NCBI GenBank assembly: GCA_964653005.1 | Contig: CAZZAN010000001.1 | Span: 237,898 to 301,897 of the forward strand | DNA length: 64,000 bases | Direction: 5' to 3' | DNA from: an uncultured Dehalococcoidia bacterium | GTDB taxonomy: Bacteria; Chloroflexota; Dehalococcoidia; UBA6926 | In this document: positions 1-64,000 of the stretch, piece by piece | How the letters are laid out: the number at the start of each line of letters is the position of its first letter | Position numbering within the stretch: position 1 is the stretch's first letter | Made by a program: the position numbers and the translations under genes | Notes under the pieces: model-generated | What the model saw: only the letters and a program-made list of their open reading frames with translations | Databases searched by the model: none | What the model was told of the DNA's origin: nothing

Positions 1-448
1 CGTGCCGACCCATATCCGATCCTGGCTGTCCAGCAAGAGCGCGGAGACGAACACTTCATCCAGGCCGAGACTGCCGTCGTCATCCAGGCGCGACCATTGG
101 CCTTCTTCAAGGACGACGATGCCCTCCTCCGTCCCGACCCAAACAGTGCCATGAGGATGGTAGATGAACGAGGTTGTTCGCGCGGTGATCCCGCTGTTGC
201 TCGCGTTGTACGTGATAAGCGCGCCATCGTCATACAGAGACGCGCCGTTGTCGAATCCCGCGAACCATTTACGCCCGTGGACGTCTTCATAGACTTCCGT
301 CAGATACCAGCTGGCGATGCTGGTGTTTTCGGCGTTGTAAACAGTCCATAGACCGCGGCCTGAATTTGTCTGCTCGCCGCTGCCGGCGGCGCCAATGAGG
401 ACAAGCATCGTCAGGGACGCCAATGAGATGCCGCGTAATGCATTCACA
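1..448 (-). CDS. Secreted two-component-regulator propeller (Reg_prop/beta-propeller) repeat protein, N-terminal portion; the gene runs off the window start
   Basis: Own translation of the minus strand from GTG at 448 gives MNALRGISLASLTMLVLIGAAGSG(signal peptide)...RGLWTVYNAENTSIASWYLTEVYEDVHGRKWFAGFDNGASLYDDG...TVWVGTEEGIVVLEEGQW...RIWVGT repeats. A GGGA RBS lies 9 nt upstream. It is not in the ORF track because it is truncated at the window edge. Confidence 0.5.
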
Positions 449-684
449 GTCTGTTCCCTCTATGGCCGCCGCGGGCACACTGTTCCATACGATTTAATCT
501 TGTACGTGCGTAATTATCCACTCTGACCACACAGTTTAGCGCGGAATCCGGCAAGTGGCGTGGCTAGCGCCAAAAATGACGTGCGTAGGGGTCGCATGGT
601 ACGATACGGCGTGTCTGACACTGCCAAGAGCAGCGTGATCAGTGGTGGGGCTAACTGAGCTGCCTTGCGCAAAGGGGGTACCAA

Positions 685-1113
685 TTGGCGGATGAGGTTC
701 TGGGCGTATCCGTTGGAACTGTCGTCTCGTTCACGAAAGAGATTTCAGCGCGTGACGTAGAGCAGTTTGCGGAGGCGACCGGCGACGTTCAGCCCATCCA
801 CCTTGATGAGGCCTATGCCAAGCGCACTCGCTTTGGGAATCGAATAGCGCACGGAATACTCACTGCGGGTGTTATCTCTGCGGCAATCGGTACTCAGCTT
901 GTGCCAAATGCGATCGCCATCTATATGGGGCAGACACTGCAGTTCCGGGCTCCCGTGTGGCTTGGCGATTCGGTTACTGCCACGCTTGAGGTCACGGAAC
1001 TTGACGTTGAGCGGCGTCGCGCCACCATTTCAACCACGTGCACAAATCAGAAGGATGAAGTGGTCCTCACCGGCGAGGCGCTGGTGATGCTGGACACCGT
1101 GCGTGACGAGTAG
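685..1113 (+). CDS. MaoC-like (R)-specific enoyl-CoA hydratase, single hotdog fold
   Basis: 142 aa with TTG start and an AGGGGG RBS. Hotdog/MaoC signature is present (RFGNRIAHGILTAG...). Confidence 0.75.
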   Translation: MADEVLGVSVGTVVSFTKEISARDVEQFAEATGDVQPIHLDEAYAKRTRFGNRIAHGILTAGVISAAIGTQLVPNAIAIYMGQTLQFRAPVWLGDSVTATLEVTELDVERRRATISTTCTNQKDEVVLTGEALVMLDTVRDE

Positions 1114-1175
1114 CGTGACTCTCTATCGGCGTGACTCGGTCGTTTTCTCAGAATCCCTTTAGGAGGCCAACGTAG

Positions 1176-2207
1176 ATGTTTGTTCTTGACCAGGGCAACC
1201 GGATCGTCGTGCCGCGGACGGAAATGACGTATCCGGGCCACAACATGCGGATGCATGAGAACGCGGCCACCGCGCCGGTCGACCATGTGATGGCTGACCT
1301 GGAGGATGCCTGCCCGTACGAGTTCAAGGGCGAACCCTCTCGCAACACGATCATGGAGGCGTTCAACACGCTCAATTACGGGGATAAGGTCGTCACATTC
1401 CGCCCGAACAACATCCATTCCCGTTTCTTCCTCGGAGACGTGGAAACGATCATGCGCGGGGCGGTCGACAAGTTCCACGGAATCATCCTGCCCAAGGTCA
1501 CCGGGCCGGAGGACGTGATCTACGTGTCCCGTCTTCTGGATGCCCTCGAGCTTGAGGCGGGTTGGACGACGAAGGTTGCCATCGAGACCCTGATTGAGAC
1601 GCCGGAGGCGATGGTCAACGTCAGCAAGATCGCAACGGCCTCGCCGCGGATGGCAGGGCTTATTTTCGGCATCGCGGACTTCGCTGCGGTGATGGGCGTT
1701 GTGGACGTCGTGGAAGACCAGAACAAGAACTTCCACTACGCCAAGCAGCACATGGCAGTGGCGGCAAAGGCGGCAGAGCTACACGCCATCGACAACGTGT
1801 TCTTCACCCTCGTCCGGCGTGACACGTCAGAGGAGGACGCGGCGAAGATCAATGAGGATTTGCTCCAGAAGAACGTCGAGGCCGCGAACCTGGGCATGGA
1901 CGGCACGTGGATCATCCATCCACAGCAGGCGCCGATGGCCAACATGGCCTATACGCCAAGCGACTCCCTCACCGAATACGCTTCGCGGTTGATCGACAAC
2001 TACCACGAGCGCGGCGGCGGAGCGTTTGTCTTCGAGGAGACGGGCGAGTTTGTCGACGAGGCGACGGCCAAGGGCTACCTGGTTCTGCTGGCGAAGGCGG
2101 CGCAGGCGGGCAAGGTTGAAGCGGACTGGCTGTCCGAGCATGCCGCGCGACACGCTGAAATCACGGGCTATGACGTGCTGCGGCAGGCGGGCCGACACGT
2201 CGCCTAG
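1176..2207 (+). CDS. CitE/HpcH-HpaI family acyl-CoA lyase, malyl-CoA/beta-methylmalyl-CoA lyase (Mcl)-like
   Basis: 343 aa with an AGGAGG RBS. Motifs IILPKVTGPEDV and ETPEAMVNVSKIATASPRMAGLIFGIADFAA resemble the CitE/malyl-CoA lyase family. Confidence 0.7.
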   Translation: MFVLDQGNRIVVPRTEMTYPGHNMRMHENAATAPVDHVMADLEDACPYEFKGEPSRNTIMEAFNTLNYGDKVVTFRPNNIHSRFFLGDVETIMRGAVDKFHGIILPKVTGPEDVIYVSRLLDALELEAGWTTKVAIETLIETPEAMVNVSKIATASPRMAGLIFGIADFAAVMGVVDVVEDQNKNFHYAKQHMAVAAKAAELHAIDNVFFTLVRRDTSEEDAAKINEDLLQKNVEAANLGMDGTWIIHPQQAPMANMAYTPSDSLTEYASRLIDNYHERGGGAFVFEETGEFVDEATAKGYLVLLAKAAQAGKVEADWLSEHAARHAEITGYDVLRQAGRHVA

Positions 2208-2230
2208 AGGACTCACCGCCCGAGAGCGTC

Positions 2231-3391
2231 ATGCCTGATCCGATTATCGAACCGCAGGACGCCATCGCGGCTGAGGTGCGCCGGTGGGTCGACCGGGAGG
2301 TTGTCCCGGTCGTTGATGAGCTTGAGCACAACAACACCTTCCCGGACCAACTCGTGCAGGGGATGCGGGAGCTCGGCCTGTTCGAGTTGATGATTCCGCA
2401 GGAATACGGCGGTATCGGCGCAACATATGTGAGTTATTCCGGCGTGGTTGAGGAGTTGGCACGGGGGTGGATGAGCCTCGGCGGCATCCTGAATACCCAC
2501 GTCATCATCACGCACCTTGTCGCCTCTTACGGCACCGATGACCAGAAGCAGCGTTATCTGCCGCAGTTGGCGACGGCTGAGCGGCGCGGGGCGCTGACGA
2601 TTACCGAGCCGAACGCAGGGTCCGACGTGCAGGCGATCCAGACCGTGGCCGTGAAGGATGGCGACGATTATGTGGTGAATGGCTCCAAGCTGTTTGTGAG
2701 CAACGGACGGCGCGGCGGCCTGTTCGCAATGGCCGTCAAGACGGACCCCCATGTTGATCCGCGCTATCGCGGCATCTCCTGCCTGCTGGTGCAGCCGGAT
2801 TTTGAGGGCTTCAACGTTACGCGTGACATTGAAAAGCTGGGTTACAAGGGCATCGAAGCGTCTGAACTGTCGATGGACGATCTCCGAGTGCCCGCGAGCA
2901 ACCTGCTTGGCGGTGAGGAAGGACAGGGATTCTTCCAGATTCTGAGCGGCGTTGAGGTGGGTCGTGTTAACACGGCGGCGCGAGCCGTTGGTGTGGCGCG
3001 TGCGGCATTCGAGGCCGCCGCCACGTATGCTCAGCAGCGGCAGGCGTTCGGCAAACCCATCGGAGAGCACCAGGCCATCCAGCTCAAGCTGGCGGATATG
3101 TATACGAATATCACCGCGGCGCGTCTGTTGGCGCGGTGGGCCGCAGGCGTCAAAGACCAGGGCGGGCGCGCCGACACTGAAGTCGGCATGGCCAAGCTGT
3201 TCGCGACGGAGGTCGCGACGCAGGCGACGCTGGAATCCATGCGTATCCACGGCGGGATAGGCTATACGAAGGAGATGCCGGTGGAGCGGTTCTTCCGTGA
3301 CGCGCCCGGCATGATGATCTATGAGGGCACAAACGAGATTCAGCGGACAATCATCGCTCGAAGTGTGTTGCAGCGGTACGCGGTGAATTAA
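2231..3391 (+). CDS. Acyl-CoA dehydrogenase (short/medium-chain type)
   Basis: 386 aa. ACAD motifs are present: ...GALTITEPNAGSDV..., C-terminal ...IYEGTNEIQR... Confidence 0.85.
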   Translation: MPDPIIEPQDAIAAEVRRWVDREVVPVVDELEHNNTFPDQLVQGMRELGLFELMIPQEYGGIGATYVSYSGVVEELARGWMSLGGILNTHVIITHLVASYGTDDQKQRYLPQLATAERRGALTITEPNAGSDVQAIQTVAVKDGDDYVVNGSKLFVSNGRRGGLFAMAVKTDPHVDPRYRGISCLLVQPDFEGFNVTRDIEKLGYKGIEASELSMDDLRVPASNLLGGEEGQGFFQILSGVEVGRVNTAARAVGVARAAFEAAATYAQQRQAFGKPIGEHQAIQLKLADMYTNITAARLLARWAAGVKDQGGRADTEVGMAKLFATEVATQATLESMRIHGGIGYTKEMPVERFFRDAPGMMIYEGTNEIQRTIIARSVLQRYAVN

Positions 3392-3405
3392 GCGGGAGAA
3401 TACCC

Positions 3406-3870
3406 ATGCAATTTGGACGATATCTCGAAGAGTTTGAAGAGGGCGCGGTGTACAAGCACTGGCCCGGCAGGACAATCACGCAGGCGGACGACATCGCCTT
3501 CTGCATGTTGACGATGAATCACCATCCCCTGCACATCGATGAAGAGTTCGGCAGGAACAGCCAGTTCGGACAGAACGTGGTGGTGGGCAACCTGGTCGTA
3601 GACATTGCCTTTGGTCTCAGCGTGTCGGACGTGTCCGGGCGTGCCATTGCCAATCTCGGGCTGGATGAGATTCGATTCCACAAGCCGACGTTCCACGGGG
3701 ATACAATCTACGCGGAGACAGAGGTGCTGTCCGTGCGGCCAAGCGATACCAGGCCGGATCGCGGCGTCGTAACGGTCGAGACCCGTGCGACAAATCAACG
3801 TGAAGAGACGGTGATGACGTTCAAGCGGAGCGTGCTGATTCCGCGAAAGCCGGAGGACAGTGAGGGTTAG
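3406..3870 (+). CDS. MaoC-like enoyl-CoA hydratase/dehydratase (hotdog)
   Basis: 154 aa with a GGGAGAA RBS. Hotdog fold, itaconyl/mesaconyl-CoA hydratase-like sequence. Confidence 0.7.
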   Translation: MQFGRYLEEFEEGAVYKHWPGRTITQADDIAFCMLTMNHHPLHIDEEFGRNSQFGQNVVVGNLVVDIAFGLSVSDVSGRAIANLGLDEIRFHKPTFHGDTIYAETEVLSVRPSDTRPDRGVVTVETRATNQREETVMTFKRSVLIPRKPEDSEG

Positions 3871-3881
3871 GGGGCGTCGCT

Positions 3882-5546
3882 ATGGCAACACGCTCTGAAG
3901 AAGAAATCCGCGCAGCCCACGCCGCGTGGGAGGAAAAGACCGCCGGCGCCCGTGAGCGCAAGGAGTCCTTTGACACGGATTCCATCGAGGGCATCAGCCG
4001 GGCCTATTCGCCTGAAAGCATCCCTGACCTGGACTTTCTCGGTGAAGTCGGATTTCCCGGCGAGTATCCGTTCACCCGCGGCGTGCAGCCCACCATGTAC
4101 CGCGGGCGGCTCTGGACGATGCGGCAATACGCCGGATTCGGCACGCCGACGGAATCCAACGAACGGTTCCGCTACCTGCTGGAGCAGGGGCAGACGGGGC
4201 TCTCCGTCGCATTTGATCTCCCAACTCAGCTGGGCTACGACTCCGATGATTCGCACTCGCTTGGCGAGGTCGGTAAGGTCGGCGTGGCAATCGATTCCCT
4301 GCGCGATATGGAGTTGATGTTCGAGGACATCCCACTGGACAAGGTCAGCACGTCGATGACCATCAACGCGCCGGCTGCCTTGCTGGTCGCCATGTACGTG
4401 GCGGTGGGCGAGAAGCAGGGGCATGAGCCCGCCGCGCTCACCGGGACCGCGCAGAATGATGTCCTCAAGGAATACATCGCGCGCGGAACGTATATCTACC
4501 CGCCGGGGCCATCATTGCGCCTTGCCGCGGATCTCGTGGGCTATTGCGCTCGGGAGATGCCGCGATTCAACAGTATCTCCATCAGCGGCTACCACATGCG
4601 TGACGCGGGGAGCACGGCGGCGCAGGAGATTGCATTCACATTCGCCAACGCCATTGCCTACGGCGAGGCGTTTGTTGAGCGTGGCGTCGACGCGGATTCG
4701 TGGGGCCCGCGCGTCTCATGGATTTTCAATACGCACAACAACTTCCTCGAAGAGGTTGCCAAGTACCGTGCGCTGCGCCGCATGTGGGCGAAGATCATGA
4801 AGGAGCGCTTCGGCGCGCAGGACCCGCGCTCATGGATGCTCCGCACGCACACCCAGACCGGCGGCTCCACGTTGACTGCTCAGCAGCCGCAGAACAATAT
4901 CGTCCGCGCGGCGTACCAGGCCATGGCGGCGGTGCTCGGCGGCGTGCAGAGCCTGGCGTTGTCTTGCTACGACGAGGCGCTTGGCATCCCGACGGATGAG
5001 GCACAGCGCGTGGCTTTGCGCACTCAGCAGATTCTCGCGCATGAGACGGGTGTGGCGGACACGGTAGACCCGCTTGCGGGTTCCTACTTCGTCGAGTGGA
5101 TGACCAACAATCTTGAGGAAAAGGCGTGGCAGTACCTGCGCCAGATTGAGGATCTTGGCGGCGCCGTGACAGCAATTGAGAACGGCGTCATTCAAAAGGA
5201 GATCGCGCAGGCATCCTACGACGTGCAGCAGTCCATCGAGAACGGTGATCAGCTTGTGGTCGGCGTCAACTCGTTCACGGACGGCAACGAAGACCAGTCG
5301 CTGCAGGTGTTCCGCGTGGACAACCGTGTCGTCGCGGAGCAGCATCAGTCGCTGGAGCGCGTGCGCGCTGAGCGGAGCGCAGAGGACGTGACGAACGCGC
5401 TTGAGGCACTGCGCGGAGCGGCCCGAGGGAATGACGACCTGATGGAGCCAATTCTTGGCGCGGTGCGGGCGTACGCGACGACAGGCGAGATCTCCGAGGC
5501 GCTGAGAGACGTGTTCGGGGAGTACACGCCGCCGGTTGAGGTATAA
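3882..5546 (+). CDS. Acyl-CoA mutase large (catalytic, TIM-barrel) subunit, methylmalonyl-CoA mutase family; no C-terminal B12-binding domain
   Basis: 554 aa. Strong MCM-family similarity: [59 protein letters not shown]. No DxHxxG cobalamin-binding motif is present, and no small-subunit gene is adjacent. Confidence 0.85.
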
Positions 5547-5550
5547 GGCA

Positions 5551-5943
5551 ATGGCCGACGCGAAATTTACACCCAAGTCCATTCAGAGCGTGAAAGAATC
5601 GGCGAACGCGGTCTGGCAGGAGCTGAAAGACAGGTACGGAGAAGATATTTATCTGAATGCCTTGGAGATTGAATTCAAGGAACGAAAGCTCCGCTATGAA
5701 CGGGAAAAGGAGTTGACGGTCAGCTACAAGGGCAATGATGTGGGACGACTAAAGGCGGACTTCGTCCTGTATGGGAATCTAATCATTGAGGTCAAATGCA
5801 GCGTCGCGCCTGCCCAGGATCATGTCGAGCAGTTGCGGGGCTATATGAAGCAGACAGGAATATCTGGCGGGCTCTTGGTGTATTTTCCGCGATTTTACAC
5901 GGAATCACCCACCTATATTGAAATTCCGGGTGACCTACAGTAG
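5551..5943 (+). CDS. GxxExxY family protein (PD-(D/E)xK-like small protein)
   Basis: About 130 aa from ATG 5551; the track's TTG at 5536 overlaps the mutase stop. Shows LKADFVLYGNLIIEVKCS...QLRGYMKQTGISGGLLVYF. GC is markedly lower than the flanking genes. Confidence 0.65.
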   Translation: MADAKFTPKSIQSVKESANAVWQELKDRYGEDIYLNALEIEFKERKLRYEREKELTVSYKGNDVGRLKADFVLYGNLIIEVKCSVAPAQDHVEQLRGYMKQTGISGGLLVYFPRFYTESPTYIEIPGDLQ

Positions 5944-5984
5944 GCAGAGACAGGAATAAGAAAGAGAAAGAGGGGGTAAGGACG

Positions 5985-6734
5985 ATGGCAGGACTGTTGG
6001 ACGGCAAGGTGGCGCTCGTTACGGGTGGATCACGCGGCATCGGCCGCGCAACCGCGGTGGAGCTGGCAGCAAGCGGCGCAGCGGTGGCCGTGAATTATAA
6101 CGCGAATGCGGACGCAGCCAACGAGGTGGTCAGTGAGATTACGGGCGCGGGCGGCAAGGCCGGCGCGTACCAGTTCAATATCGCCGACCGCGCAGCGGTT
6201 GATTCCCAGATCGATCAGATCGTGTCCGACCTCGGACCGGTCCAGATTCTTGTGAACAACGCAGGCGCAACCGCGGACCGCACGCTCAGGAATATGACGG
6301 ACGACCAGTGGGACAGCGTTATCGAGGTCAACCTGACCGGAACGTTCAATGTGACCAAGAAGGTCTGGAACATCATGGGCGAGGCCGGCGGCGGCCACAT
6401 CGTCAACATCAGCTCCATCGTTGGCGAGGCGGGACGGCTTGGCCTGATCAACTACTCGACGGCCAAGGCAGGGCTTTTGGGCTTCACCAAGACGGCAGCG
6501 CGCGAGGGCGCTCGCACGAATATCCAGGTGAACGCCATCGCGCCCGGGTTCATCGACACGGATATGATTTCCGGCCTGACGCCGGAGATGAAGGAAAACC
6601 TCAAGAAGGAGGCCGTTCTTGGCCGACTCGGCGAGGTTGAGGAGATCGCGAAGGTCGTGCGGTTCATCGTGAGCGAGGCGAGCTACATGACGGGCGCAAC
6701 GATCGACGTGAACGGCGGGATGTACTACCGCTAG
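5985..6734 (+). CDS. SDR-family 3-oxoacyl-ACP / acetoacetyl-CoA reductase (FabG/PhaB-like)
   Basis: 249 aa. TGGSRGIGRA Rossmann motif and YSTAKAG catalytic motif. Confidence 0.85.
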   Translation: MAGLLDGKVALVTGGSRGIGRATAVELAASGAAVAVNYNANADAANEVVSEITGAGGKAGAYQFNIADRAAVDSQIDQIVSDLGPVQILVNNAGATADRTLRNMTDDQWDSVIEVNLTGTFNVTKKVWNIMGEAGGGHIVNISSIVGEAGRLGLINYSTAKAGLLGFTKTAAREGARTNIQVNAIAPGFIDTDMISGLTPEMKENLKKEAVLGRLGEVEEIAKVVRFIVSEASYMTGATIDVNGGMYYR

Positions 6735-6776
6735 TACTCCGTCTGTTACAGGGATACAACCCAGGGGGATCAAACC

Positions 6777-7964
6777 ATGAGCGATGCAGTAATCGTGAGC
6801 GCAGTGCGAACCGCGGTTGGGGCAATGGGTGGCGGCCTTTCGAACGTTGCGGCGCCAAAGCTGGGCGCAGTCACCATCCAGGAGGCCATCGGGCGCTCCG
6901 GGATTCCGGAGGAAATCCTGCCGGATGAGGTGTTGATGGGGAACGTAATCCAGGCCGGGCTGGGCCAGAACCCTGCCCGCCAGTCCGCCATCCAGAGCGG
7001 CCTGCCGGTGAGCGTGCCCTCCACCACCATCAACAAGGTCTGCGGCTCCGGCCTCAAGACCGTCATCCTGGCGTCACAGGCCATCCGCGCAGGCGATGCC
7101 AGCTACATCGTCGCGGGCGGCATGGAGAACATGAGCGCCGGTCCGTACCTGGTGCAGAACGGCCGCTACGGCTATCGGCTCGGCAACGCCGAGTTGGTTG
7201 ACGCGACGGTCCACGACGGGCTGTGGTGCGCGATGGAAGATTGCCATATGGGCATCACCGCGGAGAACGTGGCTGCCGAGTATGGCGTCACACGCGAGGA
7301 CCAGGACGCCTTCTCCGCAGAGTCACAGCGGCGCGCCGGTGAGGCGATGAGCAGCGGCCGTTTCGCCGATGAAATCGTCAACGTGGAGATTCCGCAGAGG
7401 CGCGGCGACCCGGTGGTCGTGAACACCGATGAGCACCCACGCCCGGACTCCACCAGCGAGACGCTGGGGCGACTCCGCCCTGCGTTCACACAGGACAACG
7501 GCACGGTGACGGCCGGCAACGCCTCCGGCATCAACGACGGAGCGGCAACGACAATCGTCGTCTCTGAGGAGTTCGCCAATGAGCACGGCCTCAAGCCGCT
7601 GGCGCGCGTTCGCGGTTATGCCGCGGCGGGCGTCGATCCGCGCATCATGGGCATCGGCCCCATCACTGCCATGCAGAAGGCCGTCCGCCACGCAGGGCTG
7701 TCCATCAGTGACATTGACCTGATCGAGTTGAACGAGGCGTTCGCCGCGCAGTCCGTTGCGGTGTCACGCGAGCTTGAGCTCGATCCGGACATCGTGAACG
7801 TCAACGGCGGCGCAATCGCCATCGGTCACCCAATCGGCGCGTCCGGCACGCGCATTCTCGTCACCCTGCTCCATGAGATGCAGAAGCGAGAGACGCAGTT
7901 CGGGATGGCTTCCTTGTGCATCGGCGGCGGACAGGGCATCGCCCTGGTCGTTGAGGCCGTATAG
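6777..7964 (+). CDS. Acetyl-CoA C-acetyltransferase (thiolase II, PhaA/AtoB-like)
   Basis: 395 aa. Thiolase motifs: [34 protein letters not shown]. Confidence 0.9.
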
Positions 7965-8033
7965 GAGGTTACCCCTCGGGCCTGCCGGCAGGCGTACAAT
8001 CGAATAGTACGGGATTGACAAGGAGTTGGGCTG

Positions 8034-8231
8034 GTGACGACGGTGGAAGAGCGCGTTAGTTTCATCGAGGGCAGACTGGACCAGTTCGCCACGAAGGCCG
8101 ACATAGCCGACGTGAGGACCGATCTTGCTGCTCTGGAATCGCGCTTGATCAAATGGATGGTAACCCTGCAATTGCTTGGGCTGGGCGCAATAGCAGCAAT
8201 CGTGGCCACAGCAGTCCAGCTACTGGGATAG
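8034..8231 (+). CDS. Hypothetical small protein with a C-terminal TM helix
   Basis: 65 aa: coiled-coil-like N-terminus plus a hydrophobic C-terminus. No recognised family; weak call. Confidence 0.3.
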   Translation: MTTVEERVSFIEGRLDQFATKADIADVRTDLAALESRLIKWMVTLQLLGLGAIAAIVATAVQLLG

Positions 8232-8364
8232 CGACGACATTTCACCACTTGGCGCAGACAGTAGAAATCAACCCTCCGGCTCGCGAATTGTCAGGGGATG
8301 GCCGCCCAACGGCGCGGCCCGTGACACTTGCGAATCGTGAAGGGACATGCGTATACTGCGCGTG

Positions 8365-8391
8365 TTAGCACTCTCCGCGTGAGAGTGCTAA
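8365..8391 (+). promoter_or_regulatory. CIRCE operator (HrcA binding site) upstream of groES
   Basis: TTAGCACTC-tccgcgtga-GAGTGCTAA is a perfect 9-N9-9 inverted repeat matching the CIRCE consensus, about 40 nt upstream of the groES start. Confidence 0.85.
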
Positions 8392-8431
8392 TTGTGCGAA
8401 AACAACGGTTACAGGAGGGATAGAGAGAGGT

Positions 8432-8725
8432 ATGGCGCGCACATTTCAGCCGCTAGGGGATCGAATTGTGATCAAGCCGATTGAGCAGGAGGAGGTCTCC
8501 AAGGGAGGTCTGGTCCTGCCGGACACGGCGCGGGAGCGTCCTCAGGAGGGCGAGGTCATTGCGGCCGGCCCGGGACGACTCACCGACGAGGGCAGCCGGA
8601 TACCGATGGAACTCGTCGTCGGTGACAAGGTTCTGTACGCGAAGTACGCGGGAACCGAGCTCAAGGAAGACGACGAGGACTACCTGGTGCTCCGGGAGTC
8701 CGACATCCTGGCGAAGATCAGCTAG
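8432..8725 (+). CDS. groES: Co-chaperonin GroES
   Basis: 97 aa. LGDRIVIKP...GGLVLPD...GEVIAAGPG...VGDKVLY. Confidence 0.95.
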
Positions 8726-10369
<1,644 letters not shown>

Positions 10370-10394
10370 GCCGACTCAACTGATTCGAGACCGC

Positions 10395-10437
10395 AAGTCC
10401 CCCGCTCACCGTGCGGTGAGCGGGGGACTTCTTTTTT
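10395..10437 (+). terminator. Rho-independent terminator of the groESL operon
   Basis: aagtcccccgctcacc-gtgc-ggtgagcgggggactt forms a 16-bp perfect stem, followed by cTTTTTTg. Confidence 0.75.
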
Positions 10438-10492
10438 GCAGAGATTGGTTGTTTGGCCAAACCGCCTGTACCATCACTCAGGGGGTGAACTC

Positions 10493-11212
10493 ATGGGACA
10501 ACTTGATGGCAAGGTCTGCATCATAACCGGAGGGGGCAGGGGCATCGGAAAAGGGATTGCGCGCGCATTCGCCAAGGAAGGCGCGACGCTCGTCCTGGCT
10601 TCGCGGCAACTTGACACTCTCAATGAGACAGCCGAGGAGATGCGGGGCTATGGATCGCCAACCCTCGTGGTCCAGACGGATGTGACCAGCGAGGAGCAGA
10701 TCAAGAGCCTCTTTGAGACGACAATGGCGGAACACGGGCGAGTGGACATCCTGGTGAATAATTCCGGCGTGTTCGACGGCGGCCCCGTCGATGAACTCCC
10801 GTTGGAAACGTGGAATAAGGTCATCGCCATCAACCTCACCGCGGCTTTCATCTGCACGAGAGAGGCCATGAAGATCATGAAGCCGCAGGGCGGCGGACGG
10901 ATCATCAACATCGGCAGCATCTCGTCGAGTATCCCCAGGATGAACTCGGCCGCCTACGCAACCTCCAAGCACGGAATCATCGGCCTCACGAAGTCGACCG
11001 CGCTTGAGGGCAGGGACTTCGGCATCTCAGCGGGCGCGCTACACCCGGGAAGCGTCACCCTGGAGTGGCGCGGGCCTGAGGATCCGAACGCAACGATGTC
11101 GGTGGACGACATCGCCATCGGAGCATTGGCAATGGCGACGATGCCAGAGTATGCGACGATGCTTGACGCGACGGTTCTGCCCATCAGGCAGCCATTCCTG
11201 GGACGGGGGTAA
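10493..11212 (+). CDS. SDR-family oxidoreductase
   Basis: About 239 aa from ATG 10493 with a GGGGGTG RBS; the track's TTG start at 10436 lies inside the groEL terminator. ITGGGRGIGKG and YATSKHG motifs. Its last about 25 codons are duplicated at 14354-14430. Confidence 0.8.
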   Translation: MGQLDGKVCIITGGGRGIGKGIARAFAKEGATLVLASRQLDTLNETAEEMRGYGSPTLVVQTDVTSEEQIKSLFETTMAEHGRVDILVNNSGVFDGGPVDELPLETWNKVIAINLTAAFICTREAMKIMKPQGGGRIINIGSISSSIPRMNSAAYATSKHGIIGLTKSTALEGRDFGISAGALHPGSVTLEWRGPEDPNATMSVDDIAIGALAMATMPEYATMLDATVLPIRQPFLGRG

Positions 11213-11217
11213 CCCGG
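11141..11217 (+). repeat. Direct repeat, left copy (SDR 3' end, MPEYATMLDATVLPIRQPFLGRG*)
   Basis: 77 bp, with about 8 mismatches to 14354-14430. All mismatches fall at third codon positions and both copies encode the identical peptide. Confidence 0.85.
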
Positions 11218-11298
11218 CAGCCCCCCGAAGGCGGGGCGACCGTATACTAAAGTACTGACAGTAAGTCGAAGGGATCTGGTTCGGCATCGGAGGGGGAT

Positions 11299-12597
11299 AT
11301 GACAGCGGCCAAGCGGCCGAGGGTGGGTGCTATAGGATTGAGTTCCTCACAGCTGGATTCCATCAGGCCACTTTGCGGAATGCTTAGGCCAGCCGACTCA
11401 TTGGGCGATTATTGCGAGCTCTACAGTTGGACAGAAACGGACATCTTGGTAGCGTGTAATTTCGATTCTTGGGAGGATGAACCTTCCCCTCTTACCATCG
11501 ATCCTGATGTCAATATACTCGCCTTTAGTGAGTTTTATATCACATGGCCGGATAAGTACTCTACGAACAATTATGCTAACAATCACTACGCATCTACTAG
11601 CAGGAACACTGAGCGTGAACTGTCGGTTGCAGACGCTTGTCCGGATGTATATGAGCCACTTGCTGTTGATTTGATCAAGGAGTTAGCAAGAACTCAAAGC
11701 CTTCCTACAGTGATCGACACTTCCAGAAAGCGTTTTACATCGCTGGTTTCAACTACTTCAAACCAGCCTGTAGCCTTGTACATCGATTTGCCACCTCGAG
11801 CGGAGGGGCCTGACAGAGAACCAGTTCGAGCGTTCGCGCTCCTGCTCCCCAACGTTTCTAATCTCGCGGCCTGGTTCCGAGCCTTCCTTGCGGAGATTCA
11901 CGAAAGGAATCCTAGCCGGGTTCCACATGCCCCGCCTCGTTTGAGCAATCCATCAGATTGGTACACGCCTGAAGAAAGGGACCTAGCAGACCAAATCTCG
12001 GAAGTCAGCACGGAAATCACAGCCTTAACGGACAATCGTGACCGGCTTGAGGAACAACTGGCCATAAAGACGACAGAGGCCGACGCGGAGATTCGGAGCG
12101 CGCTCTGGGCCGACGGAGACGAACTGACCGCATCGGTCAAGGAGATTCTCTCCGGCCTAGGCTTTGTAGTCCGGGACATGGATACCGAATTGGATGAGGG
12201 GCAGCCTAAGCGCGAAGACTTGCGCCTGACACTTCCGGACAACTCTGCCTGGGAAGCCATTGTGGAAGTGAAGGGATATTCAGGCGGCACTAAGACGAGC
12301 GATGCCCGCCAAATTAGGGAGCACCGCGACCACTACACAGAGGAGAAAGGCCAGAAGCCTCATTTGACGTTGTGGCTGGCCAACGCACATCGCAACTATG
12401 CCCCTTCTGATAGACCTGCGCCGGATGGAAACGTCAAGGTGACCGCTGAGGTAGCCGGCATCGTTCACGCGCAAGTGCACGACCTACTTCGACAATGGTT
12501 GCTTGTTCAGGCGGGCAGTCTTGACGCAGCAATTGTCGTGAAAAGTCTGGTCGATGCCGAACCCGGACTCTGGACCCCACCAAAGCCTCCCGACTAG
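11299..12597 (+). CDS. Uncharacterised protein: unknown N-terminal domain, central coiled coil, C-terminal PD-x(n)-E-x-K nuclease-like motif
   Basis: 432 aa with a GGAGGGGG RBS. Shows a coiled-coil-like stretch (ERDLADQISEVSTEITALTDNRDRLEEQLAIKTTEADAEIRS), then LRLTLPDNSAWEAIVEVKGYSGGTK (PD...EVK). The gene is AT-shifted. Confidence 0.6.
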   Translation: MTAAKRPRVGAIGLSSSQLDSIRPLCGMLRPADSLGDYCELYSWTETDILVACNFDSWEDEPSPLTIDPDVNILAFSEFYITWPDKYSTNNYANNHYASTSRNTERELSVADACPDVYEPLAVDLIKELARTQSLPTVIDTSRKRFTSLVSTTSNQPVALYIDLPPRAEGPDREPVRAFALLLPNVSNLAAWFRAFLAEIHERNPSRVPHAPPRLSNPSDWYTPEERDLADQISEVSTEITALTDNRDRLEEQLAIKTTEADAEIRSALWADGDELTASVKEILSGLGFVVRDMDTELDEGQPKREDLRLTLPDNSAWEAIVEVKGYSGGTKTSDARQIREHRDHYTEEKGQKPHLTLWLANAHRNYAPSDRPAPDGNVKVTAEVAGIVHAQVHDLLRQWLLVQAGSLDAAIVVKSLVDAEPGLWTPPKPPD

Positions 12598-12818
12598 ACA
12601 TAGCGAGCCGCCTGATAAAGTATCGTGATGGGACAGAGAAGTCGGAGGCTTTTCCCAGTAGTGACGAACATGGCACCGGTCGCGTCCGCGAAAGTCGGGG
12701 CGCGAAAGCATCTATCCCAACGAGGTCGGCTCCGACGCAGGCACGAGCGATAAACACTCACATAACGCCGCCCGTGAAAACGACTAAACCTACTCCTGCT
12801 GACGGGGGATAACATCTT

Positions 12819-14303
12819 ATGAAGAGGGCGCTGTGGATAATCCTGATCCTTATTTTGACGCTGGTTGGTCTATGCACCGCGCTGACCGTTGCCTTACCTG
12901 TCCCTGAAGAATCGAATTCGACCGCAGAGCCATCTGAACAGACTCCTCGCGTAGCTGCACAAGTCCTTCATGCAGGACGAGCGGTTAACATGGAGGACTT
13001 TGGCCCGGGCCGCAAATATCCAAGTATCCAGATTTACGGCGAGGTCTGTGATGTAAACGAGTCGAACGCGCCTGAGTACGTGGAAGTATCCTTGTATGGA
13101 ATCATAAAGAGTCGCTACTCAGATTGGTGCATCAAATCAGTGACTTTAGGTGGGGCTTCAGAACTGAGTTCGGGGCTCGAGAAGGGCGATGCATTCGAAG
13201 CAATCTGTACTGGCACGATTTCAGAAGTCTCGGTTCATTTGCTGGTCAGGGAATGCAGTGCATTACCCGAGACAGGCAGACGTGATTCACCCGCACGAGC
13301 GCCAGCCGTGCCGATTTCGTCATCAAGGCTGGCCGATGCGGATTCAACAGAATATCTAAACCCTGAGCGGGTGGTAGAAGAGGTACGGGATACCGTCGTG
13401 CATATAAAGTCTGATTTTGGTAACTGGCCCGGTGTCATTTATGCTACAGAGGGTGTATCCGCGTTCATAGTCACAAATGCTCGCGCTGTTCTACAAGATA
13501 GCCAACTGTACGACACCGTCGAAGTTATGACCTATGACGGCACGTCTTATGGTGGTGCATTAATGATCTGGGATCAGGGCACTGACATTGCCATTATCGG
13601 TATCTGCTGTGGAGAGTTCGAGCCACTTGTATTTGGTGATGCATCCACGCTCGAGATTGGAAGAGAGGTCATCGCCGTTGGTCATCAGGGTCTCACGGAC
13701 ACATCGCTGAAATCGGTGCAGGGTGCAGTTACAGCACATGCCTTGGTGAGCGATGGCACCATCAATGTAATCCGCACTGATGCAATTGTAATTCCACAAA
13801 ATGATGGTGGGCTACTAATATCCCCGTTTGGCAAATTTCTCGGCATCAATACACCGGCGCTTTTCCCTTCGGAGGGCCTAGGATTTGCCGTCACAGAGAA
13901 GGCCATAAGAGAGTTCATCGACGGGTTCAGAACGGGCAATATACGTGTCCCACCCCCATCACCTACGTCTACAGCAACTCCCTTGATTGATGTCTGGGAC
14001 CTTTATGGCGAACATAGCGCCAATGCGATGAGGTTCGAGCGAGATCGAGCAGGAAAACGTGCCCAAATATATGGCCTCGTCTGCAGAATCGACGATAGTG
14101 CTCTTTATTTGTACGCGGATTCAGACAGCCTTCTTGTCGAATCTTGCGCTCATAGGGCGGTTGTCGTAGTTGGTTTAGCCGAAAACTTGTTACTGGAGTT
14201 ATCAGCCGGGGATACGTTTGTGGCGACTTGCCACGTGGCTGGATTTATAGATCAATCTGGTCTGCTTACAGACCATATGTATGTGGCGGGCTGCACCTCC
14301 TAG
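12819..14303 (+). CDS. Membrane-anchored trypsin-fold (HtrA/S1-like) protein whose catalytic His and Ser appear substituted (probable pseudo-protease), flanked by two homologous small domains
   Basis: 494 aa with an N-terminal TM (MKRALWIILILILTLVGLCTALTVAL). S1 motifs are present but altered: TNARAV where TN(A/N)HVV is expected, DIAIIGI, GREVIAVGHQG, IRTDAIVIPQNDGGLL where GNSGGPL is expected, GKFLGINT, GLGFAV. An N-terminal segment (QIYGEVCDVNES...GDAFEAICTG...HLLVRECS) and a C-terminal segment (QIYGLVCRIDDS...GDTFVATCHV...HMYVAGCTS) are visibly related to each other. Confidence 0.6.
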   Translation: MKRALWIILILILTLVGLCTALTVALPVPEESNSTAEPSEQTPRVAAQVLHAGRAVNMEDFGPGRKYPSIQIYGEVCDVNESNAPEYVEVSLYGIIKSRYSDWCIKSVTLGGASELSSGLEKGDAFEAICTGTISEVSVHLLVRECSALPETGRRDSPARAPAVPISSSRLADADSTEYLNPERVVEEVRDTVVHIKSDFGNWPGVIYATEGVSAFIVTNARAVLQDSQLYDTVEVMTYDGTSYGGALMIWDQGTDIAIIGICCGEFEPLVFGDASTLEIGREVIAVGHQGLTDTSLKSVQGAVTAHALVSDGTINVIRTDAIVIPQNDGGLLISPFGKFLGINTPALFPSEGLGFAVTEKAIREFIDGFRTGNIRVPPPSPTSTATPLIDVWDLYGEHSANAMRFERDRAGKRAQIYGLVCRIDDSALYLYADSDSLLVESCAHRAVVVVGLAENLLLELSAGDTFVATCHVAGFIDQSGLLTDHMYVAGCTS

Positions 14304-14353
14304 ACGATACTTTCAGCCTGGACGATGTATGGCGCTGAGATTCTAGGGCTGTG

Positions 14354-14430
14354 ATGCCGGAGTACGCCACCATGCTTGATGCGACGGTTCTGCCCATCAG
14401 GCAGCCGTTCCTGGGGCGCGGTTAACCCGG
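14354..14430 (+). repeat. Direct repeat, right copy (orphan SDR 3' end)
   Basis: It encodes the same 23-aa peptide plus stop as 11141-11217, with synonymous-only differences. It is not attached to any upstream reading frame. Confidence 0.85.
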
Positions 14431-14432
14431 GG

Positions 14433-15455
14433 TCACGCCGTCATTCTGAGGCTTGGGACGGCGTCAAGTCCTCCGTCATCGGGCTGAGCGCCGTGTTCAA
14501 TGACGAACGCGGCGCGGGCGGCGATCATGACACCGTTGTCCGTGCAGAGTCCGGGGCGAGGCCGCCATACGGGCATGTCCGCCTTGCGCAGGACCTCCTC
14601 GCCGAGGGCGCTGTTTGCCGCGACGCCGCCGGACAACATGACCGACTTCGCTTTCGTAGCACGCGCGACCTCCAACAGGCGGTCCGCCAGGCCCGTGACA
14701 GCGGTCTGCTGAAAGCCTGCGGCGATATTGGCGACGTCTTCCTGGGTCAGCGCGTCCGTCCCGCCTCGTTCGTTCACCACGCGGAGCACTGCCGTCTTGA
14801 GGCCGCTGAAACTGAAATCCCATGAGTCCCTGATCAGCGGGCTGGGAAAGCGGACAGGGTCGGTCGCCTCACGAGCGACGCGTTCGATGATCGGGCCACC
14901 CGGGTAGCCGAGGCCAAGCAGCCGCGCCACCTTGTCGAACGCCTCACCCGCGGCATCGTCTCTCGTCTCGCTCAGCAGCCGGTAGTTCCCGTGCTCCTCC
15001 ACCCGCACGATGTCCGTATGGCCGCCGGAGACGATGAGCGCCACGGATGGCAGCAGCGGGTCGCCCCGCTCCTCACTGTCCCACTGCCCGTCCACGATCC
15101 AGTTCGCATAGACGTGTCCCTCAAGATGGTGAACACCGTACAGCGGCAGGTCCCACGCCATCGCGAGCGCCTTGGCGAAATTGACACCCACCAATAGGGA
15201 GCCTGCCAGTCCCGGGCCGTACGTCACGGCGATGGCGTCGAGATTGAGGTCTCCGTCATGTCGCTCCATGACGTCACGCAGGAGCGTGGGAAACGTCAGC
15301 AGGTGTTGGCGTGACGCGATCTCCGGAACCACACCGCCGAATCGCGCATGGATATCCGCCTGCGATGACAGGCCATGGACGATGACCCGACGCCCGTCCT
15401 CAACGATGGCGATGCCCGTCTCATCGCAAGATGATTCGATACCAAGAATTCTCAT
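14433..15455 (-). CDS. tsaD: tRNA N6-adenosine threonylcarbamoyltransferase TsaD (Kae1/Gcp)
   Basis: 340 aa. MRILGIESSCDETGIAIV...HHLEGH... Confidence 0.9.
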   Translation of the reverse strand: MRILGIESSCDETGIAIVEDGRRVIVHGLSSQADIHARFGGVVPEIASRQHLLTFPTLLRDVMERHDGDLNLDAIAVTYGPGLAGSLLVGVNFAKALAMAWDLPLYGVHHLEGHVYANWIVDGQWDSEERGDPLLPSVALIVSGGHTDIVRVEEHGNYRLLSETRDDAAGEAFDKVARLLGLGYPGGPIIERVAREATDPVRFPSPLIRDSWDFSFSGLKTAVLRVVNERGGTDALTQEDVANIAAGFQQTAVTGLADRLLEVARATKAKSVMLSGGVAANSALGEEVLRKADMPVWRPRPGLCTDNGVMIAARAAFVIEHGAQPDDGGLDAVPSLRMTA

Positions 15456-15495
15456 TGTGGCGCGGCTGTGAGCGTTCGGAGTGAGCCCATGTGGC

Positions 15496-16137
15496 TCAGG
15501 CCGCAGTGAGTTGCAGCATCAACATGGCGAATTCACTCTCCTGCGCCGCCATGCGGTAGAGCGAACGCATTGCAGGATCAATGCCGGACTTGATAATTGT
15601 CGGTATGTGGTCTTCTTCAATGACTTCCGGCATCTGCGACCAGCCAATCACGATGGTATCGCCGTCACCAATCTGCTCGTTTGCCACATAGATGGGCACT
15701 TCACCATCTTCTCCGAGCGCGCCGCCCGGGTCACCCGGCGTCACATAGCCCGGATAATAGATCTGCTCACCGGTAACAACCCAGGAGACTGCCGGTCCGG
15801 CCCAGGCAAGGTAGACCTCATTCCCGGTGAGCGCGGCCAATACTGCGCTTGCGCGCCAACCGCGTACCGAGTATTCGCTGAGGGTTGATTGCGCAGACTC
15901 GATCGCGTTCTGCAGGTAGCGTGTCGTCGTCAGTCGTCGCTGCGCATTAAGGCCTCCCTCAAGCGCCTCCCACACGATGTCCGAGACTGTTGTCGCGGGC
16001 CCTGAGACAACCTCAACCAGCCCGAAAACGGCCTCGATATCATCTAGTCGCCTGTCATCCCACACACGGATATAGGGCGCCATCGGCTGCGCCTCGCCGC
16101 CCGAAATGCTGAAACTTGCCGTCGTGTATGTTGCCAT
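15496..16137 (-). CDS. Hypothetical protein, possibly a PP2C/SpoIIE-like fold; immediately upstream of tsaD
   Basis: 213 aa ORF lying 40 nt upstream of tsaD on the same strand. Only weak PPM-like patterns are visible (AGPAVSWVV, GDGDTIVIGW). Confidence 0.45.
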   Translation of the reverse strand: MATYTTASFSISGGEAQPMAPYIRVWDDRRLDDIEAVFGLVEVVSGPATTVSDIVWEALEGGLNAQRRLTTTRYLQNAIESAQSTLSEYSVRGWRASAVLAALTGNEVYLAWAGPAVSWVVTGEQIYYPGYVTPGDPGGALGEDGEVPIYVANEQIGDGDTIVIGWSQMPEVIEEDHIPTIIKSGIDPAMRSLYRMAAQESEFAMLMLQLTAA

Positions 16138-16288
16138 CCGAAAAATCCCCGCGCTTTCAAAATAGCTTCCCGTTAATGATACCAGTGGGCGCTACTCCCC
16201 CCGCCTGCGCGAACGATTGCCGCGCGAGATGTAGAATAGTCACCTATAACGACGGCAATCTCCCATCAGGGAGGAGGGACGCGCGCGC

Positions 16289-17551
16289 ATGCAGGAGGTC
16301 GAGACCATTAGCCTGGCGCTATTGGGGCTCTCCTTTCTCTTTTCGGCAATCTTCTCAGGCACGGAGGCGGCTTTCCTTGCGTCTCAACCGCATCGCCTGA
16401 GGCACCGCGCCGAGAACGGTTCGCGAGGGGCGCGCATCGCGGAGGGGATGAAGGAAAGGCCGGAGCGATTCCTTTCAACGCTCCTGGTCGGCAACAACCT
16501 CACCAACACGGCCGCCGCGGCCATCGCAACCAGCATCGCCCTGACACTGCTTGAGAACTCGGAGCAGGGGCTCGTTGCCGCGACGGTCATTACAACGATT
16601 GCCCTGCTCATCTTCGCGGAAATCACGCCAAAGACGGTGGGCGCGCGTCATGCGGAGCGCGTCATGATTTTCCTTGCGCCGCCTTTCCGTGTTTTCTCAT
16701 TCGTTTTCGCACCCGTAACGATTGCCTTCACGACATTCGCGGGCTTCGTTGCATGGCTGACGGGCGGTACGCGCCGCGCAATGGTGGACGCGCAGGAGTT
16801 CCGCGCAATGATCAGGACCGGCGTGGAACAGGGAACCGTGGAGGAGCGGGAGGCGGAGCTTGTCCACAAGGTGTTCCAGTTCGGCGACCGTATGGTCCGG
16901 GAAATCATGACGCCGCGCACGGAGATCATCTGGGTGCGCAACGGAACAACGCTCTCGGAGTTTCTTGAAATCTACGCCCGTCATTCCCACTCACACTTCC
17001 CTGTTCTGGGGGATGAGCCGGATACCGTGGCGGGCATCCTCGCCATCAAGAGCGTCCTCCACAAGCACGCCCTCGGTGAACTCACGATGAACAGCTCCAT
17101 CACCACGGACCTGCGTGAGACACACTTCGTTCCGGAGACCAAGATGATCGACGACCTCATGGATGAGATGAGGGCGCAGCGGTCGCGCATGGTGATGGTC
17201 GTCGACGAGTTTGGCGACATCTCCGGTCTTGTGACGCTTAGCCGCGCCATCGAACTCATCGTCGGACGTGTCGATGATCCCGGCGACCCGCAAGCGTTCC
17301 AGGCGGTGGATGAGCGCACCGTGCGCGTGGACGGCATCATGCACATCGACGAACTGGCCGAGCAGTTGAACATCCACCTGCCGGACGGCGACGGCGAGTA
17401 TGAGACCATCGCCGGGTTCGTGCTCAAGCAGCTTGGACGGATTCCCGAGGAGGGAGAGGCCCTCGTGCACGGCCCTTACGAGATCACGGTGGCGCAGATC
17501 CACGGCGCGCGCATCGACGAGGTCACGGTACGCACGGAGGACACGGGGTGA
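16289..17551 (+). CDS. CNNM/CorC-HlyC family membrane protein (DUF21-CBS pair-CorC_HlyC)
   Basis: 420 aa. N-terminal TM domain, then CBS pair (VREIMTPRTEI...), then the C-terminal transporter-associated domain. Confidence 0.85.
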   Translation: MQEVETISLALLGLSFLFSAIFSGTEAAFLASQPHRLRHRAENGSRGARIAEGMKERPERFLSTLLVGNNLTNTAAAAIATSIALTLLENSEQGLVAATVITTIALLIFAEITPKTVGARHAERVMIFLAPPFRVFSFVFAPVTIAFTTFAGFVAWLTGGTRRAMVDAQEFRAMIRTGVEQGTVEEREAELVHKVFQFGDRMVREIMTPRTEIIWVRNGTTLSEFLEIYARHSHSHFPVLGDEPDTVAGILAIKSVLHKHALGELTMNSSITTDLRETHFVPETKMIDDLMDEMRAQRSRMVMVVDEFGDISGLVTLSRAIELIVGRVDDPGDPQAFQAVDERTVRVDGIMHIDELAEQLNIHLPDGDGEYETIAGFVLKQLGRIPEEGEALVHGPYEITVAQIHGARIDEVTVRTEDTG

Positions 17552-17582
17552 CGGAAGTAATGAAATTTCTTGGAGGGATTGG

Positions 17583-18641
17583 GTGGAAGACATCAAGCTA
17601 TGGGAACTAGCCGTAACTGAGGCCAAGCCTTTGGGTTCGAATAAGAAGTGGGAGTCCGAGAAGTCATTTGAAGATACTCTCGTCGAGAACCCGGAACTGC
17701 TGCTCGACGGCCTGACACTGGTGGGGCGGCAGACTCCAACCGAAGGCGGACGAGCGCTTGATCTGCTAGGTGTAGATTCGTACGGCAAGCTGGTCGTGTT
17801 CGAGTTGAAGCGCGATACGCTGTCGCGTGAGGCCGTCGCGCAAATCATCGATTACGCATCCTTTCTCGACAATCTGGATCTCAATGCCCTGGCCGAGCAC
17901 ATTTCGGAAAAGTCAGGCGCTCACGGAATTGCTAAAATCGATAACTTTCAAGAGTGGTACAGCAGCGAGGGTTTTGGCGAATTGGAGTCGTTGAAGCCGT
18001 TGCGGATGTTCCTGGTCGGTCTCGGAGCAGATGACCGCACGGAGCGCATGGTAAGGTTCCTCGCCCAGAACAGCGGGATGGATATCTCGATGCTGACCTT
18101 TCACGCGTTCGACTACGACGGCAAGACTATCCTTGCCAAGCAAGTGGAGGTGGAAGCAGACGCCGAACCCGAGCGGCGCTCCACAAGGCGACGTCCGTCT
18201 CAGGAGGAGTTCAACCAGCGTTTCGATGAGAAAAGGGCAGACTTTGGAGTCGGTAATCTCATCGATGACGTTCGCCGCATGTTCAGAGAGAATTGGCCAT
18301 CATCGACAGAACGCGCAGACACCTGGGGCATCAATTTCCAACTTCAGCCAAATCGTAGGCGCTATGCACGCTATGCGCGCATTGATCCCTGGCGAAAGGA
18401 AACAATAAGCATCGTATTCTTTGACCGCGCCAAGACATTGTGCCCGGATGAGTTCAGAGGACCCTTAGAGAAGATTAGCTATGTAACGTATCCGCGAAAT
18501 CGCGACCCGCTGGGAGACCCTAAGGCAGAGATTCAGTTCCACCTGACCCCGCAGGAGTGGGAAACCCACAAAGAGAGCTTGACCGCTCTCGCGCAAGCCG
18601 TCTACGCAGCATGGCAGAATAATGGGGCGGAATCGGACTAA
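17583..18641 (+). CDS. NucS/DUF91-like PD-(D/E)xK nuclease-domain protein
   Basis: About 352 aa from GTG 17583, with a GGAGGG RBS 5 nt upstream. LVGRQTPTEGGRALDLLGVDSYGKLVVFELKR matches the NucS-C/DUF91 core (GR..DLL..D..G.LVV.ELKR). GC is moderately below the neighbours. The track's start at 17400 overlaps corC. Confidence 0.6.
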   Translation: MEDIKLWELAVTEAKPLGSNKKWESEKSFEDTLVENPELLLDGLTLVGRQTPTEGGRALDLLGVDSYGKLVVFELKRDTLSREAVAQIIDYASFLDNLDLNALAEHISEKSGAHGIAKIDNFQEWYSSEGFGELESLKPLRMFLVGLGADDRTERMVRFLAQNSGMDISMLTFHAFDYDGKTILAKQVEVEADAEPERRSTRRRPSQEEFNQRFDEKRADFGVGNLIDDVRRMFRENWPSSTERADTWGINFQLQPNRRRYARYARIDPWRKETISIVFFDRAKTLCPDEFRGPLEKISYVTYPRNRDPLGDPKAEIQFHLTPQEWETHKESLTALAQAVYAAWQNNGAESD

Positions 18642-19283
18642 ATGAACCTCTACCTGGTGCGGCACGGAGAGACGGAGTGGAATCGCGAGGGGCGCGCGCA
18701 GGGACGCGCCGACGTTCCGCTCAACGAGGCGGGTATCGCCCAGTCACAGGCGCTGGCGGCCACCTTTGCCTCTCTGAACGTAGCTGCGGTTATGTCGAGC
18801 TCTTCGCGGCGGGCAGTCCGCACCGCGGAGGCCATCGCCGCGCCACACGATCTCGACGTGACTCCCGAAGATAATCTACTGGAACTCAACTTCGGCGGGC
18901 TGGACGGCGCACCCTTGCGGGACATGCGGGAGATGTTCCCGGACTTCTTCGAGCACTGGACGCGCGATCCCGCCACCGCGCAGTTCCCGGACGGCGGCGA
19001 AACTCTCCAACAGCTTCAGGATCGGACGTGGGCCGCGGTGGAGTCCATCGGTCGGTCACATGACGCGCAGGACAACGTGATTATCGTGTCGCACGCCTTC
19101 GCGCTGTATTCCATCATGTGCCGGGCACTGGGGATGCCGCTGTCCAACTACGGGCGGCTGCGCATCACGCCGGGCACGTACAGCCTCCTCGTTTCGCGCG
19201 CGCCGAACGTTATCGGGCCTGCGGATGAGCTTCAATGGGCGCTGACGAGTCTGAACGTCACCCCTGCGCCGTCCACGGACTGA
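18642..19283 (+). CDS. Histidine phosphatase family protein (phosphoglycerate mutase-like)
   Basis: 213 aa. LVRHGETEWN...RAVRTAE motif. Confidence 0.8.
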   Translation: MNLYLVRHGETEWNREGRAQGRADVPLNEAGIAQSQALAATFASLNVAAVMSSSSRRAVRTAEAIAAPHDLDVTPEDNLLELNFGGLDGAPLRDMREMFPDFFEHWTRDPATAQFPDGGETLQQLQDRTWAAVESIGRSHDAQDNVIIVSHAFALYSIMCRALGMPLSNYGRLRITPGTYSLLVSRAPNVIGPADELQWALTSLNVTPAPSTD

Positions 19284-19290
19284 TCTCGTC

Positions 19291-20406
19291 ATGACGCCGA
19301 TCAACCGGCCGGCAGGGTCGGAACTCGTTGGCAGTGTCCACAACGCGCTGGTGTCCGGCGGTTTCCTGGGACGAGGCGCGCGTCTCCTCGTGGGTGTGTC
19401 CGGCGGGCCGGACTCAACTGCGTTACTGGCGGGCCTCGTCGAATTGCGGGACGACTGCCGGCTTGAGCTACATGTCGTCCACGTGGATCACGGCTTGCGC
19501 CCTGAGTCGCGGGGTGACGCGGAGTACGTGAGGCGTCTATGTGCCCGGTGGAATGTGCCCCTTAACGTGACGCGGGCGAATGTTAAAGAGCTTCGCCGGA
19601 CGGAGAAGCTGTCCGTTGAGGAGGCGGCACGCAAGGCACGCCATCACGCGCTGCTGGAAGAAGCCGCCGCATACAAGGCTGACGCCATCGCGCTTGGGCA
19701 CACGGCGGATGACCAGATCGAAACCGTGTTGCTGAGCCTGTTGCGCGGGGCGGGTCTGCGAGGCTTGGCGGGTATGACAGAGCAGTCGGAATCGCCGTTT
19801 ACGCTGCCCACCGGAGAGCGCGTGCCGATTCTCCGCCCCCTGCTTGCTGTAACGCGGGCAGACGTCATCGGCTATCTGAAAGACCGACGGCTGCGGCCCC
19901 GGCAGGACGCATCCAACGCGGATCCGGAGCATCTCCGGAATCGGGTGCGGCACGAGCTGCTGCCGCTGATGGAGCGCATCCGTGGGGGCGCGTCAGACGC
20001 CGTTGGGCGGGCATCAGAGGATGCGCGGCTGGCACTGGAGTACGTGGAGTCACAGGCGGACGGACTCTGGGGGGAGGCGTGCGAGATTGCGGCAGACCGG
20101 CAGTCGGTTCGCATCAACCGCGGAGCGATGCGCGGCGCGCACGCGGCGCTGCGGCACATTGTCGTTGAGCGGGCGATTATTGCGCTGCTGCGTTCGACAG
20201 AGGGGTTCAGCCGCAGAAACTACCGTGACATGGACGCGATGATCACAACGGGCCGCACCCGCTCGGAGATCGATCTGCCGAAAGGGCTGCGCCTTGCCTG
20301 CGGGGACAAACACAAGGCGGTATTGTCCATCGGCGCGCGTGTCAGGCGGCCGCATCAGGGTGTCATTGGAGAAGACTCGACGGTAAAGGGTACTATTGAG
20401 GCATGA
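19291..20406 (+). CDS. tilS: tRNA(Ile)-lysidine synthetase
   Basis: 371 aa. PP-loop LLVGVSGGPDSTAL. Confidence 0.85.
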   Translation: MTPINRPAGSELVGSVHNALVSGGFLGRGARLLVGVSGGPDSTALLAGLVELRDDCRLELHVVHVDHGLRPESRGDAEYVRRLCARWNVPLNVTRANVKELRRTEKLSVEEAARKARHHALLEEAAAYKADAIALGHTADDQIETVLLSLLRGAGLRGLAGMTEQSESPFTLPTGERVPILRPLLAVTRADVIGYLKDRRLRPRQDASNADPEHLRNRVRHELLPLMERIRGGASDAVGRASEDARLALEYVESQADGLWGEACEIAADRQSVRINRGAMRGAHAALRHIVVERAIIALLRSTEGFSRRNYRDMDAMITTGRTRSEIDLPKGLRLACGDKHKAVLSIGARVRRPHQGVIGEDSTVKGTIEA

Positions 20407-20732
20407 GCAGACGACGCAATCAAACTCCGGGGCCGGGTCGGGGCGGTGGGCGCGATGGACGTGCCGGGCGCGGCGGTCAGCCAAATGTGGGCGGCAATCG
20501 AGCGGAGCGGCGGTCATTCCTGGAGCGGATTCGAGTGCGCGAGGATGTTGCGGCAGACGCGCCCGCGGGAATGCGGCGAGGACAGCAGCGCGGCAACAAC
20601 AGGTCGCGCAGCCGCGGCCAAGGCTGGACGTTCGGCCGCATATTCGTCCTGTCCGTCATGGCATTTCTTGCCCTCGCCCTCGCGCTCAGCGGCCTGATCG
20701 CGTTCCTTCCGCCACCCGGCACGGCCAGCTAG
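20403..20732 (+). CDS. Hypothetical small Arg/Gly-rich protein with a C-terminal TM helix
   Basis: 109 aa. The ATGA overlap with the tilS stop suggests translational coupling. Its last about 15 codons are duplicated downstream with synonymous-only differences, which supports a real coding region. Confidence 0.4.
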   Translation: MSRRRNQTPGPGRGGGRDGRAGRGGQPNVGGNRAERRSFLERIRVREDVAADAPAGMRRGQQRGNNRSRSRGQGWTFGRIFVLSVMAFLALALALSGLIAFLPPPGTAS

Positions 20733-20736
20733 CGCG
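20688..20736 (+). repeat. Direct repeat, left copy (3' end of small ORF, ...SGLIAFLPPPGTAS*)
   Basis: 48-49 bp with 2 mismatches to 21542-21589, both synonymous (ctt ccg cca versus ctg ccc cca). Confidence 0.8.
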
Positions 20737-20737
20737 G

Positions 20738-20772
20738 TTGACAATATAGAACATCTGTATTATTCTCTCCCT
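20738..20772 (+). promoter_or_regulatory. Candidate sigma70-like promoter for the Gp37/Gp68 gene
   Basis: TTGACA at 20738-20743 followed 14-17 nt later by TATTAT/TATTCT, in an AT-rich stretch immediately after the repeat. Confidence 0.35.
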
Positions 20773-20801
20773 CGCGACGGGAGTGAGTGAGGGGGCGCGG
20801 C

Positions 20802-21551
20802 GTGGCATCGACTATTGAGTGGACGGATGAGACGTGGAATCCCGTCACGGGCTGCTCACGGGTCTCGCCGGGCTGCGACAACTGCTACATGTTCGCGCTG
20901 TACCCGAGGCTGCACGCGATGGGTGTGCCGGGCTACGAGGCATCGGCGGACACCGTCACGATGCTGCCGGAGCGCCTCAACGCACCGTTGACGTGGGCCA
21001 AGCCGCGTCGGGTGTTCGTCAATAGCATGTCCGACCTGTTCCATCCCAAGGTGCCGTTTGAGTTCATCTCCCAGGTTTTCGACGTGATGCGCCAAGCGGA
21101 TCAACACATCTTCCAGGTGCTGACCAAGCGACCCGGCAAGGCGGCAGCGTGGTGGGAGAAGTGCGGCAAGCACGAGTTCGCCGACTGGCCACCCAACGTG
21201 TGGATTGGGACATCGGTGGAGAACCAGAAGTACGCGCCGCGCCTGACAGTGTTGGGTCGGATACCCGCCAGGATTCGATTCGTTTCTGCAGAACCTCTTC
21301 TAGACAAATTGGATCTAAGGCCTTGGTTGCGGGATGGCACACTGCACTGGGTAATCACCGGCGGTGAGAGCGGGCCTCGGGCGCGTCCGATGGAGGAGGC
21401 GTGGGCGGTCGCTCTCATGAGGCAATGCCTCGCGGAAGGCGTGGACTTCTTCTTCAAGCAATGGGGCGGCCGGCGAGGGAAGCGCAGCGGGGAAGAAGCC
21501 ATCTTGGCCGGCAGGACGTGGCAGGAGATGCCGGCGGCGCTAGCGGCCTGA
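20802..21551 (+). CDS. Phage Gp37/Gp68 family protein (DUF5131)
   Basis: About 249 aa from GTG 20802 with a GAGGGGG RBS. TIEWTDETWNPVTGCSRVSPGCDNCY is the family's N-terminal three-Cys signature. Confidence 0.75.
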   Translation: MASTIEWTDETWNPVTGCSRVSPGCDNCYMFALYPRLHAMGVPGYEASADTVTMLPERLNAPLTWAKPRRVFVNSMSDLFHPKVPFEFISQVFDVMRQADQHIFQVLTKRPGKAAAWWEKCGKHEFADWPPNVWIGTSVENQKYAPRLTVLGRIPARIRFVSAEPLLDKLDLRPWLRDGTLHWVITGGESGPRARPMEEAWAVALMRQCLAEGVDFFFKQWGGRRGKRSGEEAILAGRTWQEMPAALAA

Positions 21552-21589
21552 TCGCGTTCCTGCCCCCACCCGGCACGGCCAGCTAGCGC
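21542..21589 (+). repeat. Direct repeat, right copy
   Basis: Matches 20688-20736. It overlaps the stop codon of the Gp37/Gp68 gene. Confidence 0.8.
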
Positions 21590-21621
21590 AGCTCGGTACT
21601 GCCCAGTAGCCTCAGTCCCCC

Positions 21622-22350
21622 TCACCCCACCCGTGGCCTGCCTTTGAAGCGGAGGCGGGCGAGGCCTTTGATGTCTTCCCAAGCGGTGGAGATGATCTTG
21701 ACCCTTGTGTCCGGGTCTTCTTCCCATGCGACGGGGAAATCGGCGATGGGGTAGCGGTTCTTCTCGGCGAGGAGCAGCAGTTCTGTGTCGAAAAACCAGG
21801 CGTTGTCCTTGATGAGCGGCAGGAGATTGTCCGCGGCGCGGCGGCTGATGGCCTTGAAGCCGCATTGCGCGTCCGAGAACCCGCTCCAGAACACCGACTT
21901 AATCATCAGGTTGTAGGAGCGCGAGACGAACTCGCGCTTGAATGAGCGCGTGGTCTGGGCGCCGCGCTTGAGGCGGGAGCCCGTCGCCACGTCATGGCCG
22001 TCCCTGACCGCGCCGAGCAGATCCGGGATGCGGTCGATGTCCGTCGAAAGGTCCACGTCCATGTAGGCGCGGATATCGGCGTCGCTCTCGCTCCACGCCC
22101 GCTTGAGCGCCCCGCCGCGTCCCTTCTGCTCAAGATGGACGACGCCGACCTCGCCCTCGTATTGCGCCGCCAACCCGTTCGCCACCTCAAGCGTGCCGTC
22201 CACAGAGCCGTTGTCGGCAATGACAACGCGCCAACGGTAATCGGCCAGGTTTTCGCGGCAGTACGGCAGCAGGCGTTCGAGGCACACGGGCAGCGAGTGT
22301 TCCTCGTTGTAGACGGGGATAACGATGTCGGCCGAGGGGGAGTCCGTCAC
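21622..22350 (-). CDS. Family 2 glycosyltransferase (dolichol-phosphate mannosyltransferase-like)
   Basis: 242 aa. IVIPVYNEE...DADLS... GT2 motifs. Confidence 0.8.
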   Translation of the reverse strand: MTDSPSADIVIPVYNEEHSLPVCLERLLPYCRENLADYRWRVVIADNGSVDGTLEVANGLAAQYEGEVGVVHLEQKGRGGALKRAWSESDADIRAYMDVDLSTDIDRIPDLLGAVRDGHDVATGSRLKRGAQTTRSFKREFVSRSYNLMIKSVFWSGFSDAQCGFKAISRRAADNLLPLIKDNAWFFDTELLLLAEKNRYPIADFPVAWEEDPDTRVKIISTAWEDIKGLARLRFKGRPRVG

Positions 22351-22359
22351 GGGTGCCGC

Positions 22360-23919
22360 CTAGTGTCTGAAGTGGCGGATGCCCGTGAACACCATGGCCG
22401 CGCCGGCGTTGTTGGCGGCGGCAATGACCTCATCGTCGCGGACGGAGCCGCCGGGCTCCACTGCCGCAGTCACACCGCCTTTGAGCGCCATTTCCAGCCC
22501 GTCCGCGAACGGGAAGAAGGCATCCGAGGCAACAACCGCGCCCTGCGCTGCGTCGCCGGCCAGTTTTAGGGCGAGTTCCACACTGATGAGGCGGTTGGGC
22601 TGTCCCGCGCCCATGCCGAGCAGCGCGCCGTCTTTCACAATCACGATGGCGTTGGACTTCACGTGCCGCGCGGCTTTCCACGCGAAACGCAGATCGGCCA
22701 GCTCAGCGTCCGTTGGGGCGCGCTCTGTCACCGTCTGCCACTCGCCCATCTCGCCCATGTCAGCCGCCTGCACGAGGAATCCTCCGCGCACGGTGCGGAT
22801 ATCCAGCGACGGCGCGGCGGCGGACGCATCGGTTATCTCCAACAGGCGCAGGTTGCGCTTCTGCGTGAGCACGGAGAGCGCGTCATCGTCATAGGACGGG
22901 GCGATGACAATCTCATAGAAGGCCTCGTTGATGGCCTCCGCCGTCGCCTTGTCCATCGGGCGGTTGGCGGCGATGATGCCGCCGAATGCGGAGACGGGAT
23001 CTCCGGCGAGGGCGCGGCTGAATGCGGTGGCGAGGTCGGGCGCGGTGGCGAGGCCGCACGGGTTGCCGTGCTTGATGATGGCCACCGTGGGCGCATCCGG
23101 GAAATCACAGACGACGTTCCATGCGGCGTCCGCGTCAAGGATGTTGTTGAAGGACATCTCGCGGCCATGCACCTGGCGCGCGGCGGGGATGCCCTGCGCG
23201 GGGCGGCCGGGGTCGTTGATCGTGTAGAGCGCGCCCGCCTGATGTGGGTTCTCGCCGTAGCGGAGCGACTGGATGGACTGCAGGGCCAGCACGCGCTCGG
23301 CGGGGAGCGTGGCGGCCTCATCGTCCATGCCCGCGGCGCCCATGTCCCGGGCAAGGTAGTTGGCGATAATCGTGTCATAGGCAGAGACGTGCTCAAACGC
23401 CTTGCGGGCAAGGCGGCGCCGCTCGGCGACGGGAACGACACCGGCACGGAGCATCTCCAGCACTGGGGCGTAATCAGCAGGGTCGATCAGGACGATAACG
23501 GCGGGGAAATTCTTGGCGGCGGCGCGGACCATCGTTGGGCCCCCGATATCGATCTGCTCCAAAGCGTCCATAAGCGTCACGTCCGGCTTGGATACCGTCT
23601 CCGCGAACGGGTAGAGGTTCACGGCGATGAGGTCGATTGTGCCGATGCCGTGCTCTTCCATCTGCGCGACATGCTCCGGTTCTTCACGCTTGGCGAGGAT
23701 GCCGCCGTGGACGCGGGGATGGAGAGTCTTGACGCGGCCACCGAGTATCTCCGGGAAACCCGTCAGATCCTCGATGTGCTTGGCATCAATGCCCGCGCCG
23801 GTCAGGAAGCGATGCGTCCCGCCTGTGGCGTACACCTCCCAGCCGAGATCGGTCAATCCATGCGCGAGGTCATCCGCGCCATCCTTGTTCGATGGGGCGA
23901 TGATTGCTCGAAATGTCAT
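22360..23919 (-). CDS. purH: Bifunctional AICAR transformylase / IMP cyclohydrolase
   Basis: 519 aa. ...GGRVKTLHPRVHGGILA... Confidence 0.95.
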   Translation of the reverse strand: MTFRAIIAPSNKDGADDLAHGLTDLGWEVYATGGTHRFLTGAGIDAKHIEDLTGFPEILGGRVKTLHPRVHGGILAKREEPEHVAQMEEHGIGTIDLIAVNLYPFAETVSKPDVTLMDALEQIDIGGPTMVRAAAKNFPAVIVLIDPADYAPVLEMLRAGVVPVAERRRLARKAFEHVSAYDTIIANYLARDMGAAGMDDEAATLPAERVLALQSIQSLRYGENPHQAGALYTINDPGRPAQGIPAARQVHGREMSFNNILDADAAWNVVCDFPDAPTVAIIKHGNPCGLATAPDLATAFSRALAGDPVSAFGGIIAANRPMDKATAEAINEAFYEIVIAPSYDDDALSVLTQKRNLRLLEITDASAAAPSLDIRTVRGGFLVQAADMGEMGEWQTVTERAPTDAELADLRFAWKAARHVKSNAIVIVKDGALLGMGAGQPNRLISVELALKLAGDAAQGAVVASDAFFPFADGLEMALKGGVTAAVEPGGSVRDDEVIAAANNAGAAMVFTGIRHFRH

Positions 23920-24956
23920 TCGCGCTCCATTCTGAGGACAATGCGTTCGCCATCCGGCGGCCGTTCTTCGATTGTGCCGACCTGCGCGCTGCCCTCCATC
24001 ACAGACATGACCATCGACGCGTCCTGCGGACGTACAACGGCGATCATTCCCATGCCCATGTTGAACACGTCATACATCTCCGTCAGTGGGATTTCACCGC
24101 GGCTGCTGATGAGCCGAAAGATGGGCGGCACAGTCCACGCGCCGCAGTCGACAACGGCCTGGAGATTGTCCGGCAGAACGCGCGGCACATTTTCCGAGTA
24201 GCCGCCGCCCGTGATATGCGCGAGCCCCCGGACACGTCGCCGCATCGGCTTCAGTTCACGGTAATAGGGCCGATGGACGGCCAATAACGCCTCAGCAACC
24301 GTCTCGCCGCCGAGTTCAGGCGGTTTCTCGTCAAGATTCTCCGGATGATCGTCAAGATCAAAGACTCGGCGGGCCAACGAGTAGCCGTTGGTGTGGAGGC
24401 CGGTTGAGGGCAGGCCAACGAGGACATCACCCGCGCGGATGCCGGTACCGTCAATGAGGTCCCAGCGCTCCACCGCGCCGACGATGAATCCGGCGACGTC
24501 ATAGTGGCCCTCGCGGTATGTGCCGGGCATTTCGGCAGTCTCGCCGCCGATGAGGGCGATGCCGGCAGCGCTGCATGCCTCCGCCATTCCGCGCACGATG
24601 TCCGCGGCGTCCTGCGGATTGAGGCTGTCTGTGGCGATGTAGTCCAGGAAGAAGAGCGGGTCGGCGCCCTGCACCCAGATATCGTTGATGCAGTGATTCA
24701 CCAGGTCCGCGCCGATGCTTGCGAACGACCCTGCCTGCTTGGCGATGTTGATCTTGGTTCCGACACCGTCCGTGCTGGCAACGAGTATCGGTTCGCGGTA
24801 GGAATCGAGCTTGAAGAGGCCGCCAAAGCCGCCAATATCACCCAGAACGCGATTGTTGTACGTGGACTGGGCGAATGGGCGCATCAGGCGCACGGCTTCC
24901 TGCCCCGCGCCGATGTTCACACCGGCTGCTGCGTAGCTTGACTCCGAATCAGACAC
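23916..24956 (-). CDS. purM: Phosphoribosylformylglycinamidine cyclo-ligase (AIR synthetase)
   Basis: About 346 aa from GTG 24956 (VSDSESSYAAAGVNI...). The track's 448-aa ORF extends into purF in another frame. DGVGTK motif. Confidence 0.85.
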   Translation of the reverse strand: MSDSESSYAAAGVNIGAGQEAVRLMRPFAQSTYNNRVLGDIGGFGGLFKLDSYREPILVASTDGVGTKINIAKQAGSFASIGADLVNHCINDIWVQGADPLFFLDYIATDSLNPQDAADIVRGMAEACSAAGIALIGGETAEMPGTYREGHYDVAGFIVGAVERWDLIDGTGIRAGDVLVGLPSTGLHTNGYSLARRVFDLDDHPENLDEKPPELGGETVAEALLAVHRPYYRELKPMRRRVRGLAHITGGGYSENVPRVLPDNLQAVVDCGAWTVPPIFRLISSRGEIPLTEMYDVFNMGMGMIAVVRPQDASMVMSVMEGSAQVGTIEERPPDGERIVLRMERE

Positions 24957-26370
24957 GCAGGGGGAGCCGCTCCAGCGCAAATTTATCAAGCTCGACCTGG
25001 ACGGGAACAGTGTAGTCACCCGTGAAACAGGCCGTGCAGAATCCCGGGCCCTCCTGAGCGACGGAACTGTACAGGCTCGGGACATCAAGGAATCCGAGGC
25101 TGTCAACACCGAGTTCCTCTCGCACCTCTTCAACACTGCGATCCGACGCAAGAAGCTCGGCTCGGTTCGGCATATCGATGCCGTAGTGGCAGGGGTAGCG
25201 GATGGGAGGAGCGCAGACACGGAGGTGAATTTCCTTGGCCCCGGAGCTGCGGAGCAGTTCAATCAGGTGACGCGTCGTCGTGCCGCGCACGATGCTGTCG
25301 TCCACGATCACAAGGCGCTTGCCCTCGATCACCTCGCGCAAAGGAGTCAACTTGAGACGGACGCCCTCATCACGCAGGCGTTGATCAGGCTGAATGAAGG
25401 TACGGCCAACATAGCGATTCTTGACCAGCGTCTCGTAGAAGGGGATGCCGGAGCCGTGCGCATAGCCGATGCCTGCGGCGGTGGCGGAGTCTGGGACGGC
25501 GCTGACGATGTCCGCCTCGACGGGGTGCATGCGGGCCAGTTCCTTGCCCATCGCCTCGCGGCTCAGATAGACGCGCCGACCTTCCAGGACGGAGTCGGGT
25601 CGGGAGAAATAGATGTGCTCGAAGATGCAAAGGGATCGCTTCTCGCGGCGTCCGAACGTGGAATGGAGACCGGTTGCATCAATACGCACTATCTCGCCGG
25701 GCTCCACGTCCCGAACGAACTCTGCGCCCACATTCTCCAGAGCGCACGTCTCGGAAGCGGCCAAATAGCCGGACTCGCCCACGCGTCCAAGGCTTAGCGG
25801 ACGGAATCCGTGGGGATCCCGGACGGCATAAACGGCGTCCTTGGTGAGGATGGTCAGGCTGTACGCGCCCTCCAGCCGCAGCATCGCCGCCGTAATCTTC
25901 TCCTCCCATGTTTCGCCCGGGAGGACGGCGATGAGTTGGGCAATGACTTCTGAATCGGTGGACGTGACGAATTGCGCGCCGAGTTCGAGAGCCTCCTCAC
26001 GCAGCAGTTCGGCATTCACAACGTTGCCGTTGTGCGCGATGAGAACCTCTCCCAGTGGGCCGTTGGCCGGAATGGGCTGCGCGTTGGCAAGCGTGGAACT
26101 GCCGGTGGTGGAGTAGCGGGTATGGCCGATAGCGAGTTTGCCGGGGATGACGTTCAGGGTGTGCTCATCAAAGACGCGATTGACGAGGCCAAGCCCGCGG
26201 TAGAGGTGGAGCTCCTGGTTGTCATCAGACGCGGCAATGCCCGCGCTTTCCTGGCCGCGATGCTGGAGAGAGAAGATACCGAAAAAGGCTGCCCGCGCGG
26301 CGTCGCCGCCCGGTAGGTAGATGCCAACGACGCCGCAAGCGTCGTGCAACTTGTCGTCGTCCACTCTCAC
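24949..26370 (-). CDS. purF: Amidophosphoribosyltransferase
   Basis: 473 aa. ...HDACGVVGIY... Ntn Cys after a short propeptide, then a PRTase domain. Confidence 0.9.
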   Translation of the reverse strand: MRVDDDKLHDACGVVGIYLPGGDAARAAFFGIFSLQHRGQESAGIAASDDNQELHLYRGLGLVNRVFDEHTLNVIPGKLAIGHTRYSTTGSSTLANAQPIPANGPLGEVLIAHNGNVVNAELLREEALELGAQFVTSTDSEVIAQLIAVLPGETWEEKITAAMLRLEGAYSLTILTKDAVYAVRDPHGFRPLSLGRVGESGYLAASETCALENVGAEFVRDVEPGEIVRIDATGLHSTFGRREKRSLCIFEHIYFSRPDSVLEGRRVYLSREAMGKELARMHPVEADIVSAVPDSATAAGIGYAHGSGIPFYETLVKNRYVGRTFIQPDQRLRDEGVRLKLTPLREVIEGKRLVIVDDSIVRGTTTRHLIELLRSSGAKEIHLRVCAPPIRYPCHYGIDMPNRAELLASDRSVEEVREELGVDSLGFLDVPSLYSSVAQEGPGFCTACFTGDYTVPVQVELDKFALERLPLRV

Positions 26371-26482
26371 CTACCGGTGACCATCAGGTCCGGCTCCCCG
26401 GGCACTGGCTAAGCGAAACAAGGTCAAGGATACCAAATCTCAGGTCAGAACGCACGCCAAAATGTGTGGGTTTGGCGATGCC

Positions 26483-26770
26483 TTAGGCCGTTCCGGCGTG
26501 GAGACGGAGACCAAGGACCTTGATGATGGCGAGGACGGTGGAGAGGTCCAAGGACGATTCGACCTTCTTCTCAAGGTCCAAGGCTTCAGGGGGTAACCCG
26601 GCGTCCAGCGCCTCTTTTTCCATACCTTTTGACCGAGCGATGTGGCCCAAGATTCCGATGAGGGTCTGGGGGTGATCCTCGTCAAGAGCAGCCTCGAGAA
26701 AATCTGCCCTGTCTTCATCTGTAACGAGATCTGTAGCTGGGTCCCAAAGTCGGAGAGCTACACGTGCCAT
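26483..26770 (-). CDS. Addiction-module antidote protein (HigA-family-like antitoxin)
   Basis: About 95 aa from ATG 26770, with a 4-nt overlap onto the toxin stop. ...DFLEAALDEDHPQTLIGILGHIARSKGM...LSTVLAIIKVLGLRL matches the antidote family pattern. Confidence 0.7.
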   Translation of the reverse strand: MARVALRLWDPATDLVTDEDRADFLEAALDEDHPQTLIGILGHIARSKGMEKEALDAGLPPEALDLEKKVESSLDLSTVLAIIKVLGLRLHAGTA

Positions 26771-27096
26771 CACAGATCCTCCCATTCGGCACTTTCGCGT
26801 GCGATGGCTCGCGCGCTGCGGATGTCCGCATCCTGCGTACTTTTGTCACCACCGACGAGGAGTATTATCACAGCTGTTCCTCGCCTGATGAAGTATAGCC
26901 GGTAGCCTTGTCCATAGTGAATCCGAATTTCGGACACTCCCCCGCCAACTGCCCTGACATCGCCGGGATTCCCGTTGCGGAGACGCTCAATCCTCGCGTT
27001 GATGCGCCGTTTGGCTCGTCCATCACGCAGCCCCTCATACCATCGATCATAGACAGCCGTTGTAACGACTCGAATCTGCGGTCTATTCTCCTGCAA
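26770..27096 (-). CDS. Addiction-module killer protein (RelE/ParE-HigB-like toxin)
   Basis: 108 aa. ...RIERLRNGNPGDVRAVGGGVSEIRIHYGQGYRLYF...ILLVGGDKSTQ matches the killer-protein family pattern. Confidence 0.75.
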   Translation of the reverse strand: MQENRPQIRVVTTAVYDRWYEGLRDGRAKRRINARIERLRNGNPGDVRAVGGGVSEIRIHYGQGYRLYFIRRGTAVIILLVGGDKSTQDADIRSARAIARESAEWEDL

Positions 27097-27164
27097 GCAA
27101 TCCGACCATCGTGTTTTGTATTGGTATTAATGCCGCGCTGAGCCGTCGCACGAGGTCCTTCGCG

Positions 27165-28361
27165 TTACCCCGCCACGGCTGCGATGGCGTCCTCCAGGAT
27201 GGCAACGCCCTTGTCCATGTCCTCATCCGTCAGCGTGAGAGGCGGCATGAGGCGGAGGGCGTTGGGGCGCACGCGGTTGACCAACATGCCGCGCTCAAGG
27301 CAGGCCGTGAGCAGGTCGCCTGCGATTTCCTCTTTGAATTGCACGGCTGCCAGCAGGCCCATGCCGCGCACTTCGGCAATTGATGAATGGCGGTCCGCGA
27401 GTCCCTTGAGCGCACTGAGCAGCCGTTCACCGGAAGCCTGAACGCGACCGGGGATGTCTTCGGCCAATACGGTGCGAATCACAGCGAGCGCGGCGGCAGT
27501 TGTCAGGACGTTCCCGCCATACGTGGAGCCGTGGTCGCCGTAGGTGAGGGCGTCTGCGTGAGTCTTGGTCAGGAACGCGCCGATGGGCACGCCGCCGCCG
27601 AGTCCCTTCGCCAGGGACATCACGTCGGGCTCCACTCCAAATGCCTGGTACCCAAAGAGGTGGCCGAGTCTGCCGACTCCCGTCTGAACTTCATCCAGGA
27701 TCATTAGCAGGTTGTTCTCATCGCACCATGCGCGGACGGCGGTCAGATAGTCGGGATCGGGGACGTTGACGCCCCCCTCGCCCTGCACCGGCTCCAGCAT
27801 CACGGCAACGGTGCGCTCCGTAGTGGCCTCACGGATGGCGGCCATGTCATTGAACGGAACATGAACAAAACCGGGAGTGAGCGGCTTGAAACCCTCCTGG
27901 TAGTGCGGCTGGCCGGTAGCGGCAACGGTGGTCATCGTGCGGCCATGGAACGATTCGAGCGCGGTGATGATCTCGTATGCGCCGTCCTTGTGGAGCGCTC
28001 CATAGCGCCGGGCAACCTTGATCGCGCCCTCAACGGCCTCCGCCCCGCTATTACAGAAGAAGACGCGGTCCATGCATGAGTTATCGATGAGGAGCTGCGC
28101 GAGCTCGATCTGCGGGACGGTGTAGAAGGCATTGGACGTTTGGATCAGCGTGGCGGCCTGTTCCGCGATTGCCTCTGTCATCGCCGGATGGGAGTGTCCC
28201 AGCGTGGCCGTTGCCCAGCCGCCGACGAAGTCCAGGTACTCCTTCCCCTTGTCGTCCCACACGGTGCTGTCTTTGCCGCGCACGAGGGTGACCGGAACGC
28301 GGCGAACCGTCTGCATGTAATAGTCGGACTCTACCTGCTGCCAATCTTTGGCTGTCGTCAT
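27165..28361 (-). CDS. argD: Acetylornithine aminotransferase
   Basis: About 398 aa from ATG 28361 with a GGAGAG RBS. Class III aminotransferase motifs and a PLP lysine region. Confidence 0.85.
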   Translation of the reverse strand: MTTAKDWQQVESDYYMQTVRRVPVTLVRGKDSTVWDDKGKEYLDFVGGWATATLGHSHPAMTEAIAEQAATLIQTSNAFYTVPQIELAQLLIDNSCMDRVFFCNSGAEAVEGAIKVARRYGALHKDGAYEIITALESFHGRTMTTVAATGQPHYQEGFKPLTPGFVHVPFNDMAAIREATTERTVAVMLEPVQGEGGVNVPDPDYLTAVRAWCDENNLLMILDEVQTGVGRLGHLFGYQAFGVEPDVMSLAKGLGGGVPIGAFLTKTHADALTYGDHGSTYGGNVLTTAAALAVIRTVLAEDIPGRVQASGERLLSALKGLADRHSSIAEVRGMGLLAAVQFKEEIAGDLLTACLERGMLVNRVRPNALRLMPPLTLTDEDMDKGVAILEDAIAAVAG

Positions 28362-28484
28362 TTGATTCTCTCCATTACCGTCCTGTGGATACAAAAAAGC
28401 ATGCATGCCTCTTGCGCAGTTTCGTATAAGCTATCGTACCGCTTAGGGACCCAAGTCGATAGGGCGCGCTAGATGGGGGACACA

Positions 28485-28862
28485 ATGACGGAATCCACGA
28501 TCACCGAGCCTTTCAGCCTGTTCAACACCACCGCGCTGCTTGGTGACAATCGCAAAGTCTCGGCCCTCGACTCAGATGACAGTCCCGCTGATGGGTGGAT
28601 TGTGAGCGTGCAGCACGTCGCCGAGCCGTGGACGGAGTGGCGGCGTCACACTGACGGCGACGCATTCCTGTTCCTTCTCTGGGGCGCGGCAATTGTACTG
28701 ACTGCCAACGACCCCGCGGCAGAAGCGACTTCAAATGAACTCAAGGCAGCGAGCGCTTTCGTCGTGTCATCCGGGACGTGGTACCGGGTGACAGTGGAGG
28801 AACCGGCCAACCTGCTGACAGCTGTGCGGACAGGTGAGGCTGAGAGTCGGCCTGTCAGTTAG
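28485..28862 (+). CDS. Cupin-domain protein (hypothetical)
   Basis: About 125 aa from the second ATG, which has a GGGGGA RBS. Weak cupin-like pattern only. Confidence 0.45.
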   Translation: MTESTITEPFSLFNTTALLGDNRKVSALDSDDSPADGWIVSVQHVAEPWTEWRRHTDGDAFLFLLWGAAIVLTANDPAAEATSNELKAASAFVVSSGTWYRVTVEEPANLLTAVRTGEAESRPVS

Positions 28863-28864
28863 CC

Positions 28865-31612
28865 CTACGCCGCTCTGTCTTCCTCTTCTTCCAGGGCTAC
28901 GTCTATCGTTCGAGAGATGTCCTCAATCTGCCGTGTCAGTTCGGCAGCCGAATCCCGAATATTCTCCAACTCCTCGCGCAGCCGTTGTATGACCGTCAGT
29001 GGTGTAATGCCGTCATCGGCGGTTTGCGGCCGTGTCTCGCGGATGGCCGTCGTACCACCTTGCCTCGCAAGCAGGTTATTGAGAGATTGACCCAGGGACG
29101 GAAGCATCACGGGTTCTTCGCCCTGCTGCACCAGCACGACGCGCGTCAACTGCGGATATTCGATGTCCTCTGCCTTCAGGTAAATCGGTTCCGCGTAGAT
29201 GATGTTGTCGCCCACCGGGATGACGAGCAGGTTGCCGCGCAGGACGTTCGATCCGGCCTGGTCCCACAACGTGAATTGCTGGGAGATATCGGGGTTCGTC
29301 GTAATGCGGGCCTCGACCTGCTGCGGGCCATCGATCTGTCGTTCCTTCGGGAAGGTATAGGCAATGAGTGAGCCGTAGTTTTCGCCATCGTTGCGGGCTG
29401 CGAGCCATCCCACAAGGTTGGGTTTGCCGTCGGGTGTGAACGGCATGATCAGCACGAACTCCTCCTGGTCTTCACCCGGCAAGCCCATGATGAGGTAGTA
29501 GGGCTCCATGACCTGTGCCTGGTCGCTGAAGAACAGCTCCAGCGGGAAGTTCCACAAGTCCTCCTGGTTGTAGAAGACCTGCGGGTCTGTCATGTGGAAC
29601 TTGAGGTACTTATCGGCCTGGATGGTGAAGAAGTCCTCCGGATAGCGTAGATGCGAACGCAGGGCTTCCGGCATTTCGCTCATCGGCTTGAACAGGTCCG
29701 GGAACACGCTCCTGTACGTTCTGATGATGCCGTCCGATTCATCAGCGACATAGAGATCAACAGAGCCGTCGTAGGCATCGATAACGGCCTTGACGCTGTT
29801 GCGGATGTAGTTGAAGCCGGTCGGCGACGGTTCAGAGTACGGGAATCGGTCACTGATCGTGTAGGCGTCCTGCACCCAGTAGAGCTTGCCATCCGCCACG
29901 ACGATATAGGGATCGGAATCGAGGGCAAGGAACGGTGCAAGATGGCCAACCCGCTCCTGGATGTCACGGAAATACAGGATCTGGCTCTCATCCGTGATTG
30001 CGCCCGTGATCAGGATGTTGAGATCGGTGAATCGCCACGCAAACAGGATGCGAGACAGCAGGCCGCTGATGGAGACACCTTCCCCTTCAAACGACTGGTA
30101 GACCGGTCCGGCATCCGTTGGATGGTCAAATTCAGGAGTCGTACTTCGCACAATAACCCAATCGTCCGTTGCCTCGCCGAAATAGACCTGTGGAACGTCG
30201 ACATGCGGCGCGCCGGTGACCGGCTCCGGCGGTATGTCCTGCAGGAAGAACTCCGGCAGGCCGTCCTGGGTGAATTCCGTCACGGGGCTCATTGCCGCGC
30301 CATATCCGTGCGTGTACTGCAGCCGCTCGTTGACCCACGTCTGCGCCTGCGGATCCAACTGGGATTGCACCAGTTCTCGCGTGCCGACCATCACCTGGCG
30401 ATAATCGCCGTCAATGGTGTATCGGTCTATGTCGATATCGAGGAACGAGTATTGCAGCCGGAAGAATTGGATCTGGTTATAGACATCGCGGAGCGGACGG
30501 TGATCCCAGAGGCGGATGTTTTCAAATGTGCCCGGGTTATCGTCCACGATCTCATGGGTGATGCTCTCCGGGTTTGAATCGTATGGCTGCTCCTCGATGC
30601 GGTTGAGGGCAAATCCTTCCCTCGTCATCTCGATGCTGCGCTCAATGTAGGTTTGCTCGCGCTCAAACTCGTTCGGTTGCACCTGGAAACGCTGTACGGC
30701 TGCGGGCAGGAGTCCGGTGCCGACGGTCAGCGCAAGGAACCAGATGCCGATTGCCGCCAATGGCAGGCCCTGCCAGCGGAGGAATGAGTTGGCCGCAAGA
30801 ACGATGGACACGATGATGCTGATGACAATCAATGCTCGCAGCGCCGGCTGACGAATCACCACGTCCGTGTAGGCTGCGCCATACGCCGCGCCCCGCGCTG
30901 AATAGAGGAGTTCCTGCAGGCTGAGCCAGTAGCCGATGGCAAGCAACAGGAAGAAGATGACACCCAAGCCTGACAGGTGGGCGCGCAGGGTTGGCGTCAG
31001 CGAGAACTGGAAGCCGCCAAGCGCGAAATTGATGGCATAGATGCCCACGGCAAAGAGGGCGTTGACGATGACGACGCCCAACGCCCACCCCTGCAGGAAT
31101 CGATAGAAGGGCAGGTCAAACAGATATGCTGCCACGTCGCGGTTGTAGAGCGGGTCTGTCAGGTTGAACATCTCCGCGTTCGTGAACCGCAGCGCCGTCT
31201 CCCAATACCCGGACGCCGCCGCGCCAAAGACGATTGACAAGAGGACGCCGGCAACGACGAGGCCGATGATGACCAGCCGCCGCGCCCATGTGAGCGCCTC
31301 AAGCGGTATGTTCAGCGCCGCTTCCGGCGAGATGCCCTTCGGCGAAAAGCGCTCTGCCAGGTAAACGTTCGCGGCAAAGATAGCAGCAAAAACCAGCGCG
31401 CCCAGCACGAACAGGGCGACTCGTGTCGTCAGGATGGTTGTGAAGACGGACAGATAGCCAAGATTGTCGAACCAGAGCCAATCGACGTAGATGTTCGCGG
31501 CTATCGTGCCGCCAATCCAGAGGAGAAGCAGCGCGCCGAGCGGAATCGCCCAGTTGAGGATGGAAGAGAGCCGGGGCGGTTCCCGCCGTTCGAATTCGTC
31601 CAAAAAGCTCAC
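28865..31612 (-). CDS. UPF0182 family large membrane protein
   Basis: 915 aa. N-terminal multi-TM region plus a long extracytoplasmic domain. Its start overlaps the argB stop by 4 nt. Confidence 0.8.
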   Translation of the reverse strand: MSFLDEFERREPPRLSSILNWAIPLGALLLLWIGGTIAANIYVDWLWFDNLGYLSVFTTILTTRVALFVLGALVFAAIFAANVYLAERFSPKGISPEAALNIPLEALTWARRLVIIGLVVAGVLLSIVFGAAASGYWETALRFTNAEMFNLTDPLYNRDVAAYLFDLPFYRFLQGWALGVVIVNALFAVGIYAINFALGGFQFSLTPTLRAHLSGLGVIFFLLLAIGYWLSLQELLYSARGAAYGAAYTDVVIRQPALRALIVISIIVSIVLAANSFLRWQGLPLAAIGIWFLALTVGTGLLPAAVQRFQVQPNEFEREQTYIERSIEMTREGFALNRIEEQPYDSNPESITHEIVDDNPGTFENIRLWDHRPLRDVYNQIQFFRLQYSFLDIDIDRYTIDGDYRQVMVGTRELVQSQLDPQAQTWVNERLQYTHGYGAAMSPVTEFTQDGLPEFFLQDIPPEPVTGAPHVDVPQVYFGEATDDWVIVRSTTPEFDHPTDAGPVYQSFEGEGVSISGLLSRILFAWRFTDLNILITGAITDESQILYFRDIQERVGHLAPFLALDSDPYIVVADGKLYWVQDAYTISDRFPYSEPSPTGFNYIRNSVKAVIDAYDGSVDLYVADESDGIIRTYRSVFPDLFKPMSEMPEALRSHLRYPEDFFTIQADKYLKFHMTDPQVFYNQEDLWNFPLELFFSDQAQVMEPYYLIMGLPGEDQEEFVLIMPFTPDGKPNLVGWLAARNDGENYGSLIAYTFPKERQIDGPQQVEARITTNPDISQQFTLWDQAGSNVLRGNLLVIPVGDNIIYAEPIYLKAEDIEYPQLTRVVLVQQGEEPVMLPSLGQSLNNLLARQGGTTAIRETRPQTADDGITPLTVIQRLREELENIRDSAAELTRQIEDISRTIDVALEEEEDRAA

Positions 31613-32421
31613 GCTGTTGCTCCCGCCGTTGCGGCTCGTTCAGTCTCTCGAACTATGCGCGTTCCGGTATCGTGCTCAAGCGCGTCGCGCAGAGCATTCG
31701 GAACACGGCCATCAATAATCTGCGCCGTCTGGGCATGGGCAAGCGCATTCAGGCACGCCGTTACCTTGGGAATCATGCCGCCGGTAATGACTCCTTCGTC
31801 TATCAACTCCTGTACCCGCGCCTCTGACAAATTGGGCAGCAGTTCTCCGTTAGCGTCCAACACACCCGGCACGTCCGTCATGAAAATGACGCGATCCGCC
31901 TCCAGCGCGCCCGCCAATGCCCCTGCCACGGAGTCCGCATTGACGTTCAGGAGCCTGCCCTTGTCGCTCGCGTCTACGGAGACTGGCGAAAAGACGGGGA
32001 TGAAATCGTGGTGCAGCAGGCCGACGATGAGGTCGGTTTCGATAGAGGCAACTTCACCCACGCGGCCAAGCTCAGGGTCCTTCACTTCGGCAGCGATAAC
32101 CGCGCCGTCCGCGCCGGTCAGACCAACGCCGCGTCCGCCGGCCTCTCCGATGGACGCCACGATGCGTGTATTGACCAGGCCGCAGAGAACGGCCGTGACG
32201 ACGTCCAACGCCTCATCACTCGTAACACGTAGGCCGCGAACAAAGGTCGATTCGACGCCCACCTGGTCGAGCCATTGAGATATCAGTGGGCCGCCGCCAT
32301 GGACGACAACAGGCCAAACGCCCTGCCTCTGCACGGCCACGAGATCCCGAAACGTCGTATCTTCCGGCCCCAGAGCGTTGCCGCCGATCTTGACGACTAT
32401 GCGCGTGTTTTCTGCCATCAC
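31609..32421 (-). CDS. argB: Acetylglutamate kinase
   Basis: 270 aa. VVKIGG...VVVHGGGP... Confidence 0.9.
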   Translation of the reverse strand: MMAENTRIVVKIGGNALGPEDTTFRDLVAVQRQGVWPVVVHGGGPLISQWLDQVGVESTFVRGLRVTSDEALDVVTAVLCGLVNTRIVASIGEAGGRGVGLTGADGAVIAAEVKDPELGRVGEVASIETDLIVGLLHHDFIPVFSPVSVDASDKGRLLNVNADSVAGALAGALEADRVIFMTDVPGVLDANGELLPNLSEARVQELIDEGVITGGMIPKVTACLNALAHAQTAQIIDGRVPNALRDALEHDTGTRIVRETERAATAGATA

Positions 32422-32508
32422 TTCCCAAGCTCAATCTGATGAGGAAACAGCATTCAGACTACCAGAGTACCCAACGCGGTGTTGAATGGCAGTGAGACAC
32501 AGGCGGCG

Positions 32509-33744
32509 TCAGGTGGTGTATTCACCATTGATGCGAACGTATTCATAGGAGAAATCACACGTCCACGCGGTGGCGGAGCCGCCGCCGATTCCCATCTCGA
32601 CATCGAACCGCACTTCGGCCTGCTTCATGCGCTCAACGGCCTCGTTCCTGTCAAAGGGGACGGCCTGCCCGTTCTCCAGCACGCAGATGTCATTGAAGTG
32701 CAGGGTGACTTTGGATTCCTGCATCTCGACCCCGCTGCGGCCAAGAGCCATCATCACCCGGCCCCAGTTGGGATCATTGCCAAACACAGCGGTTTTGACC
32801 AGGGGCGACGTGGAGATGACGCGGGCGGCCTGCCGGGCGTCATCATCACTTAGGGCGCCGGTCACGTTGATCTCGATGAGTTTCGTGGCGCCTTCGCCGT
32901 CCCTCACGATGGCCTTTGCCAATTCCATCGAGACATGAGTGATGGCCTCTTCTATGAGTGTCTCATCTTCTCCGCCGGTGACCAGAGCGTTGCCGGCTGC
33001 TCCGTTGGCGATGACGATGAAGGTGTCATTGGTAGACGTGTCGCCATCCACGCTTATCACGTTGAACGAGCGATCGGCGGCCCGCTGAACGATGCCATTC
33101 AGGCAGTCCTGCTCAATGGCGGCGTCCGTCGTAACGAATGCGAGCATCGTTGCCATGTCCGGATGGATCATGCCGGAACCCTTGGTTGCGCCCGCAACAG
33201 TCACAGTCTTGCCACCGATCTCTACCGTGACGGCGCTTTCCTTTGAGACGAGGTCCGTGGTCATGATTGCGAGCGCAAAGTCGTGGCCGGCATCATCGGC
33301 GAGAGCCACGGCATCGATTCCGCTGCGCATCACGTCCATAGGCATGGGAACGCCAATGACACCGGTGCTGCAGACAAGCACTTCCTCCGGGCGCAGCCCA
33401 AGCTTCCCGGCCACCATCCCTGCAGAGGCGCGGGCGTCCGTCATGCCCTGATCGCCGACAGCCGCGTTGGCGTTCCCACTGTTAACAACGACGGCTCGGG
33501 GGGCCGCTTTGCCAATATGCTCGCGGCTAAGGACGACGGGCGCCGCCGTCACCTTGTTCTTCGTGAACACCGCCGCGCCCGTCGTCTCGCCATCGGCGGC
33601 GAGTATGGTCACGTCGAGCACGTCTTCCGGCGTGTCTGAGCGGATGCCGGCATGAACGGCGCCAGCGCGAAATCCGCGCGGCGAGGTAACTGAGCTGTTC
33701 TCAAGTGGCGTGATAGTCATTTTGTGTAACTCCAGGACGGACAC
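32509..33744 (-). CDS. argJ: Bifunctional glutamate N-acetyltransferase / amino-acid acetyltransferase
   Basis: 411 aa. ...ATKGSGMIHPDMATML... autoproteolytic Thr region. Confidence 0.9.
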   Translation of the reverse strand: MSVLELHKMTITPLENSSVTSPRGFRAGAVHAGIRSDTPEDVLDVTILAADGETTGAAVFTKNKVTAAPVVLSREHIGKAAPRAVVVNSGNANAAVGDQGMTDARASAGMVAGKLGLRPEEVLVCSTGVIGVPMPMDVMRSGIDAVALADDAGHDFALAIMTTDLVSKESAVTVEIGGKTVTVAGATKGSGMIHPDMATMLAFVTTDAAIEQDCLNGIVQRAADRSFNVISVDGDTSTNDTFIVIANGAAGNALVTGGEDETLIEEAITHVSMELAKAIVRDGEGATKLIEINVTGALSDDDARQAARVISTSPLVKTAVFGNDPNWGRVMMALGRSGVEMQESKVTLHFNDICVLENGQAVPFDRNEAVERMKQAEVRFDVEMGIGGGSATAWTCDFSYEYVRINGEYTT

Positions 33745-33840
33745 CTATTGTCCGTCTCCAGACTCTAAGATACATCCTATGGTTGTAGAGATTCCCGTAC
33801 CATAGGCAGGACTGACTCATTTCGATCGAGGTCACTTCAT

Positions 33841-36120
33841 ATGACTGAAGCAAAAGAGGGCACACGCATCGTTGGGCGGGGCGTTCAACGCGTCGATAGC
33901 GCTGAACGCCTGACCGGCGAGGCCGTGTTCGGCGCGGACCACACCACGGAGGGCACGCTGTACGCCAAGCTGGTCCGCAGCCCATACGCCAATGCGCGCG
34001 TCCTCAGCATCGATGTCTCAAAGGCCGCGTCCATGCCCGGCGTGCGCGCAATCGTCACGTCCGCCGACTTTCCCTATATCGCCATGAGCAACCAGGCCGT
34101 CGGCGGCGAAATCACCATGACGCCGCGTGATCAGCGGCGGATGCAGATGGCGGAGGACCGCATCTTCTACCACTGGCAAGCCGTTGCCGCGATCGCCGCG
34201 GACGACGTGACGACTGCTGAGGAAGCCGCCGCGCTCGTTGAGGTTGAGTATGAGCCGATTGAGCCCGTCGTTGACGTAGAGCGGGCCGTTCGGCCTGAGT
34301 CATCTCTCGTTCATGATGATCTCTATACGTGGGAGTTCGCCGGCGGGCCGTCCGACAAACCCAGCAACATCGCCCGGCGCGTTGAGTTCGAACGCGGCGA
34401 TGTCCAGCAGGGATTCGCCGAAGCGGACATCGTCATCGAGCGAACGTTCCGCGGCGGCACCGTCCACCAGGGTTACCTAGAGCCGCAGGCATGCACGGTG
34501 GACGTGGGTGAGGACGGCCATCTGACCGTCTATTCCTCCAGCCAGATCAGCTTCAACCTGCGCGACACCCTGTCCATCATCCTCGGCCTGCCGCAGGACA
34601 AGATCACCGTCGTGCCGCTTGAGATTGGCGGCGGATTCGGGGGCAAGGCGGGACTTGGCATCGAGTTCGTGACGGCGTTGCTGGCAATGAAGGCGCGCCA
34701 ACCCGTCAAGCTCGTCCTTGCGAGGGAAGAGGTCTTCCGCGCATCCGGGCCCACGTGCGCCCATGTCATCAATCTGCGGATCGGCGCGATGCGAGACGGC
34801 ACGGTGACGACGTTCGACGGCCGCTACCTGCTGGACACCGGCGCGATGACCGGGTTCACGCACTCCGCCACCGCCGCGCTGACCGGCGCATCGCATTACC
34901 GCTTCAAGCATCTGCACATCGACGCCTATGACGTTGTGACCAACAAGCCCGTCGCGATGGCCTACCGCGCCCCCAGTGGCCCCATCGGGAACTACCCCAC
35001 CGAGGTCGTGATGGACGAGCTGGCAGAGGAGTTGGGTATGGATCCCATCGATCTGCGGCTCAAGAACGTGACGGAGGAGGGCGACCCGCTCCCCAACGGC
35101 CTGAATATGCCCGTCTGGGGCCTCAAGAAGATCCTGCTCGCCGCCAAGGAACATCCCGCATGGACGGACCCGATCCCTGAGGGACATGGGCGTGGCTTTG
35201 CGGCGGCGTATTGGGGGGGTACGACGCTCACGTCAAGCGCGGAGATCGTCATCAACCCGGACGCGACGTTTGAGGTCACGACGGGCTCCGTCGACCTCAC
35301 CGGCACGCGAACCACGATGGCGCAGTTCGCCGCGGAAGAGCTCGGCGTGGAGATGGAGCAGGTCAGCGTCCGCAGCGGTGACACGGACTCCGTCGGTCAT
35401 ACGGACGGCTCGTTCGGCAGCCGCACGACACTCACGACGGGAACCGCCGTGATGCTCGGCGCACGCGATGCGCTGGAGCAGCTGCGCGCCGTCGCGGCGG
35501 AGATGCTGCGTGTGGAGCCTGAGTACGTCGATTACGACAATCAGACCTTTATGGCGCGGGATTCCGATCGAAGCATCACCTTGGCTGATGTCTGCCAAGC
35601 GGCAGTGGAGGCCAACGAAGGCGAGGAACTGAAGGTCATCAACATGGCAACGGGGCTGCCTGCTGCGCCGACATCCGCTGCGTCCATCGCGGAGGTTGCG
35701 GTCGACAAGGCAACCGGCCGCACGGAGATCAAGCGGTTCACAATCTTCCAGGACCCCGGCAACGCGATCAATCCGCTGGCCGTCGAAGGCCAGATGCAGG
35801 GCGGCGCGGCGCAGGGCATCGGCTGGGCGCTGTGGGAGGTGTACGACGTCGACGTGGCGACGGGCATGATTCGCAACCCGAATTTCCTGGACTACCGGAT
35901 GCCGACGACGCTGGATGTGCCGATGATCGAGCCGGTCATCGTCTCTACACCGAACCCAAGCGGACCGCACGGAGCGCGGGGTGTGGGCGAAATTCCGTTG
36001 GTGACGCCAGTGGGCGCAATCGGCAACGCCATCTACCACGCAACGGGCGTCCGCCTGCACCAGACGCCTTTCACGCCGGAGCGGGTCTTGTGGGGGCTGA
36101 AGGAGTTGGGGGAAGAGTAG
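33841..36120 (+). CDS. Molybdopterin-binding large subunit of a xanthine dehydrogenase / aldehyde oxidase / CO-dehydrogenase family enzyme
   Basis: 759 aa with the typical family domain order. Confidence 0.85.
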   Translation: MTEAKEGTRIVGRGVQRVDSAERLTGEAVFGADHTTEGTLYAKLVRSPYANARVLSIDVSKAASMPGVRAIVTSADFPYIAMSNQAVGGEITMTPRDQRRMQMAEDRIFYHWQAVAAIAADDVTTAEEAAALVEVEYEPIEPVVDVERAVRPESSLVHDDLYTWEFAGGPSDKPSNIARRVEFERGDVQQGFAEADIVIERTFRGGTVHQGYLEPQACTVDVGEDGHLTVYSSSQISFNLRDTLSIILGLPQDKITVVPLEIGGGFGGKAGLGIEFVTALLAMKARQPVKLVLAREEVFRASGPTCAHVINLRIGAMRDGTVTTFDGRYLLDTGAMTGFTHSATAALTGASHYRFKHLHIDAYDVVTNKPVAMAYRAPSGPIGNYPTEVVMDELAEELGMDPIDLRLKNVTEEGDPLPNGLNMPVWGLKKILLAAKEHPAWTDPIPEGHGRGFAAAYWGGTTLTSSAEIVINPDATFEVTTGSVDLTGTRTTMAQFAAEELGVEMEQVSVRSGDTDSVGHTDGSFGSRTTLTTGTAVMLGARDALEQLRAVAAEMLRVEPEYVDYDNQTFMARDSDRSITLADVCQAAVEANEGEELKVINMATGLPAAPTSAASIAEVAVDKATGRTEIKRFTIFQDPGNAINPLAVEGQMQGGAAQGIGWALWEVYDVDVATGMIRNPNFLDYRMPTTLDVPMIEPVIVSTPNPSGPHGARGVGEIPLVTPVGAIGNAIYHATGVRLHQTPFTPERVLWGLKELGEE

Positions 36121-36187
36121 CACCCCAGATAAGTCAGGTGTGCGCCCACAGTCTTTGAATCCTTAGCTCCGTGATCAACAATTAGAT

Positions 36188-37576
36188 ATGGGTCGGTCAC
36201 CCGAGAATTTCGAATCAAGGCCTTCTTGGCGGGGGCGTCCCGTCTCTGCGCCACCCGGCATGGGAGAAAGGCCGCCTGGCTATCCCCATTCTGGCGGCAA
36301 CGGCTCTGGCCCACCTTGGGCTCGCATCATCAGCGTGCTTCTGGGGCTCGCCGTTATCGGCATGCTGGTCTTGGTGGTCGGCCTCTCTTCATTGCTTGAG
36401 GAAGAGGAATCCGCGCGTATTTCAGCTGAGGAGGAGGCAGCAGAGGCCACTACACAACGCGATGAGGCCATCAGTGGGGCGAACGATGCCATTGCACGAG
36501 CGAATCAGGAAACGATTGCGCGCGCGACGGCTGAGGCTGAGCAGTCTGAGGCTGAGCAACAGGCCCAAGAGGAGACACGGTTGCGCGCGACGGCTGAGTC
36601 GGAGACGCGGCGAGCGGAAGCAGCAGCAACGAGGGAGTCTCGCCTCCGAGCAACAGCTGAAGCAAGTCTAGATGACGTCGAAAGGGAACTAGAGGCAGCG
36701 GCGGGAGAGAACACGGAGACGATTGAGGGGCTTGAACTATTGGCTGCTCTCTCCTTTGCGCTAACGAGTCCCACTTTGTGGGGGCTACTTACTGGAGAAA
36801 TCAACGTCTACTTGGAACCATTGCCTCCCTATGCAACCCGAAGTGCCCGCACCGCACGCGACGATATCATAGATTCCCTGGATCAACGAAGGCACCACGG
36901 TGCTGTCGTCCAGGTGACTGACGACCCTGACGAGGCCACCATATACATCAAGTGGGTACGGGACTACGGCGATGACCACTTAGGAATTGCGACAGATTCG
37001 GCCGTTATCCATGTCGGGCTCGGTAGCACAAATTGTAACGATGAGTGGCAAGCATTCGACAGGAACACTGTAGTGAAGGTGCTCTGGCACGAAATTGGCC
37101 ACGCACTTGGGTACGAACATAGCAACGATGCCATGAATATCATGTACCCGTTCGTCGAGACCCGGTTGGAGATTGAGCATGATATTGATGACGTTTTGTC
37201 TTCAGACTGGTGGTGGACCATCCCATTCTGCGAAGAAGGGGAGTACCGCTACTCAGTTGAAACTGACGAACGGAGCCACGGCTTCGAGATAGCAGTCCTG
37301 CGTCCGGGAACGACTGGCGACGACTTCAGTTCTGGAAGCGGCAGAACCTACTCCGGCTGTGGCAACGGAGAGTGGCAAGCATATTCCGACACTTGTGATA
37401 TAGGTTTGGGTTCTAGCCTCTACATTTACAACAGTGAGGATGAAGCGATCCGTCTAAGCGGCCAGATTATCCGACTTGACCAACCCGAATGGCCAGACAT
37501 GCAGTGGGACGAGGACGCCTTCTACTACGACGACGAAACGCTGGATTACTACCGCGAGTTATTCGCGGAAGGGTAG
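36188..37576 (+). CDS. Membrane-anchored matrixin-like (metzincin) zinc metalloprotease with a Glu/Ala-rich coiled-coil stalk
   Basis: 462 aa. Pro/Gly-rich N-terminus, TM (IISVLLGLAVIGMLVLVVGL), EA-rich repeats, then HEIGHALGYEHSNDAMNIMYP (HExxHxxGxxH plus a Met-turn). The 3' two-thirds have clearly lower GC. Confidence 0.65.
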   Translation: MGRSPENFESRPSWRGRPVSAPPGMGERPPGYPHSGGNGSGPPWARIISVLLGLAVIGMLVLVVGLSSLLEEEESARISAEEEAAEATTQRDEAISGANDAIARANQETIARATAEAEQSEAEQQAQEETRLRATAESETRRAEAAATRESRLRATAEASLDDVERELEAAAGENTETIEGLELLAALSFALTSPTLWGLLTGEINVYLEPLPPYATRSARTARDDIIDSLDQRRHHGAVVQVTDDPDEATIYIKWVRDYGDDHLGIATDSAVIHVGLGSTNCNDEWQAFDRNTVVKVLWHEIGHALGYEHSNDAMNIMYPFVETRLEIEHDIDDVLSSDWWWTIPFCEEGEYRYSVETDERSHGFEIAVLRPGTTGDDFSSGSGRTYSGCGNGEWQAYSDTCDIGLGSSLYIYNSEDEAIRLSGQIIRLDQPEWPDMQWDEDAFYYDDETLDYYRELFAEG

Positions 37577-37611
37577 GCACAAAGCTGTCATAGACCGCTA
37601 AGAGCTTCTAG

Positions 37612-37631
37612 ATTCCCGCTTTCGCGGGAAT
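37612..37631. terminator. Candidate bidirectional terminator hairpin between convergent genes
   Basis: attcccgc-tttc-gcgggaat forms an 8-bp stem. Flanking U-tracts are weak. Confidence 0.4.
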
Positions 37632-37646
37632 GACGAGGCGGGGAGC

Positions 37647-40430
37647 CTACTCCTCGTCTTCCTCCACATCATCGTCGTCGAGGATTTCTGCGTCCCCATC
37701 ATCGTCCGCCACGATTTCAACGATATCCTCAGTCGGATCGTCGTCTATCTCGTCAGCTGAATCCGCGGTGGCCTCTGCCTCCGCGGCCTTTGCCCTGCCG
37801 TTCCTGCGGCTCTTGGCGGATGTCTTTGTCTTAGCGTTGGCTTTGGCCTTTGACTTCGCGCCGTTCTTCTTGCCGGAGCCGTTCTTTGTCTCCGGCGGGG
37901 GCAGTTGCTCCTCCGGCTCCGGGAACTGCGCTATCGCGACGACTACATCATCCTGCTCGAGGCGCATGACTTGGACACCACTGGTGTCCCGGCCTTTGGG
38001 GCGCACGTTGTCGAGTGTCGTACGGATGACAATGCCTTTTCGGGAAATGAGCATGATCTCTTCGTCACGCGTGGCGGCGGCGACGCCCACAATCAGGCCG
38101 GTGTTCTTGTGCCGGTCTTGCCGCACCTTGAACGTGGCGACGCCCATGCCGCCCCTGTTGCGGAGGGGGTAGCCGTCGGTCTGGGTTCCTTTCGGCGTTT
38201 CGACAATTTGCCCTGTGCCCATGCGAGTGCTCTTACCGTAGCCATGCGCGGACACCACGAACAGGTACTTCTCCGGGTCTGCGATTACAGCCGCGACGAC
38301 GTTGTCTTCCGTGCCACGCTTCCCAAAGCGGATGCCGCGCACGCCGCCGGACGTTGCCGATGCCGACCTGAGAGCGTTTGTCTCAAAGCGAATGGCGAGA
38401 CCTTGCTCAGTGACGAGGATGACCTGATCCTCTTCCTTCGCGAGAATCACGCTGACCAGATCATCGCCGTCCAAGAGGTTCATCGCCTTCTTGCCCGTGC
38501 TTCGCACCTTCACGAACCGCTCCAACGGAGTTCGCTTTACAATGCCCTTGCGCGTGGCAAAAACCAGGTAATCGTGTTCAGAAAGATCTGAGGCGGCCAT
38601 GACCGTCGTGACGCGCTCGTTCGGCGCGAGTGCGCTGCCCTGGAAAAGGTTGGCAACGGGGATGCCGCGCGCCGTGCGTGACGCCTCCGCCGGCAGGTCA
38701 AAGCACCTGAGTGTTGTCACGCGGCCGCGATTCGTGAAGAACAGCAGCGTGTCATGCGTGTCGCAGACCAGCAGGTGCTGAACGATGTCCTCTTCGCGCG
38801 TCGTCACGCCGGTGACGCCTCTGCCGCCCCGGTGCTGCCGTCGGTACGCAGAGGCCAGCACTCGCTTGATGTAGCCGCGCTGGCTGATGGTAACGACCAC
38901 CTCGTTGTGCGGGATCAGATCCTCGCGGCGAACCGCGCCGAGCTCGTTCTCATCAATCTCCGTCCGGCGCTCGTCGCCGTGCTTCTCCTTGAGCTCCTCG
39001 ATCTCCTCACGCACAACGCTTGTGATGCGGGTCGGGTCGGCAAGAATGGACTCCAACTCGGCGATGCGCTCGCGGAGTTCCTCAAGTTCTTCCAGGATGG
39101 CCTGGCGCTCAAGAGCGGCGAGGCGGCGCAGCTGCATATCGAGGATTGCCTGCGCCTGCCGCTGTGACAGCGTGTAGCGCTCAATCAGCGTGATACGGGC
39201 AGCGTCCGCGGACTCGGCATTGCGAATGACCTCAATCACTTCATCGAGGTTGTCCAGCGCCACACGCAGCCCCTCCAACACGTGGGCGCGATCCTGCGCG
39301 CGGCGCAATTCATAGCGCGTGCGGTTGATGACGACATCACGCCGGAAGCGGATGAAGTGGTGGATGATCTGCCGGAGCGGCAGGACCTGCGGTTCTCCGT
39401 CCACCAGCGCGAGCGCGTTGATGGAGAAGGATGTCCGCATGGCGGTGTGTTCATAGAGGTTGTTGAGCACGATGTGCGCGGCAGCGTCACGCCGTAGCTC
39501 GATAACGACTCGCAGCCCGTCACGGTCGGATTCGTCGCGAATCTCACTGATGCCGTCCAGCCGCTTGCTGCGGACGAGGTCGGCCATCTTCTCGACAAGC
39601 GCCGCCTTGTTGACCTGATAAGGAAGTTCAGTGACAACAATCTGCGAGCGTTGGTTGCGCCCCTCGATCTCCTGAATCTCCGCGCGGGCCTCGATGATGA
39701 CGCGGCCGCGGCCCGTGGCGTATGCGCTGCGCACGCCCTCCGTACCGCGGATGATGCCTTCTGTGGGAAAGTCCGGGCCTTTGATGAACTGATGCAGCTC
39801 ATCGAGCGTGGCATCGAACTCGCCGCCCTCCGGCGTCTCCCGCCAGCGGCCGATGGCGAACAGGATGGCGTCGCAAACTTCGGTCAGATTGTGGGGCGGC
39901 ATGTTTGTCGCCATGCCGACGGCGATGCCCGCCGTGCCATTGACCAGGAGGTTGGGAATGCGTGCCGGCAGAACCACCGGCTCACGCTCGGAGTCATCAA
40001 AGTTCTCCGCAAACGCGACGGTCTGCCTGTCGATGTCGGTGAGCATCTCCTCCGCGATGGAGGCCAGCCGCGCCTCCGTGTAGCGCATGGCAGCGGGGGG
40101 ATCGTTGTCGACAGAGCCGAAGTTGCCCTGGCCGTCAACAAGCGGGTAGCGCAGCGAGAACGGCTGCGCGAGGCGAACGAGGGCATCATAGACGGGCGAG
40201 TCGCCGTGCGGATGATACTTGGCGATGACATCACCCACCACACGAGCGCTCTTGCGATAGGCGGTATTGCTCCTCATCCCCTGCTCATACATGGCGTAGA
40301 GGACGCGGCGCTGGACGGGCTTGAGTCCGTCTCGCACGTCCGGCAGGGCGCGCGAGACGATGACGCTCATGGCGTAGTCCAGATACGCATCGCGCATCTG
40401 GCGTTCAAGAGCGACGGAACGTTCAACCAT
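37647..40430 (-). CDS. gyrA: DNA gyrase subunit A
   Basis: 927 aa. ...[24 protein letters not shown]... and an acidic/Lys-rich C-terminal tail. Confidence 0.95.
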
Positions 40431-40571
40431 GAAGCATCGCCTCCATCCCGGGCCGACGGGCAGTCAGGCGCTAAGAAACGTCGGGAATCCTATTTGATTC
40501 GTACGTCCAGTCTAGCATTTTTTGACGTAAAATGCGCGTTGACGGTAGCAGAAAACCACGAGGGCACGGCT

Positions 40572-41915
40572 TTACTCGCCCGCGTAGATCTCCGTCTCCG
40601 GGTTGAATGACACCCATGCGAACCACAGTGCGTTGTCCGCCTTGACTGGCGTTAGGCGCTGCTCTACAAGTTCACCCTGATCGCCGGCTCCAAGCAATGT
40701 CCACAGGGTTCCGGTTTCCGTGTCACGGAAGAAGTCGCCTGCCGCTTCAAATTCCAGGATTCGATCACCAAGCCGTCGGCTGAACGCGGCGGCAGAGCCG
40801 GGGTCGTGCGACTCGGCAATGCTCTCTTCATCCAGGGCCGAGCGTGTGCCGGCTTTCCAGAACACAACAACCGGCTCGCCGCCAATCTCCGTATTGACGA
40901 CCTGTTCCTGCCGGAGCTGTGCAAACGGGAACGCGATGATCTCGTCGTCAATCTCCACGCCCAGAACGCGCTCTTTGGGGCTCAGGCGCTCGTCCAGTTG
41001 GCCGATGAAAAGAGACGGTGGATTATTGGGGGAATCGTAGCCGAAGTATTGCGAGCCGCCGTACACGGGCCAGAACTCGGGGCTGCCGCTCGCCGGCGAC
41101 AAGACCCTGCCATCGGGATACGTGCGAGCAAACTCCCCGAATGACGTGATATAGGCAGGAACATATTCCAGCCGGTGCCCGGCCGCTTCGCCCGTTATGG
41201 CCTGTCCGTCAGCCTGCTGCCACCACGATTCCGTGTGATCGTCCCACATAACCAGGTTGGCAATCCGCACATTCCCCGTCGTGCCGAAGTTCAGTTCGAC
41301 GTCGTCAACCACGCGGCCAAAGGCCCTCGTCGTGTAGCTCAATGGAGAATATGTGACGAGTACCGGTTGGCCGCCGATGTTGTCATTCACAACTTCGTGG
41401 AAAGTCAGGATGCCGAGCGGATAGGCGCGGGCATCCCCGTTGACTTCCACGACAGCGACGGGATGATCAAGTGTCAGCCAACTCCGCATGGCTTCATCGG
41501 TGACTGTCTCAAGTATTGAGCGGAGGTGGGGTTGATAGATAGGCTGGATGCCGTTGCGACCCGGCCCGGTGGAGAGGATCTCATCCGGGTCCACTGTCCA
41601 TCGGCGAAAGTCGGTCTCCCGCCACTGGGTGATATTCACACTGAGCGGCGGTATCTCCACATACACGTTGACACCGTCGATGACCTCGAAATGGCCGGGA
41701 GGGGGCGTATTTGTTGCGACGGCAGGCGGCAACGTGGGCTGCGGCGTCGGGCTGGTGCTGGGAATCAGGCCGCGGTCACCGGCTGCCGAGCTCTCATCGC
41801 ACCCGGCAGCCATTAGGGCAACGACTACAACCGTAATCAGTGGCACAATAGCAATGACGGGCCGCAGTCGGCTCATTACCCGAAGCCTGAAGGTATTAGT
41901 CAGTCGGTTCGTCAT
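40572..41915 (-). CDS. DUF3179 domain-containing secreted/lipoprotein (tandem DUF3179-like segments)
   Basis: 447 aa with a signal/lipobox-like N-terminus (...LMAAGCDES). HPVAVVEVNGDARAYPLGILTFHEVVNDNIGGQPVLVTYSPLS...ANLVMWDDHTESWWQQ matches the DUF3179 core. Confidence 0.6.
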   Translation of the reverse strand: MTNRLTNTFRLRVMSRLRPVIAIVPLITVVVVALMAAGCDESSAAGDRGLIPSTSPTPQPTLPPAVATNTPPPGHFEVIDGVNVYVEIPPLSVNITQWRETDFRRWTVDPDEILSTGPGRNGIQPIYQPHLRSILETVTDEAMRSWLTLDHPVAVVEVNGDARAYPLGILTFHEVVNDNIGGQPVLVTYSPLSYTTRAFGRVVDDVELNFGTTGNVRIANLVMWDDHTESWWQQADGQAITGEAAGHRLEYVPAYITSFGEFARTYPDGRVLSPASGSPEFWPVYGGSQYFGYDSPNNPPSLFIGQLDERLSPKERVLGVEIDDEIIAFPFAQLRQEQVVNTEIGGEPVVVFWKAGTRSALDEESIAESHDPGSAAAFSRRLGDRILEFEAAGDFFRDTETGTLWTLLGAGDQGELVEQRLTPVKADNALWFAWVSFNPETEIYAGE

Positions 41916-42011
41916 GTCTTGTCATTTGTGGCATCGCGCTCGGAGACGCGCTTATGCGCTTTCCAGTATGTCACGGAGGGCAGAAAAGCGAGAGGATATG
42001 AGGGTCGCATC

Positions 42012-43409
42012 GTGACATCCAATTCCCGGGGGCCTGTTCTAATCAGCGGCGGGCGGGTCATCGACCCGTGGCAGAACCTGGACGCTGCGGGAGACGTGCT
42101 GCTGCAGGATAGCCGCGTCGCATGGACACATGTCGGCGCGGACAGCACCCCCAGTATCCCCGCTGGCACACGGCGCATAAATGCTGAAGGCATGGTCGTC
42201 GCTCCCGGCTTCATCGACCTGCACTGCCATCTCCGTGAACCTGGGCAGGAGCACAAGGAGACCATTGAGAGCGGCACCCGTGCGGCGGCGCGCGGCGGAT
42301 TCACCACCGTCTGTGCAATGCCCAATACGGAGCCACCCCTCGACACACCCGAACTCCTCGAATCTGTGATGCGCAGCGCGGCGGCCACTGCGAGTGTCCG
42401 TGTCCTGCCTATTGGAACAATCACCGTTGGTCGAGCCGGTCGGGAGCTTGCGGCCCTTAGCGAACTCGCGGCGGTAGGAGCAGCGCTGTTGAGCGACGAC
42501 GGCTCAGCCGTTGCTGACGACAATCTCATGCGCGCGGCGCTGGTTGAATCCGCACGGCTCAATCTGCCGCTGAGCCAGCATTCCGAGGATCCGCAAGTTA
42601 TTGGCAACGCGGTGGCGCACGAAGGCGATGCGGCAAGGGAACTGGGACTGCCATCCGCGTCTGCCGATGCTGAGACGAACATTGTCGAACGCGATCTGAG
42701 GTTGCTGGCAGAGGCGGGAGGGCGCCTCCACGTGGCGCACGCCTCAACAGCCGGCGCGGTTGAACTGCTGCGCGACGCGCGGGATCGCGGCCTGCAGGCG
42801 ACATCAGAGGTCACGCCGCACCATCTCACGCTGACAGACCGCGCCCTGCTGGGCGAACGGGGGCCGCAGCACGGGTGGCCGAACGGCCCTGTTGGCGATA
42901 CGTCGTTGCGTGTCAATCCGCCGCTGCGCTCCGAAGACCACGTAAACGCGCTGGTGGACGCGCTGCGCGAGGGCGTGATTGACGCCATCGCGACCGATCA
43001 CGCGCCCCATTCGGCGCAAGACAAGGCCGGCGGCTTTGCTGACGCCGCGCCGGGCATCTCCGGCATCGAGACGGCATTCGGGCTGCTGATGACCGCACTC
43101 GTTCACACGGGACGGATAGACTTGCCAACCCTCATTGAACGGCTGACCCTTGGCCCCGCCGGGATAATCGGCACGGCGGCTGACGCGTTGGACTTGCGCG
43201 GTTTGACCCCGGGCGCGGCGGCTGACGTTGTCGTGCTCGATCCCGACCGCTCATGGACGGTGCGCGCGGAGGAATTTGCCTCTCTGGGCAAGAATACGCC
43301 GCTGGAGGGTTGTGAACTGCGCGGAATGGTTACTCATACATTTGTTGGCGGAGTCCAGGTCTATGCGGCGGAGGAACAGTCTGCCGTGCATGGGGCGACG
43401 CGGTCATGA
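42012..43409 (+). CDS. pyrC: Dihydroorotase
   Basis: About 465 aa from GTG 42012 with a GAGGG RBS. ...GFIDLHCHLREPG... metal-binding motif. The stop overlaps the carA start. Confidence 0.8.
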   Translation: MTSNSRGPVLISGGRVIDPWQNLDAAGDVLLQDSRVAWTHVGADSTPSIPAGTRRINAEGMVVAPGFIDLHCHLREPGQEHKETIESGTRAAARGGFTTVCAMPNTEPPLDTPELLESVMRSAAATASVRVLPIGTITVGRAGRELAALSELAAVGAALLSDDGSAVADDNLMRAALVESARLNLPLSQHSEDPQVIGNAVAHEGDAARELGLPSASADAETNIVERDLRLLAEAGGRLHVAHASTAGAVELLRDARDRGLQATSEVTPHHLTLTDRALLGERGPQHGWPNGPVGDTSLRVNPPLRSEDHVNALVDALREGVIDAIATDHAPHSAQDKAGGFADAAPGISGIETAFGLLMTALVHTGRIDLPTLIERLTLGPAGIIGTAADALDLRGLTPGAAADVVVLDPDRSWTVRAEEFASLGKNTPLEGCELRGMVTHTFVGGVQVYAAEEQSAVHGATRS

Positions 43410-44527
43410 CGCTTATCGGGAGAACCGAGGAGAGGGAGGCGTTTCTCGTCCTGGAGGACGGGAGCATCCACCGCGGCTATGGCTTTGGCGCTGTCGGCGC
43501 TGAGGCCATCGGCGAGGTTGTCTTCAATACGTCGATGGTCGGCTACCAGGAGATGCTGACCGATCCGTCCTATGGCGGGCAGATTCTCGTACCGACGTAT
43601 CCTCTGCAAGGCAATTACGGCATCAATGACCGCGACGTCGAGTCCTCGCGGATACAGGTTCGCGGTTTCGTTGTTCGCGAGGCGTGTGATTTGCCCAGCA
43701 ATCGCCTCTCGACCCGCACTCTGGACGATTTCCTGCGAGATGAAGGTGTGCCCGGCATCTATGGGGTGGACACGCGCGCGCTCACACGCAGAATCCGCAT
43801 GGCCGGCGTCATGATGGGCATCATCACCACCGAGGGGTCGCCTGAACAGGCGCTCACGCGGCTTCGGGAGGCCCCGGACTACGGCAGCCTTGATCTGGTC
43901 AGCGAGGTTATCACGGCATCTCCGTATGAATGGACGGAGGGGCCGGGCGAGCTAACGCCTGACGCTCCGCGCGTCGTCGTGATGGATGAGGGGCTGAAAT
44001 ACAACATCCTGAGGCTATTGCGGCGGCGGGGATGCGCAGTGACTGTGGTTCCCAGCTCCACCTCGTTCGACGACGTGATGGCTCTACATCCTTCGGGCGT
44101 GCTCTTGTCGCCCGGGCCGGGTGATCCGGCACTGCTGGAAGGAGTCGTGCAGACCGCAGGCGGCTTACTGGGCCGTCTGCCGGTCATGGGAATCTGCCTC
44201 GGCCACCAGGTTGTCGCTCGGGCGCTGGGCGGACAAACGTACAAGCTGAAGTTTGGGCACAGGGGCGGGAATCATCCCGTCAAGGATCTCGCCACGGACC
44301 TCGTGACGATTACGGCGCAGAATCACGGGTACGCAGTAGACGCGGACGGGCTGCCGCCGGGGCTGGATGTAAGCCACCTGAACCTGAACGACAACACGGT
44401 TGAGGGGCTGACACACCGCGAAATGCCCCTACTGACGATCCAGTATCACTCAGAGGCGTCGCCGGGGCCTCTGGATAATGAATATCTTTTTGACCGGTTC
44501 TTAGACTTGATTCGAGAATACAGGTAG
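43406..44527 (+). CDS. carA: Carbamoyl-phosphate synthase small subunit
   Basis: 373 aa. GATase ...GICLGHQ... Confidence 0.9.
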   Translation: MTLIGRTEEREAFLVLEDGSIHRGYGFGAVGAEAIGEVVFNTSMVGYQEMLTDPSYGGQILVPTYPLQGNYGINDRDVESSRIQVRGFVVREACDLPSNRLSTRTLDDFLRDEGVPGIYGVDTRALTRRIRMAGVMMGIITTEGSPEQALTRLREAPDYGSLDLVSEVITASPYEWTEGPGELTPDAPRVVVMDEGLKYNILRLLRRRGCAVTVVPSSTSFDDVMALHPSGVLLSPGPGDPALLEGVVQTAGGLLGRLPVMGICLGHQVVARALGGQTYKLKFGHRGGNHPVKDLATDLVTITAQNHGYAVDADGLPPGLDVSHLNLNDNTVEGLTHREMPLLTIQYHSEASPGPLDNEYLFDRFLDLIREYR

Positions 44528-44615
44528 GGTATAGTGTCGCGAAGCGCGGGTAAAGCGGAATTGGTTTTTGTGCCGACGTCGTGTCTCACGATGGGCGGCC
44601 AAGAAGGAGGTTTCG

Positions 44616-45221
44616 ATGGTGCTGGAAATGGAAGCGCCACTGGACCGGGGCTATACACCTACCCAACAGACGGAGCCCCAACGCCGACAGTCCCAACTGG
44701 TCGAGTACGAAATTCTCGACTCGTATTGGGTACACCAACATCAATGGATTTGGTTGTCGGGTCTGGTACTGGTCACGATTTCGATGTTCGGCATGGCCGT
44801 GTTGCCCATGGGGCTGGCAGGTCACGAGCTGCGCACCGAGATCATCAGCTTTGTATCGGTCATTTCAGTTGCGCTCACACTCATCTGGTGGGGAATGCTG
44901 CGCCACATGTTGAACGCATTAACAGTGGTGAAGCATCGCAAGCGCGAGATCGAGCGAAGTCTTGGAATGCGGATGGAGTTCTACCTTGCGGCATCACGCT
45001 CGCGCCGCAAGCGCGATCGCATTCGCGAGTTCGCCCAGCAGGAAGCGGGCGACGATCCGGAGCTTCGTGCGGACATCGCCGATTTCCTTCGATCCGTCAC
45101 CGTTCGCCAGAGCTTCGTTCCAGGCGAAGACACCGCATGGTCCATCATCCCGTTCCTGTTCATGGGCGCGTGGATCGTTTTCTGGGCCATCACGGCCGGC
45201 CCGTCCATCTTCACCTTCTAG
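44616..45221 (+). CDS. Hypothetical membrane protein (about 3 TM helices) between carA and carB
   Basis: About 201 aa from ATG 44616 with a strong AAGGAGG RBS. Hydrophobic segments are visible. No recognised family. Confidence 0.5.
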   Translation: MVLEMEAPLDRGYTPTQQTEPQRRQSQLVEYEILDSYWVHQHQWIWLSGLVLVTISMFGMAVLPMGLAGHELRTEIISFVSVISVALTLIWWGMLRHMLNALTVVKHRKREIERSLGMRMEFYLAASRSRRKRDRIREFAQQEAGDDPELRADIADFLRSVTVRQSFVPGEDTAWSIIPFLFMGAWIVFWAITAGPSIFTF

Positions 45222-45327
45222 GGCCAACCGCCAACATCGCTCACATGTCGCGCGTCCCGGCTTCATCTGCCGGGGCGCGTGAACTTGTGTCTCTGACACT
45301 CTCGGCGTCCTTGCGCGGGAGGGCACC

Positions 45328-48300
45328 ATGACGACCGCGCCGGAACGCCCGTCCCGCGTGCTCGTGCTCGGCAGCGGACCGATTGTCATCGGTCAGGCCG
45401 CCGAATTCGATTACGCAGGCACGCAGGCCTGCCGCGCTCTCCGCGAGGAGGGCGTTACGTCCATCCTCGTCAACTCCAACCCCGCCACGATCATGACCGA
45501 CCATGAGATCGCGGACGTCGTCTATATCGAACCGCTGACCGTTGAGGCAGTAACACGCGTCATCGAACGGGAGCGGCCCGATGGACTGCTGCCAACGCTC
45601 GGCGGGCAGACCGGCCTCAATCTCGCCGTTGATCTGGCAGAGGCGGGCGTGCTGGAGCAATACAATGTCCGCCTGCTCGGGACCCCGCTGGAGGCGATAC
45701 GCACGGCGGAGGACCGCAATCTCTTCCGGCAGATGCTGGATGAGATCGGCGAGCCGGTGCCGGAGAACGAGGTCGTCACCACAGTTGAAGACGCCCGCAA
45801 GGTGGCGGAACGCCTCGGCCTGCCCGTCGTGATTCGCCCCGCCTACACGCTTGGCGGCTCGGGCGGTGGAATCGCGTACACGCCGGAGCAGTTGGATGAA
45901 CAGGTTCGCACCGGTCTCTCCTACAGCCCCATCGGGCAAGTGCTCGTTGAGCGCAGCCTGATCGGCTGGAAAGAGATCGAGTACGAGGTCATGCGCGACG
46001 GTGCGGACACAACTATCACCGTCTGCAACATGGAAAACCTGGACGCGATGGGCGTCCACACCGGCGACAGCATCGTCGTCGCTCCCAGCCAGACGCTGAC
46101 GGACAAGGAGTACCAGATGCTCCGCTCCGCCAGCCTGAAGATCATCTCCGCTTTGGGGATTGAGGGTGGCTGCAACGTCCAGCTCGCGCTGGAGCCGCAT
46201 CCAACGGTGGCCGGCAAGGGGCAGAATGCGGGCTATTCGGAATCGTCCTATTACGTCATTGAAGTTAATCCGCGTGTCAGCCGCTCCTCGGCGCTGGCGT
46301 CCAAGGCAACCGGCTACCCGATTGCCCGCGTCGCCGCCAAGATCGCCGTCGGCAAGCGGCTGGACGAGATTCCCAACGCGGTCACGCAGGTCACCACCGC
46401 CGCATTTGAACCGGCGCTCGACTATTGCGTGGCCAAGATCCCGCGCTGGCCGTTCGACAAGTTCCCGTCCGGCGACCGTTCATTGGGCACGCAGATGAAG
46501 GCCACGGGCGAGGTGATGGCCATCGATCGCTCGTTTGAAGCTGCGTTGCAAAAGGCCGTGCGGTCGCTCGAGGTGGCGGGGGACAGCCTGCTGTGGGAGC
46601 ACGGCTCATGGAGCGCAGTCTCTGACCCGCTTGAGGAACTGCCGCTTCACCCGAATGACCAACGGTTGTGGGCGCTGATGGCGGCCCTGCGACGTGGCGT
46701 TTCGCTTGAGGACCTCTCCGTAAAGACCGGCGTTGATCCATGGTTCCTGTACAAGCTGAACGCCATTGTCGGCATGGAGAACAGGTTGCTGGCGGAGCCG
46801 CTGACCCCGCGCCTGCTGCGTGACGCAAAACGCATTGGATTTTCTGACACACAGATCAGCACCCTAGCTGACCGGCTCCCTGAGCAGGTTCATGAGCTGC
46901 GGCAGGAATGGGACATCCGCCCCGTCTACAAGATGGTGGACACGTGCGCGGCGGAGTTTGAGGCGGCAACGCCCTATTTCTATTCCACGTACGAAGAGGA
47001 GAACGAGGCGCTGCCGTTGGAGGGGCGGTCGGCGGTCGTCATCGGCAGCGGCCCGATCCGCATCGGGCAGGGAATCGAGTTCGACTACTGCTCCGTTCAC
47101 GCCGCCTGGGCCCTGCAGGATGAGGGCGCGGCCAGCATCATCATCAATTCCAACCCGGAAACCGTGTCCACGGACTTCGATACGTCCAACCGCCTCTATT
47201 TCGAACCGCTCGACGAGGAGGGCGTCGCCTGTGTCCTAGAGAACGAGCGCATTACGCAGGGGGAGCAGGAGTTATTCCCCAGCACTGCGGCGCAATTCGG
47301 TGGCCAGACAGCCATCAATCTGATCAGCCCACTGAGCAGGCGCGCGTTTACCATCCTGGGCACTCAACCGGCGACCGTTGATCAGGCCGAGGATCGCCAG
47401 CGATTCGACGAATTCGTCACCACGCTCGGCATCCCCCGCCCGCCTGGCGCAGGCGTTACGTCCATCGAAGAGGGGCTGGCCGTTGCCAACTCCATCGGAT
47501 ATCCGATTGTCGTCCGTCCGAGTTTCGTGCTTGGCGGGCGGGCGATGGAGATCGTCCACACGCCGGCGGAGTTCACTCGCTACGTGATGACCGCCATGGA
47601 AGAGTTGGGAGACAACCGCCCCATCCAGGTCGACAAGTTCCTCGAAGGGATGGAGGTTGAGGTGGACGCCGTCAGTGACGGTGAGGACGTGCTTATCCCG
47701 GGAATCATGGAACACATTGAGAGAGCGGGCGTCCACAGCGGAGACTCCATGGGCGTCTATCCCGCGCCATCCCTATCTGAGGATGATGAACGGCAAGTCG
47801 TCGACTACACGGTCCAGCTTGGCCGCGCGTTCGGCATCATGGGCCTCATGAACATCCAGTTCGTCGTTGTGCACAACGAGAACCAGGACGGGACGCCTGC
47901 CCCGTCCACCGTCTACGTGCTTGAGGTCAACGTCCGCTCCAGCCGGACGGTTCCGTTCATCTCCAAGGTCACCGAGGTGCCGATGGTCAATCTCGCGACG
48001 CGCGTGATCATGGGGCGCACGTTGAAGGAGATGGGATACGAGAGCGGACTGTGGCCGAAGAAGCCGCTCGTGGCCGTCAAAGCGCCCGTCTCGTCCATGG
48101 CCAAGCTGATGGGCGTGGACACCTATTTGGGGCCGGAGATGAAATCCACGGGCGAGGTCATGGGAATCGACACATCCCTCGCTCCCGCCCTGACGAAGGC
48201 TCTGCAAGCGGCGCGGCTCATGCTGCCGCAATCCGGCGGCATCCTCATCAGCGTGTCCGACCGCGAAAAGGCGGAGGTGGTGCCGATTGCGCGCCGCCTG

Positions 48301-48675
48301 GCCGCACACGGCTACGAGGTCTACGCCACGGAGGGCACCGCGACAATCCTGCGCGCCGTTGGCATTGAGGTCGCGGGCGTCCCCGCCAAGGTCAGTGAAG
48401 GCGAGGAGGGTGAGGGCACGACCACTGATCTGATCCGCGACGGCCAGGTGCACGCCGTCGTCAACACCATGTCCGGCAACCGTGTGCCGTTGAGGGACGG
48501 CTTTGAGATACGCCGGGCCGCCACGGAACAGGGCATCCCCTGCTACACGAGCCTGGACACATTCCGCGTTGCCGTTGATTCCGTGACGGGCGGCGCAGAG
48601 GCGGGTGAGTACAGCATCATGCGCCTCGATGAATATGTGAACGGCGGGCCGTCGGACGAATTTCGCTCCCGGTGA
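45328..48675 (+). CDS. carB: Carbamoyl-phosphate synthase large subunit
   Basis: 1115 aa with duplicated ATP-grasp halves. Confidence 0.95.
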   Translation: MTTAPERPSRVLVLGSGPIVIGQAAEFDYAGTQACRALREEGVTSILVNSNPATIMTDHEIADVVYIEPLTVEAVTRVIERERPDGLLPTLGGQTGLNLAVDLAEAGVLEQYNVRLLGTPLEAIRTAEDRNLFRQMLDEIGEPVPENEVVTTVEDARKVAERLGLPVVIRPAYTLGGSGGGIAYTPEQLDEQVRTGLSYSPIGQVLVERSLIGWKEIEYEVMRDGADTTITVCNMENLDAMGVHTGDSIVVAPSQTLTDKEYQMLRSASLKIISALGIEGGCNVQLALEPHPTVAGKGQNAGYSESSYYVIEVNPRVSRSSALASKATGYPIARVAAKIAVGKRLDEIPNAVTQVTTAAFEPALDYCVAKIPRWPFDKFPSGDRSLGTQMKATGEVMAIDRSFEAALQKAVRSLEVAGDSLLWEHGSWSAVSDPLEELPLHPNDQRLWALMAALRRGVSLEDLSVKTGVDPWFLYKLNAIVGMENRLLAEPLTPRLLRDAKRIGFSDTQISTLADRLPEQVHELRQEWDIRPVYKMVDTCAAEFEAATPYFYSTYEEENEALPLEGRSAVVIGSGPIRIGQGIEFDYCSVHAAWALQDEGAASIIINSNPETVSTDFDTSNRLYFEPLDEEGVACVLENERITQGEQELFPSTAAQFGGQTAINLISPLSRRAFTILGTQPATVDQAEDRQRFDEFVTTLGIPRPPGAGVTSIEEGLAVANSIGYPIVVRPSFVLGGRAMEIVHTPAEFTRYVMTAMEELGDNRPIQVDKFLEGMEVEVDAVSDGEDVLIPGIMEHIERAGVHSGDSMGVYPAPSLSEDDERQVVDYTVQLGRAFGIMGLMNIQFVVVHNENQDGTPAPSTVYVLEVNVRSSRTVPFISKVTEVPMVNLATRVIMGRTLKEMGYESGLWPKKPLVAVKAPVSSMAKLMGVDTYLGPEMKSTGEVMGIDTSLAPALTKALQAARLMLPQSGGILISVSDREKAEVVPIARRLAAHGYEVYATEGTATILRAVGIEVAGVPAKVSEGEEGEGTTTDLIRDGQVHAVVNTMSGNRVPLRDGFEIRRAATEQGIPCYTSLDTFRVAVDSVTGGAEAGEYSIMRLDEYVNGGPSDEFRSR

Positions 48676-48705
48676 CGGGCTCACCGTCGTTATCACGGAA
48701 ATCGC

Positions 48706-49488
48706 ATGGCCACTTTCGAGACGATAGCGCAGGGCATGATCCTTGTGCGCATTGGAACATCAAGGATCGCTCAAGCCGCACGACCCGGCCAATACGTTCA
48801 GCGACGAGGACACATCGCGCAGGGCATCGTGAGCGATGATCTGCGCGCTCAGACCTTGCCATTTGACCCGCAGCCCTACCCGATCCTCTCAGTCGACACA
48901 GACAGTGGGGAAATCACGGTCCTGGCAGTACCTGAAGACGGAGACGATTCCGCCATTACATCGACACCAACAGGTCTCGAATGGGCGGTGAGAGGGCCAT
49001 TGGGCAAGCCCGTAACAATCGATTCCGCCGCAAAGCATGTGGCGTTCATCGCTCAAGGGGACGGCATTGGCTCGCTCATCGCCGTGATGCGGGAAACTGC
49101 GGAACGCGGCGTCCGCGTCACGCTGATGGCAGGGGCAGGGAACGCCTGGCAGCTCTATCCGTCACACCTGTTGCCCGAGGGCGTGCGCGAGATGACCGCG
49201 ACGGACGACGGCTCGGCCGGCATTCGCGCCCCCGTCACTCATCTACTGCCGCAGGTTCAGGATGATGCGGATGTGCTGATCGCATCGGGCCCACCAAAGC
49301 TGTACGAGGACTTGGCGCGTATGCGTTCAGACGGCTTGCTGACGATTCCAACAACAGTTGTCATGCTGCCGCTGATGGAATGTCGCACCGGGGAGTGCGG
49401 GAGTTGCACCATCCAGACGACTGGCGGCCCACGGCTAGCCTGCATGGACGGACCTGCGTTTGATCTGGACGAGGTGGACTGGGGCTAG
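48706..49488 (+). CDS. Dihydroorotate dehydrogenase electron-transfer subunit (PyrK)-like protein
   Basis: 260 aa. C-terminal CRTGECGSC...C [2Fe-2S] motif. It sits immediately after carB in the pyr cluster. Confidence 0.6.
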   Translation: MATFETIAQGMILVRIGTSRIAQAARPGQYVQRRGHIAQGIVSDDLRAQTLPFDPQPYPILSVDTDSGEITVLAVPEDGDDSAITSTPTGLEWAVRGPLGKPVTIDSAAKHVAFIAQGDGIGSLIAVMRETAERGVRVTLMAGAGNAWQLYPSHLLPEGVREMTATDDGSAGIRAPVTHLLPQVQDDADVLIASGPPKLYEDLARMRSDGLLTIPTTVVMLPLMECRTGECGSCTIQTTGGPRLACMDGPAFDLDEVDWG

Positions 49489-49512
49489 TCCTATCAGTTC
49501 AGTCGCGGGACG

Positions 49513-50049
49513 CTAGGCGTGTCGCTGCCGGCGTACGAAGGTCACAAAGTCGAGATCGCCTGGCGATAGCGCAAGTTGTGTGAGCCGGACGGCAGCCTCC
49601 GCCCGGTATTGCGTGCCGTGATTGACCATATGGGTGATGACCTCACGCAGGGGCTGTTCAAACGGATTGCCCGCCAAATCCACATACGCGATTGGCGCGT
49701 TAAGGGTTTCGTCCGTCATTGCAATCGAGAGTTCCCGCAGACGGTCCTGTGCCGGCGCCCACACCTGTCTCAGACTGGAGTAGGTCGGAACGTCGTCTTC
49801 CGAAATCCTGCTCTCACGGAGATTCACCACCCATTCGGGCGGGGCATCTCCGATCCATCGTGAAACCCAGATGAGTTCACTGGTCAAGATGTGAACAAGC
49901 GTGGCGTGGAGGCTGCCAAAGCTGAGGCCTTCAACCGCGGTCAGGTAATCCGCTTCTGATACCTGCTGTGCGCCGTCAAGAATGACCCCATTTGCCCAGC
50001 GGTTGTATTCAAGAAGAAGCCGAAAGTGGTCTATGTTAGCAGCTGACAT
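49513..50049 (-). CDS. DinB/YfiT-like family protein
   Basis: 178 aa. DinB_2 pattern (HATLVHILTSE...HMVNHGTQYR). Confidence 0.65.
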   Translation of the reverse strand: MSAANIDHFRLLLEYNRWANGVILDGAQQVSEADYLTAVEGLSFGSLHATLVHILTSELIWVSRWIGDAPPEWVVNLRESRISEDDVPTYSSLRQVWAPAQDRLRELSIAMTDETLNAPIAYVDLAGNPFEQPLREVITHMVNHGTQYRAEAAVRLTQLALSPGDLDFVTFVRRQRHA

Positions 50050-50081
50050 GACAAGGGAATAAACGTGTGCGGGTGGAAGAG

Positions 50082-50282
50082 TCAGACGGTCTTTAGCTGG
50101 AGGTTCTCGAGGTCGACCTGCCGAGAATCTTTGGACAGGTACAGCACCTCAATGCCAACAACCTGCTTCTGCTCGTTGTAGTCCAGGATAACGCCGGGGG
50201 CGACTTCTTCTGAGCCGATAATCTCTGATTCACATAGACCCAGGTAGAGGGCGTCGGCTTCCTTATCAATACGCAGTTTCAT
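50082..50282 (-). CDS. DUF2283 domain protein
   Basis: About 66 aa from MKLRIDKEADALYLGL... The start overlaps the stop of the upstream DUF4258 gene. Confidence 0.6.
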   Translation of the reverse strand: MKLRIDKEADALYLGLCESEIIGSEEVAPGVILDYNEQKQVVGIEVLYLSKDSRQVDLENLQLKTV

Positions 50283-50536
50283 CTGTAACCCCTCATCCTC
50301 CAATCGAAGTGCACTGTCACAACCCGCCAAGGATCGACACTCGTGTTGACGACTACACGAAAGTATGTGTCGCTATCCGGCACTTGGCCATAGAATCGCT
50401 CAAGCTCCGGGTCTATAAGGTCCGGCAAACGTTGAACTGGATCCGCTACAGCCCTTTGAACCCATTCTATGCGTATGCCCTGTTCTGTCATCCTTTCCCG
50501 TGCGTGGACTGTGTACACAAGCTCCGGCAGATCCAT
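50279..50536 (-). CDS. DUF4258 domain protein
   Basis: About 85 aa from MDLPELVYTVHARERMTEQGI... Confidence 0.6.
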   Translation of the reverse strand: MDLPELVYTVHARERMTEQGIRIEWVQRAVADPVQRLPDLIDPELERFYGQVPDSDTYFRVVVNTSVDPWRVVTVHFDWRMRGYR

Positions 50537-50562
50537 AGGACAAGTATCCCACGCGGAATGGG

Positions 50563-51582
50563 CTAGCGCACCGGCAGTTGAACGATCGCGCTGCCGCGCA
50601 CGCACGGCCTGCCGCCGCTCCCCTCACTCCACAACTCAAGCTCGACGAGCGCCGCGCCGTCATCGTCGCGCCATGTCCGTGAGACGCGGCCATAGTGCAT
50701 GATCGTCTCACCGATGAACGCCGGGGAGCGAACCTCGCCTCGAAAGTGCCGCAAAATGCCGCGCCGCCCCATCCACCGCGTCGCGGTCTGGCACAGCATG
50801 TCCCCCGAAAGATCACCCTGCGCAATCCGCTCCGGCAGTCCCTCCACTTGCGCATAGGCACGGTCGTAGTGGATCAGGTGGCTGTTGGTCTTCACGAGGC
50901 CGTAGAAGAAGACCTGCACGGTTGAGATGAAGCGTGGCAGCGGTGTCAGTTCATCGCCCTCGCTTACGTCATCCCATACCGGCTCGTCCGTCCACTGCGG
51001 CGGTTCGGCGGGCCGAGCCCGAGAGCCGTTTTCAAGCTGCAACTCGCCCCACGCCCGCCCCGCGCCATCCGGTGACGACGGCTGCGGCACAGTGGCCGTC
51101 GTGGTGCGGTCAATCATCACCGTGTGGCCATGCTGATTCGTGATAGTCATTTCCTTGGTGGTGAAGATCATTGCGCCGGAGCGTCCCTGCTTCTCCTCAA
51201 CGTCCGTGACCGTTGATTGGCGTGTCAGAACATCGCCCGGCCTGATGGGCTCAACGAACGTCACCTCCGTGCCCGTGTAACGCGACTGCGCGCCGGGGAT
51301 GCGAAGTTGGAGAGGATCATCGCGCGTGTCCGGCAGGCCGTCAGGGCGCAGGTCGGCAATGGCCGTCGGCGGGAAGCTGGTGAAGCCGGTGAACAGCGGC
51401 GGCGCGACGATGCCGCCATACGGGCCATCCTTGGCGCGCTCTTCGTCCACATATGAAGGCCGCGCGTCATCGACGGCATAGGCGTAGCGAGCAATCTCAT
51501 CAAAGGTGATGGGCGGCCGCGTCTCCTGCTCGGAAACCCGTCCGAGCAGTTCCCGCGCCGCTTGCAGCGCCTCGCTTGTCAT
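50563..51582 (-). CDS. Double-hotdog MaoC-type enoyl-CoA hydratase (mesaconyl-CoA hydratase Mch/Meh-like)
   Basis: 339 aa. N-terminal MaoC_dehydrat_N-like half, then C-terminal MaoC dehydratase half (...IHYDRAYA...). Confidence 0.7.
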   Translation of the reverse strand: MTSEALQAARELLGRVSEQETRPPITFDEIARYAYAVDDARPSYVDEERAKDGPYGGIVAPPLFTGFTSFPPTAIADLRPDGLPDTRDDPLQLRIPGAQSRYTGTEVTFVEPIRPGDVLTRQSTVTDVEEKQGRSGAMIFTTKEMTITNQHGHTVMIDRTTTATVPQPSSPDGAGRAWGELQLENGSRARPAEPPQWTDEPVWDDVSEGDELTPLPRFISTVQVFFYGLVKTNSHLIHYDRAYAQVEGLPERIAQGDLSGDMLCQTATRWMGRRGILRHFRGEVRSPAFIGETIMHYGRVSRTWRDDDGAALVELELWSEGSGGRPCVRGSAIVQLPVR

Positions 51583-51683
51583 ACTTGCCCGCCTCGATGA
51601 CTTCTGTGAGTACCAAGCAAGGATACGCCACCTTCGCGTCCATGCTGCCAGAGCGTTGCGTGAACTGAGTCAAAGATGGCACA

Positions 51684-54101
51684 GTGAGCGCCATGACAAA
51701 CACGACTACTGAACAAACGGCGCTTGGGCACCTGAAGGTTGTTGAGCTTGGCGGTGGCACCGGCGCATCTGCCATGGCGGGGCGGCTGCTTGGCGATATG
51801 GGCGCGGATGTCGTGCTCGTTGAGCCGCCCGGAGGGGTTGGCGCGCGCCATATAGGCCCATTCGCCAACGATGTTAACGACCCCGACCGCAGCCTGACCT
51901 TCCTCGACCACAACATCAACAAGCGCTCTGTGGTGTTGGATATTGATTCACAAGAAGGTCAAGAATCCGTGCGCCGCCTCGCGTCGTGGGCAGACGTGCT
52001 GATTGAGTCGTATCAACCTGGCTATCTGCGCGAGCGCGGCCTCGGCTACGAGGACCTTGCGGAAATCAACCCCGAACTCGTCTATGGCTCGCTGACGCCG
52101 TTCGGCCAGACGGGACCGTACGCGAACTACGCCTCCACGGAGCTGATCATCCAGTCGCTGGCGGGTGACCCGTGGGTATACGGCGACGATGAGCGCGCGC
52201 CCGCGATGGTGCCCGGCGATGCGACCGCCCGCATCGGCTCCATGCACCTTGTCTACGGCATCCTGCTTGCGCTGCGTGAGCGGCGGTGGTCCACGCGCGG
52301 CCAACATGTGGACGTGTCGCGGCAGGACATCGGCATATGGCAGCTGGTGAGCGGCAGCATCTCCCGCGTCGGACTGCGGAATGAGGTCTTCCGCCGCCCC
52401 GGCAAGGCGTCCACCGGCATCGGCAGCATCTATCACTGCGCGGATGGCGTGATCCAGTTCTTCCCGTCCACCAATGCGCAGTTCCGCGGCCTGGTCACGG
52501 GCTGGATGCAGGACTCCACGTTCGACGACGAGGCATGGGACGACACCAATTTCCGCCGCGACAACTACGACATTATCGATGTGGCCATGAGAGAGTTCAT
52601 GGGCAAGCTGACCGCCGCGGAGATCGAGGAGCAGGCGGCCATCCATGACGTCCCAATGGCGCGGCTGTCCACCATGGCGGAGTTCGTTGAGCATCCCCAC
52701 ACCGTGGCGCGCCAGTTCGTAGTCGATGCCACACATCCCGTCGTTGGCGACTACCGCGCTCCCGGCCCACCGTACAGGTTCAAAGGCACGCCGTGGGCGA
52801 TTACCCGCCATGCGCCGCGCGTGGATGAGCACGGCGCGGAACTTCGCACAATGATTGCGGGGCTATCATCCACCCCGGCTGACCTGTCGAAATATGTTGC
52901 GCGGCGGCACGACCGCCGCAAGCAGCCGCTTGAAGGTGTGCGCATCGCCGACCTGAGCCGCGTCTTTGCCGGGCCGTTCGGCACGATGCTGCTGGGATTC
53001 CACGGCGCGGAGGTCATTCGCATCGAGTCGGAGGATCTGCCCGCGTTCCGTATGCCGATGCAGCCGAACTACCCGGAACTGAACCGCAACAAGCAGTGCG
53101 TCACCATCGATATGCGGTCAAAGAAGGGGCAGGAGCTCATCAAGCAGATCGTCGCGCAGTCGGATGTGGTGATTGAGAATTTCCGCCCCACCGTCATGGA
53201 ACGCATGGGGCTTTCCTACGATGAGCTGCGCAAGGTGCGACCGAATGTGATTATGGCATCTATGTCCGGGTACGGTATGGACGGCCCGATGCGTGACCGC
53301 CCTGCTTTTGGGCAGTTGCTGATGGCGTTCGGGGGCTTGTCCTACATGTGGGGGCATCCGGAGAGCGACATCGATACGCGCCCCAAGAATGCGTATTCCG
53401 ACTTCACGCTCGGCGCGCAGGCGGCCATGGCCGTGATGATGGCGCTGGAGCACCGCGATCAGACCGGCGAGGGCCAACACATCGAGAGTTCCCACGTCGA
53501 GGGACTGGCCGCGCTGCTTGGGCCGGAGATGCTGAGCTACCTCATCAATGGGGTGAGCCCGCAGCCGCGCGGCAACGCCAGCGATTTCAACGCGCCGCAC
53601 GGCGTCTACCCCTGCCAGGGCTTTGATGCGTGGGTGTCAATCGCTGTCGAGAACGATGAGCAGTGGAACAAGCTGGTTGCCGTGATGGACGAGCCGACGT
53701 GGGCGAGTGACGGAAAGTTTGCTACACAGGAGAACCGTCTTGCCAATCGCCTTGAGCTCGATGAGCGACTGAGCGAGTGGACATCGACACGATGGGCGGG
53801 GCAGATCCAGGTTGCGCTGCAGGCCGTCGGCGTGCCATGCGGCGCGGTGCAGAATCCACTTGATCTCCTCAAGGACCCTCAGCTTGAGCATCGCGGCACC
53901 ATCGTGACGGCGCACCACGACCCGGACTGGTGGGGCACGATGCAGCACCCCGGCGTCTCCCTGCACCTGAGCGCCACGCCCGGCTGGGCAACGGACTCAA
54001 CCCCCGGCCTCGGCCAGGACAACGACCGCGTCTTTAAACAGCTGCTCGGCCTAACCTCCGCAGAGATAGAAGCCCTCACCGCAGAGGGAGTGCTGAGGTA
54101 G
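51684..54101 (+). CDS. Fused tandem class-III (CaiB/BaiF family) CoA transferase
   Basis: 805 aa. Two complete family-III halves each begin with the characteristic motif: LGHLKVVELGGGTGASAMAGRLLGDMGADVVLVEPP and LEGVRIADLSRVFAGPFGTMLLGFHGAEVIRIES. Confidence 0.8.
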   Translation: MSAMTNTTTEQTALGHLKVVELGGGTGASAMAGRLLGDMGADVVLVEPPGGVGARHIGPFANDVNDPDRSLTFLDHNINKRSVVLDIDSQEGQESVRRLASWADVLIESYQPGYLRERGLGYEDLAEINPELVYGSLTPFGQTGPYANYASTELIIQSLAGDPWVYGDDERAPAMVPGDATARIGSMHLVYGILLALRERRWSTRGQHVDVSRQDIGIWQLVSGSISRVGLRNEVFRRPGKASTGIGSIYHCADGVIQFFPSTNAQFRGLVTGWMQDSTFDDEAWDDTNFRRDNYDIIDVAMREFMGKLTAAEIEEQAAIHDVPMARLSTMAEFVEHPHTVARQFVVDATHPVVGDYRAPGPPYRFKGTPWAITRHAPRVDEHGAELRTMIAGLSSTPADLSKYVARRHDRRKQPLEGVRIADLSRVFAGPFGTMLLGFHGAEVIRIESEDLPAFRMPMQPNYPELNRNKQCVTIDMRSKKGQELIKQIVAQSDVVIENFRPTVMERMGLSYDELRKVRPNVIMASMSGYGMDGPMRDRPAFGQLLMAFGGLSYMWGHPESDIDTRPKNAYSDFTLGAQAAMAVMMALEHRDQTGEGQHIESSHVEGLAALLGPEMLSYLINGVSPQPRGNASDFNAPHGVYPCQGFDAWVSIAVENDEQWNKLVAVMDEPTWASDGKFATQENRLANRLELDERLSEWTSTRWAGQIQVALQAVGVPCGAVQNPLDLLKDPQLEHRGTIVTAHHDPDWWGTMQHPGVSLHLSATPGWATDSTPGLGQDNDRVFKQLLGLTSAEIEALTAEGVLR

Positions 54102-54188
54102 GGAGCGATCTATAATAACCAATGCTTGGCGCCATTGCGGTCGAAGCGCAGGCCAAGACCAACGCACACTACCATCTAGGAGGGCCGA

Positions 54189-55960
54189 GTGCTTACCACG
54201 CAGATTCTTACCCCCAAGCAGTTATTCCAGAAAGACGTTCACTACACCATTCCGGACTTCCAACGGCCGTACGTATGGTCGCAGGAAGACCAGTGGGAGC
54301 CGTTGTGGAGCGACTTGCAGAATGTTGCGGAAGACTATCTTGAGCGCCGCGCAGAGACTGTAGACGCCGTAGAGGCTCAGGCCAAGGCGAGGGCACACTT
54401 TCTTGGTGCTATCGTCATGCAGCAGGTGCCAACACCCGCAAAGGACATCGAACGCAGAGAGGTGATCGACGGGCAGCAACGCGTCACTACGATTCAGTTG
54501 CTGCTGGATGCCACGCAAGAGGTCTTGGAAGAGCGTGGGCATCGCTTGCAGCTAGACGGCTAGCAAAGTATGTGCTGAACGACAAGGATCTTGTAGAGGA
54601 TGCCCCCGAACAGCATTTTAAACTGTCGCCCACCCGAGGAGACCGGGAAGCGTTCAAGCACGCGATGGACAACGGACTCGCCGTAAGCGAGTTTGAGGAT
54701 TCGTTGCTTGTTCAAGCCCACGAGTTCTTTAAGGATCAGGTTAACCAGTGGCTTGAGAGTGGACTGTCGTCAGAGGAATCGATGACTGAGGCTCTTGAAA
54801 CAGCAGTCACTTCCATGTTTGAGATGGTGGTTATCGATCTCGGACTCGAAGACGATGCCAATATCATTTTCGAGACACTGAATGCTCGAGGAACGCCCCT
54901 TGAACAGTCAGACCTCATCAAGAATTACGTTCTATCTCAGTTGCCCCAAGACGCTCCGGGTCGCGAGAATATCTGGGAAGGTCTGGACAATCCGTGGTGG
55001 AGGGAGACTGTCAGGCAGGGGCGTTTGCTCAGACCTCGGCTCGATATGCTATTCAACTATTGGCTCGCCATGCGTACAGGCAGTGAGGTTCGACCACCTG
55101 ATGTCTTTCGTGAGTTCAGAAAACATGCGGAGGATAGCAACATCGCCACAATAATGCCGGATGTCCAGAGGGACCTCCAAAACTACAGGAGATATGACCA
55201 AGGGCCCCGCCCGGAGGAAATCGAATCTTTCTATTACCGGATGGACGTGATGCAGGTTGGGGTGTTCACGCCTGCACTCCTGTTGCTTCTTTCCGCTGAT
55301 AATGACTCGCAAGTGCGTGCCTTCAACGCCCTCGAGAGTTTTCTGGTGCGTCGAATGGTCTCCAGGCGAACAACCAAAGACTACAACGGCTTGGCCTTGC
55401 AACTCGCAAACAGACTTCGCAATGGCGGACTAGCGGATCCGGCAAGGACAGTTATTGACTACTTTAGGGAACAAACAGCGGATTCTCGAGAGTGGCCGGA
55501 GGATGATAGCCTGCAAACCGCCATGGTTTCTTTGCCAATCTACCGTCTATTGACAAGAGGAAGGCTGCGGCTAGTACTGGAGGGGATAGAGACATCTCTT
55601 CGATCCAATAAGGCTGAGCAGCCTGACGTGCCGCGAAATCTCACGATTGAACACCTCATGCCACTTGGATGGGAGGAGAACTGGCCTCTGTACGAACCGT
55701 ATGATCGTGAACGGCGCAACAGTCTTGTGCATACAATCGGCAACCTGACTCTGGTCAATCGGAGGCTCAACTCATCCATGTCCAACGGCCCTTGGGAGGA
55801 CAAGCGAAAGGAATTACAGGAGCATAGTGTTATGACGCTGAATGCGGAATTGAGCCACCAGGATTCTTGGAACGAAGAGGAAATCATCGCGCGCAGTCGG
55901 CGCATGGCTAATCTGATAGCCAAGTGTTGGCCCGGCCCCGATTCCTCCCGGTGGGATTAG
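54189..55960 (+). pseudogene. GmrSD-like type IV restriction endonuclease (DUF262-DUF1524) disrupted by a frameshift
   Basis: Frame A (54189-54563) carries the DUF262 motifs IPDFQRPYVW and VIDGQQRVTT, then TAG. Frame B is open from before 54545 through 55960 and carries the DUF1524 HNH-like TIEHLMPLGW...NSLVHTIGNLTLVNRRLNSSMSN. The two frames overlap, consistent with a single-nt indel near 54558. Confidence 0.65.
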
Positions 55961-56009
55961 CATTGCCTAGCCCGGTACCATGCAAAGCGGCTAAAGGGAG
56001 ACCCCCACC

Positions 56010-56360
56010 ATGCCCAACATCACCTTCTATCACTGGACAACTTGAGGGACATGCAAAACAGCGAAGGCGGCGCTTTCGCAGGCGGGGCACGAGTTTGCCG
56101 AGCGTGACTTCTTCAAGGATCGATTCACCAAAGATGAGATTGTCGAGCTTCTGAACGGGGAGCCGCCCAGCGCGTTGTTCAATCCCAGGTCGCAGGCTCT
56201 CAAGAAGGCGGGGATTGACCCGGCCTCCCTGAACGAGGAGCAGATGCTTGATCTGCTTGTCGAGGAACCGCGCTATTGGCGGCGTCCGGTGGCGGTGATC
56301 GACGGCAAGCTCATCGCGGGCGCGAACGCCAAAACCCTGGCGGCGGAACTAGGTTTCTAG
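56010..56360 (+). CDS. ArsC/Spx (YffB-like) thioredoxin-fold protein with an in-frame TGA at the first Cys of the CxxC motif: candidate selenoprotein, or a nonsense pseudogene
   Basis: ATG 56010 with an AAGGGAG RBS, reading MPNITFYHWTT-[TGA 56043-45]-GTCKTAKAALSQAGHEF... and continuing in the same frame to 56360. It aligns with YffB xIxxYGIKNCDTCKKA, placing the TGA at the first Cys. An 8-bp hairpin (GCGAAGGC-GGC-GCUUUCGC) lies at 56061-56079. Confidence 0.5.
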
Positions 56361-56365
56361 GCGCC

Positions 56366-56809
56366 TCAGCCCCTGGCGGGCAACTCCACTGTTGCCGTGC
56401 CCGGGGTGACCTTTTCGCCCTTCTGGTTCGTGATTAGCATCTCAAGATCAACGACGTGGCGGCCTTCATCATCGACGCGCTTGTCCGTGACTTGCCCTGT
56501 GCAGGTGAGCACATCGTTCTTGAAGTTGATGCCGCGCAGTTGGGCGCTCAGCGTCAGGATTGCGCCCTCGTCGCCGATCCACTTCCGAACGAGCGTGTGT
56601 AGATAGGAAACACGGATGCGGCCCTGCCCGATGACTGCGGGTTGACCGTTCTCCTTCGCGCCCTCGTCGTCCATGTGATAGCCCACAAATTCGTCATATG
56701 TGGCCGCCCACCGATTCCAGTTCATCAGGTCCGTCATCCGCTCGAACGGAGGCAGCTCCTGGCCGACCTCGACATCGTCCCAATAGAGAATCTCAGTTTG
56801 CGTCGTCAT
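56366..56809 (-). CDS. MaoC-like dehydratase, C-terminal hotdog half of a split hydratase
   Basis: 147 aa hotdog fold. Confidence 0.7.
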   Translation of the reverse strand: MTTQTEILYWDDVEVGQELPPFERMTDLMNWNRWAATYDEFVGYHMDDEGAKENGQPAVIGQGRIRVSYLHTLVRKWIGDEGAILTLSAQLRGINFKNDVLTCTGQVTDKRVDDEGRHVVDLEMLITNQKGEKVTPGTATVELPARG

Positions 56810-56828
56810 ATCATCGTCCCCGTTGCCG

Positions 56829-57368
56829 TCACCACGAGATATTCGTGGTACGGGTTGTCTTGACCACCACCCCGGTCTGCTTTGTCCAGGTTTCCTCCGT
56901 GATGTAGAAGATCATGGCGCCGAGACGGCCGCTGCGTTCATAGAGATCCGTCACCGTGATGACGCTGGTAATCTCATCGCCCGGCCGCATCCGCTCGAGG
57001 TAGACGGTGTCGACACCTCCAAACAGGTAATTCGGAGGCGCGCCGGGCGGCCGCAGGGTGCGGGCCTTCTCAAGAGCCTCCTGGGCATCGTCGAGATGGT
57101 CCGGATGCGGGCCGACGTGCGCGCGTCCGATCATCCACGCGAAGGGGTTGAACTCCTCCGGCGCGATGATGCCGCCCCAGCGGGTCTGCGCGGCATGTTC
57201 CGCGTCCCAATAGATGCGCGGCGGAACCTCCGGCCAATAGATCGAGATGGCGGCGCGGCGGATATCGCTCTCGGAGATGGGCGGCGATGTTAGCGGCGGC
57301 GCTTTCGCTCCCACCCACTCGCGCATCGCATCGGTAATCAGGGACTGTCCATCGCTGCTTGTCGTCAT
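56829..57368 (-). CDS. MaoC_dehydrat_N / FAS1-like dehydratase, N-terminal hotdog half
   Basis: 179 aa. GGIIAPEEFNPF and YLFGGVDTVYLERMRPGDEIT resemble the N-half of the fused hydratase at 50563-51582. Confidence 0.65.
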   Translation of the reverse strand: MTTSSDGQSLITDAMREWVGAKAPPLTSPPISESDIRRAAISIYWPEVPPRIYWDAEHAAQTRWGGIIAPEEFNPFAWMIGRAHVGPHPDHLDDAQEALEKARTLRPPGAPPNYLFGGVDTVYLERMRPGDEITSVITVTDLYERSGRLGAMIFYITEETWTKQTGVVVKTTRTTNISW

Positions 57369-57425
57369 GGCCGCCTCCGGCTATAGCTTACACGAGGCAC
57401 AAGAGTGTCCTGATTAGGAGAATTC

Positions 57426-57650
57426 TTAGAGGTCCATGAATTCTTGTGGGGTTAAGCCTGCCTGCTTGATAATGTCTCGCAGAGTTCCGGTCGAGATTTC
57501 GCGATGGCGCGGCACGATGGTTGTCGTTGCGCCTCCTCCGTTCAGCTTTCTAAATTTGACGTGGCTTCCCCGTTGACTCGATTGAGAGAATCCTGCTGCG
57601 CGCAGTTTACGGACCACCTCACGAAAGGGAAGCGGCCGAATCGGCGGCAA
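57426..57650 (-). CDS. HicA-family toxin
   Basis: 74 aa. ...VRKLRAAGF...RGSHVKF... pattern. Confidence 0.6.
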   Translation of the reverse strand: MPPIRPLPFREVVRKLRAAGFSQSSQRGSHVKFRKLNGGGATTTIVPRHREISTGTLRDIIKQAGLTPQEFMDL

Positions 57651-57855
57651 TATCTACCTCGATGAGAACCTGCTTTGGGATTTTGGTAGGAACCGGGGGC
57701 TCAAAGTACAACTCCAGGGCCTCTTTCAGGTTAGCGAGAGCCTCCTCTTCGGTCTTCCCCTGGCTTGCGACCGCCACTTCGTGGGCCTCGGCGGTGAACC
57801 AGTCGCCGTCGGGATAAACACTCGCCAGGAATTGACGCTTCATTTCGACCTCCAT
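57619..57855 (-). CDS. HicB-family (UPF0150) antitoxin, short form
   Basis: 78 aa. ...FTAEAHEVAVASQGKTEEEALANLKEALELYFE. It overlaps the hicA-like start. Confidence 0.5.
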   Translation of the reverse strand: MEVEMKRQFLASVYPDGDWFTAEAHEVAVASQGKTEEEALANLKEALELYFEPPVPTKIPKQVLIEVDIAADSAASLS

Positions 57856-57983
57856 TGCGAGGCAGCCCTCACCACATCGTCAGCACCAAGTATGCCAGAT
57901 TGACGGCAGCGCTCCCGCCACTCCGCCATTCCGAGCGCAACGAGAAATCACTGGGCTCGCATCAAAGAGTAAGTGATAAGCCC

Positions 57984-58550
57984 CTACTCAGCCGCAGAGG
58001 CCAGTTCGAGGAGCTTCTTGACCGTTCTCAGGTTTCGGCCTGTGCTGGTAGTTGCGAGGCGAGAGTCGATGTAGCTGTTCGTGAGTTTGCTGCCGGCAAC
58101 CCCGTTCGGATAATGCGCGAAGACTTCACGACCCAGTACAGCAAACTCGTCGCCGGGCGAGTGATTAGGATCCAGCGCTGCAATGCGCTCACGATCCGGG
58201 AAATCCGCCAGGAAGAAGACGAGCAGCTTGTTCTCTTCGGCTGGCGTAAAGGGGTTAGCCTGCACAATCTCCTGCAGCTCCCGGGCAGTACGAGTGACGA
58301 CCGGAATTTTGAATCCGAACGTATTGAAGATTCCGTCGCTGATTAGCGATGAAATCTTCTCCGCAAGCGACGGATCGGCTCTGAAGAGAACGTTCCCGCT
58401 CTGGATATACGTCTGAACGTCCTCACATCCTGCCTCTCGAAACATCGCGGCGAGTTGCTTCATGGGAAGCTTGTTCTTCCCACCGACATTGATTCCGCGG
58501 AGCAGCGCAACGTTTATGCTTGTCGCGCCACTCACGACGTCATCGGACAT
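57984..58550 (-). CDS. DUF1697 family protein
   Basis: 188 aa. INVALLRGINVGGKNKLPM signature. Confidence 0.7.
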   Translation of the reverse strand: MSDDVVSGATSINVALLRGINVGGKNKLPMKQLAAMFREAGCEDVQTYIQSGNVLFRADPSLAEKISSLISDGIFNTFGFKIPVVTRTARELQEIVQANPFTPAEENKLLVFFLADFPDRERIAALDPNHSPGDEFAVLGREVFAHYPNGVAGSKLTNSYIDSRLATTSTGRNLRTVKKLLELASAAE

Positions 58551-58597
58551 GTTGGCGAGCCTGTATACCCTCGCCCTGGAAAAGAAGCGTCAGGCCT

Positions 58598-59044
58598 CTA
58601 GCCGCTCTTGAGCTCTTTCTCCAGGTTCTTGATGAAGTCCTTCATCTGGGAGTTGGCCTTGGAGCGGATGAACGGCTGCCCCATCGTGCCCAGCTTGCCC
58701 ATGAACTGGATATCCGTCGCCACCGTCAGCGTGGAGCTGTCCGCGCCCTCCTCGGCAATCGACGCGTCAACAATGACCCGCAGACCACCGCCCGCAAGCG
58801 CCTTCGCGTTGCCCTCGATGCGCCACGTATAGTCCGCGGCGTTCTGTGTCGTCGTCAGTTCTCCATCGAGGCTGATCTTCATTGGGCCGACGCGTGTCTC
58901 CATCTTGCCGGAATACGTATTCGGGCCTGTTTCCACCACATTGCTTACGCCCGGAATCAGCCCGGCTGCGCGCGGTACGTCCTCAAGAAGGCTCCATACC
59001 GCTTCCCGTGAAGCCCCCACCTTGGACTCCTGTTCGATCTTCAT
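58598..59044 (-). CDS. coxG: CoxG/SRPBCC family protein
   Basis: 148 aa. It lies downstream of coxM on the same strand. Confidence 0.7.
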   Translation of the reverse strand: MKIEQESKVGASREAVWSLLEDVPRAAGLIPGVSNVVETGPNTYSGKMETRVGPMKISLDGELTTTQNAADYTWRIEGNAKALAGGGLRVIVDASIAEEGADSSTLTVATDIQFMGKLGTMGQPFIRSKANSQMKDFIKNLEKELKSG

Positions 59045-59080
59045 TCCCTGTGTTTTCCTTTCGGCTCCGTTAGCCGACTA

Positions 59081-59941
59081 CTAATCAAGTCCCAGCACGC
59101 GGGTCAACGCGCGGCGTGTGAATACCACGGCCATGTCCGTCTTGTACTCCGCGGAGCCGCGGAAGTCAGGCGTCGGCGCGCAGAGATCGCGAACCGTCTC
59201 GGCTGCTTCACGCACCAGGTCCGCCGTCGGCTCCTTGCCCACCAGCACGCCCGCGACGGTGTCTGCGAAGACTGCGGTTGAATTGACCGCGCCAAGCCCA
59301 ACGCGCACGTCCGTAACAACGCCGCCGTCGACGACGCCGAGCGCGGAAACCGCAACTGTCGGATAGTCGTCCGCCGTGCGTGGCAGGAACTTGATGTACG
59401 TGGTCTTGGCATTGGCGGGCGCGGCCGGAACGGTGATGCCCGTCACAATCTCGCCCTCCTCAACGCCCGTCGTGTAGTAGTCCACGAACCAGCCGTCGCG
59501 CACCTTGACCGTTCGCTCGCCGTCCTTTGAGGCGACGTGGACGCTCGCATCGAGTACCAGCAGCGTGGGCGGCGGATCCTGCGCCGGGTCGCCGTGAGCG
59601 ACGCCGCCGCCGACCGTCGCCGCGTTGCGCACGCGAACCGTCGCGACCTCGCCATATGTCTCGGTCAGGAGCGGATTGTTCTCTTCGACGACGCTTGAGG
59701 TAGCCACCTCTTGCTGCGTCGTGCGGCCGCCAATCTGTAGGCCCTCACCCGTCGAGCGGATGTAGTTGAGGCCGTCAACGTTCTGTAGGCTGACGAGATG
59801 GTCAACGTAGATGAGGTCCTGCTTCATCATGTTGATGAGGCCGGTGCCGCCGGAGATGACGCGCGCCTCCTCGCCAAAATCGCTCAGCAGGCTGTGCGCC
59901 TCCGCCAGCGTGGAGGGCGTGTGGAACTGAAAATCTCTCAT
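59081..59941 (-). CDS. coxM: FAD-binding medium subunit of a molybdenum hydroxylase (CoxM-like)
   Basis: 286 aa. ...RVISGGTGLIN... Confidence 0.85.
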   Translation of the reverse strand: MRDFQFHTPSTLAEAHSLLSDFGEEARVISGGTGLINMMKQDLIYVDHLVSLQNVDGLNYIRSTGEGLQIGGRTTQQEVATSSVVEENNPLLTETYGEVATVRVRNAATVGGGVAHGDPAQDPPPTLLVLDASVHVASKDGERTVKVRDGWFVDYYTTGVEEGEIVTGITVPAAPANAKTTYIKFLPRTADDYPTVAVSALGVVDGGVVTDVRVGLGAVNSTAVFADTVAGVLVGKEPTADLVREAAETVRDLCAPTPDFRGSAEYKTDMAVVFTRRALTRVLGLD

Positions 59942-59951
59942 TGTCCGCCCC

Positions 59952-60446
59952 CTAGTTGCCCAGCCGGATGACTTCGCCGGCCTTCTGAATCGACTCGATG
60001 ATCTTGTAGTAGCCCGTGCAGCGGCACAGGTTGCCCATCATCCAGTTCTTGATCTCATCCTCCGTGGGATTGGGATTCTGCTGGAGCAGGGCGCGGGAGG
60101 CCATAATCTGGCCGGGCGTGCAGATGCCGCACTGGAATCCGCCGTAGTTCATGAACGCCTCTTGCAGCGGATGCAGCTTGTCGCCGTCCGCCACACCCTC
60201 GATGGTTGTGATCTGCGCCCCGTTTGCCTGCACGGCGAGCAGGATGCACGAGGAGACGATCACGCCGTCCATCTCGACGGTGCAGATGCCGCACACGCCG
60301 ACGCTGCATGCCTCTTTCGTTCCTGTCAGGCCAAGGTCATATCGAATGAAATCGACGAGTGTCCGCCGTGGCGGAACCTCCGCGGAATACTCCGTGCCGT
60401 TAATCGTTACGGACACCGGCACGCGAGCGACTGTATCTGTCGTCAT
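59952..60446 (-). CDS. coxS: (2Fe-2S)-binding small subunit of a molybdenum hydroxylase (CoxS-like)
   Basis: 164 aa. CSVGVCGIC and CGICTPG / CRCTGY motifs. Confidence 0.9.
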   Translation of the reverse strand: MTTDTVARVPVSVTINGTEYSAEVPPRRTLVDFIRYDLGLTGTKEACSVGVCGICTVEMDGVIVSSCILLAVQANGAQITTIEGVADGDKLHPLQEAFMNYGGFQCGICTPGQIMASRALLQQNPNPTEDEIKNWMMGNLCRCTGYYKIIESIQKAGEVIRLGN

Positions 60447-60615
60447 CTACTCCTACCCCTTTTTATGTGGCTTACCCTTTGGGTGCAACAAACGCAGCGC
60501 CTCGTTCGCTCCTTGTCTCGTTCGGGCCTTTACCCTGCGCTCAGGTGGCGCATTGATACGGGTGTGGCCGTGGACGTTGGAGGCGAACCGACGCTGCAAA
60601 GTGATTATAGCAGTC

Positions 60616-60665
60616 AGTGCATTCCCGTGCCGTAGTATGTTACAACTCAGAGCAGTGTCTTCGCC
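60616..60665 (+). repeat. Conserved about 50-nt leader element, copy 1 (upstream of the first DUF1330 gene)
   Basis: agtgcattcccgtgccgtagtatgttacaactcagagcagtgtcttcg. Copy 2 at 61104-61153 differs at 3 positions. Confidence 0.6.
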
Positions 60666-60730
60666 TGGGCCCGAAGGCCGCCTGCCAGTAGCACACTGAC
60701 GAAACACACTCAGACAAGGAGAGGTAGGTC

Positions 60731-61018
60731 ATGTCTGCCTATTTGATAGCCGATGTAGAGATTACGGATGAAAGTCTCTATGCGCAGTTTCGTGAACGGA
60801 TGACGCCTACTCTCGAAGCCTATAGCGGTAGGTTCATCGCGCGTGGCGGCGAGATTGCGGTCATCGATGGTTCCTGGAATCCCAAGCGTCTAGCCATCGT
60901 GGCATTTGACAGCATGGAGCAAGCACGTTCATGGTTGGCCTCGCCGGAATTCAAAGAGCTCGATGGTATGCGCAACAGTTCTTCCAACATCAATCTGGTG
61001 CTTGTCGAAGGCGTTTAG
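60731..61018 (+). CDS. DUF1330 family protein
   Basis: 95 aa. MSAYLIADVEITDESLYAQFRE... Confidence 0.7.
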   Translation: MSAYLIADVEITDESLYAQFRERMTPTLEAYSGRFIARGGEIAVIDGSWNPKRLAIVAFDSMEQARSWLASPEFKELDGMRNSSSNINLVLVEGV

Positions 61019-61103
61019 CGGCATCAGCCACAGCCCGTACCAACACCATATGCCCGCTGACGGCATTGTGATGACAGTGCCCGTGGCAATCGTTTAATCG
61101 GTG

Positions 61104-61153
61104 AGTGCATTCCCGTGCCGCAGTGTGTTACAACTCAGGGCAGTGTCTTCGGG
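61104..61153 (+). repeat. Conserved leader element, copy 2
   Basis: Near-identical to 60616-60665. Confidence 0.6.
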
Positions 61154-61196
61154 CGCCACTCCGACCAAGAACGTCCGGGCAAGGAGGAACTAAACC

Positions 61197-61484
61197 ATGT
61201 CTGCCTACTTGATAACCGATGTTGAGGTTACGGATGAAGAACTATACGCGCAGTTTCGTGAACGGATGACACCTGCCATCGAATCCTACGGCGGGAAGTT
61301 CATTGAGCGTGGCGGCGCGATAGAGATCGTCGACGGTTCCTGGACGCCCACTCGGCTCGCCATCGTGGAATTCGCCAGCATGGAGCAGGCCCATGCATGG
61401 CTGGACTCGGCTGAAAACCATGCCCTCGATGAGATTCGGACCAAGTCTTCCAGGATCAACATGGTGCTTGTCGAGGGCGTCTAG
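61197..61484 (+). CDS. DUF1330 family protein (tandem paralogue)
   Basis: 95 aa, about 70% identical to the upstream copy. Confidence 0.7.
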   Translation: MSAYLITDVEVTDEELYAQFRERMTPAIESYGGKFIERGGAIEIVDGSWTPTRLAIVEFASMEQAHAWLDSAENHALDEIRTKSSRINMVLVEGV

Positions 61485-62119
61485 AGCACCTCGTACGCCC
61501 ACATCTCGTGCCAGACGTCCGGCTCGCCGTTGGGCATTGGCTGGAAGGGCGCGCTGCGCTCAAGCAGCCTCCACTTGCCCTCCGCTTCTAACGCGGCTTG
61601 CTTCACGTCGAAGACGGCATCCGTGTAATAGTCCGTCCGTATAGAGAACACTACCGGCCCGCCCGCTCTCGTGACGCGGATCAGCTCATCCAGCCCCTCT
61701 GGCGTCACGTGAGCGTAGGTGAAGACACCAACGCACGTTGTTCCGGCAAAGCCGCCGGTCTCAAGGGGCAGCGTCTTGCCAAGCTCACCGATGATGAAGT
61801 CCTCGTAGACGCCCTTCTCCTTGGCTGTCTCCAGCATCCCCGTCGACATGTCCAGTGCCGTTATGCGTGTAAAGTCACGTTGGGCAAGCTCCACGCCGAC
61901 CATGCCCGTGCCGGCCCCCGCGTCCAGCACCATGGCCGACTTGTCTGGCACGTATTTCGCCAGCAGTTCTGCGCCGGCTCTTGGTGAAAGGAATCCCAAC
62001 GCCGTAAGGTCCGCGTCATACTCCGATGCCCATTCGTCGTATGTTGTCCTGAGTTCCTCGTTATCCTTCACGCCGTGAATCCGCTGGAGGCGTTCCGTTC
62101 GCGCTTTGCCGCTCGTCAT
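61481..62119 (-). CDS. Class I SAM-dependent methyltransferase
   Basis: 212 aa. VLDAGAGTGMVG motif. Confidence 0.75.
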   Translation of the reverse strand: MTSGKARTERLQRIHGVKDNEELRTTYDEWASEYDADLTALGFLSPRAGAELLAKYVPDKSAMVLDAGAGTGMVGVELAQRDFTRITALDMSTGMLETAKEKGVYEDFIIGELGKTLPLETGGFAGTTCVGVFTYAHVTPEGLDELIRVTRAGGPVVFSIRTDYYTDAVFDVKQAALEAEGKWRLLERSAPFQPMPNGEPDVWHEMWAYEVL

Positions 62120-62143
62120 CGATAACCTCCTGGGGTCCCGGGT

Positions 62144-64000
<1,857 letters not shown>

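Follow-up and report, generated by a model that had tools for sequence, protein, structure and literature searches.

The DNA analysed here (the window, 64 kb at full length) stems from an uncultured Dehalococcoidia lineage and contains, next to a TilS-like gene, a small gene (small109), a promoter-like site, a DUF5131 (Gp37/Gp68) gene and, on the opposite strand, a family-2 glycosyltransferase (GT2) gene (Table 1). The start codon of small109 overlaps the stop codon of the TilS-like gene (ATGA), and its product is rich in Arg and Gly at the N-terminus and ends in a hydrophobic tail; searches of Pfam and NCBIfam yielded no match to it. An Rfam scan of the whole window gave no match. Ten relatives with shared gene order (L001-L010) and two further contigs (L093 and L094) were used for comparison. 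small109 was found in all ten syntenic relatives (81-94% amino acid identity), and the differences among them at its 3' end fall at third codon positions.

Table 1. Features of the small109/DUF5131 locus and of the upstream dehydrogenase/TsaD site (window coordinates).
Feature	Position	Strand	Remarks
First case, repeat copy 1	11140..11217	+	Short-chain dehydrogenase gene (10436-11212): last 23 codons, stop, 5 nt
First case, cargo	11218..14352	+	Low G+C (about 51% vs 64%); ins1A and ins1B
First case, repeat copy 2	14353..14430	+	Orphan dehydrogenase 3' end, then directly the TsaD stop as in empty alleles
small109, 109 aa	20403..20732	+	Intact copy of the gene with the duplicated end; seen as an ORF
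Repeat copy 1	20688..20735	+	Functional small109 end: last 14 codons, stop, 3 nt
Promoter-like site TTGACA-17-TATTCT	20738..20766	+	Directly after the small109 stop; left border of the cassette
DUF5131 (Gp37/Gp68) gene, 249 aa	20802..21551	+	PF07505, PDC-M41B, phrog_2045
Illegitimate joint GCGCTAGCGGCCTGA (inferred)	21537..21551	+	Patch resembling the DUF5131 end and small109; from alignments
Repeat copy 2	21542..21589	+	Orphan small109 3' end (14 codons, stop, 3 nt), without 5' part
Spacer of the empty-allele type AGCTCGGTACTGCCCAGTAGCCTCAGTCCCCC	21590..21621	+	Separates the orphan end from the GT2 stop
GT2 gene	21622..22350	-	Right flank of the islet; PF00535, E = 1e-27; syntenic in all relatives

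The 3' end of small109 occurs twice, as a direct repeat of 48 nt with 46 of 48 positions identical (self-blastn, E = 4e-15), and copy 1 encodes ...SGLIAFLPPPGTAS and the stop, the C-terminal end of the small109 product. The two differences (CTT/CTG and CCG/CCC) lie at third codon positions and are silent, as the first-pass annotation of this DNA had stated; at this locus alone, two silent changes out of two are not significant (P about 0.075). The similarity grows by 5 nt to the left if a 1-nt gap is allowed (GCGCT[C]AGCGG). No longer tandem duplication was found around the repeat, the flanks outside it being unrelated, and the possibility that the repeat belongs to one, raised in the same annotation, thus falls away.

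The sigma-70-like site that follows small109 matches the consensus at 10 of 12 positions, with 0.2 such sites expected by chance. It had been annotated as TTGACA-N-TATTAT; a promoter-like site does exist here, but TATTAT is separated from TTGACA by just 14 nt, as against 17 nt for TATTCT. The protein encoded downstream matches PF07505 over model positions 2-243 of 243 (E = 1.1e-89, 300.5 bits, cut-off 28.9), phrog_2045 in PHROGs (E = 5e-88) and PDC-M41B in PADLOC (PDLC04639, E = 1e-90), which agrees with the earlier assignment of a Gp37/Gp68 gene to the space between the repeat copies. It contains a three-cysteine motif (C18-x6-C25-x2-C28; GCSRVSPGCDNCY) that is invariant in an alignment with 15 close homologues. 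DUF5131 is listed as a subgroup of the radical SAM superfamily (PMC9477430). Judged by the full-length model match and the cysteine motif, the window protein is a member of the DUF5131/Gp37-Gp68 family. Look-ups with the adjoining GT2 and small109 proteins identified public assemblies, in which the DUF5131 gene starts at the GTG codon at 20802 and encodes 249 aa. An exact look-up of the product of the longest ORF (254 aa, 20787-21551) found no record, because the public gene calls begin at this GTG. The stop codon of the gene falls within repeat copy 2.

In PADLOC, the DUF5131 protein represents the B component of the candidate defence pair PDC-M41/M30. Between the DUF5131 stop and the GT2 stop no gene was found, and tblastn searches with the TcmP proteins of two relatives (L001 and L008) detected no TcmP in the 64-kb window, in line with the absence of this partner noted earlier. 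With its own promoter and no partner, the window gene is probably an incomplete, inactive defence or DNA-modification module, as far as its sequence context indicates.

Among the ten syntenic relatives, the gap between small109 and GT2 is empty in four (L003, L007, L009 and L010), consisting of a spacer of about 35-45 nt, and filled in six (L001, L002, L004, L005, L006 and L008), where it holds the promoter, the DUF5131 gene and a partner gene whose stop abuts the GT2 stop. The two further contigs also carry the cassette at this site. The promoter is kept in all filled relatives (TTGACAtTATAGAAC...TGT(A/T)TTAT in L001, L002, L004, L005, L006, L008, L091 and L094); a candidate LexA-like box (GAAC-N4-GT(A/T)T) can be discerned within this conserved segment. 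The partner is TcmP in L001, L004 and L008 (TIGR04474, E = 4e-52 to 8e-57; PDC-M41A, E = 1e-80) and a fusion of an N6_N4 methylase with an HNH domain in L002, L093 and L094; in L006 it is of similar size, with a weak Pfam match. A duplicated small109 end beside the cassette was found neither in the six filled relatives nor in L093 or L094. The identity of the DUF5131 proteins of the filled relatives to the window protein (93, 93, 86, 82, 84 and 80%) compares with that of TilS from the same genomes (91, 92, 87, 84, 83 and 83%), so that the divergence of DUF5131 appears to track that of TilS roughly. The gene thus appears to be largely syntenic and vertically inherited, with the same site and promoter in six of ten relatives, a pattern that the first-pass annotation had named as evidence against its insertion reading.

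The orphan copy and the spacer that follows it align with L003, an empty relative, the spacer matching the one between small109 and GT2 there; this type of spacer is absent from all filled relatives. To the left of the joint the sequence follows the DUF5131 genes of relatives, homology to which stops after ...GAGATGCCGG, and to the right it follows small109. The DUF5131 protein accordingly ends in ...EMPAALAA in the window and in ...EMPLAA or ...EMPVAV in relatives. The joint itself, GCGCTAGCGGCCTGA, resembles both the DUF5131 3' ends of L093 and L002 (CCGCTAGCCGCGTAA) and small109 (GCGCTCAGCGGCCTGA); its likeness to the two inferred parents, themselves not found, spans 3 to about 10 nt. By these alignments, the alleles on the two sides of the joint are different, being of the filled type on the left and of the empty type on the right, and the DUF5131 gene is complete except for its last codons and stop, which are supplied by the joint. 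That the whole reading frame was spared may be due to selection or to something less random.

A homologue search and a 90% cluster listing for the filled parent allele gave a best match of 94% identity, all matches having native C-termini, and a degenerate 28-nt pattern spanning orphan and spacer, used for the empty parent allele, had 0 matches in JGI metagenome contigs, a collection from which the clade seems to be absent. Because neither parent was found, we infer both where exactly the joint lies and in which direction the event ran. A sliding-window identity scan of window positions 8.7-30.5 kb against the ten relatives revealed neither a donor tract nor the event direction, since the relatives, all 85-95% identical, are too distant for it to be informative.

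A second duplicated gene end lies 9 kb upstream, at the boundary between a short-chain dehydrogenase gene and TsaD. Here, the repeat comprises 78 nt with 9 differences, all of them silent and at third positions, an outcome with a probability of about 5e-6 under neutral drift. The two silent-only duplications on which the earlier argument was built are therefore both real; silent-only divergence is significant for the 78-nt case, and the 48-nt case is consistent with it. The two repeats have no sequence in common. The cargo consists of ins1A (11299-12597), a predicted FokI-like nuclease of the PD-(D/E)xK type whose N-terminal domain is GATase-like (model pLDDT 88.5; Foldseek match to FokI 1fok, E = 5e-5), and ins1B (12819-14303), a protein with a trypsin/HtrA-like protease domain (Pfam, NCBIfam). 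No recombinase signature was found in this cargo, and the idea that ins1A, the only protein of the two inserts left without annotation, might be a hidden recombinase was rejected on the basis of its structural model and the Foldseek match, which favour the nuclease assignment. In L005-L008 and L010, the junction at the empty site agrees with TAACCCGGGGTCACGCCGTCATTCTGAGG of this case; here, too, the two sides derive from different alleles of one locus. In relatives, the dehydrogenase/TsaD site holds other cargo or none, and no orphan dehydrogenase end was found there. Likewise, no orphan gene ends were seen in about 13 filled islets of the ten relatives. Two scars within 10 kb of one genome, as against none in the relatives, is an uneven distribution that may reflect chance or recent turnover.

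Taken together, the locus is most probably a filled-empty hybrid, in which two alleles were joined by one illegitimate crossover of the microhomology type, rather than a trace left by a new mobile element. The islet after the small109 stop has two alleles in the clade, an empty spacer or the promoter with DUF5131 and partner. The left part of the window locus (small109, promoter and DUF5131) would then derive from the filled type and the right part (the last 14 small109 codons, spacer and GT2) from the empty type, both being joined within the last DUF5131 codons at the microhomology patch. Such a product would require one homologous crossover in the flank and one illegitimate joint. The differences between the copies would be exclusively silent because the copies stem from working alleles of one gene in different strains; the silent divergence does imply that a functional allele of another strain was the source of one copy per gene end. 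Gene 3' ends would be hit because the islets start right after a stop codon, so that a sloppy joint slightly upstream lands in the gene end. The orphan would be young enough to have escaped decay, and the upstream 78-nt case would be a scar of like origin at another islet. A single event for both scars was rejected, because each of them needs its own illegitimate joint. Unequal crossover inside one genome, giving a tandem duplication, was likewise rejected, because what comes after copy 2 is the empty-type spacer, not a second promoter and DUF5131 gene.

Three routes would yield this product in identical form and are indistinguishable here. Homology-facilitated illegitimate recombination (HFIR) could have brought the promoter and DUF5131 into an empty recipient; it could, alternatively, have introduced DNA of an empty strain into a filled recipient, with deletion of the partner gene; or an 854-bp donor fragment could have circularised and then undergone a single crossover within the 48-nt homology. 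In the first of these, the joint would have to fall upstream of where the homologous anchor ends, because classical HFIR usually deletes recipient DNA and does not duplicate it. HFIR joints use microhomologies of 3-10 bp, single crossovers of circularised fragments produce duplications of the homologous segment of 109-950 bp, and integration by HFIR or single crossover has been described in Streptococcus pneumoniae, Acinetobacter baylyi, Pseudomonas stutzeri and E. coli (PMC3240628). For T6SS and Rhs loci, HFIR has been put forward as the cause of 3' ends orphaned by displacement (PMC5361080).

The first-pass annotation had instead proposed a recurrent mode of insertion in this genome, directed at the 3' ends of coding sequences, in which the insert brings its own copy of the target end. 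Direct repeats containing a gene 3' end around foreign DNA form the classical attL/attR picture, and the attP sites of phages and islands restore tRNA or gene ends. A mobile element of this specificity, with a replacement end and a recombinase that is encoded elsewhere or is DUF5131 itself, would account for gene-end repeats around foreign-looking DNA, for the clearly foreign G+C content of the first insert, for two cases in one genome and for the same peptide being encoded by both copies. We nevertheless consider it unlikely. Searches of Pfam, NCBIfam, PHROGs and PADLOC detected no integrase, recombinase or transposase in either insert, and neither insert has terminal inverted repeats or IS-like ends. 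No sequence relationship exists between the two repeats, the cassette occupies the same site without a repeat in six relatives and two contigs, and its right end in the window splits a conserved two-gene unit exactly after the first gene, with the partner missing and the orphan contiguous with an empty-type spacer. DUF5131, moreover, is classed in the radical SAM superfamily and not with recombinases (PMC9477430). The proposed mechanism thus finds no support in a cassette that is repeat-free in relatives and carries no mobility genes. A transposon or insertion sequence does not fit, given the lack of terminal inverted repeats and of a transposase and given repeats that measure 48 and 78 nt and are non-identical, unlike a short identical target-site duplication; a site-specific integrative element is unlikely because the inserts contain no integrase, although a recombinase might act in trans, and the cassette is repeat-free at the same site in relatives.

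Nuclease-driven, homing-like spread is very unlikely. An islet nuclease would cut the empty allele close to the 3' end of the gene, repair would copy the islet from a filled allele, itself shielded from cutting by its silent differences, and the duplication would result from imprecise repair. Nuclease domains are indeed found in the alternative partner (HNH) and in ins1A (FokI-like), the silent-only differences lie precisely in islet-adjacent sequence, and presence and absence are patchy among relatives. The DUF5131 insert of the window, however, contains no nuclease gene at all, normal homing leaves no duplication, and ordinary divergence of alleles under purifying selection would produce silent differences just as well, the relatives differing at like positions. 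The divergence of DUF5131 follows that of its flanks, which argues against frequent lateral spread, and methylase-nuclease fusions are typically restriction-modification enzymes. A broader version would see neither scar as an accident: in these genomes, which are poor in mobile elements, tiny defence islets would be actively exchanged after nuclease cuts, and both scars would be left over from this process. Breaks in the empty allele, within the 3' end of the neighbouring gene, would be made by nucleases of the islets (HNH, FokI-like) or by a recombinase provided in trans; during repair, the islet would be copied along with a gene end whose silent recoding makes it immune. The chance that this is so appears slight; if true, it would amount to a homing-like spread of defence genes without transposases or integrases.

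An old duplication, dating from the first entry of the cassette into the clade and kept only here, with later loss of the partner, could in principle exist given that the cassette is old in the clade, but is extremely improbable. An untranslated orphan of that age would have decayed (flanks 75-92% identical), whereas the orphan is 96% identical and shows no replacement change or indel; it adjoins DUF5131 and not a partner gene, and the six other filled alleles, which have neither orphan nor empty-type spacer, would require repeated identical losses. The duplicated structure is not an assembly artefact, because the identical haplotype recurs in separate run assemblies: five Logan loci, which stem from four separate runs, match window positions 20600-21700 with 100% identity over the full length, three more run assemblies hold part of this haplotype (at least seven sequencing runs in total), and positions 11000-14600 are 100% identical in another contig. 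A chimera fusing reads of filled and empty strains during metagenome assembly or binning, conceivable for a metagenome-assembled genome when both allele types evidently circulate in related populations, can thus be discounted almost entirely, given the 100% identity of the 1.1-kb region over separate assemblies of several runs and the NCBI record and the shared sequence at the joint, which does not exceed 10-15 nt and is not long enough to lead a k-mer assembler astray.

With the filled-empty hybrid as the preferred reading, an apparent gene-end-targeting element would come down to small variable islets recombining in an ordinary way between their filled and empty versions. Exchange would run via the conserved flanks, and an occasional untidy joint would leave an orphan gene end, so that the event behind the scar would be of an ordinary kind. 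The locus then provides a clear natural example of the gain, loss and breakage of defence-type genes in small uncultured Dehalococcoidia genomes, whose islets at these sites are devoid of mobile-element genes. Within the clade, the place and promoter of DUF5131 are constant, and its partner is TcmP, a DNA methylase-HNH fusion or nothing; this variation points to a DNA-modification or restriction-like role for DUF5131 and its partner, of which the window copy is a probable remnant.

Comparison with known systems places the locus between several of them. With the candidate system PDC-M41 it shares the B component and the setting, a variable islet amid other defence-like islets. The system is incomplete in the window because the A component (TcmP) is missing, PDC systems as such are candidates, and in the closest relatives a DNA methylase-HNH fusion takes the place of TcmP. 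Integrative islands and prophages show the same direct repeats consisting of a gene 3' end, with a replacement end on the side of the insert that keeps the gene intact; here, by contrast, an integrase is missing, the repeats of one site are unrelated to those of the other, relatives carry the cassette free of repeats, and its right end lies inside a two-gene unit. Modules that enter Rhs, CDI and T6SS effector-immunity loci bring a 3' part of their own and displace the resident end, which persists downstream as an orphan (PMC5361080). The displaced ends there are different toxin tips with their immunity genes, variation being the point, whereas both ends here encode the same peptide and the orphan is apparently a functionless by-product. 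HFIR and single-crossover integration involve one homologous end, one illegitimate joint at a short microhomology, which is putative in the present case, and, as here, no dedicated mobility genes, and the single-crossover variant directly duplicates the homologous segment around the inserted DNA, exactly as seen here. They differ in that they are known from laboratory events with selectable markers, classical HFIR mostly deleting recipient DNA, whereas here the events are deduced from natural haplotypes of an uncultured bacterium, and in that the homology would be only 48 nt to 78 nt long if the circle route applied.

Self-comparison of the window identified a 48-nt direct repeat (46/48 identical; E = 4e-15) flanking the DUF5131 gene, the first copy of which comprises the last 14 codons, the stop codon and 3 further nucleotides of the upstream ORF small109 (...SGLIAFLPPPGTAS*). 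The copies differ by CTT/CTG and CCG/CCC, both of which are silent, a pattern that by itself is not significant (2/2; P ~0.075). Public gene calls start the DUF5131 protein (249 aa) at the GTG codon at 20802, and its TGA stop (21549-21551) falls within the second copy. The duplicated gene end around this gene and its silent-only differences, both reported in the first-pass annotation, were thus confirmed.

Coordinates of features in the window and, where a contig handle (L) is given, in related genomes
Location	Feature	Context	Characteristics
10395-10430	36-nt near-perfect palindrome	between groEL and dehydrogenase gene	94% self-complementary
11140-11217 / 14353-14430	short-chain dehydrogenase gene end / repeat		last 23 codons + stop + 5 nt
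11299-12597	ins1A	between dehydrogenase-end copies	predicted GATase-like (GATase1-like) N-terminal and FokI-like PD-(D/E)xK nuclease domains (AlphaFold model, pLDDT 88.5)
12819-14303	ins1B	3' of ins1A	trypsin/HtrA-like domain protein
17583-18641	NucS_C-like gene (longest ORF from 17400)	between CNNM transporter and histidine phosphatase	G+C 54-57%, lower
20403-20732	small109	5' of DUF5131 gene	109 aa
20688-20735 / 21542-21589	48-nt repeat, copies 1 / 2
20738-20766	sigma-70-like site TTGACA-17-TATTCT	between repeat copies	10/12 matches, 0.2 expected in shuffles
20744-20766	TAGAAC-N4-TGT(A/T)TTAT	cassette promoter	imperfect palindrome
20802-21551	DUF5131 gene	between repeat copies	PF07505, E = 1e-89, full model covered
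21537-21551	joint		GCGCTAGCGGCCTGA
21622-22350 (-)	family-2 glycosyltransferase gene (GT2)
26483-27096 (-)	toxin-antitoxin-like pair		Gp49/DUF891-type toxin, HI1420-type antidote
60613-60663 / 61101-61151	51-nt element	5' of each DUF1330 gene	92% identity
60731-61018 / 61197-61484	DUF1330 tandem pair	region 60613-61484	95 aa each, ~80% nt identity
L001:2767-6205	dehydrogenase/TsaD gap	equivalent to window 11213-14432	DNA methylase-Mrr (Mrr_cat) fusion
L002:2016-5176	dehydrogenase/TsaD gap		DNA methylase-Mrr (Mrr_cat) fusion
L004:2182-5161	dehydrogenase/TsaD gap	equivalent to window 11213-14432
L009:1-5175	dehydrogenase/TsaD gap		ins1A homologue, 502-aa leucine-rich-repeat protein
L002:12266-13678; L093:1686-3098; L094:1660-2894	N6_N4 DNA methylase-HNH nuclease fusion	3' of DUF5131; equivalent to window 21552-21621	split into two ORFs in L094
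L003:1117-1449; L004:11113-11445; L094:504-836	small109, second C-terminal variant		...GFVGVLSQGGGPTS vs ...GLIAFLPPPGTAS

A one-genome-per-species scan with the neighbouring TilS-like protein yielded ten Dehalococcoidia relatives (L001-L010), all metagenome-assembled, with 76-92% aa identity to the window for TilS and 80-99% for most other core genes. Their common gene order is GroEL - dehydrogenase - TsaD - ... - TilS - small109 - GT2 - PurH. That small109 is a real gene is shown by its presence in 10/10 relatives, by the overlap of its start with the TilS stop and by 3'-end variation between relatives that is confined to third positions. Its second C-terminal variant occurs with an empty site (L003) and with filled sites (L004 and the contig L094), which implies repeated recombinational reshuffling of gene end and islet state within the clade.

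The gap between small109 and GT2 is empty in L003, L007, L009 and L010, which have a spacer of ~35-45 nt between the convergent stops. It is filled in L001, L002, L004, L005, L006 and L008 with a cassette of a conserved promoter motif (TTGACAtTATAGAAC...) directly 3' of the small109 stop, the DUF5131 gene and a second gene whose stop adjoins that of GT2. This partner is TcmP in L001, L004 and L008 (TIGR04474, E = 4e-52 to 8e-57), a protein of similar size with only a weak Pfam match in L006, and a methylase-HNH fusion in L002 as well as in L093 and L094, the contigs encoding the closest DUF5131 proteins (94% identity); the L005 partner was not in the scan. DUF5131 and its promoter keep their place even where another partner follows. 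Identity of DUF5131 to the window copy declines roughly in parallel with TilS identity (DUF5131/TilS: L002, 93/91%; L001, 93/92%; L004, 86/87%; L006, 84/83%; L005, 82/84%; L008, 80/83%). With the same gap filled in 6/10 relatives, the cassette is therefore, judged by synteny and divergence, an old resident of the clade that was occasionally lost or replaced and no recent arrival in the window genome, which largely matches the pattern that the first-pass annotation itself had named as refuting its proposal. None of the filled alleles of the six relatives, L093 and L094 contains a duplicated small109 end.

In the alignment, the window matches the relatives' DUF5131 genes as far as ...GAGATGCCGG (about 21535) and small109 from AGCGGCCTGATC... 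on. The stop of the second repeat copy, an orphan gene end, is followed by CGCAGCTCGGTACTGCCCAGTAGCCTCAGTCCCCC, which aligns with the empty-allele spacer of L003 (CGCAGCTCGGCACCGCCTGGTAGCCCCAATCC); such a spacer occurs in none of the filled alleles. The locus therefore combines a filled-type left side with an empty-type right side and lacks the partner gene. The joint resembles both the DUF5131 end native to the closest relatives (CCGCTAGCCGCGTAA, ...MPLAA*) and small109 (GCGCTCAGCGGCCTGA), consistent with 3 to about 10 nt of microhomology (the length varies with the parent considered), which would explain the apparent gap of 1 nt in the alignment to small109. The Pfam domain of the window protein is whole, and its C-terminus reads ...MPAALAA* instead of ...MPLAA*.

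In the classification of PMC9477430, DUF5131 proteins form one subgroup of the radical SAM superfamily; the window protein contains a Cys-x6-Cys-x2-Cys motif. It matches component B of the PADLOC candidate defence system PDC-M41 (E = 1e-90), whose component A corresponds to the relatives' TcmP (E = 1e-80). As noted at first pass, no TcmP is encoded within the 64-kb window, so that the system is incomplete there; the gene, though intact and equipped with a promoter, is probably a remnant. The swapped partner hints that DNA is the target of the DUF5131 pair, in a modification- or restriction-like manner. The promoters of the window and the six filled relatives share TAGAAC-N4-TGT(A/T)TTAT, reminiscent of the LexA box (GAAC-N4-GTTC) found in Gram-positive bacteria and in Dehalococcoides. 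Because this motif overlaps the promoter spacer and -10 region, the cassette might be damage-inducible.

The second gene-end duplication claimed for this genome, at the upstream dehydrogenase/TsaD site, was also verified: all 9 differences between the copies are silent third positions (P ~5e-6, with 26% of possible changes silent). Window 11000-14600 is 100% identical in one further contig. The orphan end is followed by TAACCCGGGGTCACGCCGTCATTCTGAGG, the sequence by which the empty type in L005-L008 and L010 adjoins the convergent TsaD stop, and none of the ten relatives has an orphan end in this gap. This site follows the same logic as the DUF5131 site. Its cargo has a G+C content of 51% (vs 64%). 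The family of ins1A is well conserved (375 hits, ~50-56% identity, ~428 aa) and without matches in Pfam, NCBIfam, PHROG or PADLOC; the ins1A model also includes a long helix, and a conserved D...EVK lies in the nuclease domain. In another genome (L092), ins1A lacks a trypsin/HtrA-like neighbour, so its pairing with ins1B is not fixed. In relatives, the gap holds other cargo or none, depending on the species, and is a hotspot. Short REP/MITE-like repeats, in place of duplicated gene ends, border and intersperse the islets of L001, L002, L004 and L009; L001, for example, has a 67-nt inverted pair, and L002 a 52-nt direct one. The nearby palindrome recurs at the equivalent position in L004, L006, L008 and L010 and probably serves as the terminator of groEL.

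Similar small variable islets are scattered across the region. The NucS_C-like gene, which encodes a nuclease domain of that type and is a match to the single-gene defence candidate PDC-S11 (PADLOC; E = 5e-36), is absent from L001, L008 and L010 and 57-76% identical in the other relatives; its islet has no duplicated flank. The toxin-antitoxin-like pair, found among the ten relatives only in L008 (~77% nt identity), interrupts otherwise conserved synteny. The element preceding each DUF1330 gene is better conserved than the genes and possibly a shared promoter or leader; neither it nor the DUF1330 region matched Rfam.

We consider it likely that recombination between a filled and an empty allele of a defence-type islet left the duplication as a scar. 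A hybrid with a short duplicated segment requires one homologous exchange in a flank and one illegitimate joint. By homology-facilitated illegitimate recombination (HFIR), a filled donor could have inserted promoter and DUF5131 into an empty recipient, with the illegitimate joint 45 nt 5' of the recipient's small109 stop; alternatively, DNA of an empty strain, anchored in GT2/PurH, could have joined at the DUF5131 end of a filled recipient and deleted the partner gene. Thirdly, an 854-bp donor fragment may have circularised at the microhomology and integrated through one crossover within the 48 nt of homology. These known or plausible routes would give an identical product. Silent-only differences would then arise because the two copies stem from functional alleles of different strains and the orphan is too young to have decayed. 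Gene 3' ends would be involved because the islets begin 3-8 nt past the stop codon, and the left copy would be the intact one because only products keeping the conserved gene whole survive. Two scars are present in the window genome and none in the ten relatives, which are too distant for informative donor-tract mapping; the collections searched contained no parent allele closer than 94%.

A homing-like, nuclease-driven process is very improbable, given that the window's DUF5131 insert encodes no nuclease and that duplications are not normally left by homing. A dedicated integrative element, the recurrent insertion mechanism at CDS 3' ends proposed at first pass, is contradicted by the lack of a recombinase and of terminal repeats in either insert, two repeats (48 and 78 nt) that are unrelated to each other in sequence, the presence of the same cassette without repeats in relatives and a right end that cuts through the two-gene unit of DUF5131 and its partner. 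Of that reading, the two silent-only repeats stand, and the insertion mechanism gives way to a likely recombination scar. An ancient duplication conflicts with an orphan that has not decayed and that none of the other filled alleles shares. Assembly chimerism is contradicted by the recovery of window 20600-21700 at 100% identity and full length in 5 Logan loci (4 separate sequencing runs) and in part in 3 more run assemblies; with the DUF5131 protein also recorded from a 458-kb NCBI contig, the locus structure is not an artefact.

This kind of event is already known, and the window provides a new instance. HFIR joints form at microhomologies of 3-10 bp, and single crossovers of shortened circular molecules in E. 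coli duplicated the homologous segment (109-950 bp; PMC3240628). At T6SS and Rhs loci, orphaned 3' ends have been ascribed to HFIR (PMC5361080).

Follow-up and report, generated by a model that had tools for sequence, protein, structure and literature searches.

The window, the 64,000-nucleotide stretch of Dehalococcoidia DNA analysed here, contains a divergently oriented CoA-transferase and hydratase gene pair and two further hotdog genes, with the following coordinates.

50563–51582, minus strand: double-hotdog (R)-hydratase-type gene, 339 residues, ATG start, with FAS1_DH_region and MaoC matches in Pfam
51583–51683, no strand: divergent intergenic region of 101 bp as given by the open reading frame coordinates, presumed to be a common control region
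51684–54101, plus strand: fused two-domain (E-F) family III CoA-transferase gene, 805 residues, GTG start, an open reading frame with two PF02515 stretches
56366–56809, minus strand: 147-residue MaoC-type hotdog subunit, with weak HadB-like matches in NCBIfam; paralog of the C-half of the hydratase (28% identity, BLAST)
56829–57368, minus strand: 179-residue N-type hotdog subunit, FAS1_DH_region in Pfam; paralog of the N-half of the hydratase (38% identity, BLAST)

Both reading frames of the divergent pair are as claimed in an earlier note on this DNA, which had paired an 805-residue transferase with a hydratase, and they are separated by a spacer of 101 bp. Homolog searches produced many full-length homologs for the transferase and for the hydratase, so both are real genes and chance open reading frames are excluded. 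Scans of the 101 bp spacer for promoters, terminators and palindromes gave no signal exceeding chance, no further family III transferase genes are present in the window and a search for database entries identical to the window protein produced no match.

The 805-residue protein matches CoA_transf_3 (PF02515) with an E-value of 8e-183 and a score of 608 bits against a gathering cutoff of 23.3, the best stretch being residues 416–780. Two full-length PF02515 stretches cover the two halves, in agreement with the complete CaiB/BaiF N-terminal motifs that the earlier note had seen in each. The chain is divided as follows.

51684–52865, plus strand: N-terminal BbsE-like domain, residues 1 to about 394 (best PDB match 9fn0_A; E-type clade)
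52866–52919, plus strand: weakly conserved inter-domain linker, residues about 395–412 (pLDDT 53 in the block 401–410)
52920–54101, plus strand: C-terminal BbsF-like catalytic domain (best PDB match 9fn0_B; D573)

The best PDB match of the N-half is BbsE (9fn0_A, 157.7 bits; BbsF 81.9 bits) and that of the C-half is BbsF (9fn0_B, 199.5 bits; BbsE 79 bits), at an identity of the transferase to BbsE/BbsF of about 28–32%. A neighbor-joining domain tree, with PDB-derived BbsE, BbsF, SUGCT, 4ed9 and YfdE and the unfused subunits from fetched loci as references, agrees with this assignment: N-halves fall among the E-type subunits and C-halves among the F-type ones, the E and F clades each hold both fused halves and unfused subunits (locus L036 and Rhodococcus) and the subtree of the N-halves is congruent with that of the C-halves. 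These results bear out the proposal that a two-subunit family III transferase has been covalently fused. Neither half clusters with formyl-CoA or carnitine transferases, a placement that the earlier note had named as speaking against its reading. An AlphaFold2 model of the whole 805-residue chain has a pLDDT of 92.8 and a pTM of 0.94, and Foldseek places one half of the model on BbsF with a TM-score of 0.92.

The catalytic aspartates used as references for family III are Frc D169, CaiB D169, Rv3272 D175 and BbsF D178. The corresponding positions in the two halves are listed below.

52140–52142, plus strand: E153, retained GYD/AYE-type motif of the N-half
52230–52232, plus strand: R183 at the catalytic column of the N-half (alignment column never Asp)
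53310–53312, plus strand: G543 in place of the GYD-motif Asp in the C-half
53400–53402, plus strand: catalytic Asp573 of the C-half, aligned with BbsF D178

D573 is kept in all 121 of the 121 aligned relatives, whereas column 183 of the N-half is occupied among relatives by Gln (81), Arg (16) or Ser (13) and never by Asp. Alignment and residue counting equate D573 with BbsF D178, which bears a CoA adduct according to the title of PDB entry 9FOL, and the E-type part is non-acidic at that column. Bit-score shifts between mutant and wild-type PDB entries served as an internal control for the assignment: against the C-half the Frc D169S, D169E and D169A mutants score 2.4–3.9 bits below the wild type, whereas against the N-half the Frc D169 mutants and Rv3272 D175A score at least as high as the wild type. 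An alternative assignment, in which the nucleophile is the conserved Asp position of the GYD motif, occupied by E153 in the N-half and by G543 in the C-half, and the N-half is hence the catalytic one, was rejected on the basis of the 9FOL title, the residue counting and the Frc D169 and Rv3272 D175 mutant score shifts. The two halves are complete domains but not equivalent, the catalytic Asp being confined to the C-half. Joining an E-like N-half that lacks this residue to an F-like C-half that carries it, the chain would be a covalent E-F pseudo-heterodimer with a single predicted active site.

Pfam assigns residues 13–156 of the 339-residue partner to FAS1_DH_region (E-value 5e-22) and residues 215–274 to MaoC_dehydratas (E-value 3e-13), indicating a double hotdog. 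Its C-terminal hotdog carries a variant active-site motif.

50863–50886, minus strand: active-site motif N233-S-H-L-I-H238-Y-D240 of the hydratase

N233, H238 and D240 are invariant (alignment A3), and the N-x-H-x-I-H-Y-D pattern is common to this protein, the Pseudomonas hydratase PaIch and itaconyl-CoA/mesaconyl-C4-CoA hydratases, appearing as KTNSHLIHYD here, TFNGHRIHYD in PaIch and TFNTHLIHYD in Microbacterium-type proteins. The motif and a KxGRSG segment of the N-domain also occur together in PaIch and in proteins annotated by JGI as 3-methylfumaryl-CoA hydratase. The hydratase is 22–33% identical to Ich/Meh-type proteins over partial length, and its profile scores PaIch (74.7 bits) level with the unrelated mycobacterial dehydratase 5i7n (74.0 bits). 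The fold matches are 5i7n, 4v12 and PaIch, a ranking that is weak evidence given the model pLDDT of 75; the Mch/MeaC structures 4e3e and 8hgn, at 13% identity, rank under these three in the same model. No Mch-type family match was found in Pfam or NCBIfam. Of the Mch/Meh-like character previously ascribed to this protein, the Mch part is therefore not retained, given the 13% identity and the lack of a family match, while the shared motif suggests that the hydratase is Ich/Meh-like, if only remotely.

A functional tie between transferase and hydratase had also been proposed, and it is backed by unfused operons at other loci: at 41 of the 43 assessable metagenome loci, relatives of the hydratase (26–30% identity) are followed by a separate E-like gene and after it an F-like one. 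These hydratase-E-F operons are co-directional, unlike the divergent fused arrangement seen here. The divergent pair itself is kept in all 22 of the 22 species-level relatives with a transferase 77–96% identical, yet the synteny of this clade extends to the housekeeping genes carB and pyrK and to cox genes, so that taken alone it may reflect only collinear genomes. An incidental adjacency, in which the two genes serve separate pathways and are held together by the collinearity of the lineage, would also accommodate the insertions of 0.6–1.8 kb that split the pair at three loci (L010, L015 and L025), the transferase orthologs at 62–67% identity that have no hydratase nearby and the closest homologs of the hydratase beyond this clade (49–55% identity), which adjoin an acyl-CoA synthetase, crotonases or a hotdog pair and no transferase. 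It is nevertheless rather unlikely, since coupling of the two families in a different arrangement at 41 of 43 loci points to a shared function and is otherwise hard to explain. Judged from the genes and their contexts, the transferase and the adjoining hydratase very probably act jointly on the CoA ester of some organic acid.

Housekeeping genes flank the hydratase-E-F operons, and neither a ligase nor a lyase or dehydrogenase recurs there. DinB-family genes adjoin the hydratase in both locus types; they belong to the DinB superfamily by Pfam and share no pairwise similarity. The 179-residue and 147-residue hotdog genes of the window are kept in 22 related loci, and whether they form part of the module is uncertain. 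One transferase ortholog (62% identical) adjoins sucC-sucD, two MFS transporters and an acyl-CoA dehydrogenase, a hint that succinyl-CoA may be the donor.

The reading favoured here, with moderate confidence, is a single-chain BbsE/BbsF-type family III transferase that is coupled with the hydratase in an acid-activation module. The N-terminal E-type domain, having lost the catalytic Asp, would be a structural partner, and the two halves would fold together within one chain in the manner of the interlocked family III dimer, giving one active site per chain. Asp573 of the F-type domain would be the nucleophile, forming an acyl-aspartyl anhydride and then an aspartyl-CoA thioester, as in Frc and BbsF. 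The transferase would load CoA onto a free carboxylic acid, and the Ich/Meh-related double hotdog would then hydrate the resulting enoyl-CoA or dehydrate a hydroxyacyl-CoA. The donor could be succinyl-CoA, as for BbsEF, SUGCT and Ict, or the CoA ester of the pathway product, recycled as in CaiB/CaiD. The domain architecture, the affinity of the halves to E and F, the asymmetry of the catalytic residues and the repeated linkage to genes of the hydratase family across loci are observed, and the detailed fold topology, the order of reaction, the donor and the substrate are predicted from them. The pair would be one among many paralogous acid-activation modules in the genome of a sponge- or coral-associated, SAR202-like member of the Dehalococcoidia.

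A more specific role was proposed in the earlier note, namely a dedicated C4/C5-dicarboxylate module in which CoA is transferred from succinyl-CoA to itaconate, mesaconate, malate or citramalate and the product is hydrated to citramalyl-CoA, feeding the HpcH-type lyase encoded at 1176–2207. The combination of a class III Ict, a double-hotdog Ich and Ccl is an established pathway (PMC11789021, PMC12599236) and provides a precedent; the motif and the KxGRSG segment shared with PaIch, the use of succinyl-CoA and dicarboxylates by the closest solved transferases (BbsEF and SUGCT) and the presence in the window, at 685–5546, of MaoC, HpcH/CitE-like lyase, acyl-CoA dehydrogenase and B12 mutase genes are consistent with such a role. 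However, the hydratase is just 22–33% identical to Ich/Meh over partial length and scores PaIch about as high as 5i7n, and no lyase recurs beside the hydratase-E-F operons. The transferase falls short of the NCBIfam equivalogs for succinyl-CoA:mesaconate transferase (NF041294; 309 against a cutoff of 700) and Mct (TIGR04253; 121 against 725), and Mct structures score 54–75 bits against its halves. No NCBIfam equivalog cutoff that would name a donor or an acceptor is reached, and assignment to a specific dicarboxylate family is not supported. The same holds for the idea that the pair complements the lyase cluster at 685–5546, which is 48 kb distant and to which no tie was found. A C4/C5-dicarboxylate role or a link to that cluster is thus plausible from the sequences, but a dedicated module is unlikely, and equally so one modelled on the Pseudomonas ict-ich-ccl itaconate pathway or on the 3-hydroxypropionate bi-cycle.

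Two-domain family III enzymes with other chemistries were also considered. In DddD the conserved Asp likewise lies in the C-terminal domain. A DddD-like CoA-transferase/lyase would act on DMSP, another onium compound or a β-substituted propionate, with the hydratase converting acryloyl-CoA to 3-hydroxypropionyl-CoA. DddD has the same architecture of two CaiB domains (residues 1–416 and 439–821; PMC7174347), PtmU4 shares the C-terminal position of the Asp (PMC6006322), DddD is reported as the best Swiss-Prot match of some SAR202 transferases (Landry et al., PMC5395668) and relatives of the present protein stem from sponge and coral metagenomes. The many paralogs in each genome, however, do not suit this function. 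The operon partners of ddd genes further include dddB/dddC-type dehydrogenases. A BCCT transporter and a LysR regulator are also among them (PMC7174347), but such partners are absent from the window and related loci, and DddD is reported to branch as an outgroup of the remaining two-domain enzymes (PMC6006322), making this alternative very improbable. Conversion of an acyl-CoA to a thiocarboxylic acid by means of a sulfur-carrier protein, as in PtmU4, is extremely improbable: no genes for a ThiS/MoaD-like sulfur carrier, an adenylating enzyme or a biosynthetic cluster lie nearby, and reports of the PtmU4 group are confined to Actinobacteria and Beta/Gammaproteobacteria (PMC6006322).

Full-length homologs of about 800 residues occur in Dehalococcoidia/SAR202, and SAR202-like genomes of this class carry many paralogs, with seven on one 1.96 Mb chromosome. 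The deep ocean and sponges harbour SAR202 and related Dehalococcoidia in abundance, and the large CaiB/BaiF sets of these bacteria are central to hypotheses on the breakdown of recalcitrant dissolved organic matter. To our knowledge, none of the SAR202/Dehalococcoidia CaiB/BaiF transferases has been characterized. CaiB/BaiF expansions are known for SAR202-type genomes, with DddD as the best match of some members (PMC5395668). The fusion, presented earlier as unusual, is an architecture that was known beforehand and is common in the lineage; the same is true of the lineage-specific expansion, and nothing is overturned. New here are the E/F identity of the halves, the single catalytic Asp, the independent support for coupling to the hydratase and the Ich/Meh-type motif of the hydratase. 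It now seems that many such transferases are E-F pseudo-heterodimers on a single chain, each having one active site, and in one transferase lineage the coupling to a specific hydratase family is tight, giving a small clonable module of two or three genes. The hydratase-E-F trio is widespread in marine metagenomes, with its fused divergent derivative in sponge- and coral-associated Dehalococcoidia. Speculatively, and with low confidence, the trio including this derivative might form the core of a hydro-lyase pathway that has not been described before, is self-contained and recycles CoA; it is similarly conjectural that such a pathway would be ligase-free and act on one abundant marine carboxylate, which could be an unsaturated or branched dicarboxylate or an acrylate/DMSP-type compound. 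If true, this would give a specific function to part of the enigmatic SAR202 CaiB/BaiF expansion.

Among known systems, BbsEF provides the best sequence and fold matches for the two halves; in both systems the Asp is present in the F-type part only, and the gene order bbsE-bbsF corresponds to the domain order here. The present enzyme differs in being one polypeptide (identity about 28–32%) and in having a hotdog hydratase as its partner in place of a crotonase such as BbsH. No bbs or bss genes lie near the pair, and the substrate is surely a different one. DddD, compared by description only, and PtmU4 share the tandem CaiB/BaiF domains, the weakly conserved linker and the Asp of the C-terminal domain (PMC6006322, PMC7174347) but differ in gene context, there being no ddd or thioacid-cassette genes here. 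The Pseudomonas itaconate enzymes Ict (PA0882) and Ich (PA0878, PaIch; PDB entries 8HUC and 8KHG) likewise combine a family III transferase with a double hotdog of the FAS1_DH_region type, and both hydratases carry the N-x-H-x-I-H-Y-D motif. However, Ict has a single domain and the transferase here two, PaIch has 275 residues against 339 at about 22% identity, and no citramalyl-CoA lyase adjoins the present pair. CaiB/CaiD (carnitine) and FldA/FldBC (phenyllactate) are pairs of a transferase and a (de)hydratase in which CoA is recycled between substrate and product. Their hydratases are a crotonase or a radical dehydratase and their transferases are homomeric, so the likeness is one of logic alone, but this stand-alone CoA-recycling logic fits the absence of a ligase or lyase beside the hydratase-E-F operons.

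Open-reading-frame calls and Pfam searches bear out the divergent gene pair of the earlier note, at the following positions and with both transferase halves complete; the gap between the two ORFs is 101 bp.

50563-51582, - strand: double-hotdog hydratase, 339 aa (Pfam FAS1_DH_region and MaoC_dehydratas)
51684-54101, + strand: fused family III CoA-transferase, 805 aa (two complete Pfam CoA_transf_3 domains, E 8e-183)

The combination of FAS1_DH_region and MaoC_dehydratas in a protein of 339 residues indicates a double hotdog. No NCBIfam equivalog cutoff was reached by either protein. The transferase scored 362 with the succinate-glutarate transferase model (cutoff 750), 328 with formyl-CoA transferase (442), 309 with succinyl-CoA:mesaconate transferase (700) and 121 with Mct (725), and the hydratase produced only weak matches of the HadA/HadB type. 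The last two transferase scores speak against the specific C4/C5 substrates that had been proposed, as does the position of the lyase cluster thought to complement the pair, which lies 48 kb from the transferase and to which no link was found.

685-1113, + strand: single-hotdog MaoC protein, 142 aa
1176-2207, + strand: HpcH/CitE-like lyase, 343 aa
remainder to 7964, + strand: acyl-CoA dehydrogenase (386 aa), methylmalonyl-CoA-mutase-family protein (554 aa), then SDR and thiolase

In its make-up this cluster (685-7964) resembles a route of the ethylmalonyl-/methylsuccinyl-CoA type or one for branched acids.

A search of the separated transferase halves against all PDB sequences identified benzylsuccinate CoA-transferase (9fn0) as the best match of both, with the N-terminal half matching chain A (157.7 bits; chain B 81.9 bits) and the C-terminal half matching chain B (199.5 bits; chain A 79 bits). 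From the known subunit lengths we take chain A (410 residues) to be BbsE and chain B (409 residues) to be BbsF. Of the other enzymes in this comparison, Mct (54-75 bits) and CaiB (52-94 bits) are remote matches and Frc is intermediate. A neighbour-joining tree was calculated from the separated halves, the two subunits of an unfused locus (L036), two Rhodococcus DMU1 subunits, the halves of a Rhodococcus fused protein and the PDB-derived BbsE, BbsF, SUGCT, 4ed9 and YfdE sequences. All N-terminal halves group with BbsE and the unfused E-like subunits, all C-terminal halves group with BbsF and the unfused F-like subunits, and the homomeric enzymes fall between the two clades, so that the view of the transferase as a fused two-subunit enzyme is supported, with a BbsE-like and a BbsF-like half. 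The N- and C-subtrees branch in concordant order, which points to a single ancient fusion before paralog expansion in Chloroflexota. In an AlphaFold2 model built from 76 sequences (pLDDT 92.8, pTM 0.94), confidence is high except for the N-terminus and the linker (around residues 401-410). Its best Foldseek matches are BbsF chains (TM 0.92, rmsd 1.7 Å), with SUGCT, Brucella Frc and BbsE next. The halves are predicted to interlock within one chain.

The aspartate of the 'GYD' motif was considered as the nucleophile and was ruled out by PDB entry 9FOL, the title of which specifies a 'D178-CoA adduct'. Asp178 is located in chain B (BbsF; ...GTNYTD178H...) and aligns with Asp573 of the window protein (NAYSD573F); position 178 of chain A is Ala. 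The C-terminal half scores higher with wild-type Frc (1p5h; 134.7 bits) than with the D169S, D169E and D169A variants (131.6, 132.3 and 130.8 bits) and higher with wild-type Rv3272 (115.0 bits) than with D175A (114.1 bits), whereas the N-terminal half gives 89.7 bits with wild-type Frc and 89.9, 89.9 and 90.5 bits with the Asp169 mutants, and 96.7 bits with wild-type Rv3272 compared with 99.3 bits with D175A. As an internal control, these shifts agree with Asp573 being the probable catalytic residue. Asp573 is conserved in 121/121 family members; the equivalent N-half column contains Gln (81), Arg (16) or Ser (13) and never Asp. The 'GYD'-type residue is Asp (74) or Glu (45) in N-terminal halves and Gly in 120/121 C-terminal halves, a split that recurs in BbsE/BbsF and in unfused pairs; the homomeric SUGCT, 4ed9 and YfdE retain both residues. 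Confinement of the nucleophile Asp to the C-terminal half, together with this reciprocal motif split, indicates that the 805-residue protein is, as judged from sequence, a covalent E-F pseudo-heterodimer with one predicted nucleophile, and that its halves are not equivalent as had been supposed. PtmU4 likewise carries its catalytic Asp in the C-terminal domain (PMC6006322).

The fusion is not the rarity that it was taken for. DddD, which has two CaiB domains (1-416 and 439-821; PMC7174347), was the sole two-domain enzyme of the class characterized before PtmU4 (PMC6006322), and a SAR202 CaiB/BaiF expansion, with DddD as the best hit for some members, was described by Landry et al. (PMC5395668); the fused architecture and its lineage-specific expansion were therefore already known. 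Relatives number in the thousands; the best 120 are all ~790-870 aa long, and the named members among them belong to Chloroflexota, Dehalococcoidia or the SAR202 cluster. Among species-representative genomes, 26 loci with the transferase were recovered, every one from a Dehalococcoidia/Chloroflexota MAG; the isolate names of several of these MAGs are of sponge or coral type. A single 1.96-Mb chromosome carries seven fused paralogs (P0013, P0018, P0046, P0068, P0094, P0111 and P0113). Rhodococcus also has a fused form (807 aa, in a beta-oxidation-like cluster), and unfused adjacent pairs exist as well. The E-F origin of the fusion, with only one nucleophile, is new here.

The hydratase has about 20 close homologs at 49% identity or more, the next falling below 37%; the distant relatives are either 356-aa proteins (P0142 and P0145) or ~272-aa proteins named 'FAS1-like dehydratase' or '3-methylfumaryl-CoA hydratase' by their sources. 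Its C-terminal hotdog motif, K-T-N233-S-H-L-I-H238-Y-D240, agrees with those of Pseudomonas aeruginosa itaconyl-CoA hydratase (PaIch; T-F-N-G-H-R-I-H-Y-D) and of the Microbacterium type (T-F-N-T-H-L-I-H-Y-D) and departs from the canonical G-D-x-N-P-I-H of 5i7n. With the family profile, PaIch and 5i7n score alike (74.7 and 74.0 bits). The best fold matches of a model of moderate quality (pLDDT 75) are 5i7n, 4v12 and PaIch; ranking lower, both at just 13% identity, are a MaoC protein of Chloroflexus (4e3e) and MeaC, a mesaconyl-CoA hydratase (8hgn). Motif, profile scores and fold ranking together suggest a remote relative of Ich/Meh; of the 'Mch/Meh-like' label, the Meh kinship is retained and the Mch affinity is not. 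The protein is also a fused paralog of two small hotdog genes downstream of the transferase, Hot179 (56829-57368; 38% identity) and Hot147 (56366-56809; 28%).

The surroundings of the pair in the window are as follows.

45328-48675: carB (pyrimidine gene), upstream, with a PyrK-like gene
49513-50049, - strand: DinB-family gene, just 3' of the hydratase in window-type loci
50082-50605, - strand: DUF4258 (108 aa) and DUF2283 (82 aa) pair, between hydratase and DinB-family gene
54189-55960, + strand: GmrSD-type (DUF262/DUF1524) type IV restriction gene, frameshift-split into 124-aa and 462-aa ORFs
56366-60446, - strand: coxS (Fer2)-coxM (FAD-binding)-coxG-DUF1697-Hot179-Hot147, an apparent operon
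60731-61484, + strand: two tandem DUF1330 genes, 95 aa each

The pyrimidine genes are followed by the DinB-family gene and then by the DUF4258/DUF2283 pair, which is probably a toxin-antitoxin-like insertion; the longest ORF of its first gene overlaps the 3' end of the hydratase by 43 nt, and the pair is absent from two related loci (L001 and L002). The GmrSD gene (local GC 0.54, surroundings ~0.61) lies between the transferase and the Hot147/Hot179 pair, in a slot with variable content: among relatives, it holds a RibD_C/DHFR-like gene in L001 or a GIY-YIG gene in L002, or is 1-5 kb in length. The order from coxS to Hot147 is kept in L001 and L002, the DUF1330 genes recur in L001, and no large molybdopterin (coxL-type) subunit was found near the coxS-coxM-coxG run.

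The hydratase, transferase, Hot179/Hot147 and coxM are all kept in unchanged order in 22 species-level loci (transferase 77-96% identical), which is weak evidence by itself because carB and pyrK are collinear too. Transferase orthologs at 62-67% identity occur without the hydratase. The 62%-identical one (L003/L027, OZ252041.1; L003 5286-14349) has two MFS transporter genes on one side and sucC-sucD on the other, and an acyl-CoA dehydrogenase is encoded on the opposite strand, an arrangement that hints at succinyl-CoA as the donor in its branch. Hydratase homologs at 49-55% identity adjoin acyl-CoA synthetase, crotonases, NMO-type oxidoreductases or another hotdog pair. The distant unfused loci are decisive for functional pairing. 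The P0142 and P0145 genes stand immediately 5' of two separate CoA_transf_3 genes, the first N-half-like and lacking the nucleophile and the second C-half-like (35-37% identity) with Y-S/T-D-F. When metagenomes were scanned with the alignment of the hydratase family, 80 loci were obtained, 43 of which were assessable (at least 2.6 kb downstream), and 41 of these have hydratase, E-like and F-like genes in that order on one strand, the exceptions being one fused window-type locus and one without a transferase. The coupling of the two families in two gene arrangements argues for a shared pathway, as the earlier note had supposed, in which both proteins would act; the conserved hydratase-E-F module is also new here.

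The hydratase-E-F operons are flanked by housekeeping genes (SufC/D/S/U, PyrG, Rho and transaldolase), an SBP_bac_5 binding protein and a divergent DinB_2/MST-like gene, and no recurrent adjoining ligase, lyase or dehydrogenase was found among the 35 loci compared. Upstream genes at L036 (1443-7429: biotin carboxylase and biotinyl-carrier genes, GMC oxidoreductase, Meth_synt_2-like gene and MarR regulator) and L040 (281-697: small B12-binding-domain gene) do not recur across these 35 loci. A DinB-superfamily gene is present near the hydratase in both locus types, being an upstream, divergent DinB_2/mycothiol-S-transferase-like gene in 22/35 hydratase-E-F loci (including L102 7311-7865); no pairwise similarity was found between the DinB genes of the two types. 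The pathway may include a thiol-dependent step. CaiB/CaiD and FldA/FldBC are pairs of a transferase and a (de)hydratase in which CoA is recycled between substrate and product, and, in a comparison drawn from established knowledge only, the isolation of the present module would recall such CoA-recycling pairs.

Follow-up and report, generated by a model that had tools for sequence, protein, structure and literature searches.

A putative selenocysteine-containing protein of the ArsC/Spx/YffB family, encoded through a conserved in-frame TGA in Dehalococcoidia and SAR202 bacteria

The window analysed here, a stretch of 64,000 nucleotides (64 kb) from an uncultured Dehalococcoidia bacterium, contains a 351-nt gene with an in-frame TGA close to its 5' end (Table 1). 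The gene consists of an ATG, 10 further codons, the TGA, 104 codons and a TAG (56358–56360). Its translation is MPNITFYHWTT*GTCKTAKAALSQAGHEF...RRPVAVIDGKLIAGANAKTLAAELGF, and the C-terminal end was also given as EEPRYWRRPVAVIDGKLIAGANAKTLAAELGF. The first-pass annotation of this DNA had reported the TGA, the open frame around it and a hairpin following it, and all of its coordinates proved correct when the sequence of the window was re-read. A GGAG or GGAGG-like motif is found at an equal offset before the start codon in most of the 43 orthologous loci described below. The whole gene, including the TGA, is base-for-base identical in the loci L044 and L045, which stem from separate assemblies of two metagenomic samples (Logan SRR8304785 and SRR8304783), and a sequencing error is therefore excluded.

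Table 1. Positions, within the window, of the TGA-containing gene and its sequence elements
Feature	Position	Strand	Description
Shine-Dalgarno-like GGGAG	55996–56000	+	9 nt upstream of the ATG; read from the sequence
Putative selenoprotein CDS	56010–56360	+	116 codons including Sec12, then stop; ArsC/Spx/YffB-family thioredoxin-fold protein
In-frame TGA, putative Sec codon (Sec12)	56043–56045	+	Codon 12; first position of the U-G-T-C redox motif
Spacer between UGA and SECIS-like stem	56046–56060	+	15 nt; gapless and equal in 43 aligned sequences and in L048–L050
TGC, Cys15, presumed resolving Cys of UxxC	56052–56054	+	Invariant in orthologues (column 16) and in Cys-form homologues
Bacterial SECIS-like hairpin	56061–56079	+	Conservation, covariation and dS suppression
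Hairpin, 5' arm	56061–56068	+	GCGAAGGC
Hairpin, loop	56069–56071	+	GGC
Hairpin, 3' arm	56072–56079	+	GCUUUCGC

The gene looks monocistronic. In the clade to which the window belongs, it is located between a gene for a family-III CoA-transferase and genes for hot-dog dehydratases, with variable inserts of defence genes upstream. In a second clade (L015–L039), the genes that follow it immediately on the same strand are mutL and one for a Ham1/RdgB-like NTP pyrophosphatase (examples are L016, 3428–5161, and L015, 5148–5807). Comparison of the loci showed that synteny is kept only within the clades, and no operon or redox partner was found to be linked to the gene in them.

Several other features of the neighbourhood were noted. 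The interval between the CoA-transferase gene and the ArsC-like gene, about 2000–3000 bases upstream (L002–L014 and L043; 54189–55960 in the window), holds a GmrSD-type gene in the window, a gene for a DUF4357 protein in L002, L003, L006, L008, L010 and L012, and different ORFs in other loci. Since the inserts differ between species, this suggests a small hotspot for defence-gene insertion. The GmrSD-type (type IV restriction) gene, which is directly upstream of the TGA-containing gene, is split into two plus-strand ORFs in different frames (54189–54563 and 54572–55960); the first covers positions 1–77 of the GmrSD_N profile, and the second covers positions 85–198 and GmrSD_C. The same split was found in the independent assembly L044, and it was therefore considered a genuine frameshift or pseudogene and not an assembly error. 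On the minus strand, a toxin–antitoxin-like pair of small genes (DUF4258 and DUF2283) at about 50082–50536 (genes at 9510–9964 in L044) adjoins a DinB-family gene. An apparent ORF-free gap at about 57426–57855 is filled by a HicB-like antitoxin ORF (57619–57855, minus strand) followed by a HicA-like toxin frame.

When the TGA was read as Cys, the protein matched the Pfam ArsC family (PF03960) with 45.1 bits and E = 1.3e-11 (cut-off 24), and the top PDB sequence matches were ArsC-like proteins and Spx (E of about 1e-8). The window protein is a member of the ArsC/Spx/YffB family (PF03960), as had been proposed in the first-pass annotation. None of the specific NCBIfam models reached its cut-off with this protein: TIGR01617 (Spx/MgsR) gave 49.5 bits against a cut-off of 75.05, TIGR01616 (nitrogenase-associated) 49 bits against 109, TIGR00014 (arsenate reductase) 31.9 bits against 106, and NF041106 (ArsC_rel_Se_1, ArsC family (seleno)protein) 22.8 bits against 85. 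On these scores, membership of NF041106 was rejected, as was the identity of an Spx/MgsR regulator, though the position of the CxxC is common to Spx and the window protein.

Residue 12, encoded by the TGA, is matched in alignments by Cys10 of Spx (PDB 1z3e, E = 1.5e-8) and by Cys12 of what we take to be the sequence of R773 ArsC. In an alignment with the same presumed ArsC sequence, Arg92 of the window protein corresponds to Arg94 of the ArsC arginine triad, Asn58 stands at the position of Arg60, and Arg107 is without an equivalent. The identity of a glutaredoxin-coupled arsenate reductase (R773 ArsC; TIGR00014) was rejected on these grounds and on the score. Two of the three ArsC arginines are absent, so that arsenate is probably not the substrate.

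The fold was judged on an AlphaFold (AF2) model of P0033, the nearest full-length Cys homologue. The P0033 model (pLDDT 92.8) has the ArsC/Spx/YffB fold, with TM values of 0.83–0.88 to 3f0i, 3rdw and 1rw1 and of 0.75–0.78 to Spx. In this model, the CxxC is located at the beta1-alpha1 junction, in the stretch that joins strand beta1 to the N-terminus of helix alpha1. Full-length homologues with 26–39% identity were recovered when 1.8 billion representative proteins were searched exhaustively, and Cys occupies the column of the TGA in all of those examined (18/18, CxxC), with the second Cys (C15) invariant. The placement of the TGA at the first redox Cys of a U-x-x-C motif, which had been claimed from an alignment with YffB/Spx, is thus borne out by these homologues and by Cys10 of Spx.

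A scan of species-representative genomes yielded 43 loci, all of them from Dehalococcoidia, SAR202 or Chloroflexota MAGs, with 47–95% identity to the window protein. The homologous codon is TGA in the window and in all 43 species-level loci (44/44), and neither TAA nor TAG occurs there. No Cys form was found among the 43 Dehalococcoidia/SAR202 species sampled, which are Sec-only in this respect. In the orthologues, the TGA is preceded by a conserved start, a Shine-Dalgarno motif and the peptide xxxxxxYHWxx. The distant relatives L048–L051 likewise have TGA at the homologous codon. In three distant relatives from other metagenomes (34–46% identity), the TGA is at the same place in the sequences HWWKN*STCQ, LYWKRT*MTCR and FYTWNR*STCN. 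A genome-wide reassignment of TGA was rejected, as this codon ends 13 of the 37 long ORFs of the window and is the stop codon of the TGA-containing gene itself in 22 of 42 loci.

Coding constraint was estimated by the pooled Nei-Gojobori method on the orthologues. The dN/dS ratio was 0.24 for the 11 codons upstream of the TGA (dS 1.55, saturated) and 0.19 downstream of it, in the region after the hairpin; such purifying selection on both sides of the TGA indicates that both sides are translated in this frame. The Tyr and His codons upstream of the TGA vary synonymously among the orthologues. The length of the gene is 115–119 codons, and 42 intact orthologues contain no other stop or frameshift. 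The only orthologue with an additional disabling lesion is L017, in which a 2-nt deletion in a G-run causes a frameshift. This deletion is located at about 3070–3080 of CBDCQG010000001.1, just after the SECIS-like hairpin (GCAGGGGGCACG against GCAGGCGGGGCACG); if it is not a homopolymer error of long-read sequencing, L017 is the sole real pseudogene among the 44 sequences.

These results bear on the possibility that the TGA is a nonsense mutation of the catalytic Cys codon in a decaying gene. TGA is one step from TGC or TGT, the adjoining frameshift-split GmrSD gene shows that broken genes occur nearby, and there is the frameshift of L017. However, 43 other species, with identities as low as 47%, have kept the same TGA, as have more distant relatives, the dN/dS values of 0.19–0.24 apply to both sides of it in orthologues that are otherwise undamaged, and the downstream hairpin is conserved and covarying (see below). 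The pseudogene reading is effectively refuted by these comparative data, and we assign it an almost negligible probability. The preference for recoding over decay, which had been expressed at first from the position of the TGA alone, now has the comparison of 44 sequences behind it.

A protein search returned 30 relatives, and all of them are N-terminally truncated (69–98 aa); such truncation is typical of gene callers that take an in-frame TGA for a stop. Every indexed public record of the subfamily is a truncated "hypothetical protein" or "arsenate reductase" of 61–100 aa without the active site (the clusters of P0001, P0004, P0021, P0022 and P0027; MYD35692.1 and MYF65164.1; ENA, JGI and Logan calls). 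Taken at face value, these annotations, shared by all 30 database homologues and by the cluster members, would mean that the real protein starts after the TGA and that the 11 upstream codons together with the TGA form an untranslated leader. But the called starts are not the same in different loci (GTG, ATG or TTG, at positions unrelated to one another), and the first in-frame start after the TGA in the window, the TTG at 56175, would delete beta1, alpha1 and the whole redox motif. The upstream codons are also under purifying selection at the protein level, the Shine-Dalgarno motif and the ATG are conserved, and the full-length Cys homologues align from residue 1. A downstream start was therefore considered highly improbable, and the translation from the ATG was retained.

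The hairpin downstream of the TGA has an 8-bp stem and a G-initiated triloop, with a calculated dG of -11.3 kcal/mol, and overlaps codons 18–23 (Ala-Lys-Ala-Ala-Leu-Ser). The energy of the 68-nt fold is unexceptional for the GC-rich context (z = -0.86 against shuffles), and it is conservation and covariation, not stability, that place the hairpin beyond chance. When 43 sequences were aligned without gaps, 99.4% of the cells of the 8-bp helix were paired, and three of the eight pairs showed compensatory double changes. None of 500 column shuffles matched the observed pairing or covariation, and registers slid along the alignment pair in only 30–70% of cells. With the three distant relatives added, four of the eight pairs are compensatory (CG/UA, GC/AU, GC/AU and CG/AU) and 98.7% of cells are paired. 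The first base of the loop is invariably G, and the loops are GGC, GGU or GUU. A Lys/Arg swap (AAG/AGG) is coupled with a synonymous Leu change (CUU/CUC), giving 17 A-U pairs, 26 G-C pairs and no mismatches among the 43 sequences. The change from A-U to G-C at pair 23:33 may in part be one event that separates two clades.

The synonymous sites of this segment are also constrained. The dS value is 0.21 within the hairpin codons versus 1.07–1.55 in the flanks, which corresponds to a 5–7-fold suppression. The stem codons are nearly frozen (GCG in 42/43, 39/39 and 37/37 cases, TCG in 42/42), and the same amino acids are encoded elsewhere in the gene by three to six codons. The hairpin can thus be regarded as a clean case of an RNA structure that constrains synonymous sites in a helix-coding segment. 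Both its position and the G of the apical loop fit the published description of bacterial SECIS elements (PMC2398784), and a downstream stem-loop with a conserved apical-loop G is what a predicted bacterial SECIS should be. The earlier suggestion of a bacterial SECIS in this place, made from one sequence, has accordingly been strengthened by the conserved pairing, the compensatory changes and the frozen synonymous sites.

The search for the Sec machinery, proposed in the first-pass annotation as a check, gave a divided answer. In the 64-kb window, no tRNA genes were found by ARAGORN, there were no Rfam matches at the gathering thresholds, and Pfam analysis of 40 of the larger ORFs revealed no SelA, SelB or SelD domains, only housekeeping, metabolic and defence genes. 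A tblastn search of the window and all loci, with what we take to be the E. coli SelA, SelB and SelD sequences as queries, gave no matches. In the flanks of the 43 loci, tRNA-Sec was not found, the only tRNA genes being those for tRNA-Leu and tRNA-Trp in L020. Thus, neither selA, selB, selD nor tRNA-Sec is present in the window or in about 270 kb of flanks. A strict CxxU/UxxC scan for a second selenoprotein gene in the window and the 43 loci recovered the target gene only; a crude scan for same-frame TGA codons was too noisy in the GC-rich DNA. One minus-strand candidate at 57882 (WHTWC*RC) was rejected, as it proved to be the leader of the HicB/HicA-like pair.

The positive part of the answer came from a relative. 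One of the orthologues (L027) is carried by contig MPMJ01000002.1 of the SAR202 cluster bacterium bin16 (MPMJ00000000), which was assigned to the SAR202 clade by Slaby et al. in 2017 (PMC5649159, Table 2). One copy each of COG1921 (SelA), COG3276 (SelB) and COG0709 (SelD) is listed for bin16, and all five SAR202 bins of that study are listed with SelA, SelB and SelD (PMC5649159, Table S4). In addition, the ten bacteria richest in selenoprotein genes in BSepDB (2026), a database that takes in only species with a Sec pathway, include two Dehalococcoidia MAGs, which have 49 and 46 such genes (PMC13326102). Because the window and flanks contain none of these genes, the presence of the machinery in the genome of the window is inferred from the orthologue-bearing relative and from the literature.

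A selenium-free read-through of the UGA was also considered, either by near-cognate Trp or Cys decoding or by insertion of the Cys-tRNA(Sec) type, with a hairpin that merely slows termination. Sec insertion is itself deduced from comparison, and the absence of the Sec genes from the window and flanks would suit such a mechanism. Against it, the offset of the hairpin and its G-initiated apical loop are as expected of a bacterial SECIS, the TGA is located at a redox Cys and forms the classic Sec/Cys pair with the homologues, a genome with an orthologue is listed with SelA, SelB and SelD, and the lineage is rich in selenoproteins. Read-through without selenium was therefore judged very unlikely, although less so than a downstream start.

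The best explanation, to which we assign a probability of about 0.93, is that the gene encodes a 116-residue protein of the ArsC/Spx/YffB type in which Sec replaces the first Cys of the CxxC motif (U12-G-T-C15) and that the UGA is recoded with the help of the hairpin. We infer Sec insertion, SelB binding to the hairpin and a catalytic cycle as follows. With the ribosome at the UGA, the hairpin 15 nt downstream would bind the SelB-GTP-Sec-tRNA(Sec) complex, Sec would be inserted in place of termination, and translation would run on to the TAG. The product could act as a small selenol/thiol oxidoreductase, with Sec12 at the N-terminus of helix alpha1 as the attacking nucleophile. Cys15 would then resolve the intermediate to give a selenenylsulfide, which a cellular reductant would re-reduce.

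ArsC-like selenoproteins were reported in 2006. "Arsenate reductase 2" (cd03032, UxxC), represented by 42 sequences with Sec and 238 homologues with Cys, was described in the GOS analysis of Zhang and Gladyshev in 2008 (PMC2398784), and an "arsenate reductase-like protein" (COG1393, UxxC) is listed in a 2022 review (PMC9312934). The UxxC ArsC-like selenoprotein is thus an established kind of protein, and its novelty had been overestimated in the first-pass annotation. The contribution of the present analysis is narrower: a Sec-only subfamily across Dehalococcoidia/SAR202 that is missed by the NCBIfam seleno-model and annotated as truncated fragments. We would suggest only tentatively, at somewhat less than even odds, that this is a distinct and apparently Sec-obligate ArsC-like subfamily that lies outside the NCBIfam models and belongs to the core genes of SAR202 bacteria from the sea and from sponges. 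There is little conceptual change, as UxxC ArsC-like selenoproteins, bacterial SECIS elements within coding sequences and Sec/Cys interchange at redox cysteines are all well established. With the annotation corrected, the selenoproteome of SAR202/Dehalococcoidia gains one member; this abundant lineage of marine bacteria and sponge symbionts was already known to be unusually rich in selenoproteins. If the interpretation is true, the uniform minimal SECIS (15-nt spacer, 8-bp stem and G-initiated triloop) could serve as a lineage-specific search template for selenoprotein genes, of which 40 or more have been reported in genomes of this type.

A comparison with known systems indicated that the closest in description is the GOS "Arsenate reductase 2" (representative MAM02162.1). 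The window protein has in common with it the ArsC-family thioredoxin fold, a UxxC motif with Sec at the position of the first Cys, a downstream bacterial SECIS, marine bacterial hosts and many Cys-form homologues. The two are likened by description, and the clade considered here is specific to Dehalococcoidia/SAR202 and Sec-only in 43 species. With NF041106 (ArsC_rel_Se_1), the window protein shares the superfamily and the idea that a member of the ArsC family can be a selenoprotein, but it is not a member of that family; annotation pipelines probably miss the gene because its score is below the NF041106 cut-off.

YffB (PA3664, PDB 1rw1) and the putative arsenate reductases 3f0i and 3rdw are about 115 residues long and share the fold, with a redox Cys near the N-terminus where beta1 and alpha1 meet. 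However, they contain Cys and not Sec, their identity to the window protein is about 22–31%, and their substrates are poorly defined. Spx of Bacillus subtilis (1z3e) also has the same fold and a CxxC at the same position, but it is a redox-sensing regulator of Firmicutes that binds RNA polymerase, and the window protein gives no sign of RNA polymerase binding. The N-terminus is strikingly similar to that of the R773/E. coli ArsC (PDB 1i9d), whose sequence we take to begin with MSNITIYHNPAC12GTS as compared with MPNITFYHWTTU12GTC in the window protein. Residue 12 is the nucleophile in this comparison, and the window protein has the second Cys of its UxxC motif where R773 ArsC presumably has Ser.
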